Assembly: GCF_001194135.2 (NCBI RefSeq)
Contig: NC_069000.1
Location: 8,336,092 to 8,400,091 of the forward strand
Direction: 5' to 3'
From: Octopus bimaculoides
Taxonomy: Eukaryota
DNA: 64,000 nt
Position numbers and translations under genes: made by a program. The stretch's first letter is position 1. Each line of letters opens with the position of its first letter. The notes beneath the pieces were generated by a model. That model searched no databases. It had not been told where the DNA came from and saw nothing but the letters and a program-made list of their open reading frames with translations. This document shows positions 1 through 64,000 of this stretch, piece by piece.

Positions 1-699
1 TATATATAGACTTTTCTTATACAACTGACTGCTGGAATTAACTAACAACAACACAAAGATACAAAAGCTTTCATTAATATATATATATATATATATATGT
101 ACATATATATATATATATGTACATATATATACAAACTACTTTAAATACAACAGCCAAATTAGAATAGAAAATATATACCATATTCTGAAAATTACAACAG
201 ACGATAACAACCATTCAAAACAAATATTGGAAAGACATGTGTTTATCAAAATATGATCAATCTTGAGTGTATTCTGCTTTAGAAAACATTGGACAATATC
301 AAGAATCTAGCAAACCACTGATATATATGTCTTGCAGTACCAAACTGGCAACGAGTATATGTGAGTGTACAAATGTCTACAAATAATATAGATGTACCGA
401 AAGACAGAAGAGAACAGTTAGGTCTCTTGATCTGTACTTCATTTTCTAATATGGACTGTAGAACAGAAGCTAACAGTCCTATTCATTATCTATTTGGCTA
501 TTACATTCCTCTTTGGAGGAATAAATGAATAATAATAATAATAATAAAGTCAGCATTACTTGGAACTGCATGCATATTGCATAAAGCACTGTCTGTCTGA
601 GGTCTTTGTTGTGACTTGACAAACAGTACAAACCCCCAGAAGATACAATGTCTTCACGATATTGTATACTGTGCAATGTCTATAATAATAATAATTATT

Positions 700-899
700 A
701 TAATAATAATAATGGTTTCAAATTTTAGCACAAGGCCAGCAGATTTGAAGGCAGGGGATAAGTTGATTACATCAACCCCAGTTCTCAAACTGGTACTTAT
801 TATATTGACCCCAGAAGGATGTAAAGCAAAGTAGACCTTGGTGGAATTTGAACTCAGACTGTAAGAACAGACGAAATGTCATTAAACATTTCTGCGAGC
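700..899 (-). mobile_element. SINE family A (diverged)
   Basis: Core and tail similarity to 2151-2376. Confidence 0.7.
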
Positions 900-1745
900 T
901 CAATCATGGTAATGACACAAATCATTTTGTTCGGTGCAGTAATAATTCTGTCAGTTTGATTCTTATAATACTAATAATAAAGTTAGTTTGAAATAATAGC
1001 ACAGCAATTGATTGAGAAGGTCAGGAAGTTCATGTGATAGACACACAAGTATTTTGGATAGTATTGAAATAAACTGATTCACCTAAATATAATCAGAGAT
1101 CAGATTGAAATAAAAGACATTCCAGTAACTCTGAAGTGTTGTCAGGAAAGGTATCACTTTACGACATCAACTTTTTGGATTGTGATACGGTTGCATGGAA
1201 AACTTAGACTGCCATGTAATACTTTTTGTAAACAGAATAAACAAAATACTCAAGTGAACATTGATAATAAAACACATTGTTTTTATATTGAAACTGTTTC
1301 AGAATGTGACACAGATTTAGAATTCAAGGTTCACATGGTAGAAGTAAAAACATAGAACACTAACTATAGTTTGTCTGAAGTTACTAGTGGTTAGTAATTC
1401 AATAACACAGCTACATAAACAGACTGAAACAAATGGCAAATACTGAGGAAATTACATTTTTTTTGTGTTGTTGTTTTTTTTTTTTTTTAAATACACATTT
1501 AAATGAAAAAGGTTTATAAAAACAGACACAAATAAAAATGTGTTTTGATCACGAGCTTTTGTTTTCAAGTTGTATATTAATCTTTTTACGGAGAAAACTG
1601 AACCATAATTTTCTATTTACAATGCTGAGTAATGATGGGAGCTCAGGGCCATCAGGAGCAAACTGAAGGTTAACAATTATTTACTGGCCACACTGACTGC
1701 AGTAATGGCAGTCACTTCTAACATAGGCAGAGAGAGCAGAAATTT

Positions 1746-1809
<64 letters not shown>

Positions 1810-2150
1810 AAAAGAGAGAGAAAAAGAGAAAGAGAGCAGTCAGTCAATCATATCAACTCCATTACTTAACTGGTGGTTAATTTTATAGACACCACCCGCT
1901 GCCTCACAGCAATCCCAGAAAGTAAAAAAAAGGTAAAGATGAGCTGAACTCAGAATGTAAAAGAGCTGGAATAAACAGTGCAAGAAATTTTGTTGGATGC
2001 TTTAATAATTCTGCAGAGTCCACTGCCCTGAAAATTCACATAAAACTGAATTGTTTATAATTATAGGGAAGGCAGAAATAGAGTTATCTACTGGATATAT
2101 ATCTCATGTTCACTTGTGACACGAAACTTTTGGAAATAAGAACTCTTTAG

Positions 2151-2376
2151 TAATAATAATAATCCTTTCTATTATAGGCACAAGGCCTGAAATTTAGGGG
2201 AGGGGTTAAGTCGATTACATCGATCCCAGTACTCCACTGGTACTTAATTTATCAACCCCGAAAGGATGAAAGGCAAAGTCAACCTCGGTGGAATTTGAAC
2301 TCAGAACGTGAGGATAGATGAAATGCAGCTAAGCATTTTGCCCAGCGTGCTAACGATTCTGCCAGTTCTCCACCTT
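2151..2376 (-). mobile_element. tRNA-derived SINE family A
   Basis: Head aaggtggagaactggcagaatcgttagc, core gactttgcctttcatcctttcggggttgata, tail tttcaggccttgtgcctataatagaaaggatt(att)n. Confidence 0.8.
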
Positions 2377-2701
2377 AATAATAATAATAATAATAATAAT
2401 AATGATGATGATTTCTAAGATTGGCAGAAGGCCACAAATTTATAGGAAAGGGGTACAGCTGATCGGCCATAGCAGGATAAAAGACAAAGTTGTCATTTAG
2501 TGGGGTTTGAACACAGAACAAGGAAACATTCCTGTTGAGGTTGGACATCAACTATAGTCACCAGCCTGGGAGTGAAGGCTCTACATGAATCATAGGGCCC
2601 CCTGTCACCCCCCCCCAAAAAAAAATGGAAAAAGAGATAAAAAGTTAATCACTCTGCCAGATCCATATTAGTAATACTAATATGGTTTCTTTGATAGAAA
2701 G

Positions 2702-2734
<33 letters not shown>

Positions 2735-2879
2735 GTAAACAATGAACCAGTCAGTTTTCCAGAGAGATAGTATTGGTAGAGGAGCAAAGGTTGAGGGCAG
2801 GAAACCAACTAAGTTGTTAAGAAAATCCTGAGCCATTTTGATATTTTAGTTAGAAATTCAAGACATTTTTTACAACAAT

Positions 2880-2912
<33 letters not shown>

Positions 2913-3760
2913 AAGTAGTAATGCTAATAATGCTATTAATACTTGTGCTACAGATAATACTGAAATATAAATTAGAAACAGCAAATAAATACGGAGTGGA
3001 GGTATTGGGGGAGGTATTGTTATTCATTTTTCTGATTTTGTTTTTGTGTTTGTTTTTCTTGTTCGTTGTAACAGTTTTTAGAAAATGAAAGTGAAACAAG
3101 GTTTCCACATAAAACGTAATGCATATGTCTGTCTGTGCGCACATGCACGTGTGTGCACGTGCATGTGTGTGTGTGTGCATACTGCCCCCACCCCTCACAC
3201 TCATAGATTTTCTAATACATTTAAAACCATAAATACGTACAGATATTTGCAAAAAAACGTACATGCATACATGCGTGAGTGTGTACATGCATGCACCAGT
3301 GTGTGTGTGTATGTGTGGATTAATCTTTGTACTGTTTGTTTCCTTACAATTTGTTATCTTTTAAAATATCAGAAAATGTTGTTAGATAATCTTTTTTGTG
3401 TGTCTCCAGAGGCTGGTTAGATATTCCAGTAGGTGAGTGTGTATGTTTGCAATTAGTGTAGATATGTGTGTGTGTGTGTGTGTGTGTCTATAGAAATGTG
3501 TGAAAGTAGGTCTACGGACATCATTTATTCTATTGGTGAACAATTTTGGGGAACATTTAAGCAAAATATATTTGTGGGTTATGAAAATAAAAAAAAAATC
3601 CTGTATAATGCAGAGATATGTAAAAAATAATGCACATACAACTGTAGAGCAATGATATAAATATCAAACAGATATAAAGCAAATTACTCAGAAAGAGGGG
3701 TTGATTAGATAGAAAGCACAATCAAGCAATAGCTTGAGATAAATATTAATAATAATGATA

Positions 3761-3982
3761 ATAATAATCCTTTCTGCTTTAGGCACAAGGCCTGAAATTT
3801 AGGGGCTGGGGTAAATCGATTAAATCGACCCCCAGCACTCCACTGGTACTTATTTCATCAACCCTGAAAGGATGAAAGGCAAAGTAGACCTCGGCGGAAT
3901 TTGAACTCAGGACGTAAAAACGGACGAAATGCCGCTAAGTGTTTTGTCCTGTATGCTAACAATTCTGCCAGCTAACCGCCTC
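3761..3982 (-). mobile_element. SINE family A, ~75 nt after the Piezo stop codon
   Basis: Same head, core and tail as 2151-2376; (ATT)n on both sides. Confidence 0.8.
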
Positions 3983-4055
3983 AATAATAATAATCATAAT
4001 AATAATAATAATAATAATAATGATGATAATAATAAGAGCAATAATAACAATAAAG

Positions 4056-4323
4056 CTAGTTGTCCTTTTTGCTTTCGATTCGACGTCGTGTCCACTTAAT
4101 GAGTGTTTCTGGTGATCGATAGAGGAAAATGAGTTTGGCATAGAGATCCTCCTCCAGACGGAACTCATGCATCTCACGCACAAGGTATATGTCGAGGGTC
4201 AGCTTGAGGATTCGGTCAACAAACGGCAGTTCACGGAACATTATTGATGGATGCATATTGATGGTTCCCATGCGAAGGAAGCGTGCAATCAACAGAATAA
4301 AAGAAACATAGAGTCCTGCAATG
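4056..4323 (-). CDS. Piezo: Piezo terminal exon W41 (inner helix + CTD, stop TAG at 4056-4058)
   Basis: [11 protein letters not shown]...ELPFVDRIL...[20 protein letters not shown]; cttccag acceptor. Confidence 0.98.
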
Positions 4324-6802
4324 CTGGAAGTCCGGAACAGCAATGATGTAGAGAGAAATGTGAGAAAAAAAAAAGAAAAAGAGAGATAAGTAATTTATCA
4401 AATAAGAATTTCAGTAAAAAAGGCATTACAAATATTTGATGCAGTCATGATTAATAGTTTAAAAAATGGTATGAAATCTATTTAACATATTTAGTCTTTT
4501 GTTTATATATAGAAAATCTTTATTTCAACAATGTTTTCAAGTCTAACACATATCTCAACCCTTTAGCATTCAGATTACTTTATCAAATACAATTCCTATT
4601 TATTATTCACATTATTTTGAAAGTTTTTGTTTTTTTCTTGTCTTGCAAATACTTGGTGGCCCTGTCAGTGCAGGAGCCACTTAAAAGCACCCACTGTAAA
4701 GTGGTTGGTGTTCGGAAGGGCATCCAGATGTAAAAACTTTTGCCAAAACTGACCTCGCCTGTGCTTGTGCCATGTAAAAAGCACTTCTCACCTTGCCTGT
4801 GCATGTGCCATAAAAAAAAAGCACTATGTCCACTCTGCTGAGTGGTTGGTGTTAGGAAGGGCATCCAGCTGTAAAAAATCCTGCCAGAACAGTCGCAGAA
4901 GTTTGGTGCAGGCTTTGGCTTAGCCAGCTCTTGTGAAACCGTCCCGCACATGCTAGCATGGAAGGTGGATGTTAAACGATGATGATGATGATGAATCATG
5001 CATTATCTCATTGCTTCAAGATTTCGACAATGTGATTGTTTATTTTTAGAATGACATTGTAAGGTAGGTGTGAGAGGCTGGATCTGGCTGGTTTGAACAT
5101 GTAAAATATTTGAGTTGGAACAGGTAAATATTTGAGTTGGATATGGCTGGTTTAAATGCTAAAGAGTTACGAGACTCTAGTGGAAGCAGTAAAAATATAT
5201 AGCAAAGTCATCAGCTCATATGGTCAAGGAGGGCCCACATACCCCAAAAATTGCTTACCAATTGTAGTTGGGATTAAATCTACAGAGCAAAGATTTACTA
5301 GAAACACCAAGCTATGCAAGAAAAAATAGTTTTCACAATACTTAACAAAATACTCAAAATATTTTTAAAAATTAATTTCATAAAATGATATTCATAGAAA
5401 CAATTCAGTACATGAACATTAATTAGTAAAATTATTTTCAAATTACAAATATTAATTTAACATTCAATAACTATGTCATTTGTTATATGTCTTTTCAGAA
5501 ACATTTTGTAAGCATTAGTCTAAGATAAGACTTCACTGATCACAATCTTTAGTGATCAGTGTGTCGACTACCATATAGAATTCACTAAGAGCTATAAAGC
5601 TATAGAAATGATCCATCACTGAATATACACACACACACACACACGTACACACACACACACACACACACACACATTAGGTAAAAATAAATAATTCACATGT
5701 AAATTAAATGGCTTAAACTCTGAGTAAAGGGTCAAATGGTTCATTATGTCCCACATTTTAGACTCCCGGAATGGAGAATAAGTTAGAGGCTGACATCCTG
5801 ATAGCTACCCCAGATAAGGGAGCAAAAATTCTTCAAATCTACATCTATACACACTTCATTTCCTTTCATCTTTTATAACAACAGGAGGGAGTAACTGCTG
5901 ACTGAATCGATCCAGTACTTGAATGGTACTTGATTATCGACCCTGAAAGGGTAAAAAAAAAGGGCATAGTTGACCACAGNNNNNNNNNNCAGCTTTTCAT
6001 CTTCACAGTAATAATAATAACTAATTTTCATCTGTTCTTCCATCTTTTTATTAATCAATAAATTTGTACGACTGAACAATTTTGTCTTTCATTACTGATT
6101 TGTCTTACGTTCAGTTACTGGCGGTGGCAGTGGTGATGCTGCTGGAAGGTGGGTAAAGGAATAGATGGATAGAATTAAATAAATGCCAAAGGTTATATGA
6201 TCAAGAGATCCAGTTAAGTGTGGTAGGGCAGGACTACATATATATATATATACATATATTTATATATGTGTGCATGTGTATATATATATATTCTATTTTT
6301 TGGTAACCTATGTTGTGAGCTGTGCCACCAGGTTGCTTAAAATCAATGTCAGCACTTAGAATACTTGGCTTTCTGATGACAAAATTGTTCTAAAAATAGA
6401 AGCATTACTGCACGCGTGTGCACATACACACACACACGCACACACACAGAATAAGACTAATGGTAGAAAATAACTATAATATCAACAAGAACTATTTCTA
6501 GCACTACTAATATTATCATCACTACTACCCCTACCACCACCACTAAAACTACCATCCCTGCTACCACCACCACCACCACCTTCAAATGTGTAACTGGAAA
6601 CTAAATTTAAAAAAAGCTATAAACCAATACTAAGAGGTCACACACACAGGTTCAATACTATTGATATGCAGAACTAAAACCAGGAATTTGTAATGAAAAT
6701 GAAGGATTGCTATTGGTGCTAATATCACGAAATGATTTGGTTACATTTTATGCAAAAACAGCTTTATACTGATAAACTTTGCTTTATTTTTATAATTCCT
6801 TC

Positions 6803-6855
<53 letters not shown>

Positions 6856-8473
6856 TGTGTGTGTNNNNNNNNNNNNNNNNNNNNNNNNNNNNNNNNNNNN
6901 NNNNNNNNNNNNNNNNNNNNNNNNNNNNNNNNNNNNNNNNNNNNNNNNNNNNNNNNNNNNNNNNNNNNNNNNNNNNNNNNNNNNNNNNNNNNNNNNNNNN
7001 NNNNNNNNNNNNNNNNNNNNNNNNNNNNNNNNNNNNNNNNNNNNNNNNNNNNNNNNNNNNNNNNNNNNNNNNNNNNNNNNNNNNNNNNNNNNNNNNNNNN
7101 NNNNNNNNNNNNNNNNNNNNNNNNNNNNNNNNNNNNNNNNNNNNNNNNNNNNNNNNNNNNNNNNNNNNNNNNNNNNNNNNNNNNNNNNNNNNNNNNNNNN
7201 NNNNNNNNNNNNNNNNNNNNNNNNNNNNNNNNNNNNNNNNNNNNNNNNNNNNNNNNNNNNNNNNNNNNNNNNNNNNNNNNNNNNNNNNNNNNNNNNNNNN
7301 NNNNNNNNNNNNNNNNNNNNNNNNNNNNNNNNNNNNNNNNNNNNNNNNNNNNNNNNNNNNNNNNNNNNNNNNNNNNNNNNNNNNNNNNNNNNNNNNNNNN
7401 NNNNNNNNNNNNNNNNNNNNNNNNNNNNNNNNNNNNNNNNNNNNNNNNNNNNNNNNNNNNNNNNNNNNNNNNNNNNNNNNNNNNNNNNNNNNNNNNNNNN
7501 NNNNNNNNNNNNNNNNNNNNNNNNNNNNNNNNNNNNNNNNNNNNNNNNNNNNNNNNNNNNNNNNNNNNNNNNNNNNNNNNNNNNNNNNNNNNNNNNNNNN
7601 NNNNNNNNNNNNNNNNNNNNNNNNNNNNNNNNNNNNNNNNNNNNNNNNNNNNNNNNNNNNNNNNNNNNNNNNNNNNNNNNNNNNNNNNNNNNNNNNNNNN
7701 NNNNNNNNNNNNNNNNNNNNNNNNNNNNNNNNNNNNNNNNNNNNNNNNNNNNNNNNNNNNNNNNNNNNNNNNNNNNNNNTCTAACACACACACACACACA
7801 CACACACGACGGACTTTTTTCAATTTCCGTCTACCAAATCCACTCACAAGGCTTTGGTCGGCCCGAGGCTATAGTAGAAGATACTTGCCCAAGGTGCCAC
7901 GCATTGGGACTGAACCTGGAACCATGTGGTTGGTTAGCAACCTATTTACCACACAGCCACTATGCTTGAAACTGCACTCCCATACTGTCTTCATCAGCTG
8001 CTCATAATTCCCCTATTACCTGTCTAAATTGATAAACTGGCCAAAGCAACAGACTATATAGTGGTTGACAATGGACAGGAGAGAGAGAGAGAAAGAGGCA
8101 AGTTTAAACTAACATGCACCGTTGTGTAGGAGAGAGAAATTGAAGAGAACAAAGACAGAGAGAAAGGATAAAGAAAAGGAGAAAAATGTGGAATTGTGTG
8201 AGGAATATGAAGTAGAGGGAGAAAGGAGGGAGAGAGAGGAGGCAAACTTAGACCAGCATGCAATGAGAGAAAAATACAAGAACTTGTACTTTAGTGTAAT
8301 GTCTAGTGACAACCGCAATCATTGCCTCAGCACCAATCATCTGGATGGCTGACAGTAAGAGGAAACATCAAAAAGCCTCCTGTCAGGATCTAGATAATGG
8401 TGCACGATATTGAATGGAAACCCATCTTTGGTGAGTCATCCAGTCAAGTACCTAAGGCAGTGAAGTAACCTAA

Positions 8474-8546
<73 letters not shown>

Positions 8547-11500
8547 AGAGCTATGCACCCTCGTTCTGTGAAATATTTAACCAAAATTTATTGTAGTATT
8601 CAAAGCGCTTTGTGAAGTGAGCTACAAAGAAAGAGAGGAGAGAGCATGGAAGAATAGAAAGGAAGGGATCTGTAAAAGGGGGATAAAAGTAGGAGTGAGA
8701 GTGTGAGAAGTTGAGTGTCACCCCCAAAAGGGATTAAAGGAAAACGTTAACAATCGAACAAGTACCTTGCTTATATATCTCCAGGCCATGCAGGGCAATA
8801 AAAAATAATGTAACAAACATCAAATGAACAAAAACTCAAATATACTGACAGCCTGTTACAATAATAATGACTAAAAATTATAAATAAAAGGCAAAACTGA
8901 ATACATTAACTGCAAAAACGAAATCATTGTAGTTACGGGGGGGGGGGGAAGAAAAAAAGTAGCCAAAATCTGTAGAGACACATCTAAATAGTGATGGGAT
9001 ACTGTACTGGATTCTTGACTATGTTATGAGTTCATCTCAACTTCAAGGCAAGACATTTATGCAACATTCTACACCTGTGGTTCCCAAACCAGGGTTTGCA
9101 TGACCCTTAGGGTTCCATAGAAGAGTTTATCATTAAAATTTATGTGCAATAAATTGGTTTTGGTTCTACAATACACAAAGCATTTTAACAACTATTTGTT
9201 TTTTGTTTTGTACGATTCCAAATAATATTTAATTACAAAAATACAATAGGATTTTTTAAACATCAAATGGTTGAGGATCCATCTAAGTGAAACAGGAATC
9301 GAAGAGGTCCATCTGAGAAAAATGGTTGAGAACCACTGCTTCATACCATTTCTAAATTGCACTGATTAACCAAATAATTCCTTCAGAGATAATTTGGAGC
9401 AGAACAGAAAGAATTTTTAACCCTTTAGCATTCAGATTACTCTATCAAATGTGACTGGCCACTAAAGTCAACAAGTATCCCAAGAAGAAGTAGGGGCCAA
9501 TGTGGGCTCTTAGTTAATCGCAAGAATTTTAGAATGAAAGACAAGACTAGGCCCACTCGGCAACTATATCATATAAACAAAGATGTTTTGTTTTAATTTG
9601 CATGAAACTTAAGACAGGATAAGAGGCTACGATGAGATTCATGTCTTTCTTAGCTGTATTAGTGATACGATTTCAGCAATTCCCAACCAGGTGTCAAAGA
9701 GAGGCTAAAGATCTGATTTATGAAGTCATAACCAAGTATACAAGAGGAATCAGTGTGTGTGTGTGTGTTCTGATTATGTAGATGTGTTGGGATTAGATAG
9801 AACAGAAAGTTGACTACTTTTTAAAACTTAACATCTTCTAAAGCAACAACAACAACAACAACAAATAAATAACATTTAAAAGGCAAAACATTTCAAATGA
9901 AAGAAATCAAAAGTAAAACAATGGCAAAAAAAAATAAAACAATGGCAAAACAAAAAGCAAAAACAAAGAACTTGGAGATTCCTGCAACTCTTTCAGTTCC
10001 TTCTTTAGTTGTCTTTGTTTCTTTTTGTTTTTTATATTATCGATGGAATTCTATTTCCAGTCAGATGTCTTTTCTAACATCAATTGATACTCAAATGTGA
10101 AGTTTATATCAAACAACATTTTCACCATGTTATTTTTGCTTTCCACCAAATATCAATGGCATCCCTCTTATCCAACCCTCATTCAACTTCCATCAAACAC
10201 CCACTGGCTTCTGACACTGGGGCAACAATCTTCACAAACCTTCACCCAACATATCAGACAACTTGTCGCCTAAATTAAAACCATTTCCCCATACACGTCC
10301 ACCTTGGCAACAATCATCAATGATCATCAATGTCCCAGTTGATTTTCTTTTTATCAAAACTCGTTCAATTGCCACAGTCATAACATATCTTTATCGTACT
10401 ATTTTAAGATCATCATAGTCCAGATCAATGAATGTTCTGCAGATTAACAAATATTGGCAAGCTTATTATTTCCTCTGGAGATAATTGTATAACACAAACA
10501 GTTTAGCTTGATTAATCTCTTTAGTGAACTGTCTCAACTATGACATAAATGATTAATTCTCCTGAAGATGGAGAAAAAAAAATAAAGCTACGGTCAAGAA
10601 TTTGCTCATTTTAAGTAGCTGGAAGAGATACATCAACATGTCCGAATATGGATGTTAACTTGAGTTTTCATATGTGGGTCCTGATTGGCAATTACATCAA
10701 TGAGTTGCTTATAATTAATGACCAATCAATAACCAATCAGAAATTATTAATTATCATACCTGAATCCTAACAGTCTCCTCTCAAAGCTAATAACCATTCT
10801 CTATTCTTTCTCCTGTCTGGCTCTTCTACTCTATCAAATCTTCTTCAGAACTAACTGGCTGTGGCCCCCTTCACCTTATCCCTACTAGAACTCCTATGTA
10901 CTGCTACTGCAAAACATTTACCTTAAATATCCCTATCTTGAATTAACTACACTTGTCTCACCTACCCTATTGTTTTAATCTTTCTTTGTAATAGCTACAA
11001 ATGAACATGGTTCTTTGTCTGTTTTGTCCACACCTTATACATACGGGATTTCCCGATGCCTCCCACTACACAAATGAGCAGGTGTTACAAAAATATCACA
11101 ATAACCATCAAATAAAATTCAATAGCAAAAACAAAAGAACATCAAAAATAAAAAAAAATTAAAAATTAAAAACAAATAAGTGAACAAAGAAAACAACAAA
11201 AAAAAAGCTGTAATATAAAACAAAGCATTCATTATCATCATTGAATGTTAATAATTCTGATTAGTATTCTTTCTACTTTAGGAACAAGGCCTGAAATTCT
11301 AGGGAAGGGAACAAGTCAATTTTATTAACCCCAATGCTCAACTGGTATTTATTTTTATTGACCCCAAAAGGATGAAAGACAAAGCCAACCTCTGCAGAAT
11401 TTGAACTCAGAATGTTGCTAAGTATTTTGTCCAGTGGATTAACGATTCTGCCAGTTAATGTTATACAAGAACATTATCGTTTAAACCAAAGGCAGCAAGC

Positions 11501-14500
11501 TGGGCCACAGAATTGTTAGCACCGAGCAGAATGCTTAGCACCATTTCATCTGTCTTTATGTTTTGAGTTCAAATTCTGCTGAGGTTGACTTTGCCTTTCA
11601 TCCTTTCAGGGTTGATAAATTAAGTACCAGTGAAACACTGGGGGTTGATGTAATCAACTTAACCCTTCCCCAAAATTTTCAGGCCTTGTGCCAATAGTAG
11701 AAAGGATTATTTTTTAAACCAGATAAACAAATTGACGTGCTTTCCTTCACTAAATACACAGTACACTATCAGCAGTGGGATATGAAACAAGAGCGAAGAA
11801 GTGGTTAAACTTGACCATTGCATCCTACAATAACAATCTTCTGATTTGGGCAGATTAACAAATTTGTAAAAGGGAGGCAACTTATAACTGTAAAACAGAC
11901 TTCACTATATTACTGGTACAAACCTTACGGATTTGAACACATTTGTACTGGCCGACAAGGTCATTCTAATTAAGCATGAAGTAGCTTAATGAAACAGAAA
12001 CACAATATTGATTACAAGAAGGAAGCAGAATGACAGATAAAAAGGATGTAGACAAGAAAAGAAGGACATGGATTAGATAACAACATGTGGACAGTAGAAA
12101 GGATTTGATTAGGAGACAACCTGTGGATAATAAGATGGGGAGGAGAGTAACACAGTAAAAGAAAAACGAAACAATATGTAGACAAAAAGGACAATGAATA
12201 TGAAAATAAAAGATAGACATTACATACCCATAGCCAGTAATTAAAGAGAAAGTGGCTGGGGCTATACGGTCATTGAAAGTGACCAATATCAAACGGCTAG
12301 CGTTACTCTTCGAGTTCGGTTTCCAGATGTTTAAGTCAGTTTCTTCAGAAACATACCACCAGTCTACTCGACCACTGCTTTTGCTTATATTTCCAGACCG
12401 GAAACCCAAATATATGTCAGGTTCTTCTTTTTCTTCTGCAATAAAAACAAAAATTTCTAGTACCAGAAAGTAATTACTGTAATCACCAATATCTTGAGCT
12501 GCTTATACCAACTGCAAATTCCCCTGAAAATCTTCAAACTAAGAGGAATTATAACGATTCTAGATCCTAAAAGAAACAGCACCACACAAACTAATCACCT
12601 TCTTATGCACACTTGCAAGAATTTTAAATATCATCAGCCTACAAATCCCACTTTACAACATTGGTTCAACCCTCTACATTTAACACCACATCCATTGGAG
12701 GGCGCATGGCTCAGTGGTCAGAGCATTGGGCTCACAATCATGAGGTAGTGACTTTGATTTCTGGACCAAGTTGTGTTTTTGAGCAAGGCACTTTATTTCA
12801 CGTTGCTCCAGTTTGCTCAGCTGACAAAAAAGGAGTAATCCTGTGATGGACTGGCATCCAATCCAGGAGGAACATATACAACACAGAATTAAGGAAATTG
12901 ACATTATGAGTTTATGGTTTGGGAAGGACCTTTGAGCCTTGTGTGTATGTGTGTGCGTGCGCGTGCGTGTGTGTGATTGTTTCTTGGCTACCAGAAGGTT
13001 AGCCCAGCAGCAGTAACTTTGATAGTAACAGTTATTTAAAATTTAAATTGTATACACATATTTCAACTTGTATAAATTAGTAAATCCAACACAAGTGTAC
13101 AATAGCAAAGTTATAACTTACTCATCAAGGGATGTACAACCGAAACAATACCATTGTTCTGCAACCTCATAAACGGGTAGAACAGTTTTGGTATGGCGCT
13201 GAAATTAGAGAAAAAATAAAAAGACATATTTCTAAAGGTAATCACTTCATAAAAGTTTCTTTCCTTTTTATATATTTTGTACAGGTTATCTGGGTCATTA
13301 TTTTCTCTTTAACCTTGTTGGAGTGGAATGAACTAGACCAGTGGTTCCTAAAGTGGGTGGTGCTGCTCCCCTGGCGGGCAGTGGAAAAATCCAGTAGGGC
13401 ATTGACGAAAAGTGGGGGTAATAATGGGGTGGCCAATGGATGTAAAAACAAACAAAATAATGGGTTAATTAGGTTAAGTTTTATTTCTGAAATACAGCTG
13501 TTTTGAATTTGCTGCAGAAAGTGGTCTGTGTTTGTGGTGGTGGTTAGTAAGGGACGGTGTTAGGAATGCGGCCTGGGTACCAAGGGGGTGGCAGTCCAAA
13601 AACGTTTGGGAACCTCTGGACTAGGCTTGCCCAAAGTCTAGAAGAACAACACTCAGTTATGGAAGATGATCACACATGTGATTGGGGCCATCATTAAAAA
13701 ATGGATTGAAGGGCCACGTATTCAAGTTTTACAATAAGCTGTATAAGTAAAAAAAAAAAAATAAAAAAATAATAAAAAGAGCAGCCATTGTAGTTAGAAT
13801 TTCTGGGAACATGGTTAGCTACTTCCTGACCTGGTGGGATACAAAACTTGGACAATCACTAGGAGAGGAAAAATCTATAATGGTGAAATTATTCAGTAGG
13901 TGTGTACTAAACTGTAAGACTTTAAAATGTGTGGTTGCAATTTTAGAAGCAGAGATTATTAAGGAAGATTTTCACTACAACCTTGTGTGGATATGTGCAA
14001 GCTTTTTAATCCTCATTAATCCATGATATTTTTTGACTGAAGAGCTTTCCTTAAGCTTTCAGTCCACTTCAGAGAGGGAAAATATAGCTTCTGCTTAAAG
14101 CATAGGATTTTAAAATTTAGTCACTGTTTTAATTGCTTCTTTCTGTTGCCAAATTGTCATCAAAAAGTTCCAAATAGTGTAGCAGATTATAACACCTAAT
14201 TCACTTGTTGTCTGATTACTATTGCCTATAAATCTCGCCAGGAAAATAATAACTCATGTGGGCTGTTATTTCAACCAGAAGTGATTACCAGCAAGTTTTC
14301 ATTGTTTTATTGTTACTTTGCACAAAAGTCATCTGCTCGTTTTGACAAAAACTAAATACTGAAATTTAAAATTCAGTCCGACTCTGAAGGATCTCATCCA
14401 AAATGACATTGACATGGAGATGCTTCATGTTAGAGTAAGACTTGCTCACGAATCACTAAGCTCATCAAATCCAGGCTGCTTGCTATGATAATAAGAAATA

Positions 14501-17212
14501 TCTGACAAACTGTCTGTCTTTGTGAGATTCCATTAATGTGAAATTTCTAAGCTGACTGACAAGCTTAAAGATTTATTAAACATTCATCTTATGTCTTCTT
14601 GTAAGGAAGGAAATCCCATTTAAAGATTTTTATTCACAAAGCTTGTCAGTTGGCAGCAACCAACACCACCACCACCACCATCATCAACAGTATCAGTTGC
14701 AGTGGTGGTGGCATCAGTCACCATCATCATCATCATCGTCATCGTCGTCATCACTACCCTTCTCTTCTGTCACTGAATGAATTTAAATACAGCTTTCTTT
14801 ATCTGTTTGTTTGTTTTCATCTTTCTTTCTCTTCTACGCTTCCTTCCACTTTTACTTGTAAATGTGAAAGTCTGGCAATGCATCTTTATGAAGCCACTAC
14901 TGACACCCTATACAGGAGCTTCCAAGGTTTTACACAAGACTGCCAAATATTTCACCTCCAAAACACACAGTAAATGAATGAGAAACTGTTAGCATTACAA
15001 GACTGAAGGAAAGATATTTACGCATGATGTCACCAGGTCCTGCATTACATCCTGTCCTCACCACATAGGTACCTCAATGAATCACTTGTCCATATCTTTC
15101 CATAATTCCTTCCTGAGTCACATAGATTCACAGGGCCAGTTTCCTGGATTCTCAGGTATAGACACTCCCCCTTGGAGAAGATACTATTTTGTTGCAGGAA
15201 TGCTCATTTGGAATTAGATTTCTGTTATGCTAAGCATGTTACTATATCACCATTGTGGAAGAAGACTGATTTCAACATAATATTCATGGATGCTCAACAG
15301 ATTCAGTGTAAATAGCATCCAGGATTACAGTTCATACTTCTTAATGTCAAAACAGAGCTTGTATATAAATTTTTACCACTTGAACTAGACACAGATGATA
15401 CCCTCAAAAAGAAAAAAAAAAATGGGACGGTCATAGCTTCAAAGTCTTTGGTTATAATAGGTCTGCCTGGTGAGCACTGACCTGGGGCTGAACATCACTA
15501 CGAACCGTAAACAATGCTATACATTATCCAACATGCATCTATTCATTATACAAAGATTTATGCATATGAAAAACATACAAAATAAAAAAAAAATAAACAC
15601 ATTTGGTCAGACAATGAATTAATTAAGACTACTTACACCAGTTGACTTGAATTTCCACCACTGATGATTTGAGCAAGTTTGCTTGCGGTGTCATTGGTGA
15701 GCGTGACTTGAAACTGCTTAGAGAAGGTGCCTGGAGACTGAGGTGATCTCTTACCTCTGAAGAGAGAAAAGGGTGGAACAATCCTTTTAGTTAGTATAAC
15801 AATCATCCTATAACAGATTACAGAATAACCTCCCATCAAACATGTACATGGACTCGGGAGGCTTGGATTTCTAACGAAGCAGACGATGACTTAACTCTGA
15901 TGATACACTGTCATCATGTTTCTTAAGTAAAACTGGGACCCACTTTATCAATCTTGTCCTCCCCAAAACAATTAAAAACATACATTATATGGTTCTATAG
16001 AGCTATTGGCAACATGACCATCCCCAAATACAACAATAAAAAAACAATTGTTATATTTCAGGATGGTCATTTTTTTGTTTTTTTGCCAAATAAACACATG
16101 CACTATATATTCCATTCTTCATTCGTTTATATTACTGTTCTTATTTTATCTTATGTCCATTGTCTGGAAATCTTTCGTCACACATATGTGACCTTTTCAG
16201 TAACCCCTTAAAATAAGAACAGTAATAAACGAGTGAAGTATGTAAATATAGTGAGTGTGTTTATTTGACAGAAAGAAAAACAAAAAAAAAAAATGACCAT
16301 TCTGAAATATAACAATATCTGTTTTCAACACAAGGTTTCACATCAGGAATCTTGCAACACAAATTTGTAAACGTAAAAAAAAATCATGAAAAAAGCACTT
16401 ACCTTGTAAACGAGACATCAAGATCCATGTCCATATGTTTGGCATCCATGAGGTCACGAATGAGTTTCTTCTGACTTGGTGGACTTATCCCCCACACAGA
16501 TGTTGATTCGCCATTGATAGTGATTACTGTAATATCTTGTGGGTCATAGCTGGTTAGAAAACTGCTGGCCCTCTGTTTCGGAAGTATGTATGTATGTATA
16601 GATATAATTATTATATATGTAAAGAGTTAGCATGAATGTAAGACAGAGAGAAGAACAGAGACAACAGAAAGCAAAATAGGGATACTTTCAATTGGAAAAA
16701 AAGGAAGGATTCTGAATATTAGCATAAATCTTGAAACTAAAACATCTTACTAGCAATACGTGAACAAGATGAAAGCCCTCAAATCAATATATTAACCCTT
16801 TCAAAAGTTGAAAGTTGTTGGTAGTGTTTTATCTTTTACTTGTTCCAGTCAGACTGTGGCCATGCTGGGGCACTACCTTGAAGGGTTCGGTTGAACAAAT
16901 TGATAACTCATAACTTACTTATTTTCTAAATCTGGTACCTATTCTATCAGTCTCTCTTGCTGAGCTGCTAATTGAACAATGCAACCATTACATCAATTTA
17001 AATGCAGTGCTATCTTCAGCTGCCCTGCATTTAAACTGATGTAAGGATTGCATTGTTCAATTAAATGGATCTGCTTGATGGTCGTACTGCACCATCACTG
17101 GATACCCTGTTGCTTATTTTGATTTTATTCACCTTATTTTGAGTTGTACAGATAATACCACACTAATTTTTGGTGCTTCAACTTACGTACCAAATTCCAC
17201 TGAATCTCAGTT

Positions 17213-17257
<45 letters not shown>

Positions 17258-20200
17258 CACATGTGTGTGTTTGTGTTTGTCCTCCACACCACCTCTTGAC
17301 AATTGGTCTTGGTTTGTTTATGACCCTGTTAGAATTTGTGGGGAGGGAAATAGTCAATCACATTGACTCCAGTACTTGACTGGTACTTATTTTATCGACC
17401 CTGAAAGGATGAAAGACAAAGTCAACCTTGGTGGAACATGAACTCAAAACACAAAGACAGACAAAATACCACTAAGCATTTCACCTGGCAAGCTAACGAT
17501 TCAGTCAGTTTGCCACCTTAACAATGAAAATAATAATAATAATAAAAATAACCACCATAGGACTGCAAAAATACCTACTCCAGAAGCAAGGGAAACTAAT
17601 ACAAATAGCCACAAAACACGAGCAAAACAAAAAACTGTTTTCAGTATTTAAGGAAGCTGACAAATACAAACAAGAAATCAATCTACCTAACAAATACGAA
17701 GAAGAAGAAGAAGAAACAACAAAAGCTATAAAACAAATGAAATCCTAACTAAAACTAGAACAGCAACGGACCATGATAAAACGATGGCAAGAAAAGCCCC
17801 TACATGGTAAATACTGGGCTAAACTAAATGCGAAAGAAATAGACNNNNNNNNNNNNNNNNNNNNNNNNNNNNNNNNNNNNNNNNNNNNNNNNNNNNNNNN
17901 NNNNNNNNNNNNNNNNNNNNNNNNNNNNNNNNNNNNNNNNNNNNNNNNNNNNNNNNNNNNNNNNNNNNNNNNNNNNNNNNNNNNNNNNNNNNNNNNNNNN
18001 NNNNNNNNNNNNNNNNNNNNNNNNNNNNNNNNNNNNNNNNNNNNNNNNNNNNNNNNNNNNNNNNNNNNNNNNNNNNNNNNNNNNNNNNNNNNNNNNNNNN
18101 NNNNNNNNNNNNNNNNNNNNNNNNNNNNNNNNNNNNNNNNNNNNNNNNNNNNNNNNNNNNNNNNNNNNNNNNNNNNNNNNNNNNNNNNNNNNNNNNNNNN
18201 NNNNNNNNNNNNNNNNNNNNNNNNNNNNNNNNNNNNNNNNNNNNNNNNNNNNNNNNNNNNNNNNNNNNNNNNNNNNNNNNNNNNNNNNNNNNNNNNNNNN
18301 NNNNNNNNNNNNNNNNNNNNNNNNNNNNNNNNNNNNNNNNNNNNNNNNNNNNNNNNNNNNNNNNNNNNNNNNNNNNNNNNNNNNNNNNNNNNNNNNNNNN
18401 NNNNNNNNNNNNNNNNNNNNNNNNNNNNNNNNNNNNNNAGAAACAATTCCTATCATAGTAGGTGCCTTAGGTATAATAAAAAAATATTCAGACAAATACA
18501 TAACAAAAACACCAGGACTTACAAATATATATAACATACAGAAAATTGCACTACTGGGTACTGCACACATTCTACGCAAAACACTTTCAATACAGTAAAC
18601 ATAAGAGCACCACAGCAAACCACAGCACATACCCAAGGCGCACAGAGCTGCGCTCGGTAGTGAAGTGAAAGCACGTTATAAAAATAAAACTACTGAATAA
18701 TAATAATAATAATAATAATAATGGTAAAGAGCAATTGTGAATTAAAAAGCTGTATTAAGGACAAAATTGTCGCACATTGACTTACAGGAGTCGTATCGTA
18801 GAATTTGTGTAGAAGCTTGTATTGTGATTCATCTAATGCGAAAATGTCTGCTTGTTGTACCGTCATTTTGAACAGGGGCTGGAAAAAAAAAACAAGAAAA
18901 GTAAACATCCTGACTTACATTGTTCAGTTTTACAGATTCATGCAATATTCTTATTTTTCACATTTTACATTCCCACATTTATATACGATATCTCTGTATT
19001 TCAACATCTGTCAAAATACTCCTATAAAGCCTACAGTATACCCATACAGTATACCAATCCTTCATATGGGAAATGATAACATTTATTTCATCAACTAATA
19101 AAATTGTGAAGAGGAGGCACAAAAGCTCCATACTTCTTTGAAATTTAGTATCCATTAACCATTGATATCAATTTAACATCCAGTTCTACACTGCAGATTA
19201 ATTTAATCTAACTCTTTAGTGTTCAAACTGGCTATATCCGGCCAAAATATTCTACCTGTTTTATATTCAAACTGGTCTGATCTGGCCTCTCACACCAACC
19301 CTACAATATCATTCTGAAAATTAACAGTTACTTCATCAAAATCTCTAAGCAATGTGAATAAAAAAGCATTACATTTGAAAAAGTAATGTGAATGCTAAAA
19401 GGCTTTTTTGAAAATATGCTAAATATCTGAAAAGAATTAGATTTAAAATTCATTAACAATATTAATTATACTTAGCCATGATAATTTAGAGAGAAAAGGC
19501 CTAAAAGATATTGAAAGGAAAAGTACACTTACTTGATAACCACCCAGGGAAATCCTGACGGTACATGTTTTGGGAGGATTTACTTCATAAACAGTGTTAG
19601 CAAAGGAAAATAGCACCAAGGGGAACCAGATGATGAAAATGATTAATAGTAGCAGCAGACCTCCTACTCCATATTTGATAGTTGACTTTCTCTTAAGAGC
19701 TCGAGGGGTAGGGTATGTCTGTAAGATAATAAACATTGTGATATATAACAATTATTTCAAAGGGTTTATCAACAAAAGTAACAGACATTTCAACGTTAAG
19801 TCTTCGTAGTACAACAATGTACTAGTCTTCAATGTTAAGTCTTCCTATAATTACTAGTACAACAATATCAACAACTCCAATCTATAGCGATCAACATCAA
19901 TTGCAACAACAGCTACAAAACTGAGGTAATGTTAAAGATTATCATATTCATTTACATAGTATAGCAATAAAGGAACTGAGCCACCAACATCCTCGTTATA
20001 TGTAGAGTGTTGGCACTGGAAATTTAAAATAATGAACATGATGATGATGAATCAAATTAAAAATTTTTTTTTTTTAAACTTGACTGATTTTAACACAAAA
20101 ATTAAATTTTAAAATAAATCATAATAACAGTCTTTTTTATAAGCTAAGAAAAACATGAACAAGACAAAAAAACTTACAGCTTCAGCATGCCGCCAACATT

Positions 20201-23200
20201 TCAGAACGAATATATTGGCATAGATATCTTCCATCTGTAACCAACTGCCCAATGCCAAAGTGGTGTCTGTCCACATCCAGTCCATGAGAGCACGAAGTTC
20301 CAAAAGGAATGGAATGACGAGAAACCTGAAACAATGAACAGCGTTGGTGGAGGCAGTAAGAAACCGGACAATGTCTCTGATACTTCTTTTACAACATTTT
20401 TACCACATCAGAATTGGTGAGATGTCTCCTATTTTTTCTATGTTGAAACAACTGTTTTCTCTTGCGATCACTAACCATCCCTCTCCATATTGAATATGGC
20501 TATTAGTCACACTGCCACTTCTCTGAATAGGTAACGTTCCTTCCCCCAGCAGTAGAAATGACAAGCTAAAAACTACTGGAAATTCTAGCAAATTCTTAGT
20601 CTAAATGTTTCCTGAATTGTATTTTCTGTAATCCGCCTCAGTCCAATTCTATATAATGTACAAGATATCAATGGTGGTAAACAGTAAGAAAGAGTAATCT
20701 ACCTTGTTATTGATTTGAAGAAATTTATCGTCAGTTTTGGTCTAAATATGGGAGCAAATATTTTCTAGATGGTAAACCACAGAATTATACACATAATGGC
20801 ACCTCACGGTTCAGATATGTCAACACCGATCATTCAGTCTATGTTAAATTAAGGGTCGAGACAAGATGTAGCAGAAAAGAATAGAGGAAAGCTCTTAAAG
20901 TGCTTACCCTTTAAACAGGAACAAGTTGAGGTATGAATAGTTTTTAGTTAAGAAGTTTCCAAGAATCCTGGTTGGATAACCTGAACGAATCTGATGTGCA
21001 GACAGAGCAAAATAGATGCATTTCACAAAGTACCACAACATTGCTGGAACGTTTTTGATAAACATTCTGAAAACACAATAAATCAAAACAAGAAAAACAA
21101 CATTAGAAGACTATATGCGATGGGAATTGCGTAGAAAGAGGGAGAATGTAAAAATGGAAGAAGAGAATAAAGAGAAACATGAAAGAGAAAAGAGAGCTAG
21201 AGAGACAAAGATATGGGTTTCTGTGTTTATCCTTGCTTATGGTCTTGCATGTTGGGTAAGGACTGAAAGATTACTGTCACAGGTACAAACATCTGAAACG
21301 GGGTTCCTCTAAAGCGGTACACCAGATGACATCTCATCGGGTGAAGAATGCTGTCCTAGAACAGGAACAATTGCAGAGAGTCATCCTAACCAACAGAGTG
21401 ACAGTTACTCCCAGGACCAGAAGGTGGAGAAGATGGAGTACTGGAGAGTGTAAAAATAGAGAAAGGAGACAATAAAGGTAAATGTGAAATAGAAAAGAAC
21501 AATAAAAAGAAAGAATGAAGTCAGCTCACCTGTTTGTAATTGCTGGTAGGATGAAGAAGAGCCAGATATGAACAATAATGACAAGGGAGACTTGGAAAAT
21601 GAATTTCCCATGGACACATTTACGAAGAAACAGAGCACGGTCAATGATGATGAACATAAATTGGACAACCAACATCACAAGAAATGGAATTGGAACCTGG
21701 AAAGAGAGAAATTTGAGGTTTGTTAGTAACTGCTCAATTTCCAAATTACTTGACTGGAGGATATAGAGAAATTGTAATGAAGTAAGAAGAGGCCGGCATG
21801 CATGGGCGACTGCTGGTCTTCCATAAACAATCTTGCCCGGACTTGTGCCTGGGAGGGTAACTTTCTAGGTGCAATCCCATGGTCAGTCATGACCGAAGGG
21901 GGGTCTCAGCACACATGTTCTACTATTTATGTGATAGTAGTTGGCTGGAATGGTCAATATTATAACTAGTTTAGAAACTATTTAAGTAATTCACAACTCA
22001 TCCATCTCAGCAACGTTTAACAGAGAAATGGTGGCGGCATCTCTACCAGTATATTGAATGTTAGGAAAATATTGGACCTTACTGAAAAGATGAACAATAC
22101 TTGAACCAGAGGCTGGAATAAATAATGGTTAGGAATCAATATAACATAAGGTTAATTGAAGACTTACTCGGTTTTCTTCAAGATATGTTGTAACACTTCC
22201 TTCACCAGATTGCTGCCAAATTGAAAGAATACCAATATCAGCCATAGAATAAAACAGTAATTCAATAGAATATGGCTATCAATAGCAAAACATTTAATTC
22301 TATATTTCTGAGATGAAATATTTATATTATGTATACTGTTTATATTAGTTGGACTGATGTCCTCATCTTCATTGCTGCTTTCAATACATTTTTCGGTTAT
22401 TGTACGCTTTGGCCTTTTCCGAGTGTCTTGTATTGAACTTGGTTGCTGCAGTGGAATTTTGAACCAATACAAGAGCCAAGTGCAACACAAGACACCTGAA
22501 GAAGACAGAAGCATGCACAACAGCTGAAACACAAGAAAAATCAACAATCAAGATGAGGACACCAGTCTGATTAATACAAACAGTTGACATAACAAAAAAA
22601 TATACCTGGTGTAATGTAACATAAAACACATACATTGATAAAATCAGTTACACATAGGCCCCATGGTGGGCACAAGCAGTAGAGTGTTAAGGATTGAACA
22701 TAAGTTACAGAATAATCTCCCTTGCAACAAGCATAGTTACCTCTCTTGGAAATATTCACAATAGCAACATGGCATTCACCGTTTGTTTTCTTAGCATCAG
22801 GCACCGTAAATATTTCCCACCCACTCAGTGGTTTATGCTTTAAAATCGTAAATACATCTCATATAAGATCCGGCAATAACAAATTGTCTGATATCATTGC
22901 TGAGATATCCACAGTTGTCACCTAAAATCTCACTAAACTCTAGTTTTAGTTTTAACTAATTTTAATAAACTTCAAGTCAAGTATTTAGCCCATTTTAATC
23001 AACTTTATTTCGTAAACAAATCTGAGACATTGAGCACACACTACAAATTATTATCATCCATAATAAAGGCAATGATGGTAGTGGTAGTGGTAGTGGTGGT
23101 GGGGGGTGTAGGGGTCATCTTCCATACATCTCTGACGGTCTGGGGAAAGGCATGAACATCACTATTTTAGGCTTTATCTTTTATCCTTTCTTTTACTTCT

Positions 23201-26200
23201 TTCAGTCATTTGACTGTGGCCCTGTTGGGGCACCACCTTGAAATTTTAATCGAATATATCGACTCCAGTACTTATTTTTTTAAAAGCCTGATACTCTATC
23301 GATCTCTGTTGCTGAACTGCTAAGTTATGGGGACATAAACACACCAGCACCGGTTGTCAAGCAGTAATGGAGAACAAACGCAGAAACGATGACACACATA
23401 CATAAATATATATATATATATANNNNNNNNNNNNNNNNNNNNNNNNNNNNNNNNNNNNNNNNNNNNNNNNNNNNNNNNNNNNNNNNNNNNNNNNNNNNNN
23501 NNNNNNNNNNNNNNNNNNNNNNNNNNNNNNNNNNNNNNNNNNNNNNNNNNNNNNNNNNNNNNNNNNNNNNNNNNNNNNNNNNNNNNNNNNNNNNNNNNNN
23601 NNNNNNNNNNNNNNNNNNNNNNNNNNNTCAGCTCAAGGCTATAGAGAAAAAACACTTGTCCAAGATGCCATGCAGTGGGACTGAACTCGGAAACATGTGG
23701 TTGGGAAGCAAGCTTCTTACCACACAACCACGCCTGCTTGATTCTTTTTTTTTTTAAATCTGAATCTTTATTTCTGTATATCTTGAACAAGAAAGTTCAA
23801 TTAGTAAATAGATTTGGCAAAAATTAATTTTTTAAAAATAAAACAGAGAAGGTAACAAACGTTTGGGAGACTGAGCTTTGATAGAGAAATGGTGTTACTT
23901 ACAACAGGTCCGAAGGCCCAATATCCAAAGACAACAATGAGGAAGGCCAAAAAGTCACAGACAAACATTGGTGCATATACATCGACAACTGCATTGTAGG
24001 CAGAGTTGGTCATTTGGCGATAGAAATTCTGGAATGGTTTCATAACCGATACAAACCTGCAACATATAAGCAAACAATATTTACATCATGCAATTATATG
24101 TTATACACACTGATATATTATAAGTACATGTGGGAGAGAGGTAAAACAGAGATGTTATAAATGTATACAAATGAAAACTTGGAAAGAATTTATTCAATTG
24201 GCAACATGATCAAAAGTTCAAAACACTTCTTTTCCATCTTGCTTGGAACTTCTCTAATGATGATAACATGATAAAAATATCTCAGTCTACATTCACATAT
24301 ATGCACAAGACCAAAGTCAGTTAGTTCTCTCAGATGCTGTGAATGCAAGATTACACAGGCTGTGACAACATATTCAGACGAAGCCAGCATTGAATGATGG
24401 GTGTATGATGGTGATGGTGATGAGATGGGGCAAGGTGGAAAGAATAAAGGAAATTATTCAGGTGGGGATGAAACTGGATCTGCTGGAGGAACAAGAAATG
24501 AGACGTGACATCCAGGTTGTGAAAACAACAGCAATAAATTAATGTTAATTGGATCCACTTCAGTTTATTTATCAAAGAATCAACACAACACCACATAAGA
24601 GATATTAAGAGGTATATATAAGGAAGAAGAAAAAAAGGATCTAGTGCCACCATTAATTTATACACATAAGAGGTTGCAGATTCAGCTAGGGACTTACCAA
24701 AGACTTCAGTGAGAAAAACCTAGACAACACAATAAAGAACCTAATGAAGGAGGCAAAAGTGTATAAAAAAAGTGTTGTGTGTCAGTCAAACAAAACTCTT
24801 ATAAAAAGCTACCAAAACCTAAAATCCTTAATATACAGAGACAGACAGATGGGTAGGTAATGTTAAAAAATATCCCACACAAGTCAGGAGACATAGAAAA
24901 ATAATAAAAGAAGATGTTATTCCCTTTACATTACAATCAATTAATTTCAAAGTATATTGTTACAAACAAAACATTTCAAAATACATTATTACATATTCCA
25001 AAGTATCTTTATGTATATCCAAAACAAATTACTGCATTTCAAAATTACGTGTTCCAAAGTACATTTCTACATTTAAATAATTTCAAAATTTATTATTAAA
25101 CACTCCAAAGCACATAATTACAAAAGTACATAATTAAATATTACAAAGAACATAATTACAAACTGGTTTTGCATCTTACAGGAGATATTCATTGCAGTGT
25201 GTGTCATTACACACATACATTGCAATGAATATCCAGTCAATGTTAAATTATGATAGGTGGTTAAATTTGACCTTCTTGAGACTAAAACAAATCTGATAGG
25301 GTAAATGTTTGGCTGGACAACCTTCCTGTTCTTTTGTCATTCACTCTAGCTACACGTATATCACTTTATCTGTCTCTTTTAAACCTAAAAAGCACGGTCA
25401 GTTTATTTATATAAGCAAGTGTAGCTGGTGATAAGAAAATGAAGCAGGGGAAACCAGATAGAATGGTATATCTAAACCTATGGAATGTTAAATGTTGCAG
25501 TAACAGAGGAGGGTGGATACTGAAGGGGATGAGGGATTACCCGACACCGCAGACAAAATATCTTACCTTGTTTCAAGAACTGTCAAAATACTGAAGAGCA
25601 AAAGCAAAGAAAATATCACAAACACAGAAGCAACAGCCATATGCAATGACTTTTTGGAAAGAGGTCAACAATAAACAATGCAAAGCTTTATTGAATGGTT
25701 ACAAAATAAAATTTGTCAACACAATCATCATCTCTTTTCATCCATAAATTCATCTGCGTCATCGTTGTCATCCTGAATCTTCCACCCTTAACACCTACAT
25801 TGTCAATCGCAACCAGAGACCCAGTTACATTCTTATTCTACCTAATCACATTAGTTCTTTTTTGCCTCAGATGGTCACATCTCTCCACCATCTTCATATT
25901 AGGTTCCTGTACATTACTGCCTGTTGTAAATATTCAAGTACATCAGTCTGAAAGTACTTTCATAGACGTGGATAATTGCCATCCTTTGCCAACAGACTTG
26001 GCTCACATCCGGTTGTGGGAGAGGATGGCGTTTAAACAGCATCCCAGTTAATATTTAGCACATTTTTATTAAAATTAATTACTGTGTAATTTGAAGCCTC
26101 ATTATATGTAGGTGGATCTGTGTGATGAAGCCACTATTTAGCAGAGCTCTGTTAGTAAGGTATTTCCTTGTCAAAAGTATCCTAAGAAGAAGAAAGATTA

Positions 26201-27621
26201 GGGACACTATGGGATTTCTGAAAATGCTAGTGGGATAATAAGAAAGTCTATGAACCCCTTAGCATTCAGATTTCTTTGTCAAATCTATTGCTTATTTATT
26301 CTCATGGTTTTGCTCCAGGATGGCCACAGTCAAATGACTGAAACAAGTAAAAGAGTAAAAGAGATAAAAGAGAAAATGTTTATTCAAATACATCTTTATC
26401 TATCCTGAAATATAGTTGTTTTATTGTATCCCAAAACTGTCCTGAAAACTCTTTGTCTCATAATCCCAAAAGTTCACCTAAAGTGGCTTACAGACAAACT
26501 GAAATACACAGAATAACATAAGTAACTATAATGTGATGTGTAAAGCATATCCTCACCAGACAAAATGCAGAAACAATCCTAGCTTTACCCATTCCCATTT
26601 ATAACCACAAATTTCTTGGGAGAAAAACAAAACAAACTTCATTAATTTGCAATCCCTTCTGATGATTGTACTTCACGAAGGGTTTAAGAAAATCAAAATA
26701 AAAATCCTTACTTTTTCTTCTGTACAGTTTCTTCTGCAGGTTCAGGCTCCAGTGTGGTAATATGGGGACTGTTGTCCTTAGGGTCTTGAGTAACTATCAT
26801 CTTCTTTTTCAAAGGAACATCAACTTCTGACTCCTGGCCAGCATCAAAGTCATATTCCTGCTTTTCGGGGACAGCAGCAGCAGTAGCAGCAGCAGCAGCA
26901 AACTTCCTTTCCTGTGAGAGACAAATAAACAACACCTAAAATCAGTGAAATTTCTGATGGATAAACCCAACATCACAAAGTGTTTCCAGCCCATAGCCAA
27001 CTGTTGAATTCAGTCTTCCGATTCTCTTCNNNNNNNNNNNNNNNNNNNNNNNNNNNNNNNNNNNNNNNNNNNNNNNNNNNNNNNNNNNNNNNNNNNNNNN
27101 NNNNNNNNNNNNNNNNNNNNNNNNNNNNNNNNNNNNNNNNNNNNNNNNNNNNNNNNNNNNNNNNNNNNNNNNNNAAAATGGCATATAAACCCCAGCACAT
27201 CATGGAAGTCTGTCTTTCTTCTGATTCAAAGAAATCAGGAATCATTAGGTAAAAAGTAAAGGTAAAGTTACCTTCTCGAACCATACTGACTCACAAGGAC
27301 CAGTTTCCCAGTTTCATGGCATATATATTCATTCCCCACCTGGATGGGATGCCAGTCCATCACAGGCTTACTCACTTTTGCCAACTGAATGGAACAACAT
27401 GAAATGAAGTGTCTTTGCTCAAGAACACAACACATTGTCTGTTCCAGGAACTGAAACCACAATCTGACAATCAGGAGTCCAACATGCTAACCACTAAGAC
27501 TGCCATTGTTGCAATAACTCCTCCCATATAAAAATACACCTCATGTTCATCAGTGATAAGGGGACAAACAAACACAAAGATACACATACGTAGATATATA
27601 CATACACACACACCAATATAT

Positions 27622-27663
<42 letters not shown>

Positions 27664-29333
27664 CAGTGTCACTGAGAAAATTTAAAAAGCAAAGTGATTT
27701 ACTCACATCATGCATCTGTGGAGATGCTGGAGGACTTAGTTCCTTTCCTTCGGCTTTTGCCAGATCAGCTGTGATGTCTTCAGCATCTTTCCACAAGCCA
27801 TAACGCTACAACACAGCAATTCATTTAATTAGATACATGTTTTTATTGCAGCACAAACTGAGTCGTCTTGTTCATGGAGCCAACATTCAATATAAATTAT
27901 GAATTTTTAATCGAAGCAAACAGAAATCTAAATGCTTTTTTAATTGCTTTTAAATGCTTTTTTTATGATGAATTTTCCTTTACAGTGAAATTTCTTAAGG
28001 TGAATTTTCTAGACATGGAAACAAAGTATGAGTGAAAGTGTGAAGAAATGCGTGTTATTTATCAAAGTCCTCTTGGTGACTGCATTCTACAATAGACCTC
28101 CCATATACACACATTTGCTGTAATCCAGTAGAATAAGAGGAATAAATCAAGAATGTCACATACCTTCAAAATGGTTCTGTGTATAAAGAGAACTAAAAGC
28201 AAGGCAAGATCATACATTGCATAGTAATCTTGCTTCTCAATACCCAAGATTCGTGGTGGCCAAAATGGATTGTTTTTCCAGTTTTTAGAATTGTCGTCAT
28301 CATTCCAAGGAAAGAATGTAAACTGGAACAAGTATTTTAATACGACTATAGCCTGGAAGTAAGAAGAAAAAACCCCATTTAAATCTCACTGTAACTGACT
28401 TAAATAAGTGATAACAAAATTAAATCTAATGTGCATTTGTCATTCTGGAAACAGAACTAATACAATACAGGATTATAAAAGTCAAACTTATTCACTATTT
28501 CATCAACCCTGAAGGGATGAAAAGCAAAGTCAGCCTTGGTGGAATTTGAACACAGAATGTAAAGACGGACGAAATATGGCCAAGCATTTTGCCTGGCATG
28601 CTAGCAATTCTGCCAGCTTGTTGTTTTAGTAATTATAATAATAATAATAATAATAATCCTTTTTCCTGGAGGCACAAGGCCTCAGATTTAGCAGGAGGGG
28701 ACTAGTCAATCATATCGACCCCAATGTTTCACTGGTGCTTGATTTATTGACCCATAAAGCAACAAAGGCAAAGTCGAACTTGGCGAAATTTGAAATATAA
28801 CAACAACAACAATAATAATAAAAATAATAATGATAATTATCTACCTCAGTATAGGTGATAACGGTGACCCAGAATGTCTTGGATGGTCGAGGAACAGATA
28901 GCATTCCCCAGAGAAAGACCATAATTGGCAGAGGCATGGAGAGCAGACTAGCAGACATCATTTGGTTGAGAACGATGAGAAAATAGCAAACCAACTCGGA
29001 GCGAGAGATGAGCATGTAATAGTAAGCTACGAGTAATCTGTAGAACACTGGCTGGGCTAACTCGAATTCATTTTCTTCTTCAGCATTGTCAATGTCTTGC
29101 AAACTGGAAAAAATATGGAAAAAAAGAAATAATCAAAAACTCATCACTATTGAATAAAATTATCATTAGGCTGTGTGGTAAGTAGCTGTGGTAAGTAGCT
29201 TGCTTACGAACCACATGGTTCCGGGTTCAGTCCCACTGCGTGGCACTTTGGGTAAGTGTTTTCTACTATAGCCTCGGGCCGACCAAAACCTTGTGACTGG
29301 ATTTAGTAGATGGAAACAAAAAGAAGCCTGTCG

Positions 29334-29371
<38 letters not shown>

Positions 29372-31284
29372 TATGTTTGTGTGTATGTTTGTCCCCCCAA
29401 CATCACTTGACAACCGATGCTGTTGTGTTTACGTCCCTGTAACTTAGCAGTTCGGCAAAAGAGACCGATAGAATAAGTACTAGGCTTACAAAGAATAAGT
29501 CCTGGGGTCGATTTGCTCGACTAAAGGCGGTGCTCCAGCATTGCCGCAGTCAAATGACTGAAACCAGTAAAAGAGAGTAAAAGAGAGTAAAAAGATGATT
29601 AAACATTTGAAATAAGCCATTAAACATTTAACTTATTTTCTAGCATACAAATCAATTCTAGTAAATAGTGTAAACATGTAAGATAAACATTCAAATGTCG
29701 TCACTATTTTTCCTAATCCTGCTGCATTTCACATGGAATTTTTGGTCCTTCAACCATTGTCTTGGTGTTTAAGTCGACTGTAAATTTGGGTCAGAAATAT
29801 TCAACTGGTATGTTGGAAAATACAGTATTAACCAATTAACAAAGAGAAAGTCTTCTTTCCCATTTAAAAAAGCAAAAGAAAAAACAGTTGAACATAGAAG
29901 AGGAGATGGAAAATGCTTAATACTAATAAAGACATGTAATAAAGGCACATGTATGGAAAAGACTTGTGAATCAAATACTGGGTACTGCTCTGGATTTTAA
30001 TTTTATACTGGCAAAAGAGACAGTAATAAATCCAGTAATGTGCACAACTCTTCTATAATAATATTTTGTTGTATACCCAATTGTATATTAGCTAATAACC
30101 CATTTTCTGTAGCGATGTTTGAACAAAAATTTTAATAATTTTATATTTTGTTGAATTTACCTGTATTTACCTGTAATTAAAGTCACTTTGTGACAAAAAT
30201 TTTGGTATAGAATTGGTTGAGAACCTTTCGTTAATTTATCTTCCAAAAATCACATTAATATGTTGATAAATAAAAAAGTTAGAGTTGTTTAATGAAACCA
30301 GCCTAAATTTATGATTATGTTAGAAATTAATTGAAACACATAAGGGGTGTAATTTGGTTAGAAATATGGTAACGAAAGGGTTAAAGCGTGGACTGAATGC
30401 TTTTTATGTGGCATCAGTATCCGTAGGGTCACCAAGTAACATTGGAAGCGGGGATCTTGAGTCAGACAATGAAAGGTTAGAGCTAAACAGGTGTCTAGCT
30501 ATAGTGGAGGTCCATGGTTACCCAGAGAGAGAGAGAGAGAGAGGGAGGGAGAAGAGAGGAGGGAGGGAGGATGAGAGAGAGGGGAAATAGAGAAAGAGGA
30601 CAGAAACAGGGGTGCTGATGTAGGAGATACTTGATTACTTAGTCAGAGGGAAGAGCAAGGGAAAGAGAGAGAGAAAGTGAGAAGGAGTAGAAAACAGCAA
30701 AAGTGCAAGAGAGAACAGGGGAGAGATGGCGGCGAAGTTCCGGGGTATACTCACAAGTAATGGAATAGAAAATTTGCTGAAGAGGTCACAGTTGTGTGAT
30801 GAAAGTTTTCCAGACAATGGACAAGATAAAATAAGAACAATAATATATGAGTGAAGAGTGAATACATAGTGCATGTGTTTATTTGGCAAGGAAAAAAATG
30901 ACCATCCTGAAATATAGGTTATCCTATATCTAAATTACATATAACAGTTATCCTGTATATATATTATATATAACAGTTATCCAATATATATCATACATGG
31001 AGGTACCCAAAAGTAACTGGAAACGTTCTCTGTGTGACAAGCCTGTAGTAAGTTCAGTAATCCAATATTTATTATATATAGCAGTAATCTAATACATATA
31101 TATAGCAGTTATCCAATATATATTATATATAGCAGTCATCCAATATATATATATATATCTAGCAGTAATCCAATATGTATTATATATAGCAGTAATCCAA
31201 TATGTATTATATATAGCAGTTACCCAATATATATATATAGCAGTTATCCAATATTTATTATATGTAGCAGTAATCAAATATTCA

Positions 31285-31345
<61 letters not shown>

Positions 31346-34300
31346 CAGTTACTCTAACTTGCATAACTTTTCTATTTAGTGGTGGTATTGACCTCTTTTT
31401 TCTCTCTTAGTCTAACAGACTATGGCAAACCACTGGCCCCCACAAAACACAAGACAATGCCTATTGCAAAGTTCAAATGCCAATCGTGTGTGTGCATGTG
31501 TGTGTGTGTGTGAAATACTTACTTTGTCTTGGTGAAAGACTTTCTGATATCAGTTTCTTGCGGAGTGTCTACTTCCACTGCTATTTTGTTAACGCCGCTG
31601 CAAGAGACAAAAGAGATTAACAAGCCATTTCATACATTCTCAACACTGTACAAAAGTTTATTTTAATCTTTACTGGTTTACCTGTAGCACAGTTTGAACT
31701 TTTATCAGTCATTGATTGCTACCTGAAACACACCCACTCAATGAATACAACAAGAAGTTTTACATATTGTAAGCTAAAGCAATTACAGAAATTGCAGCTT
31801 AAGGTTCTTATATTCAATTATCAGAGATGGTAACTTCACTTATATCTATTTCTTGTTTCAGTCATTGAACTGCAGCCATTCTAGGGCACTGCCTTAAAAG
31901 GTTTACAGTTCTATATTTGAGAGATGAGGAATTAAGTACATTATTTACATTTGACAGATACATCCACGGGCATATGGCATAGGGGTTAAGAGCGCAGGCT
32001 ACAATGTGTTTATGAGTGTAACACCTAAGCTCCATGCAGCTCCAGCAGAAGGTAATGGCAAACTTATGCTGACTCTTTCGCCACAACTTTCTCTCACTCT
32101 TTCCTCCTGCATCTAGCAGCTAACCTGTGATGGACCGGCATCCCGTCCAGGTGGGGAACCCATATGCCAATGAAAACAGGAAACTGGCCTTTATGAGCCA
32201 GGTATGACTCGATAAGGAACAAACAACAACAACAATTTATCTGGCCCTGTCTATTAATAATTACTGTTATTTATTGGTGTTCTGCTCAATTAGGTAAGTT
32301 ATTTGTAACAAGAATTATGGTTATTGTTACAAATACAATGTTATCTTCATATAAAAAAAAACGGAAAAAAATTAATATATCTCTTACATGTCTTCTGCTG
32401 CTCTGGTAACAGCTTCTTTGGAATCAACAGTAGTTATTCCTTCTTCCATTGCCGATAAGGATAAAAATGTCAACTTCTCAGCCTGAAAGAAAAAGGGAAA
32501 AAAACAAGTTTTTTTTAATAATAATAATAATAATAATAATGAACTTATTGTATACAGGGCTCAGATGGCTAGACAGTTTTACAAGATCTAACAAATCAGA
32601 AAGCCGACTAAGAAATAATATATGTGACACATATAAAGCACCTATGCTGCCACCACATAAAAAGCACCTAGTACACTCTGTAAAGTGGTTGGTGTTAGGA
32701 AGGGCATCCAGCCATAGAAACCATGTGAACAACTGGAGCCAGGTGCAGTTCTTTGAGTTGTGAGCTCCTGTCAAACTGTTCAACTCATGCCAGTGTGGAA
32801 AATGGATGTCAAATGATGATGATGGTAATGGAATACATGTTAATATAACCAATACGTGGAGTATTACAAAACATTGAAAATAAAAAAAGAAACTAACCTG
32901 TATTTTCAACTTCTCTTTCCTCATGTCATCAGTCAAAGTATAAGCGACACGTCGATAATTCCTAGATATTCTATTGAAGAATTTAATAAGCCAATTAGCC
33001 ATACTAACTAGGATAGCGATGAACAAACTGAAGCTATTGGAAATCTTTGAGCAGAGAGACTCTGGAAAGAAAGGATACAGAAAATCAAGTCACCATCTTA
33101 TTCAGCAATTCCATTTCTCTTCACATAAATAATAAGCTCCTTTTAGTTTACAAAAAGTATCTATTATCTATAGACATACAATCTATACAGTAAACGTGAT
33201 GTGGATGTGTGTGTTCGTATTCGTTTTTTTGTTTCAGTCATTTGACTGCAGCCATGCTGGAGCACCACCTTTAGTTCAACAAATCAACTCCAAGGACTTT
33301 CAAGTTGCTCAAATCCTCTAGCCTGGTAAAAATGAGTAGTGCTTGTATTTCAAAGGGTCAGCCTTGTCACATTCTGTGTCATGCTGAATCTCCCTGAGAA
33401 CTATGTTAAGTCCAAGCAAGGTTGCATATGGAAAACCAGTAGTCGTCCATGTATACCAGCCTTCCTTTTCCACACTACCAATGTTATCCAAGGGAAAGGC
33501 AAAGGCTTGGCACCAGTGATGCTGTAACTCATTGCTACAGCTGAGTAAACTGGAGCAATGTGAAATAAAGTGTTTTTTTGTCAAGAACACAATACATAAC
33601 CTGGTCCAGGAATCGAACTCACTACCTCATTATTCTGAGCCTGATGCTCTAACCAGACTTAAAAGTAAGTACTGGGGTAGGTTTGTTTGATTAAAACACT
33701 TCCAAGTAGTGCCCTAGGATGGCTGTAATCCAATGACTGAAACACGTAAAAGATAAAAAGACCTACAATTAAAATATCAAATAAACTGCAACAAACCTTT
33801 AGGTTTAGTAGTTTCTTCATCTTCAACCTTATCAACAGAAGTTCCCATGACGATGGCGACGTGTTTCTGAAATGAAACATGGAAAGATTGAAAGGGATTT
33901 GTGTGAAATATTTACAATAACAATAATAGATGCCAAATATAACTGCAGAAATATAACCGAATTCAGCCAAACAGTGTACTTAATTGCAACAAAAGCTGAA
34001 GTAGTGTTATGGTAAGTAACAACTGTTTAACCAGTTTCTATATCTGAGAGATGAGGAATTGTGTACACATTAACAACAAACAAGATGAGGACAAATATCT
34101 GTCTAATGTAAATAATGAACTGTTTAACCATTTAGCATTTAAACCAGCCATACCAGGTCCAAATATTCTACCTGTTTTATGTTCAAATTGGCCAGATCTG
34201 GCCTCTCACATCTATCCTACACAGTGTCATTCTAAAAATAAACAATCACATTATCAAAATCTTGAAGCTACAAGAAAATTCATGATTCAAAACACTGCAA

Positions 34301-35544
34301 AGCATTGCGTTTGACAGAGTATCCGAATGCTAAAGGGTTAAAACAGGAAATGACAGATTTATTAAAAGAAAGAGAAGCTATAAAATAGATAACCTTCCAT
34401 CATCTCTGATTTACTTACATCACCTGATGGTGTAGAGTCGTGTTGACTTACTGGTTGGTCTGTTTCTTCTCTTGCCTTCTCCAGAGCTGTGTCAGTTCCT
34501 GAGTCGATAGCAGTGGACAACAGCTAAGATGTAGCAAACAAAGAGATGGTGTTAATGAGATTCAAATGAGTTATAAAGCAAAATATCACTTCTGTTTCAT
34601 ATATAAAGTAGTTTCAAGGACACTATTCTGAAATGATGATGTGGGCATGCATTAGTATTTTTACATATGCATTCTCAGTTTGTTTCAACCACTAGAGTAA
34701 CTTGGGATTTATGAAAGGAAAGTTATATATTACTCAGAACATGTGAAACAAGGGCCAACTAAAAGTCTGGAAACAAACATGGACATTTAGGATTAAAACT
34801 GACGAAAATGTTTTGGACAAAAAGGGTTAAGCAGAAATTCTCACCTGAAGTGGCCCCAATGCTTTATCTTCACTGCCACTCCGTTCTGACCGACCAATAT
34901 TCAAAGAAGTGGTTGGGCCCTGATCTGGGCTTTCAGGTACCTCTTCTGTTTCATCTTCAAATAAATAATAGTCCCCAGAACGGATAGCTGAAAAAGAAGA
35001 TAGTGCAAAGTGAAGGACTGTAAACAGCAGAGTCAAAAATTAAGTCAATAAGATACAATTAGAAAAGAGAAAAAGCTGAAACTAAAATCACAAAATTTGA
35101 TTCTTAAAGATATCACACTTCAAAAATGAAAACACAAAAACTGTAAGCCCACATAACTAGAAACTTAAAACTGTAGATGAATGTAATTGACAGTAATACA
35201 TGACTCAAATGGGTCATGCTCTACTGATCTGAATGTAAGGACAGCAAAACCCATCTAAGAGAAAGTGTCATCAGTGGAACAACACAACAAGAATAGAAAA
35301 ATACCTTGGAAATGTTCGTCGGGTTCATGGAAGCTCTTCTTCAGTCCTGCTTGCTTAGCTTTCAAATGCTCCATCTTTTTTTTGATGGTATACAACACTT
35401 CAGTTTCTCTCTCTTTCTGAAGCAGCACTTCTCTGATCAGTATACGATTGATCAGTTCAGCTCCCCTGGACACAATAAGTGGGTTCATTTAGTGATTAAC
35501 CAGTAATAGACAAAGTGAGGAGATGGAGAGAGTAGAAAAGAACT

Positions 35545-35580
<36 letters not shown>

Positions 35581-36018
35581 AATGGTTTCAAATTTTGCCA
35601 CAGGAGTAGCAATTTTAGGGGAGGGGATGAGTCGATCACAAAAACAAACAAATAAAGAACAGTGAATACAAACAAACCTGGATGCCAATCGTCTTTGAGC
35701 TTCCAGTTCTGCTACAATATGACGGAAATAATGGGAGCTGTACACTCTTCGTTGCAGAAGAAGGAAAGCAAAGCAGATCACATCCCATCCCAGACCATTT
35801 TTGTCTGCTTCACAATTACCATGTTGCTCTACAAAACAGGGATTTTTATTTGCTTATTCNNNNNNNNNNNNNNNNNNNNNNNNNNNNNNNNNNNNNNNNN
35901 NNNNNNNNNNNNNNNNNNNNNNNNNNNNNNNNNNNNNNNNNNNNNNNNNNNNNNNNNNNNNNNNNNNNNNNNNNNNNNNNNNNNNNNNNNNNNNNNNNNN
36001 NNNNNNNNNNNNNNNNNN

Positions 36019-36055
<37 letters not shown>

Positions 36056-36337
36056 CTTCTAGCAGTACACCATTTACATTTTAAATCTACTATTTTTATA
36101 GGTCAGATCTTCACTATTTTACACACACACACATCTTAACTCTGAACCTGCCAATAAACTCTAGTGTTTCCCAATCGCTGTCTCCACTGAGTATTTATCT
36201 TCGGCACATAAAAGACACCATTTCGAGTGTGGCCGTTGCCAGTACCGCCTGACTGGCCTTCGTGCGGGTGACACGTAAAAGCACCCACTACACTCTCTGA
36301 GTGGTTGGCGTTAGGAAGGACATCCAGCTGTAGAAAC

Positions 36338-36376
<39 letters not shown>

Positions 36377-37359
36377 ACATTCAGCTACTTAATTCTGTTC
36401 TACACAGAATTATGGGCAGCACTAAGTGACACACAAAAGGCATGTATGCCAGTGACCTTTAAAAGGCACCCATGGCAGTACACTTAAAAAGCACCTGTGC
36501 CAGTGACACATAACCTACACCCAGTACACCCTATGGAGTGATTGGTGTTAGGGAGGGCATCCAACCTTAGAAGCCAAACCAATACAGACAGGGGCCTGGT
36601 GCAGCTCTCCAGCTCACCAGTTCTAGTCAAACCGTCCAACCCATGCCAGCATGGAAAATGGACGCTAAATGATGATGATGATGATGATGTGTTTCCATGG
36701 CTACAAAAGAAATTCTGAAACTTCAACACACTTTGCAATAAAGCCTTTTTTCCTTCATGCTTTCCATTTTGGTCTTGTCTTTCTTCTTCTCCACATATTC
36801 ATGTCATATTGCGTGCATCTTCTTCATTATCCTTCCATTTAAAATTCTAATTTCTAACCTCCCCCACACACATACCATGATTGATCTAGAAATGATTATC
36901 TCTCTTATAATAACTGCTGCCAGGGTGCACCACACGACATAATTTGTGTTTTGATAGTAACAACCATATGAACAACAATAGACTAACCTTTTGGGAAACT
37001 ATTCAGACAAGTAATACCGAATAACTTTACGGCCCAACAATGGGCAATTCCAACACCATCCATATAAACGCAACCAACAAGCTGAAAAGAAAAAAAAAAA
37101 TAATAATAATAATAATAATAAACAGTTGATCATGACTGTGAAATTCAAAAGAAACAAGGATATTTTTGAAAAAAAGTTTTATTCTAAAAAAAAAAAGTTT
37201 TATTTTAAAAAGTTTTGTAGGAGTGGCTGTGTGGTAAGTAGCTTGCTTCCCAACCACATGGTTCCGGGCTCAGTCCCACTGCATGGCACCTTGGGCAAGT
37301 GTCTTCTACTATAGCCTCGGGCCAACCAATAGGAATCTATTATCTTTCTTCTTCTTTGC

Positions 37360-37396
<37 letters not shown>

Positions 37397-40300
37397 TCAA
37401 CAAGGTGAGTGAAACCATAGTCTTGGCTGTTGCCAGTCTCATGTGAATGGCACTCAAGCCAGTGGCACGTAAAAAGCACCCATTACACTCTAGGAGTGGT
37501 TAGCATTAGGAAGAGCATTCAGCCGTAGAAATTATACCAACAAACTGGAACCTGGTGCAGCTCTCTAGCTTATCAGTTCCAATCAAACCGTCCAACCCAT
37601 GCCAGCATGGAAAGCAGACATTAAATGACGATGATGATAATATATATATATATGTCTTACCTGTAGACTGATTTTCACCAGAAGGACAATAAAAGTATAA
37701 CCAATGAGGAAATTCCACCTAAGTAAAGGAAAATTAAATATTTAGCATAAGAAGCCTGTATGTTTGTTCATTGTTTTCTTTTCTTTAATGACAACGTTTT
37801 TAATTTTGAGCATGGCCGTTGCCAGTACCGCCTGACTCGCCCTCGTGCCGGTGGCATGTAAAAGCACCCACTACACTCTCATAGTGGTTGGTGTTAAGAA
37901 GGGCATCTAGCTGTAGAAACTGCCAGATCAGATTGGAGTCTGGAGTAGCCATCTGGCTTGCCAGTCCTCAGTCAAATCGTCCAACCCATGCTAGCATGGA
38001 AAGCAGACGTTAAACGATGATGATGATGATATATATATATATATATATATAAATATACATATATACATTCATATATATCGTGTCTTCTGGAATATAAGTC
38101 AGAACTTTTCTGACCAATATTTACAGCCAGATAAAGGTAGCTCAAATTATGCACCAAGACAGCTTCGAAGGAGCAAAAATTCCATGTGAAATTCAACAGG
38201 ATTTGGAACAATAGTGACGATGTTTTAATATTTACACTATGTATCACATTGGCTTTTATGCCAGAAAATACAGTCATAATATTTCTAAGCTAGAAAAAAG
38301 TGAGACCAACCAAACGTACTTACCACCATAGTAGCTTTCTCAAGGGCTTCAACAGAAATTCTCGGCCAAACCACATAAAACAGAAGACTATGATGACATA
38401 ACCAAGACCAAATATGTTGATCCGATTTGTTCCGGCAAAGAAGACAATGGCCATGGTCACCCAAAAGAGGTGATAGAATACTGCATACTTGGCTACGTCT
38501 AGGTAGGAACTGGGGTACAATGAAAACAGATTCGGTCAGTATTTAGTAGAGTAGTTGAGAAGGACAGGCAGATAAATAATGACGAGAGAGGTAGATAGGT
38601 AGATAGATAGATGGATAGAGAGAGAGAGAGAGAAAGAGAACCAGGTGGCAAGAGAATGACAAAAGGAAAGAATTTGGTAGAGAGGAAGCAAAATAAACCA
38701 TAGATGACAAAATGGAGAAAGAGGGAGTATCAGAGAGGAAAAGAGAGATAAACAAACTGTAAAAGAAAAAGAGAGTGAGTGAGACAGATAATATAAGTGA
38801 CAGAGTAAGAGAAAGAGAGAGAGAGATAGAAAGAGAGAGAGATAAATATAAAGAGAGAGAGAGATTGTGTAAGGAAGAGAAGACAAAGTGAGACAGATGG
38901 TGTAGGAGAGAATGAGAGAAAGACAGAGAGTGAGATAGATAGTGTAACAGAGAGAGACAGAGATGGTGAGAGATGGTGTGAAAGAGAGAGAGGGAGAGGA
39001 CAGAGAGAGTGATACAGTGTAAAAGAGACAGGCAGACAGAGAGACAGTGTAACAGAAAGATAGAAAAAAACAGTGCGAGAGAGAGAGAGACAGAGACAGA
39101 GAGAGAGGTGCACTTCTATATTTGCATAAATGTATTAACTTTGTTGTTTAATATATTTAGAATAAACGAATCACATAAACAACAACAACAAAAATTGCGA
39201 CAACTAAGAAAGAATTATTTAGTAAAGGCATCACCAATAATTTGAAAATCTGAAAGAGAAACACAAGACCAGAGTATTTAAATTTCAAAACAATAAACAG
39301 ATAAAAGTGTCTTTGCAGGGTGTGCTACCAATAAATATTCCGTTTCTTTTCTTTTTGATGCAGTTCAGATCCTCTGCGCCATTTCGAAACACAAACATTT
39401 ATTTAGTCATGGCATTCATTTTGCAAATCAATATCCAAGTGTACAAGAGTTGGTAGCACACCTTGTTGGAAGTACCTGGTAAAACATTAGGGGACCAAAA
39501 AAAGAAAAAAAATCATAAAAATAAAAGATAGATAAATAGGTGCCTTTAGATCTCGTGTCATGCTTTGTGATGGTTTAAGCAGGCTTGAATAGTTGACAAG
39601 ACACAAAAAGAAACATTCCATGTTTTTTTTTTTTCCGTTTTTTTTTTTAAATGCAAAGTCAAAACCAAATAGCAAAAACTGCCAGCAACTAAGGTTTTCC
39701 AAAGAACAGAACAGATAGAATATACTTCATTCTTTTGTATTGGTTCGCAAGAATCTTGATGCCAACTCTTGTATTATTATTGACATAATGACCTGACCAA
39801 GATAGGAGAAAGTTAATATCTATCGTAATACGTGTGTCTGTGTATCTTTGTGTGTGCATGTGTTGGAATAGATGAAAGGGTGCTGAAAAGTTCTCTGGCT
39901 TTAAGGGTGTCACAAAATGCGAGGCTGGAGGCCCAACCGTCTGAGCTCTTCTACAAAGCTTAGAAAAACTGAAGGGCCACTGCAATAAGTGTGTGAATCT
40001 GAGAGGGGAATATGTTCAATAAAATCATAATTAACTGATCCTCCTGTATTCTCTTTTACCCAAAGCCAGGAACTTTTCAGCACCCCCTTGTAGTTAATAT
40101 CTATCATAACACACGTGTGTTATGTGGAAGGAAATGCATTCTTTTCTTTTATTCTTTTACATGTTTCAGCCCTAAGGTTGTGGCCATGCTGGGGCATCAC
40201 CAGTCATATATACAGCTTCCACATATTTGTCGAGAGGGAAATTCAGCAAGTCCATTAAACACTATAAATCAATGCTTACCAAATACTGTTTATTGCTGCC

Positions 40301-43300
40301 TATTATCTAAGTACTTAGCTGATAATATATTTATTTATCTTCCACCACACAACCATAACAGCTGAGTTAACTATCAACAGGGATAATGCAATACATCTTT
40401 GAATTCATAACATTTTTACTGCCAAATGATGAGTTGGCTTTGACAACAAACCAATATGTTGGTCTAGTTCTAATTGTATGACATAAATTATGTGTTACCA
40501 GGGCCAGATTAAGACCCACAGAGGCCCTAAGCACATAAAAGATTTAGTGCCTCCATGTGGATGTAATTTAAGATATAAACAATAATAAACCATAAAATAA
40601 ATGTTCATTTTTGAAAATGAAACAAAACTAACAGTAAAATGGAAAATAATGCTTATTTTTGCAAGCTTTCACCTACTTCTATTTTTTTTTAATTGCAATG
40701 TCCTTGATCAAATCCTCATTATGACACCATGAACACTTAAAAATTATAATTCCAATCATATAAGCCATTTTGAATATTATTTAAGTAAGTTTAAAGTGAT
40801 TTTTTTTTAATGCCGTAAGCCCTTAACCATTTCTGTGGTTCCCCAATTAATACTCTAAGCATGTACTAATTAATAATTTAACTTTCAATTATTTTGAAAA
40901 CTTAAATCAAAAGAAAGAAAAGTATACATTATAGAAATCAAATTAATATCCAAATTAATTTCAATATTATAGCAAATAAAATCTTGAAATAAAGCTTACT
41001 ACCAAGAAAATTAATTTGGCAACATATTCTCTTATGAAAGTACATCAAAGATTTTCATTTCTCTCTTACCAATAACAATAATAATAACGGTTTCAAATTT
41101 TGACACAAAGCCAGCAATTGTAGGGGTGGGGATAAGTCGATAACATCGACCCCAGTATTTGACTGGTACTTATTTTATTGACCCTGAAAGGATGAAAGGC
41201 AAAGTCGACCTTAGTGGAAATTGAACTCAGAACATAAAGACAGATGAAATGCCACAAAGCATTTCGTCTGACTTCTTAATGGTTTTGCCAGCTCACCACC
41301 TAATAATAATAATAACAACAACAACAACAACAATTCCTTCGACAGATGCAAGTCCTCACATTTAGGATAGAGAGATAATTAGATTGAATGATGTTTGTGT
41401 TTTTTTTCCCCTTCTTTTCTTCTCAAAGACATTAATAACTCAAATGGTAGAAAAATAAACTGGAAATCAAATCTGAAATGCATATTTTCTCAAGAACTCA
41501 CCTCTACAACAACAATAACAAATACAACAATTCCGTAACAACAAAACCAAAACAAAAAAACAAGATGGGTTAGTAATTGTTTCTGTTAAATATGAAATGA
41601 GAATAAATCACTTGTAGCAACACCACTAAATATGAGGATAACATGTTCCAACATCTCAACTGTTTTAAAATAAAATATTTTAAAAATTTGATAAAATTGC
41701 AAATGAAAACTTAATTTTCAGTTTTAATAACAACGTTTTAAAATGAGAAAATCCCACCGTCATCATCCCATACTTATCTTTATTTTCATTTAACAAAGGC
41801 GAGACATCTCACATTTTTGATAGAATCTCGTTATGTTTCTTTTGTCAGAAAACGCAACCCCAGTTCTGTAAAACGCCAAACTAAATGCAAGCTTCCAGTT
41901 AACTATATTCTTGTACTGACAACTAAGTGGAGGATAGGGTGACTTGTATGTTGTTTTCATCAAAAATAATTTATTAACACCTTATTTACCCAGGGATTAA
42001 AAACCCCTCATTCAAACTAATAATTTGAATTCTGGCAAATAAAAATGGTCCTTGCATCACATTATAAGATGTCTGAGGTCATTAAAGATAACTTTGTGTT
42101 TTTGCAGAAAACTAGTTCACAGTTGCATAAATGTGACTAGCAGTGAATATTTTAAAAACCATCGGTAAAAAAAACATATTTTTGTTAGAAACTGAAACCA
42201 GAATTATTCTAGTTCGTCTATTTGGTCTGTTCCTTTAATTGCACCAGAAAACTCATTTGAACAAATGAAAATGTGGAAAACAGCAAATAACTATAAATGT
42301 AATAAAGCTTTTTCATTTTTTTAAGAGCAACTACAAATTCGATGAATAAAATAAGAAAATTAAACAAATTAAATATACTTATCAAACCCATAGAATAAAT
42401 CAATTGAACAGTGAAAATGGAAAGAACTAATAACATTTAGTAAGGAAATAATAGAAAGAAAACAAAATAGATTGTAAATGTGAAAATAAAATCAGCAACT
42501 AACTAAGGAAAACAAACCATGAGGCTAATTTATAAGTTATAACAATCACTGTGGGACCCTTAGGATATATTTTCTGCTTTTTTCATACACATTTCCTGCA
42601 GACAGGGGAGCAAAAATAAACTGAATAATAATAATAATAATAAATTAAGGGGTGTATGGAAAGAAAAAAGCAAAAAAAGTGACATTGACTTGAGAGAGAA
42701 ATTTATAGATACCGAGTCTTAGGAAAAAATGACCAAACCACAGAGGCAGATGAGCTACTGCTGCGGACATAAAATGATAATGGTTACAATTCTATAAGAT
42801 TGGGGCATTTTAAGGGAGGAGAGGNNNNNNNNNNNNNNNNNNNNNNNNNNNNNNNNNNNNNNNNNNNNNNNNNNNNNNNNNNNNNNNNNNNNNNNNNNNN
42901 NNNNNNNNNNNNNNNNNNNNNNNNNNNNNNNNNNNNNNNNNNNNNNNNNNNNNNNNNNNNNNNNNNNNNNNNNNNNNNNNNNNNNNNNNNNNNNNNNNNN
43001 NNNNNNNNNNNNNNNNNNNNNNNNNNNNNNNNNNNNNNNNNNNNNNNNNNNNNNNNNNNNNNNNNNNNNNNNNNNNNNNNNNNNNNNNNNNNNNNNNNNN
43101 NNNNNNNNNNNNNNNNNNNNNNNNNNNNNNNNNNNNNNNNNNNNNNNNNNNNNNNNNNNNNNNATATCTTTGGTAAGAAATACAAAACAGTCTTTGATGA
43201 GTCATCAGTGCTGAAAACAGGTAAGAGTTTAAAAAAACAGGAAAAAAAAAACTTTCTTCCAGAATACATTATTTGGATGTAAATTATAACTATTCACTCA

Positions 43301-46300
43301 GCAGAAGAATATTTAAATATTTCTTCAGGAATTTCAAAACATCATTAGTGACAACATGGCATCTGATTACCACAAGCAGAAAATGGTTTCAATATGTTTA
43401 AATTTAAAACTTTGCGACTTCTTGAATAAACCTAAGTTTTCAGATTTAGGTGGAGGGGAAAAAAATAGGAAGCAGTGACTACATCTCTTTTTGAGAGAAT
43501 TAGAACCAAACATGGAACAGTTCCAATGAGAACTGAAACTGAATTACATCCTTAATTCTCAGAGAACTTAAATACTTATCAACAGTTCTACAGCACCTGT
43601 TATATTTAAGACTATAAAATGCTTCAAGTTTAAAACAGAAATAACATTTTATAGCAAACTAACTAATTAATAATCTGGGGAAATTATATATAAAAAAAAA
43701 AAAGGACACACTGTATAGTGACTAGTGGTAAAAACTAAGAAAGTACAGCTGACCCAACAAAAAAAAAACCCAACAAAATAAGTACACAAGACAAAAGCAT
43801 TTTTAGTGAACTCATACAGTGATAGTTGAAAGAAGCATAAAAACCTTCAGCAAGTGAAGTTAAGTAACTTGCCCAAAGAAATAATACAGAAGCAGCATTA
43901 GCAAGACAGAAACTTGTGTTTCAGGAGCAGGAATTCAATTAGCTTAATTATTTTTGTCATAGTAGCTTGCTGGTTGCTGTGAAGAATATGGTCATGTTTG
44001 AAGATCAACACAGCTCTCTTGATTCTGGGGTAATGTTAAGTATTTTGGCAATGCACACCGAAGAAGTATAGCAAGCCGCTAAAAGAGTCATCTTAGAAAA
44101 GCTGTCTTCAACAGAACACAATTCAAATTGTAATCTATAGCTCCAGGCAATGATTTCGGTTCTAAATATTCCTTCTCTAAATATTCAGGAGCATAAACGA
44201 AAAAAAAACAAAAAAAACAGTACAACATTGAAGCATACTCCACGAATATTTCATGTTGAATGGTATTGAGCAAAATGGTAAAAAGGACAATAAATAGACT
44301 GAAAGCTAAGAATAGTTAGAGGGTTAACAAAACATAGTGACTAAGTTTTTAAAAAAAACAGATAAATAAATAACCCTTTAGCATTTAAGCTGGCTATGTC
44401 CAGGCTCTCACACCAACCCAACAAGGTTATTCTAAAAATAAAGTTACATCATAGAAATTTTTGACGCTACAAGACAATGCATAATTAATTCAAAATAATG
44501 TGAATATATAAGCTTTATATTTGACAGGGAAATCTGAATGCTAAAGGGTCAAAGATAATGGTATGATAGGGGCTAATGTTTGAGATGTAAACAATTTAGA
44601 TGTGATAATAGGAATAATAACTCATGTTAGAAATGAAAGGCTTTTTGGTGGGGTTTGAAGAAATGTGATATTGAAAAAATGAATAATGTAGAAAACTATA
44701 TAAGGTGTATATATGATGGAGGTTATGTATAACAGAGAAGGAATAGCAGCAGTGGATATATATTCTTACAATGGAGAATGATTCATTGAACAAGTAGTAT
44801 GAATGTAGTGGAAAGTGGTACAAAAAAGACAGGAGAAATGATTGAGTTTGAATGGTATTAGATAGAGGTTAAGACAATATTGGTTTGGATATGTAACAAG
44901 TAGATGTTACATGTAATGTCATGAGTTGGAGACAAGTGGTAGCAGTGGAAGAGAAACACTAAAGAAGAATTGGGAAGAATTCATAGATAAAACATGAAAG
45001 TAATAGTATACTTTCTAAATGAGATGATGCATAGAATAATAATAAAAAAAAAGAAAAAATTGGTACTCTGTCGATTATGACAACAAGGGTTCCAGTTGAT
45101 TCAGAACAGCTGGCTTGTGATATTAACAAGTCAAGGCAGTGAGCTGGCAGAATTCTTAGCACGTTGGATGAAATGCTTAGTGGTATATCACCCATCACCA
45201 TGTTCTGAGTTTAAATTCCACCGAGGTTGACTTTACCTTTCATCCTTTCGGGGTTGAGTACTGAGATCGCTGTAACCGACTTATCCCCCTCCCCAAATTT
45301 CAGGCCTTGTGCCTATAATAGAAAACGATATTAACAAGCCAGTCATTCAGCATTCCACAGACACATGTACCATTAACGCAGTTCTCAGGGAAGTGTAGCA
45401 TGACACAGAATGTGGCAAAGCATTTATACGTAACTTCGTCTTCACATCATGTGATGGATGTAACTGAATATCATTATCATACAAGTGATGTTGATTGCTT
45501 CTAGTCTTCCAAGGGAAACATATCTGGCCAGTGAGGAACATTACCTGACTTGGAAACAGGTGAAGGTTGGCGACAGGAAGAGTGCCTGGCTTTAAAAAAT
45601 AAAAACCTACCCCAACAAATTCCAGCTGATCCATGCATGCATGGAAAAGTAGATGATCAATGATGATGATGGTGATTATGATGATGATTATGGTGATGAT
45701 GATGATGGTGATGATGATGGTGATGGTGAAAGACATAAATGATGAGTTCAAAATGATAATGTTCATAAATTTCATAATGGAAATATATGAAATATAAGAG
45801 ATCGATCTAACAACTGCAACAACCACCGAATCAACTCACTGTGAACTAACCACAAGAATATCTGTCACAAATCATAGCATTAAGGAATACCAGCATCAAA
45901 AAGCAACTCATGGAAGAGGTTTCCACTCTGGTTTCTTTTCTTTTTTGTTTTTGTTTGTTTTTGGCTTCTTTTTTTTTTTAAGAAATGAATAATTGGTTGA
46001 AAGAAAGTGAAAAAAAAATCAGCAGCAACTAAAAAGTTTTGAAAGGCAACAGAATGAGTGCAATGGCGAAGCTGAGAAATAATGAAAAACAGAATTAGTT
46101 GAGATATTGATTATAAGGAAGTATTTGGAATTGATATTTTTAACATGTGTTTTTAAACAGGAAACCTTGCAATTTCAACAGAAAAGGACAGAATAATGAT
46201 GATTTCTCTCATTGATTACATGAGAATGGAAAGAGTCAACCGAATCAATTTCTAGCATCAAATTTTTTTTTATAGAATAAAAACGTTGGTTCCAGTGGAA

Positions 46301-48470
46301 AGACAATAAGAACTACAAGAATCTAAACTGAATGGTATTGAAATAAGATTTTCACAGACATCTTTAATAGCAAATAACTGGAAATAAAAGTTTGGAAGTA
46401 TTAATTAATTACCTTCATTTGAAATTTTCATTAATGTTGACCTGACAATTTACCTAAATTATCAAATTATTAAACCAAGAGAATTACTTCTGCTGAAAGA
46501 TATTTTTTAATTCTGTATCACAGAAACCTGCTTCAACAATATCATTACCTAACGTTTACTTTCCCAGGCTAGCATGGGTCAGACAGAATTTGTTGAGGCA
46601 GATTTTCTACAGCTGGATGCCCTTCCTGTTACCAAACTTCACCTGTGATATTTCCCCCATGACCAGACATGTTTTGAGAAACTGGAAATGAAGGATACTG
46701 CTTGCACGACAGTAACACTTGTTTACAACTAGCACATGGTGTCAAGACAAAAGAGATAGTTACACACACACACGATTGGCCTTTTTCAGTTTACATCTAC
46801 CAAATCCACTCAAGGCTTGAGTTCACCCAGGGCTACAATAGAAGACACTTGCCCAAGATGCCAAGCAGTAAGACTGAACTTGAGACCACACAGCTGGAAG
46901 GCAAACTTCTTACCACACACAGCTGTGCCTTTAATAAGAATTATAATGAGGAGCATAAACTCATGGAAAGATTACATATTCTTATTAGATACACAATCTC
47001 CCAGATTTGCTGTTATTCTTTTCCGTTATTTAAACAAATTTACATAGTAAAGATGCTTCCTTATACAGATAATTATTTCCAGAAACAATTTTAAATGTAT
47101 TAAATGTTTAAAATGCTTAAGTGATGTAGAATGCCATTTACAAAGACCAACAGACGACATACTGCATTACTTCACTTAGACAAATCTAAATCATAATCAA
47201 AAACATTCCCAGAGGACACAAATTTAACATTTACACTGAGTGAAACTATAAAACATCTGATCCATATGCTGGTAGCTTAAGTGCGCATGTGAGTCCACTC
47301 ACAAGGCTTTGGTCGACCCAAGGCTATAGCAGAATACACTTGCCCAAGGTGCCACACAGTGGCTTGAACCCAGAACCATGTGGTTGGGAAGCAATATTCT
47401 TACCACACAGCCACACCTGTGCCATGTGTATCTCTTTATTTTTTTTAAGAAAACACTATTTGGTGAAAGATTACTCCTACACACAAATATCAATATCTCT
47501 CTCTCTCTCTCTTTCCCTGCTAACAATCCAACTTCGACTCAACACTGCCATATGTCACCTTTACGAACATCTCGGTACAAACACACCACACACACTTGTG
47601 TTACAAAAGACTGTTATTGATCTTATGGCCTCAATGTTGGCAATCCTTAGTCATAACTGGTTTTATTAACTTTTGTTCCTGCTTTTACGTTCATTATATA
47701 AAACTAACAAGAGCTCTCAAAATATCTTGCTAAAATAATTTAATATTTTTCTGAAATTGTTAAAATCTTTGAAAAATTCTGCTAACAATAATAATTCAAC
47801 ATGAATGCTCAAGCATGAAGTTAATATGAGGTTAATGTTATTTTGTTAATTTTTCAATTAAAAAAATTTTTTTTTCAATATTTACTTACGCCATTGTGGT
47901 GGTGAAATCAGGAACTGGTATCTCTAGGGAAGCTTCGACCTCAGGTAAAATGTCTTTGTTGTCACCGCCGGCATAATTAGTAGACTGACTTCCCTGTTCC
48001 ACGTTGAATACTTGCCATTGGAGGCAAACGAATAACAACTGGAAGAAATCCGCTGGAGAAGAAAGGAGATGACATTAGATGAGGTACATGCCAGATATAC
48101 ACAGGAATAAATATTTACACACAAATACCTATACATATGCGACTACTATACATATCTTTTCTACTATAGGCACAAGGCATGAAATTTGGTGGGAGGGGAC
48201 TAGTCAATTGCTCCTGTAACTTGTCATTAGAAATGCATTGAAATAGCAATTGTTCCACTGAAAACCTGTGACCAATAACAGTCACAAAATGCATGAGACA
48301 TATATTAATAGTAATGGTAAGACAACAAAAGAATAAAAGAGACCTCGATATTATGTAAATAGAGGAATTTATCTGTAATATATGTGACAATTATTCGGTT
48401 GCCATAATAAAACTCTGAGTTTCGAATGTCAGGGCAGAAACCATTCTGCCAGCTTGCCATCTTAATAAAG

Positions 48471-48504
<34 letters not shown>

Positions 48505-50472
48505 CAGTAATAATTTTTTCTACTAAAGGCATAAGGTCTGAAATTTGTGGGGAAAGGACAAGTCGATTACATCAACCCCAGTGTTAAACTGGTACTTAAT
48601 TTATTGACTTCCAAAAGGATGAAAGATAAAGTCAACCTCAGCAGAATTTGAACTCAGAACGTCAAGGTGGACAAAGTGCCACTAAGAATTTTGTCCGGCA
48701 TGCTAACCATTTTGCCAGGTCACCGCCTTAATAAGGATAATAAAAATAATAACAATAATGTTGCTACTATAGGCATCATATAGCTTGAAATTTTGAGGGA
48801 AAAGGTCCAGTTGATTTCATCCCCCACCCCAGTACACAACTGGTACTTATTTTAGTGACCCTGAAAAAAATTGAAGGCAAATCAACCTCAGTGGAATTTG
48901 AAATCAGAATGCAAAGCTGGAGAGAAATGCAGCCAAGCATCTTGTCCAGCATGCTAACAACTGTGCCAACTCACCATTTTTATATCTAAATAATAAACAG
49001 CAATGAAAATGACTAAATTAACTCACACCTCTCCATGCAATGGCCTACAGTAAATTTAACATAAATTAGCATAAATTAATATAAATTAACATAAAGTGTT
49101 GCTCCTTACAGTTGTGAACAGAGGCAATGTCACAGATTTCATTCATGGAGATATATCTCACCTGTACAGTTTCCACCTATTTTTATATCAAACCAAATTA
49201 CAATAGAAATCTATATATTCATAAGAGAAATGAGAGGAAAAACCAGTTTACCTATAAGTATAATGGCTGGTGGAGGATGTAAGTAGCTTGGTAGGAAAAG
49301 CCAATATTGCAGAGATGGTTTCAGCATTTCCTTCCATGGATATTCTGCCAAGACAAATATTATAGAGCAAATGAAATACGTGTTGTGGAGAAGGTAACCA
49401 ATGAAAAATACCAATATTTTGACACACTGGTTATGAATGTGAGATAAAGACAATTTGGCTTTAGTATACACACACACACACACACACAAACCACACACAC
49501 ACACACACACACACACCCACACCCACACCAAGAACAATTGTCTTTTAGTGTGTGCGTGTATGTTTATACTTCAGGTAACATATATCAAAACAGGAGACTG
49601 GGAAAACAATTCTGAATAAAAATAAGCCTGACAAGAGTAATCTGAGTGCTAAAGGGTCAAACAAAGCCAACGCACAAGTCATCAGGCATCCTTCAGGATG
49701 ACTTGATGGTTCTTATTGTTCCAACAGAAAAACAGGCATGTATATACAGTCTGTGTGTACTTAATGTATATGAATGATCAAAAAAGAAAACATGAAATAT
49801 TTACCAGTGCAGAGTCCCAAAAGAAAACCCAGTGAGGACATATACTGGAGTGGAAGCAAAACGGTCAAAATGAGAACATAGACCGGCCAAACTCTGGCGT
49901 TATTACGTCGGTTCATTAGGAGTAAAGCCGCCAGGAAGATGGCATAGAGAATAGAGTATGCATCCACTCGAACACTAATGGTGATGGCAGTTGTGATGTA
50001 GCAGATCTGTGAGGAGAAAAAGAAAAACCATCGAATTAAGAGGAAATAAACATTTTACACAAGCATCTTTAATTACAAAATGGAGTGGCGACTCCTGTCG
50101 ATTATTGGGTTGGTGCATAATTATTGTGGCTTTTTTACAACAAATTTTATTCAATAAAAACAATAACAATGTTTAACAAAAACATCTTTAAATGATTATT
50201 CCGGAGTATATTCACCATCTACTTCAATTCCTGCTTCCCATTTGCTTGGCAGACGGTCAGACTGTCATTTAAAGATGTTTTTGTTGAATATCGTTATTGT
50301 TTTTGTGGAATAAAATTTGTTGAGAAAAAGCCGAAATAATTATGCACCAACCCAATAGTTTAATTACGAACAAATGGAGTGCTTATATGCAATGGTTTGA
50401 CCTGCTAGAAATAACACCAAAATCTCTTTCAAATCACACCTAACCAAAATAAGGAACCAACACAAAAAGTAA

Positions 50473-50506
<34 letters not shown>

Positions 50507-53500
50507 ACACGTGCCATGTAACATTTGTAATCTAGGCATCATCACAAGAGGTAGAAGGCATTATAATATATTATGGTGGAAGTAAGAAGGCTTTCACACT
50601 AGCTGAAGCTGTGAGTTTGATTGATGGAGAAGACAGGAAATATTTGAAAATTGAAATGATTTTGAAGACAATGGTCAAAACTGGAAATTTATGTGACATT
50701 AAATAAAAGTTACGTGTCAAACTTACCTCAAGTCCAAATTTGTAGAAAAAGTAATTAGCAAAATACTTGAGAACATCAATAATTCCTTTGTCAGCATCCT
50801 CCCTGGTTACATTACAGAAAATAATCCCTTCTTTCGGCCTTCTGTGTTCTGAGTGTTTGTAATGTTGATGTTGGTGGTAGCGAACAATTGACTGGAATGC
50901 AATTATCAGCAGGATGGCCACATAGTTCTACAAGAAAAAAAAAACAAAGTGATAAAGATTTTTAAAATATCAGGCTTAAGAAATGACAGGCTTAAAATGT
51001 GGCCAAGCTTAAGAAGTACCTTACGTTATTCAATTAAAATATTTTTACATTCATAATTCAAATCTTACCAGAATCAACTTGGGGTGACATATATATATAT
51101 ATATATATATATGTTATAGATGTTGACAAAATTAGTACTGACAGTGACTTCGAAGTTTCAGTTAATGCTAAACCCAGACAATTTGATGATGGCTTAGCTG
51201 GCCAAAACTTCGTTGTACTCTAAATTTATTGAGTAATCCTTCAATGTGATGTAAAATTGGTTTTATTATAAGACAAACAAACAAAGATATGATCAAACAT
51301 ACAAATATACATATATAGACAGACAGACATACAAGATAGGTTTCTTACATTTTCCATCTATCAAATCCACTCACAAGGCTTAGGCTATCCCGGGGCTATA
51401 GAAATGATATTTGCCCAGGGCACTAGGCAGTAAGCTTCTCAAACACACAGCCATGCTTGCACCATATAATTCATATATGCACACACACACACACAAACAA
51501 TAGAGATGATGACGATTACAATGACAGGAGAATACTTACCACTAAATAATTAGGTAAATAGTTGGAGTCCACTTTTTCAAGTCCAATCCAAATGTTGTTG
51601 TTAATTGTTTCATTGAAGGGGTAATCCATTTCATCGGTGCTATTGGACCATGTATCCTGAAAAAACAAATTTTGAGCAAATTAAAACCATTTCACTTTTT
51701 AACTGTTCACTCTCTTTTTTCACTTGGGCTGAGTGACTGTCAGACACCTTAACCCTTTAGCATTCAGATTACTCTGTGAAATTTAAAGCTTATTTATTCA
51801 TATTGTTTTGAATTTATCATTCAATATGTAGCTTGGAGATTTGGTGATGTGACTGTTTATTCGAAAATAAGAGGACCAACTCAGAGTAACACTGAAAGCC
51901 ACTGGAATTGAGACCATACCATTTTTTTAATCCCTGCTATATATATTAGAGCTGTCACTATTTCATTTGGGCCTTTCTATTGAAACTGCTTCCAACCACA
52001 ACAAAAGAAGAACAACAAATTTACATTAATCGATCAAAGAATGTGCCAAAAGAATCATAGAATACTTACTGTGCAGTTGTTCTCCCAGTCAGTAACCCGA
52101 GCTACAGACATTTGGAAGGAAGTTTTAGCTAACAACACAAGAGCAGTATATATCTGTAGAATGTGTGAGAGCAGAAGTCGACATTTCACTAACAGAAGAA
52201 ACAGGGCCAAGATAATAACGTACACAGCACTAATAGCAGACACCTAGAAAATCAAATAAAACAATCGGGTATAAATTAATCAAGTAGACAGGTGTGTTAA
52301 AGACAGTTTAAAAGCATTTTAGATTGATAAGACTAAATATAGTCAGGGGAATGGACAGGAACAGCGTCGCTTGTATGACAGTGATGCTCATTTACAACAA
52401 TCATATTGTGTCAAGACAAGGGGACACACACACAAAATATGTGTGTATGTACATGCATACACATACATACATATATTACACACACACACACCCACATATG
52501 CATACATACATGATGGGCTTCTTTCAATTTCTGCTAACCAGATCCACTTACAAGGCTTTGACCAGCTTGGGGCTATAGTAAAAAACACTTGCCCATGGTG
52601 CCACACAGTGGGACTGAACCCAAGACTACATGGTTAGGAAGCAAGCCTCTCAACCATACAGCCATCATCATCACCACCATCATTTAACGTCTGTTTTCCA
52701 TGCTGGCATGGGTTGGATGGGTGCCTATTCTAAAAACTGGGAAATACATATTTATGAAACAGAATACAGCCACAATAGTTTGATATGCCTCCTAAGAGCT
52801 CCAGAAATATACTTACCTCTTTAGCAGCAACTACCATGATGGTAAAACCAACCACTTTGTATATATGTATTTCAGTCAATCTCCAGAGGTACTGTGAAAC
52901 ATAGTTCCAAGTATCATTTGCGCGTTTCCACAGTGATCGGCACCGTAACAGCAGTTCCTTCCTCCAGTCTGCAATCACCAAATATTTAAATGCAGTCAAT
53001 AACAAAACAGATATATTATTAATAGACAATATATACTGACAATGACAACTGCTGATATTTATGTATGCCCTATAAGAATTAGCTTTTATTATATCTCAGG
53101 AGGGTCATTGTGCTAATAATAAACACACATGCTTGTATTTCACTTCTTCATTATTTGTCATTTGCTTAACTATATAACCAATTAGCTAATCGATTGTTTG
53201 GATAAGGAGTGGCTGTGTGATAAATAGCTTGCTTACGAACCACATGGTTCCAGGTTCAGTCCCACTGCGTGGCACCTTGGGCAAGTGTCTTCTACTATAG
53301 CCTCGAGCCGACCAAAACCTTGTGAGTGGATTTGGTAGACGGAAACTGAAAAGAAGCCCGTCATATATANNNNNNNNNNNNNNNNNNNNNNNNNNNNNNN
53401 NNNNNNNNNNNNNNNNNNNNNNNNNNNNNNNNNNNNNNNNNNNNNNNNNNNNNNNNNNNNNNNNNNNNNNNNNNNNNNNNNNNNNNNNNNNNNNNNNNNN

Positions 53501-54695
53501 NNNNNNNNNNAAAGAGACCGATAGAATAAGTACTAGGCTTACAAAGAATAAGTCCTGGGGTCGATTTGCTCGACTAAAGACGGTGCTCCAGCATGGCCAC
53601 AGTCAAATGACTGAAACAAGTAAAAGAGTAAAAGAGTGAAAGAGTAATCAATCAATCAAGTTTGTCAGAGGAGGAGGCATGCCATTGAAGAGGTTGCGAA
53701 TGGCAATGAACAGACTTTGGCAAGCATAACTGATTGACTGATTAATTATAGTTATTCCATCAATAGTGTTAGATGCCCCGGTGCCTTTGCAGATACTTCA
53801 GTTACGTCATTGGAACCTTATCTCTCCAACAAAGTTTAGGCTCCATGCCTGTATGTGAATCGAAGTGCCATAGAAAGTTGTACATCTCTCAACTCTCAAA
53901 TTTTTTTAAGACCTGCTCCCCCAATACATCAGTTCCCAGACAAAATATGCATTACGTCACTAACGTTTCGGTCGTTTGCTAGGTTCAGCTTCAGTATCAG
54001 TCGAGGTTTGGTTGGTGACGTCAGTAGTGAGACCTTCTTCAGCTGTCATATCGATTCCTTCAAACTTTGGCATTTCTCTTCTACAAGAAAAAGGTTTATT
54101 ATTACACCATTGTTATTTCTCATCATCTAATATTAAAAACAGGTATATAAATTATCTATTTACAGGTACACTAACATAAACTAGTATTTATTCCATGAAA
54201 ATAAATAACAGCTAACACAGTACAACTGGCAGTTACTGGGCTTCATTTTTGTTTTTTTCTTTTTTATAATCTCAAGAATATTCAAAAACATTACAGTTAT
54301 TAACCCTTTAGCATTGAGATTAATTTAACGAACATTAATGCTTATTCATCGACATTTTAAAAAATCAATCATAGCTTATCTTGTGGCTTCAAGATTTCGA
54401 AAATGCAACTGTTTATTTTAAGAATGACAGTGTAGGGTAGGTGTGAAAGGCTGGATCTGACCAGTTTAAACATAAAATAGGTAGAATTTTTGAGCTGGAT
54501 ATGGCTGGTTTAAATGCCAAAGAGTTAAGAACTGGAGAGCAAGGAGAACAGATTGAAAATAATAACAAAATAAAAATGAAAATAAACACTGAAGAAGAGA
54601 ATTACATCTTAACTCTTTAACTATGTGAAATTGACTATCCCCTTCCCTCCAAAATTTCAGGTCTTGTACCTATAGTAGAAGGGATTATTATTATT

Positions 54696-54728
<33 letters not shown>

Positions 54729-55721
54729 GCAGTGAGCTGGACAAAATGCTTAAGCAGCATTTCATCTCTCTTTAGATTCTGAGTTCAAATTCTGCCAATG
54801 ACAAATTTACCTTTCATTCTTCTGAAGGAAATGGGGTTCAATGAAATAAGTACTGGTTGAGCACTAGAGCTGATGTAATCAACTAGTCCCCTCTCCCAAA
54901 ATTTCAGGCCATTTGCTTATAGTATAAAGAATTATTATTATTATTATTATTTGTAAATTCATTCACAAACCAAAGCTTTAGGATTACTAGGTTTTTCTTT
55001 TAACAATGGTGTAGAGTTCCAGACCCAAAGGTCCTTTAAGCACTGAATCCTATCAGATGACTATATGAACAAGAAACCTCTCAGTACAAAACTATTAAAC
55101 CAACTGACAACCATCAAACACAAATTCACATCTACTGAAAATCCTATGACAATAGTATCAAGCAGCCTTCTTGTAACTCACAGGTATCTGTCCAGACATG
55201 AGAGATTCATGAAAGGTTGGTGAAAATAATGTACTTGGATAATAATGACAATCAGGAAGCTGGTAGGAGTTAGTAATTTTTCAAACAGTCCTTGGACATC
55301 ATACTGTTGCAGACCAAGGTCTTCTAACCTAGAAACGAAGATAAAATTCATAGACGAGTTACAAGACATTCAAATTGATGATTTTTCACATGAAACAGAG
55401 ATAGATTTTATAAGCATATATACAAACTTTTATATAGATCTTATATGCATATATACAAACTTTTATATAGATCTTATATGCATATATACAAACTTTTATA
55501 TAGCTCTTATATGCATATATACAAACTTTTATATAGCTCTTATATGCATATATACAAACTTTTATATAGCTCTTATATGCATATATACAAACTTCTATAC
55601 AAACAAACAATATTCACCAAGATCTTTCATAAAAGTTAAATTATAATTACTGTATGTATACCATATTCTTGATGTTATCCCATGATGGCAAAGGTATACT
55701 TCCAAAGTTATATGATGAGTG

Positions 55722-55758
<37 letters not shown>

Positions 55759-55923
55759 TCTTTTATTNNNNNNNNNNNNNNNNNNNNNNNNNNNNNNNNN
55801 NNNNNNNNNNNNNNNNNNNNNNNNNNNNNNNNNNNNNNNNNNNNNNNNNNNNNNNNNNNNNNNNNNNNNNNNNNNNNNNNNNNNNNNNNNNNNNNNNNNN
55901 NNNNNNNNNNNNNNNNNNNNNNN

Positions 55924-55974
<51 letters not shown>

Positions 55975-57136
55975 ACACACATGCACACACACTTATCAAA
56001 ATAAAGAAAATGATAAATAGAATTTTAGAGTGCTACTACCAATAAAACTCACACACTACATGACAATACTTACATTTCTTTTGAAAGGCCTGTTGAATTT
56101 CGCCAGTATTCTGGGAACTGACTGAACTGGTAGGTGTATATTATGCAGAGTATAGCCATTGAATAAATGATGACAACCCACCAGAAAATATACATTGTCA
56201 GACGCCATATGGTGTAGGAGAGCTACAAGCATACCAATATCACAGAAGGTTAGAGACACACAGAAAAGGTTTCCAAACTTTGAAGGAGAGATATTGTAAT
56301 TTCAATCAGCATGAAAAACCATTTTATTTTACTGAAATATGACAGGCAATTTTTAAACCAAGATAACCATTATTTAATCAAAGATACCCATAATTTTTAA
56401 TCAAAGATTATCTGTTAATCCCACTGATGTCAATCAGGTGGTAGAATAACCATACTTTTGAGAAAAACTTTTTTTTTTATCTATTTTATGTCTTACTAAA
56501 TTTAGGATCATTAGGATTGTCCTTAGAATGTATGTAGGGGTCTCAGAATTTTTAGAAAATGAAATAGTGGATTCCACACCAAAATAAGTTTAGGAACCAC
56601 TTGCCCTTGTGCATCTGCCACATAAAGCCTGCATGTGATTCCACTATACCTCTTGTACATCCAAAGCTTACACTGGGTTACCTACTGCATTTTGAGGAGG
56701 AGGAGAAGTGAGCCTAGACTCCTACCTTTATACTAAATTCTTCATTAAACTAATCACTAATTCTTAATTTTGCACCTTTGTACAGCCCTCACAAGTCCTT
56801 CATCAACGCTTCATTTCCTCAGTAGCCATCACTTGACTACAGGTGAATATTCACAAATAAAACAAACACATTATATAACAAATATTTGAAAGTGTAAATT
56901 AATAAGCATTCTCAGAATGAAAATGTTGACTACTCATATTTTTAATATTCTTTCGTCATAAACAGAAATTTCACTCCTCAAACAATTTCACTTAATTTGT
57001 TTAATAAAAAAGATTAAATTCTGCTCACAGTTAAAATGAACGGAATGAATCTGAACGTGTGTTGCAAATTGAGTAAAACAAGTTAGAGATGGATGCAAGG
57101 GAGCTAACTCTATATGACTTAAAGACAACACTCAAC

Positions 57137-57169
<33 letters not shown>

Positions 57170-59183
57170 CGCACAACTGTAAATACTATCGATATGTTCG
57201 ACTTATTTATGCCTTCATTTATTTATTTTTACTTTCCACCAATTCAATGGATACACACACAATGACTTTGTACATGATTTAACATTTTCTTTTCAATTAG
57301 GGAGAATGGAGAAGCAAATTCTAAAGCTGAACTCTACATTGCATGCCATCAGAAATGTCAAGAGAGAATATGTCCTTACCTGGAACAGAATAACAAAGTA
57401 GAGGAAGAAGATCAAATAGATGAGCCTGTAAGCTACTCTGTCTTGTATTGCGATTGTTAGCATCATTCCAGCACAGATGAATATCCAGTATTTGCTAAGC
57501 AGTGACCATATGTAACGTCCTGCATGAAAAGAAAAAACAAAAATAAATATATCAAGATATAATAAACTGAGCATAGCATGAAGTGGCCAGCTACATTTAG
57601 AATCAGTTAACTATCTACCTACCTATCTATATTTACAAATATCTACTTATCTATATTTACACTCTGCAGAGTGGTTGGTGTTAGGAAGGGCATCCAGCTG
57701 TAAAAAATCCTGCCAAAACAGTCACAGAAGTCTGGTGCAGGCTTCAGCCTGGCCGGCTCTTGTGAAACCGTCCCACTCATGCTAGCATGGAAGGCGGTTG
57801 TTAAATGATGATGATGATACACACACACAAACAGAGAGAGAGAGCGGGGGGGAGAGATGCTGGTTATAAATGTGGTTGACCATTTCATGCAGACAGGGAT
57901 GAGAATAAGACTTGTAAAGACTGAGATAATGATCCTCTCAAGGAAATCTTCCCAATGCACTCTGCAAGTTAATGAAACATCATTGAGACAAGTGGAGAGG
58001 TTTAAGTATTTTGTTGTCAAATTCACAAACGATGGGAGGCAGTAGGCTGAACCGGATTGTAATTTAGGTAAAACAAAATCCTTATAAGATGCAAAGTTGA
58101 TATATTTTAAAAAGTAATGGGTAAGATAAAATGTGTAAGCTTACATACCAATATGTTTAATAGTACTCCCATCATAACCATCAACAAATTCTGAATCCAT
58201 TGGAGAATCTAAAAGAGAGGACCCATAACGAAGAAAACAGTTCATTAGTAAGAAGAAAATCAGTTATATCATTTTGTAAACAGATATTGTATTGAAGGAC
58301 ATGAACTAGTATAGTTATTTAATATATGGAATAGAACAGAATATTTATTTAGCATATGGAGTAGAATAATTACAATTCATTACAACTGATTGGTTAAATT
58401 ATATATTTATCCAAATTATTATTACTGTGTCTAGAAACTGAAGTCAATGACATCATCTACTAATGTATTATCAGAAGCCAGAGGGATGAAAGAGAGGATT
58501 CATCTGAGAAAAATATTGAATTCAGATTAAAGGATGTTCAGTTTAACATTTTAATGTTTAGCAAACAGTCATGTTGATTAAGAAGAGAAATTCACATTCT
58601 GAAAAACAGGACATGTTGTTGCCTTAAACCATGACAAACTAAGACTGCAACTAATTAATCAACGCCAGACTGTGCAACTCTTCTCCAAAGCAGCAAAAAT
58701 ATGGCCAACTAATTCAATATATTCTTTTACATTCGAAGGAAACTTCCTAAAGCATTTAGGATATGAATAAAAGGGTTCTAGCTATGAATTAGAATCTGGA
58801 TAAATTTTCTTATTTAACTTTGCAAACATAAATCATATTTTTTCCTCTAGCTATTGAAATAAGGGGAGAATGAAATTAGGGTAGGATTAAAAATCAAGTG
58901 TTCGATAATAAAATCATGGATATTAATTTGAGACATTTGATAAATAAATGAGTTATTTTCAAAAGATACATTGACTGGCAAAAAAAAAAAAAAAAAAAAA
59001 AATCAACAGAATAACATGCAAGAAGAAAACAATACAAATAATACATTTACACAGATATGAGTATGTGTGTGTGTATATATGTATGTGTGTATACATATAT
59101 ATATATATGTATATATATATACCAATGAATGAATCTATATATATATATATATACATATATATATGAATGAATGAATGAATGAA

Positions 59184-59233
<50 letters not shown>

Positions 59234-59651
59234 TATATATAAATATATATATGTATATATAGTTGGAATTTACAATAAAAATTAAAAAAACGCAAAGACG
59301 GGTGTGTAAACAGCAAACAGATGTATTAGTTTAACGCTCGGGAAGTGAGAAAGGTTTTTATGTTTCAAGCCTACGCTCTTCAACAGAAAGGAACACAGAA
59401 ATGAGCAGATAGAGAAAATAAAAAAGGTTTGGTGGCTAGTGATGAATCATGGCGAATGCCAGACAGGAGAGTTAAGAAGAAGGGAAGATAATAAAAAAAA
59501 AGTAGTGGAGATCCCAAAATGAAAGTGCGCATGTGTGTGTATGTGAGAGTGTGTATGTCCGTGTGGATAGGGGCTGGTGACTTTGACGTGTGTGTGTGTG
59601 CGCATGTCTAGGTGTGTGGATGATGGTATGGGTGCTGGAAAGTGATCAGTG

Positions 59652-59695
<44 letters not shown>

Positions 59696-59786
59696 GTGTA
59701 TATATGTGTATATATGTGTGTATGTATGTGTGTGTATATATCTATATACACATGTGCATATGCGTATGTGTGTTTGTGTGTGCATA

Positions 59787-59826
<40 letters not shown>

Positions 59827-60815
59827 TGCATGTGTATATATATATGTGTGTGTGCATGTGGATTAGGCAAAAAGAAGCATAATTCGATGACAAATAGGCA
59901 AAAAAATTAGGGGATTCCAACAAGGATATTGATGAAATAAGAAAGAATCAGTGAAGTGAGTGGAGGCAGTCGATTAATCAGCAAACTCAGCATGTATTTG
60001 ATATAAACAATTTATAAAATCATGCAGCTTCGTTAGAAAGGCAGTTGATTGCAATAGCCAACTTATGACGGATATTCTGCTCAAAGATCCCAACTGAAAT
60101 AGTTTCTATCACAAAAAGAGTTTAGAATAGAAGATGTTAATAGAGGGGGAAAACAATTAGCATAGATACTCTTGACAAACAGCAAGTGAGCTTTTCTGTA
60201 ACCAAAGCTGCAAAGAATATGTGAACTGGAATAAATACTGCCAATGGTTAGCACAAAATTATTTTCAGCCAAAAAGAATAAAAACTTGCAATGAATGTTT
60301 ATTGGATATTTTGAAATTGGTAAATGAAGGAATGAAGTAAAAATTCAAGTAAATTAGATTCAGGAATTCGTCTACAGTTGTTGTCAGTTTAATATGAGCA
60401 GATCTCTAAAATATCACACAAGTTTATAGCAAAAATAAAACACACAGCATAAAAAAAAAACCTCAGTGAAAGCTGTAGGTTATATATTGGGGAATAAAGT
60501 TGGAATGAATCTATGAAATGAATCCAATGAAATGACTATTTTCTCCAAAATATTGGGAGTATTTTGATAAATAAGTAGGTACTAACTACTGATAGCAGTT
60601 TATATATATATATACATACACAGTAGTACCTCAGTTTTTAAACAACTCTGATCGCAAATAAATCGTGCTTCATGTAGATAGATAGATAGATAGATAGATA
60701 GAGCATGATTTATTCGTGACCAGAGGCATTCATAAACCAAGGTACTACTGTATTAAATGAATATGAGAAAGACAGAAGAGAGTATGATTCAGAAACTGAG
60801 CTTCTACTGTGTATG

Positions 60816-60850
<35 letters not shown>

Positions 60851-61299
60851 ACAATTAAAAGGGTAAAGGATTATCAATTTATTAATAAATTAATAATTAA
60901 TCATCTTTACCAAGCCCTTCGGTATGTAAGCACCATTATCAGTGTGGAACTTATTTAAAAGTTCTTATACATTTATAAACAAAATTAAGGGGTCAGCAAC
61001 AGGTTGCTTCACCACATACCGAAGTTCAAAAATAGCAGCTAAAAATGCTGAAACTCCAACAGATAGCAGTTACCCGCAACTCACATAGGCAAAACAAGAA
61101 GAAAAATAACGAACTAAACTATGGCTAGTTTAGTTCGTTATTTTTCTTCTTGTTTTGCTTATGTGAGTTGCGGGTAACTGATATCTGTTGGAGTTTCAGC
61201 ATTTTTAGCTGCTATTTTTGAACTTCGGTATGTGGTGAAGCAACCTGTTGCTGACCCCTTAATTTTGTTTATATATATATACATACATATATGTATATG

Positions 61300-61359
<60 letters not shown>

Positions 61360-62143
61360 CAATAAAATACCTATTGAATAATAATTTCTGTAATAGGTTT
61401 CAATACTTAAACAAGATTTAATGTGTGTACATATATGCACAAATGCTTCAATGTTTTCCTTATTTCTTTGACATTTTCTTTAAGGAAAGAACTGGTTTCT
61501 AAGAAACAAAGCTCTTTCATTGACTGTAGAAAAAAACCCCAACACAAAAGAGACACATCTTGAATACTGGAAAAGACTCACTTTCATTCTTCCACTTACA
61601 GACTGAATGTGCAGTATACAGGTTGGTCGATCCCTTTCTTTACTTCAAAACCTTAGCTGTCCCAGATTATTAACATTTAGTAACATAAACTAGTGCACCA
61701 ATGTTCATTGGTATAAATGTAAATTCATAATCGAGATAGAGAAGTAATAAGTTTTGAAGCAGTTGACAATAAATGTTGTCTTTATTACCAAACTTGAATG
61801 AAATCTCCACTTTGCACATCATCTGAGCAACTAACCTTTACAACAGTTCATAGATTTGGGTATTTTTTATTTTTTGTGTGTTCTGTCCTAAACAACAGTG
61901 TCAGACCTGATATGTTTGTATTTAGCAGAATATTTTATGGAAATATTCCTTATGTGTTAATGAATGAATTTAAGCAAAATCAGAAACACCTTTTATATTT
62001 ATTTTGGGCATTCTTTCATAGAGATGGTACTGAATAGGAATGTCATATCTTGAAGAAATGCTTGAGTACCTCTTCGTCCACAGATATAACATTATCAATG
62101 CCATCGACATTTTTGGACATATCTTGCAAGTTTAGCAGCTTCG

Positions 62144-62232
<89 letters not shown>

Positions 62233-62286
62233 CTTTGAAAATGAGTGTGTAAGTAAGGCTATATGACAGTGTACATAATATGAGTG

Positions 62287-62336
<50 letters not shown>

Positions 62337-63057
62337 ATGTGAGGCTTACCGGTAAAAGCTAGTATATGGTTGCTTAATAGGGGTGGAATGTTCTTTTCAT
62401 TTCTCTGAAGATAGGAATAATAATTTTTTTGATAGAGAGAATTCGTTAAAAAGATCATAGAACCATGGGATTCTTATCCTAAAAAAGAACTGGAGAAATG
62501 AAGAGAACATTCCAGTCATATGAAGCAACTGTATACCTATGTTTGCCCACTGCAGTATAGATATGTGTGTATATATTTGCATGTCAGTGAATCTATGTTG
62601 TAGGTACGTGGTTACATATCAGCCTATCTGGCAGTATTTGTGTATATTTATCTGCCTGCATAAATACAGAGTCCACCAAAAACATGTATGCATACTCCAG
62701 GAAAGGAAAAATCTGTATAAATATTTAACTTGTATAAGTACCCCTATAAATATAAATGCCTATTTCAATGTTTTATCAAATTGTAACAAGACAGAATAAA
62801 TTGCAATGACACTGAATTAAAATATTTACACAAATTTTTCCTTTCCTGAAGTGTGTAGACATTTTTTTGATGAACTCTGTAACGTAGGTATGCGAGAGTA
62901 TATATATGCACTCGCCTTCCATTTATCATCCCCTAAAAACAACCAGTGTTTCACTAAATAATCCTCACCTCTTCCACCTAATTACATAACTTACCTTGGG
63001 CCAGGGCAATAAATATGTCAATAATGGTTGGAACACGAACAGACAACTTGGAATTTT
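4056..63057 (-). CDS. Piezo: Piezo-type mechanosensitive ion channel, 5'-partial spliced gene (41 coding exons in window, ~1880 aa)
   Basis: The joined exons translate without stops and contain Piezo hallmarks: [25 protein letters not shown] (PFEW), [16 protein letters not shown] and [20 protein letters not shown]. All 40 introns are GT-AG with matching phases. Exon lengths sum to 5645 = 2 + 1881 codons including the stop. Confidence 0.98.
4556..5170. mobile_element. piggyBac-type MITE interrupted by a family C SINE (nested)
   Basis: Left end ccctttagcattcagattac at ~4559, right end aatgctaaagag at ~5156-5167; family C sequence at ~4655-4995 between them. Confidence 0.65.
6865..7780. other. 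Assembly gap (largest). Other gaps: 5980-5989, 17845-18438, 23423-23627, 27030-27174, 35860-36018, 42825-43163, 53370-53510, 55768-55923
   Basis: Runs of N, mostly bordered by microsatellites. Confidence 0.99.
7790..7962 (-). mobile_element. SINE family B 5' part
   Basis: Head sequence on the minus strand adjoining the gap. Confidence 0.75.
9075..9338. mobile_element. hAT (Charlie-type) MITE
   Basis: TIR CTGTGGTTCCCAAACC / GGTTGAGAACCACTG; TSD decayed. Confidence 0.65.
11264..11456 (-). mobile_element. SINE family A (left member of inverted pair)
   Basis: Family A core on the minus strand. Confidence 0.75.
11489..11712 (+). mobile_element. SINE family A (right member of inverted pair)
   Basis: aggcagcaagctgg...gactttgcctttcatcctttcaggg...caggccttgtgccaatagtagaaaggattatt. 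Confidence 0.8.
12228..12435 (-). CDS. Piezo: Piezo exon W40 (cap end: ...DWW...[18 protein letters not shown])
   Basis: WW and F.D...P..F....GYG motifs; tattgcag / GG|gtatgt. Confidence 0.96.
12697..12890 (+). mobile_element. tRNA-derived SINE family E
   Basis: ggagggcgcatggctcagtggtcagagc...ttgagcaaggcactttatttcacgttgctccag; related copies at ~27275-27500 (-), ~31975-32225 (+), ~33320-33657 (-). Confidence 0.7.
13122..13198 (-). CDS. Piezo: Piezo exon W39 (cap: [25 protein letters not shown])
   Basis: IP.LF motif; atttcag / A|gtaagt; required to restore phase between W38 and W40. Confidence 0.93.
13339..13618. mobile_element. hAT (Charlie-type) MITE
   Basis: TIR CAGTGGTTCC / GGAACCTCTG; 8-bp flanks aactagac / gactaggc (6/8, CTAG core). 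Confidence 0.75.
15637..15756 (-). CDS. Piezo: Piezo exon W38 (cap: [11 protein letters not shown]...SSQL), phase 2/2
   Basis: ctctcttcag / GT|gtaagt. Confidence 0.9.
16047..16316. mobile_element. Fold-back MITE with ~100-bp imperfect TIRs
   Basis: attgttatatttcaggatggtcat... / ...atgaccattctgaaatataacaat; a half copy occurs at ~30770-30915. Confidence 0.7.
16403..16572 (-). CDS. Piezo: Piezo exon W37 (cap: RASSFLTSY...[12 protein letters not shown]...SFT)
   Basis: S.S.W.ISPPS motif; gaaacag / AG|gtaagt. Confidence 0.95.
17331..17520 (-). mobile_element. SINE family A
   Basis: Core and head similarity. Confidence 0.7.
17548..18720 (+). mobile_element. 5'-truncated R4/Dong-clade non-LTR retrotransposon (RLE type), centre in a gap
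   Basis: [10 protein letters not shown] post-RT motif with an in-frame TAA at 17746-17748. 18440-18598 encodes [11 protein letters not shown]...[16 protein letters not shown], a typical RLE C-terminus. (TAA)n tail and upstream (TAA)n. Confidence 0.75.
18786..18878 (-). CDS. Piezo: Piezo exon W36 (cap: PLFKMTVQQ...DTTP)
   Basis: PLF.M motif; ttttccag / CCT|gtaagt. Confidence 0.95.
19209..19404. mobile_element. piggyBac-type MITE, degenerate copy
   Basis: Internal sequence matches 34128-34337; decayed termini. Confidence 0.6.
19533..19718 (-). CDS. Piezo: Piezo exon W35 (linker + outer helix: [20 protein letters not shown]...WFPL...GGYQ)
   Basis: KY..GG and IIWFPL motifs; cttacag / CAA|gtaagt. 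Confidence 0.98.
20178..20325 (-). CDS. Piezo: Piezo exon W34 (PFEW motif: [19 protein letters not shown]...EDIYANIF)
   Basis: Piezo signature motif; gtttcag / GCT|gtaagt. Confidence 0.98.
20908..21066 (-). CDS. Piezo: Piezo exon W33 (…[32 protein letters not shown]…)
   Basis: Highly conserved anchor segment; gttttcag / GG|gtaagc. Confidence 0.98.
21530..21696 (-). CDS. Piezo: Piezo exon W32 ([22 protein letters not shown]...LPAITN)
   Basis: QF..IIDRAL.LRK motif; ctttccag / AG|gtgagc. Confidence 0.98.
22168..22212 (-). CDS. Piezo: Piezo exon W31 ([15 protein letters not shown])
   Basis: tttggcag / CGA|gtaagt; matches the segment preceding VP..FL in Piezos. Confidence 0.9.
23175..23734 (-). 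mobile_element. SINE family B, full length, gap over its microsatellite
   Basis: Tail at 23175-23390 and head at 23628-23734 on the minus strand. Confidence 0.8.
23903..24056 (-). CDS. Piezo: Piezo exon W30 (FVSVMKPF...[11 protein letters not shown]...GYWAFGPV)
   Basis: DVYA.MF..D and WAFG motifs; ttgcag / GTT|gtaagt. Confidence 0.96.
25567..25590 (-). CDS. Piezo: Piezo microexon W29 (24 nt, ILTVLET), phase 2/2
   Basis: ctttgcttttgctcttcag acceptor, AG|gtaaga donor, open in the required phase. Not required for frame, so it may be a cassette exon. Confidence 0.72.
26712..26911 (-). CDS. Piezo: Piezo exon W28 ([17 protein letters not shown]...VQKK)
   Basis: ctctcacag / AA|gtaagg; disordered loop. 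Confidence 0.9.
27707..27805 (-). CDS. Piezo: Piezo exon W27 ([10 protein letters not shown]...QMHD)
   Basis: YGLW motif; gttgtag / GAT|gtgagt. Confidence 0.95.
28164..28352 (-). CDS. Piezo: Piezo exon W26 ([17 protein letters not shown]...PPRILGIEK...HRTILK)
   Basis: KYLFQF.FFPWN and PPRILG motifs; cttccag / AAG|gtatgt. Confidence 0.97.
28493..28795 (-). mobile_element. Two tandem partial SINE family A copies separated by (TAA)n
   Basis: 28493-28620 (5' part) and 28640-28795 (3' part). Confidence 0.7.
28845..29103 (-). CDS. Piezo: Piezo exon W25 (…[17 protein letters not shown]…[16 protein letters not shown])
   Basis: SELVCY and PRPSK.FW...I.YTE motifs; ttccag / GAG|gtagat. Confidence 0.97.
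29168..29593 (+). mobile_element. tRNA-derived SINE family B, full length
   Basis: Head ggctgtgtggtaagtagcttgcttacgaaccacatggttccgggttcagtccc, internal (TA)(TG)n, tail cagtcaaatgactgaaaccagtaaaagag. Confidence 0.85.
30770..30915. mobile_element. Half copy of the 16047-16316 fold-back element
   Basis: Reverse complement of ~16055-16200 (gtgcatgtgtttatttggcaa...atgaccatcctgaaatata). Confidence 0.65.
31065..31350. repeat. ~25-28-bp minisatellite (tatagcagtaatccaatat...) with (TA)n, next to a mariner-like end at ~30993-31057
   Basis: About 8-9 imperfect copies of agcagt(a/t)atccaatat. Confidence 0.8.
31523..31597 (-). CDS. Piezo: Piezo exon W24 ([24 protein letters not shown])
   Basis: ctcttgcag / AA|gtaagt; phase 2/2. 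Confidence 0.85.
32388..32482 (-). CDS. Piezo: Piezo exon W23 ([15 protein letters not shown]...AAED)
   Basis: ttctttcag / AT|gtaaga; only one frame is open. Confidence 0.87.
32625..32825 (+). mobile_element. Family C SINE-like repeat
   Basis: Same core and (GAT)n tail. Confidence 0.75.
32898..33061 (-). CDS. Piezo: Piezo exon W22 ([10 protein letters not shown]...[17 protein letters not shown]...KIQ)
   Basis: ctttccag / CAG|gttagt; clasp-like helix. Confidence 0.92.
33320..33657 (-). mobile_element. SINE family E
   Basis: ctggagcaatgtgaaataaagtgt...caagaacacaa is the reverse complement of the family E body. Confidence 0.65.
33797..33866 (-). CDS. Piezo: Piezo exon W21 ([23 protein letters not shown])
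   Basis: catttcag / G|gtttgt; phase 0/1. Confidence 0.85.
34124..34341. mobile_element. piggyBac-type MITE, same family, opposite orientation
   Basis: TTAA|CCATTTAGCATT...AATGCTAAAGGG|TTAA. Confidence 0.8.
34419..34523 (-). CDS. Piezo: Piezo exon W20 ([16 protein letters not shown]...PSGD)
   Basis: catcttag / GAT|gtaagt; phase 0/0; also has an internal in-frame donor (see findings). Confidence 0.9.
34845..34987 (-). CDS. Piezo: Piezo exon W19 ([13 protein letters not shown]...GPLQ)
   Basis: SGDYYLFE motif; ttttcag / CAG|gtgaga. Confidence 0.96.
35305..35465 (-). CDS. Piezo: Piezo exon W18 (beam: GAELINRIL...KAKQ...EHFQ)
   Basis: SRGA motif and beam helix; gtccag / G|gtattt. Confidence 0.95.
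35678..35828 (-). CDS. Piezo: Piezo exon W17 ([24 protein letters not shown]...)
   Basis: WD.ICF.FLLLQRR motif; ttttgtag / AG|gtttgt. Confidence 0.96.
36988..37081 (-). CDS. Piezo: Piezo exon W16 (LVGCVY...[12 protein letters not shown]...)
   Basis: CW..LF..C motif; cttttcag / G|gttagt. Confidence 0.93.
37220..37330 (+). mobile_element. SINE family B 5' part
   Basis: ggagtggctgtgtggtaagtagcttgcttcccaaccacatgg. Confidence 0.75.
37661..37718 (-). CDS. Piezo: Piezo exon W15 ([19 protein letters not shown])
   Basis: ttacttag / CAG|gtaaga; TM helix. Confidence 0.93.
38324..38509 (-). CDS. Piezo: Piezo exon W14 ([11 protein letters not shown]...KPLRKLLW)
   Basis: SYLD motif; ccccag / TG|gtaagt. 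Confidence 0.97.
38560..39105. repeat. Long GA-rich low-complexity tract
   Basis: ~550 nt of (GA)n/(GATA)n/(GACA)n directly upstream of the W14 acceptor. Confidence 0.85.
39873..40090. mobile_element. Tc1/mariner-type MITE
   Basis: TIR gggtgctgaaaagttc(t)ctggcttt / aaagccaggaacttttcagcaccc followed by TA. Confidence 0.7.
40499..40560. mobile_element. hAT-like MITE end fragment
   Basis: CAGGGCCAGATTAAGACC...GAGGCCCTAAGCAC, a GC-rich terminus in AT-rich context; no partner TIR identified. Confidence 0.4.
41080..41302 (-). mobile_element. SINE family A
   Basis: Full head-core-tail; (ATT)n on both flanks. Confidence 0.8.
44371..44552. mobile_element. piggyBac-type MITE, internally deleted copy
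   Basis: taaccctttagcatt...aatgctaaagggtc. Confidence 0.7.
45131..45327 (+). mobile_element. SINE family A with 11-bp TSD, inserted into a family E SINE
   Basis: atattaacaag at 45120-45130 and 45328-45338. Confidence 0.8.
46770..47416 (-). mobile_element. Two SINE family B 5' parts (46770-46926, 47289-47416)
   Basis: caaatccactcacaaggctt...gacacttgcccaag...taccacacagcc. Confidence 0.7.
47890..48052 (-). CDS. Piezo: Piezo exon W13 ([15 protein letters not shown]...PVPDFTTTM)
   Basis: DF..QWQVF and PVPDF motifs; ttctccag / GC|gtaagt. Confidence 0.96.
48390..48975 (-). mobile_element. Cluster of 3 tandem SINE family A copies in (TAA/TGA)n
   Basis: Fragment ~48390-48460; copies ~48500-48730 and ~48755-48975. 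Confidence 0.7.
49252..49344 (-). CDS. Piezo: Piezo exon W12 ([19 protein letters not shown]...)
   Basis: YPW and WLxLP motifs; ttggcag / G|gtaaac. Confidence 0.95.
49805..50006 (-). CDS. Piezo: Piezo exon W11 ([17 protein letters not shown]...LGLCT)
   Basis: ctcacag / G|gtaaat; follows the KFGLE exon as in other Piezos. Confidence 0.95.
50727..50927 (-). CDS. Piezo: Piezo exon W10 (NYVAILLII...[13 protein letters not shown])
   Basis: [10 protein letters not shown] motif; ttgtag / GAG|gtaagt. Confidence 0.97.
51540..51656 (-). CDS. Piezo: Piezo exon W9 (DTWSNSTD...[10 protein letters not shown]...YLV)
   Basis: WIGLEK motif; ttttcag / GTG|gtaagt. Confidence 0.93.
52070..52243 (-). CDS. Piezo: Piezo exon W8 (VSAISAVY...WENNCT)
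   Basis: TM segments; ttctag / ACA|gtaagt. Confidence 0.95.
52515..52662 (-). mobile_element. SINE family B 5' part
   Basis: Reverse complement of the family B head. Confidence 0.7.
52817..52968 (-). CDS. Piezo: Piezo exon W7 (WRKELLLR...[11 protein letters not shown]...AAKE)
   Basis: WRLxEIH motif; tgcag / GAG|gtaagt. Confidence 0.95.
53206..53644 (+). mobile_element. SINE family B, full length, gap over its microsatellite
   Basis: Near-identical to 29168-29593. Confidence 0.85.
53965..54080 (-). CDS. Piezo: Piezo exon W6 ([16 protein letters not shown]...SKRPK)
   Basis: ttcttgtag / C|gttagt; phase 2/1 bridges W5 and W7. Confidence 0.88.
54300..54528. mobile_element. piggyBac-type MITE (TTAA|CCCTTTAGCATT...AATGCCAAAGAG|TTAA)
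   Basis: Terminal inverted repeats flanked by TTAA at 54300-54303 and 54525-54528. Confidence 0.8.
54620..54950 (+). mobile_element. SINE family A 3' fragment followed by a full copy (54727-54950)
   Basis: Family A tails separated by (ATT)(AAT)n. Confidence 0.75.
55182..55328 (-). CDS. Piezo: Piezo exon W5 (LEDLGLQQY...QVHYFHQPF)
   Basis: DLGL and LTPTSFL..QxHYFH motifs; ttctag / CT|gtgagt. Confidence 0.95.
55408..55597. repeat. 33-bp minisatellite, ~5.7 copies
   Basis: Unit ttatatgcatatatacaaacttttatatag(a/c)tc. Confidence 0.9.
56074..56222 (-). CDS. Piezo: Piezo exon W4 ([15 protein letters not shown]...[17 protein letters not shown])
   Basis: YTYQF motif; tgtag / AT|gtaagt. Confidence 0.95.
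57380..57519 (-). CDS. Piezo: Piezo exon W3 ([19 protein letters not shown]...VILFQ)
   Basis: KYWI motif of Piezo THU; tgcag / CAG|gtaagg. Confidence 0.95.
57660..57817 (+). mobile_element. Family C SINE-like repeat
   Basis: Near-identical to 4835-4995. Confidence 0.75.
57850..58075 (+). mobile_element. RTE-clade LINE reverse transcriptase fragment
   Basis: [14 protein letters not shown]...[15 protein letters not shown] resembles the RTE RT C-terminal region (FKYLG box); degenerate. Confidence 0.7.
58149..58208 (-). CDS. Piezo: Piezo exon W2 ([20 protein letters not shown]), phase 1/1
   Basis: ctcttttag acceptor, G|gtatgt donor, phase matches W3. Confidence 0.8.
59060..59860. repeat. Compound (TA)n/(TG)n/(GAAT)n microsatellite region
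   Basis: Visible dinucleotide and tetranucleotide runs. Confidence 0.85.
59262..59460 (-). mobile_element. Penelope-like element terminal fragment with degenerate hammerhead motif
   Basis: Minus strand CTTT-CTGTTGAA-GAGC-GTAG-GCTT-GAAAC-ATA-AAAA at 59355-59390. Family assignment is by motif resemblance only. Confidence 0.5.
60974..61273. repeat. Near-perfect inverted repeat: 148-bp arms, 4-nt loop, 2 mismatches
   Basis: 60974-61121 pairs with 61126-61273; mismatches at 61066/61181 and 61088/61159. Confidence 0.95.
62148..62337. repeat. (TG)n microsatellites
   Basis: Two long (TG)n runs. Confidence 0.9.
62995..63057 (-). CDS. Piezo: Piezo exon W1 ([21 protein letters not shown]), phase 1/1
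   Basis: ccatag acceptor, G|gtaagt donor, open frame compatible with W2. It lies in a poorly conserved loop, so support is splice signals and phase only. Confidence 0.65.
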
Positions 63058-64000
63058 CTATGGCTTAGGAATGAGAAGAAATAGTTGGTATGTCAAGCAA
63101 AACAACCAAAAATTATTATATGCTAAGAAGTTTAGAATTTTAAAAAAAAGGGGTCTGAATTTTTAGTTCAAAGCTTTAAAATGACCATACAAACACTTTC
63201 AGATTAAAGATTCAATACCCACTTAAAATATATCACACACACACACACACACAGCAATAGAATGGAAAGGCTAAAGAAATTTCAATAGCTGTTTTTTGTA
63301 AAATGTTGATACAGTATTTTAACACAGTCTGTATGAATTCTTCTCAAATTCTAGGCATGTCAGGATAAGAAAAAAAATCAAAACTAATCATAGACTTTTG
63401 TCAATAATTAGCACAGATCAGATTTAACTTCGTCTAAAAAGAACTTGTTCAAAACATAAAATCAAATGGAAACAGGATTTTCAAACATTTTGTTTTTTAC
63501 TATATACAAAATTTTGATTAGAAGTCGTAACCTAGTCTTTTTCTTTGATCTAATAACACCAAAGAGAGAGACCAAGATTGTGCCAGTCGCTTCCTAAGAT
63601 GGAATTACTATTCTTTGACGTCATCCTTTCTCCTACATTAGAGTCTCTATGTCTTCCATCACCAGTTCCACCAGATTTTGGAGATAGAAAGGTCTGTTTT
63701 TTTTTCAATAATAATTGGCCAATAATATGCCACAAAGGAAGCCAAATATTGAACTTTCAATGACACTCATACCAGTGGTGGTAGAACAGAATGTAAAAGA
63801 GAGTTGATCAGAGTAACACTGAATGATAACAGGCAGGAATCACAACATCACAAGTTCAAACTCTACTAGTCACTCTCTATTAAACAGAGGAACAATTGTA
63901 ACTGTTACGGCTAAGGGTTATCATTCCTTTCCTTGATTTCTACATGGAAAGAGAGGATGCACTCTTCATGTGAAGAACTCCAGAAGTTGAGGTCAACTTA

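What the first reader, a model, noticed from the sequence alone, without database searches (positions are those of the whole stretch)
4227..4262. Charge reversal at a Piezo pore glutamate: MFRELP instead of MFEELP
Seen: the terminal exon reads ...[17 protein letters not shown], with Arg encoded by CGT at 4233-4235 (minus). Known (numbering from memory): mouse Piezo1 has ...RGFFSEISHSIMFEELP, and E2495/E2496 affect conductance, Ca2+ permeability and ruthenium red block. The alignment from GLYVS is gap-free, so the E2495 equivalent is Arg and the E2487 equivalent is Asn. M2493/F2494, R2482 and PE(2536-7) equivalents are retained. CGT cannot be recoded to Glu by A-to-I editing. Inference: altered selectivity, conductance or blocker sensitivity.
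Basis: partly seen in the sequence, partly recalled or inferred. Interest (0 to 1): 0.7.

Follow-up and report, generated by a model that had tools for sequence, protein, structure and literature searches.

The report
Octopus Piezo pore arginine, mollusc-wide
The last exon of an octopus Piezo touch-channel gene does carry an arginine where mouse Piezo1 has a pore-lining glutamate, but snails and a clam have the same arginine and the position varies widely among invertebrates, so this is an ordinary lineage trait and its effect on ion flow is untested.

Summary
CGT at 4233-4235 (minus strand) encodes Arg in ...[10 protein letters not shown]. It lies in the terminal coding exon (4056-4323) of an intact Piezo gene. 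The alignment to mouse Piezo1 2466-2547 has no gaps, so Arg sits at E2495. E2496, R2482, M2493/F2494 and P2536/E2537 are retained.

E2495 is not a conserved glutamate outside vertebrates. In 118 diverse Piezo C-terminal domains the site reads E44, D38, R10, T9 plus others, and is the 10th most variable of 78 columns. The neighbouring E2496 site is 91% acidic.

Arg-Glu is the usual molluscan state. It occurs in Aplysia, Lymnaea, Mya and the closest unnamed relatives, which encode it with CGA rather than CGT. It also occurs in a soft tick, and a starfish has Lys. This rules out an assembly error and an octopus-specific innovation.

The invariant pore acids E2133 and E2172 and both constrictions are intact.

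The likely effect is a modest tuning of conductance, Ca2+ permeability or ruthenium-red block through a less negative lateral portal. That is inference only, because no molluscan Piezo has been recorded. Interest is low to moderate.

The parts
4233..4235 (-). CGT codon = Arg at the position of mouse Piezo1 E2495
   Evidence: Read directly; gap-free alignment to mPiezo1 2466-2547
4230..4232 (-). GAA codon = Glu, equivalent of mouse E2496 (conserved acidic site)
   Evidence: this site is acidic in 91% of 118 diverse CTDs
4056..4323 (-). Terminal coding exon: end of the inner helix plus the C-terminal domain, with stop TAG at 4056-4058; acceptor AG at 4324-4325
   Evidence: It is the only CTD-coding exon in the window
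12228..12435 (-). Penultimate exon (end of the cap and start of the inner helix, ...[17 protein letters not shown]). The GTATGT donor leaves GG, which joins C of the last exon to make Gly
13122..13198 (-). Cap exon ([25 protein letters not shown])
   Evidence: AG/GTAAGT splice sites and the frame closes
15637..15756 (-). Cap exon ([39 protein letters not shown])
16403..16572 (-). Cap exon (…[19 protein letters not shown]…)
   Evidence: tblastn with P0121, Crassostrea, Lymnaea and Ridgeia; splice sites
18786..18878 (-). Cap exon ([31 protein letters not shown])
19533..19718 (-). Outer-helix exon ([38 protein letters not shown]…ISLGGYQ)
20178..20325 (-). Anchor exon holding the PF(X2)E(X6)W motif ([13 protein letters not shown]) and the E2133 and E2172 equivalents
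20908..21066 (-). Exon for the last blade unit (…[36 protein letters not shown])
21530..21753 (-). Exon (…[26 protein letters not shown]…). A second in-frame acceptor at 21696 scores the same
23903..24028 (-). Exon ([42 protein letters not shown]); first exon of the 592-aa model
27770..57610 (-). Further upstream Piezo exons, about 25 pieces. Examples: 28164-28352, 28845-28925, 32387-38454 and 47940-54079, which match O. vulgaris transcripts; 56073-56222 and 57296-57610 were picked by eye. The gene runs off the high end of the window and its N-terminus is not in the window
3983..4053 (.). (AAT)n microsatellite starting 3 bases after the stop codon, followed by a ~200-bp dispersed repeat at 3781-3990; this is 3'UTR or flank

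Best explanation
This is the last coding exon of the Piezo mechanosensitive-channel gene of an octopus.

What is shown:
- The Arg is a real, inherited residue.
- It occupies a naturally variable position on the wall of the intracellular lateral portal.
- It sits next to a conserved acidic residue, the E2496 equivalent.
- Arg-Glu at this pair is the usual molluscan state, probably ancestral for the clade that holds cephalopods, heterobranch gastropods and heterodont bivalves. It is not an octopus novelty.
- The rest of the pore is canonical: the anchor motif with E2133, E2172, the hydrophobic inner-helix gate (L/L at 2475/2476), R2482, and the M2493/F2494 and P2536/E2537 constrictions.

What is inferred:
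- The channel should still be a mechanically gated cation channel.
- Compared with vertebrate Glu-Glu, Arg-Glu removes two negative charges per subunit, six per trimer, at the cytoplasmic exit.
- This would be expected to lower unitary conductance, relative Ca2+ permeability and ruthenium-red sensitivity somewhat, in the way fly and spider Piezos with Glu-Asp or Asp-Asp have been discussed.
- It should not invert selectivity.
For: Sequence and alignment:
- Searches give the codon, the gap-free alignment and the Pfam match.
- An 11-exon, 592-aa open model has all AG/GT splice sites.
- The model aligns end to end with human and mouse Piezo1 (1961-2546) at E about 1e-172 to 1e-168.
- It matches Pfam Piezo_THU9_anchor and Piezo_cap over their full lengths.

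The gene is expressed and orthologous:
- Upstream exons are roughly 90% identical to expressed O. vulgaris Piezo transcripts MN081841/2.

The Arg is conserved:
- The closest relatives share it: P0001 at 85% identity, P0002-4 and P0006.
- They encode it with the synonymous CGA, in three independent assemblies plus a 3.6-Mb contig.
- Named carriers of Arg-Glu are Mya arenaria WAR12852.1, Lymnaea stagnalis CAL1533266.1, Aplysia californica XP_012946306.1 and the tick Ornithodoros turicata. Asterias rubens has Lys-Glu.
- A neighbour-joining tree of CTDs puts the window in a clade with these molluscs. Arg lies on all deep branches, and Leu (oyster), Asn and Gln are nested within.

Site variability:
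- The 2495 site reads E44 D38 R10 T9 among 118 CTDs, and the 2496 site is 91% acidic.
- E2133 and E2172 are invariant in 25 taxa, including the window.

Literature:
- E2495/6 line the lateral portal and affect conductance, Ca2+ selectivity and ruthenium-red block (PMC7796548; bioRxiv 10.1101/2020.03.12.988378; PMC13232553).
- Loss of ruthenium-red block in fly and spider has been ascribed to Glu-Asp and Asp-Asp at this pair (PMC8042031).
Against: - No molluscan Piezo has been recorded electrophysiologically. PMC11682238 states that their roles are uncharacterised. The size and even the direction of any effect are therefore unknown.
- The molluscan tree rests on 80 residues without bootstrap support, and several clade members are unnamed fragments.
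- The codon in this particular assembly could not be checked against reads.
- Side-chain orientation and possible salt bridges of the Arg could not be examined. No trimer model or coordinates were available.
Confidence: 0.8

Rival explanations
1. The substitution is functionally neutral. The position tolerates many residues, and the Arg side chain either points away from the permeation path or is neutralised by the adjacent or nearby conserved glutamates (E2496 and E2172 equivalents). Permeation would then be set by the conserved acids and would not differ measurably.
For: Thirteen different residues occur at this site across animals, including Leu, Thr, Asn, Val, Tyr and Lys. The oyster, inside the same clade, has Leu. 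E2133, E2172 and the E2496 equivalent are conserved.
Against: Arg is kept across cephalopods, gastropods and a bivalve despite synonymous codon change (CGT versus CGA), which suggests some constraint. Mouse mutagenesis of E2495/6 changes conductance, selectivity and block.
Confidence: 0.35
2. This is an octopus- or cephalopod-specific adaptive change that strongly alters selectivity, for example towards anion permeability or loss of Ca2+ entry. This is.
For: It is a charge reversal relative to mouse. The lysine-substituted '9K' mouse mutant, which includes E2495K and E2496K, is anion-selective (bioRxiv 10.1101/2024.08.23.609388).
Against: The residue is not cephalopod-specific. The 9K mutant needs nine substitutions. 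Here E2496, E2172 and E2133 are kept, and the cap still carries an acidic patch, EKEEP-D.
Confidence: 0.05
3. The Arg is an assembly or sequencing error, or lies in a decaying pseudogene copy.
For: The window is a gapped draft with nine runs of N. Reads could not be inspected.
Against: GAA/GAG to CGT needs all three bases changed from GAA/GAG. Relatives have Arg at the same site in independent assemblies. The ORF is open through 11 exons with canonical splice sites. Conservation to Piezo1 reaches E about 1e-172. The orthologue is transcribed in O. vulgaris.
Confidence: 0.02

Closest known systems
Mouse/human Piezo1 (PDB 5Z10, 6B3R, 8YEZ) and Piezo2 (6KG7)
   Same: The whole pore module (last blade unit, anchor, outer helix, cap, inner helix, CTD) aligns end to end at E about 1e-172. 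E2133, E2172, E2496, R2482, M2493/F2494 and P2536/E2537 are identical. The gate residues 2475/2476 stay hydrophobic.
   Different: E2495 is Arg. E2487 is Asn (Gly in Piezo2). E2170, K2173 and K2174 are His, Ala and Thr. The cap patch DEEED reads EKEEP-D.
Molluscan Piezo orthologues: Aplysia californica XP_012946306.1, Lymnaea stagnalis CAL1533266.1, Mya arenaria WAR12852.1, and O. vulgaris transcripts MN081840-43
   Same: They share the CTD signature (FILLIGR…STTG…, VREMxEF[RKQ][11 protein letters not shown]) and the Arg-Glu pair. O. vulgaris exons are roughly 90% identical to the window's upstream exons.
   Different: Crassostrea gigas has Leu-Glu. Two unnamed clade members have Asn-Glu and Gln-Glu. 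None has published channel recordings that I could find.
Drosophila Piezo (PDB 9W7X) and spider CsPiezo
   Same: They are invertebrate Piezos whose residue pair at 2495/2496 differs from mouse. The literature links that difference to ruthenium-red insensitivity (PMC8042031). From my own knowledge, the fly channel also has a much smaller conductance.
   Different: Fly has Glu-Asp and spider Asp-Asp, both still acidic. The octopus pair is basic-acidic.
Ornithodoros turicata (soft tick) Piezo XP_064455562.1 and Asterias rubens XP_033646701.1
   Same: A basic residue at the same site (IMFREMP and IMFKEFP), followed by Glu.
   Different: They are unrelated lineages, so the origins are independent. 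The hard tick Ixodes has Asp-Asp.

Membership tests
Piezo mechanosensitive channel family | C-terminal pore module (outer helix - cap - inner helix - CTD) homologous to Pfam Piezo_cap | tested here: met
   PF12166 matches at 1e-77 over profile positions 4-297 of 298. The terminal exon alone gives 6.7e-36. PDB Piezo1/2 match at E about 1e-172.
Piezo mechanosensitive channel family | Anchor domain with the PF(X2)E(X6)W motif and last transmembrane helical unit (THU9) | tested here: met
   PF24874 Piezo_THU9_anchor matches at 2.9e-89 over profile positions 1-238 of 238. The motif reads [13 protein letters not shown], with the E2133 equivalent.
Piezo mechanosensitive channel family | Long N-terminal blade of repeated four-helix units (about 38 TM in all) | tested here: inconclusive
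   Many upstream blade exons are present up to about 57.6 kb and match O. vulgaris Piezo transcripts. The N-terminal part lies outside the window: the O. vulgaris N-terminal transcript has no hit.
Piezo mechanosensitive channel family | Pore constrictions and conserved pore acids (E2133, E2172, E2496, M2493/F2494, P2536/E2537; hydrophobic gate at 2475/2476) | tested here: met
   All are retained; 2476 is Leu instead of Val.
Piezo mechanosensitive channel family | Acidic residue at the E2495 position | tested here: not met
   Arg is present. This is not a family-defining feature: only 69% of 118 diverse CTDs are acidic there.
Piezo mechanosensitive channel family | Forms a trimeric, mechanically gated cation channel | not testable with these tools
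   This needs expression and patch-clamp recording, or cryo-EM.
Molluscan Piezo clade (Arg-Glu type) | Groups with named molluscan Piezo CTDs and carries Arg-Glu at 2495/2496 | tested here: met
   Neighbour-joining tree of 145 CTDs; names. The support is limited: 80 columns and no bootstrap.

The most novel reading that the evidence does not exclude
Molluscan Piezos as a clade, octopus included, may have a measurably different permeation phenotype from vertebrate Piezo1/2: lower unitary conductance and Ca2+ permeability, weak ruthenium-red block and perhaps raised Cl- permeability. The cause would be an anciently fixed Arg on the lateral portal. That would make them a natural test of the lateral-portal model of Piezo ion exit. 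It would also show that the 'highly conserved E2495' of the literature is a vertebrate feature.
Probability: 0.3. Interest if true: 0.45.

Novelty: new member of a known kind. Interest (0 to 1): 0.22.

Why it matters
E2495 and E2496 are often cited together as conserved determinants of Piezo1 conductance, Ca2+ selectivity and ruthenium-red block. A 2026 paper calls them 'two highly conserved glutamate residues'.

The survey here shows that only the second is conserved across animals. The first varies, and is Arg in much of Mollusca. This gives a cheap and specific experiment: E2495R in mouse Piezo1, and Arg->Glu in an Aplysia or octopus channel. The experiment would probe how much the lateral portal's charge sets permeation.

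The result also warns against using ruthenium red as a Piezo blocker in cephalopod or snail physiology. It does not point to a new kind of channel or to an octopus-specific adaptation.

Tried and rejected
- Assembly error. Rejected because relatives encode Arg with a synonymous codon in independent assemblies.
- A second, alternative CTD exon (Glu-Glu type) in the window. tblastn with seven different CTDs finds only the 4056-4323 exon.
- Finding this species' own protein or full-length named cephalopod Piezos with the search for homologous proteins. The searches returned only fragments of at most about 750 aa and no cephalopod names. The organism was instead inferred from O. vulgaris peptides in a paper's supplement. 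Those peptides are truncated in the stored text, so the O. vulgaris C-terminus could not be read.
- Compensating charge changes. No consistent partner change at 2170-2174, 2487 or 2491 goes with Arg in the Arg-Glu taxa.
- The residue in C. elegans PEZO-1 (PDB 9UOX/9UOY). It never ranked among the alignments shown, and two guessed queries turned out not to be nematode.
- tRNA and Rfam scans of the window found nothing.
- The supplement of the bivalve Piezo phylogeny paper is not held.
- Structure prediction was not run. A monomer model without accessible coordinates would not show the trimeric portal geometry.

Full report
**What is in the sequence.**
On the minus strand the region reads ...CGC ATG GGA ACC ATC AAT ATG CAT CCA TCA ATA ATG TTC CGT GAA CTG CCG..., which is [17 protein letters not shown]. 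The Arg codon CGT occupies 4235-4233 and the following Glu (GAA) occupies 4232-4230. The reading frame enters from an AG acceptor at 4325-4324 and ends at TAG 4058-4056, so the terminal coding exon is 4056-4323.

Its 89-residue product matches Pfam Piezo_cap (E=6.7e-36). It aligns without gaps to mouse Piezo1 residues 2466-2547. The correspondences are:

| Window residue | Mouse Piezo1 residue |
|---|---|
| Arg | E2495 |
| Glu | E2496 |
| Asn | E2487 |
| Arg | R2482 |
| Met-Phe | M2493/F2494 |
| Pro-Glu | P2536/E2537 |

CGT contains no adenosine, so A-to-I editing cannot change it.

**The gene around it.**
Stop-to-stop ORFs on the minus strand contain many Piezo-like pieces up to about 57.6 kb. 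I used a 738-aa relative (P0121) for tblastn and searched for splice sites. This gave an 11-exon model from 24028 to 4056.
- Every exon has an AG acceptor, and every exon except the last, which ends at the stop codon, has a GT donor. Eight of the ten donors begin GTAAG.
- The model translates into one open 592-residue frame ending at the stop.
- It aligns end to end with human Piezo1 1945-2520 and mouse Piezo1 1961-2546, and with Piezo2, at E about 1e-172 to 1e-168.
- It matches Pfam Piezo_THU9_anchor and Piezo_cap over their full lengths.

Further upstream exons are roughly 90% identical to peptide sequences of Octopus vulgaris Piezo transcripts (MN081841, MN081842). Those peptides are printed in Table S2 of PMC12919962, and the same paper reports the transcripts as expressed. 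The O. vulgaris N-terminal transcript has no match, so the gene runs off the high end of the window.

The window therefore holds the C-terminal part, well over half, of the Piezo orthologue of an octopus that is close to but not identical with O. vulgaris. Only one CTD-coding exon exists in the window. This is a working gene, not a fragment or pseudogene.

**Is the Arg real, and how widespread is it?**
The closest sequences in the public protein collection are unnamed exon-sized fragments. P0001 is 85% identical and reads IQFRELP, P0002-4 read IIFRELP, and P0006 reads ISFRELP. In their DNA the Arg is CGA, a synonymous difference from the CGT here. This holds in three independent read-set assemblies and on a 3.6-Mb contig. 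That excludes an assembly error as the source of the residue and shows that it has been conserved.

A search of 1.84 billion cluster representatives gave 756 hits. Looking up the clusters gave names (some):

| Residues at 2495/2496 | Taxa |
|---|---|
| Arg-Glu | Mya arenaria (bivalve), Lymnaea stagnalis and Aplysia californica (gastropods), Ornithodoros turicata (soft tick) |
| Lys-Glu | Asterias rubens (starfish) |
| Leu-Glu | Crassostrea gigas |
| Asn-Glu | a crinoid and a sea urchin |
| Thr-Glu | amphioxus |
| Thr-Asp | Limulus |
| Tyr-Glu | a pseudoscorpion |
| Asp-Glu | a sea cucumber and one Ridgeia paralogue |
| Asp-Asp | bees, butterflies, planthoppers, centipede, spiders, Ixodes, shrimp |
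| Glu-Asp | Drosophila and Anopheles |
| Glu-Glu | vertebrates and Saccoglossus |

A neighbour-joining tree of 145 CTDs puts the window next to P0001. Both sit inside a clade with all the named molluscs. Arg is on every deep branch, and Leu, Asn and Gln are nested within.

I tabulated 118 CTDs taken from the 50%-identity representatives.
- The E2495 column reads E44, D38, R10, T9 and nine other residues.
- It is 69% acidic and 10% basic, and is the 10th most variable of 78 columns.
- The E2496 column is 91% acidic.
- E2487 is Gly in Piezo2 and in most invertebrates, so its 'loss' here means nothing.

**What is conserved in the pore.**
In a 25-taxon alignment of the pore module, E2133 and E2172 are invariant, and the octopus has both. 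The inner-helix gate is Leu-Leu at 2475/2476, and R2482, the Met-Phe constriction and the Pro-Glu constriction are kept.

The extracellular cap patch DEEED (2393-2397) reads E-K-E-E-P followed by Asp. It is not conserved in other invertebrates either.

**How it most likely works.**
Papers read here place E2172, E2487 and E2495/6 along the intracellular fenestrations (lateral portals) through which ions leave the pore. They report that neutralising E2495/6 alters cation selectivity, conductance, Ca2+ permeability and ruthenium-red block. A nine-lysine mutant that includes E2495K and E2496K is anion-selective. The Glu-Asp of fly and Asp-Asp of spider have been offered as the reason those channels resist ruthenium red.

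From this I infer the following.
- Arg-Glu makes the octopus portal less negative by two charges per subunit than in mouse.
- This should lower conductance, Ca2+ preference and block somewhat.
- The conserved E2133, E2172 and E2496 equivalents should keep the channel cation-permeable.

This step is inference. One paper states that molluscan Piezo roles are uncharacterised, and I found no recordings. A neutral outcome is a serious rival, because the site tolerates thirteen different residues and the oyster has Leu.

**Comparison with what is known, and novelty.**
The gene is an ordinary member of the Piezo family and passes every structural membership test that the window allows. The only 'failed' feature, an acid at 2495, is not family-defining.

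The Arg is a lineage-typical state visible in public molluscan records, not a novelty of this genome. A search for E2495R and related mutant names found no Piezo work. A 2026 paper still calls both glutamates 'highly conserved'. The comparative point therefore appears not to have been made. It is a small correction, not a discovery.

**Verdict.**
Interest is low to moderate (0.22). The finding is worth one mutagenesis experiment, and it is a caution about ruthenium-red pharmacology in molluscs.

Noticed in passing
Not in window: protein P0241 (Mya arenaria WAR12852.1), residues about 1222-1302 and 1313-1396: The annotated clam protein carries two complete CTDs in tandem. The first is the molluscan Arg-Glu type. 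The second is an Asp-Glu type that groups with hemichordate-like sequences. This could be a merged neighbouring paralogue or an alternative last exon, and it hints that some molluscs have a second Piezo lineage.
   Followed up: partly
window 3781-3990 and 12 other places (e.g. 2176-2384, 11508-11692, 41104-41309, 48527-48734): A dispersed repeat of about 200 bp, SINE-like and 70-84% identical between copies, occurs 13 times in 64 kb on both strands. One copy lies just 3' of the Piezo stop codon. ARAGORN and Rfam do not recognise it.
   Followed up: partly
window 3983-4053: An (AAT)n microsatellite of about 24 copies begins three bases after the stop codon. Many other di- and trinucleotide arrays lie in the introns.
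   Followed up: no
window 21696 vs 21753 (minus strand): Two in-frame AG acceptors 57 nt apart score equally for the exon that begins the last blade unit. Using the inner one would drop 19 residues ([19 protein letters not shown]) from a poorly conserved loop, so alternative splicing is possible.
   Followed up: no
window 12415-12435 (minus strand; cap exon start): The extracellular acidic patch that is DEEED (2393-2397) in mouse Piezo1 reads (K)EKEEPD here. It is not recognisably acidic in most other invertebrate Piezos aligned, so that selectivity element also looks vertebrate-specific.
   Followed up: partly
window 5980-5989, 6865-7779, 17845-18438, 23423-23627, 27030-27174, 35860-36018, 42825-43163, 53370-53510, 55768-55923: There are nine runs of N (2,664 bases), so this is a gapped draft scaffold. 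All of them fall in introns of the modelled part of the gene.
   Followed up: yes
Not in window: Ornithodoros turicata XP_064455562.1 vs Ixodes hexagonus (P0165): A soft tick has Arg-Glu at the same pair while a hard tick, spiders and other arthropods have Asp-Asp. This is an independent origin of the basic residue.
   Followed up: no
window 4230-4232 (minus strand): The conserved Glu next to the Arg is GAA. In a coleoid, A-to-I editing of its middle base would recode it to Gly. No editing data were available to check this.
   Followed up: no
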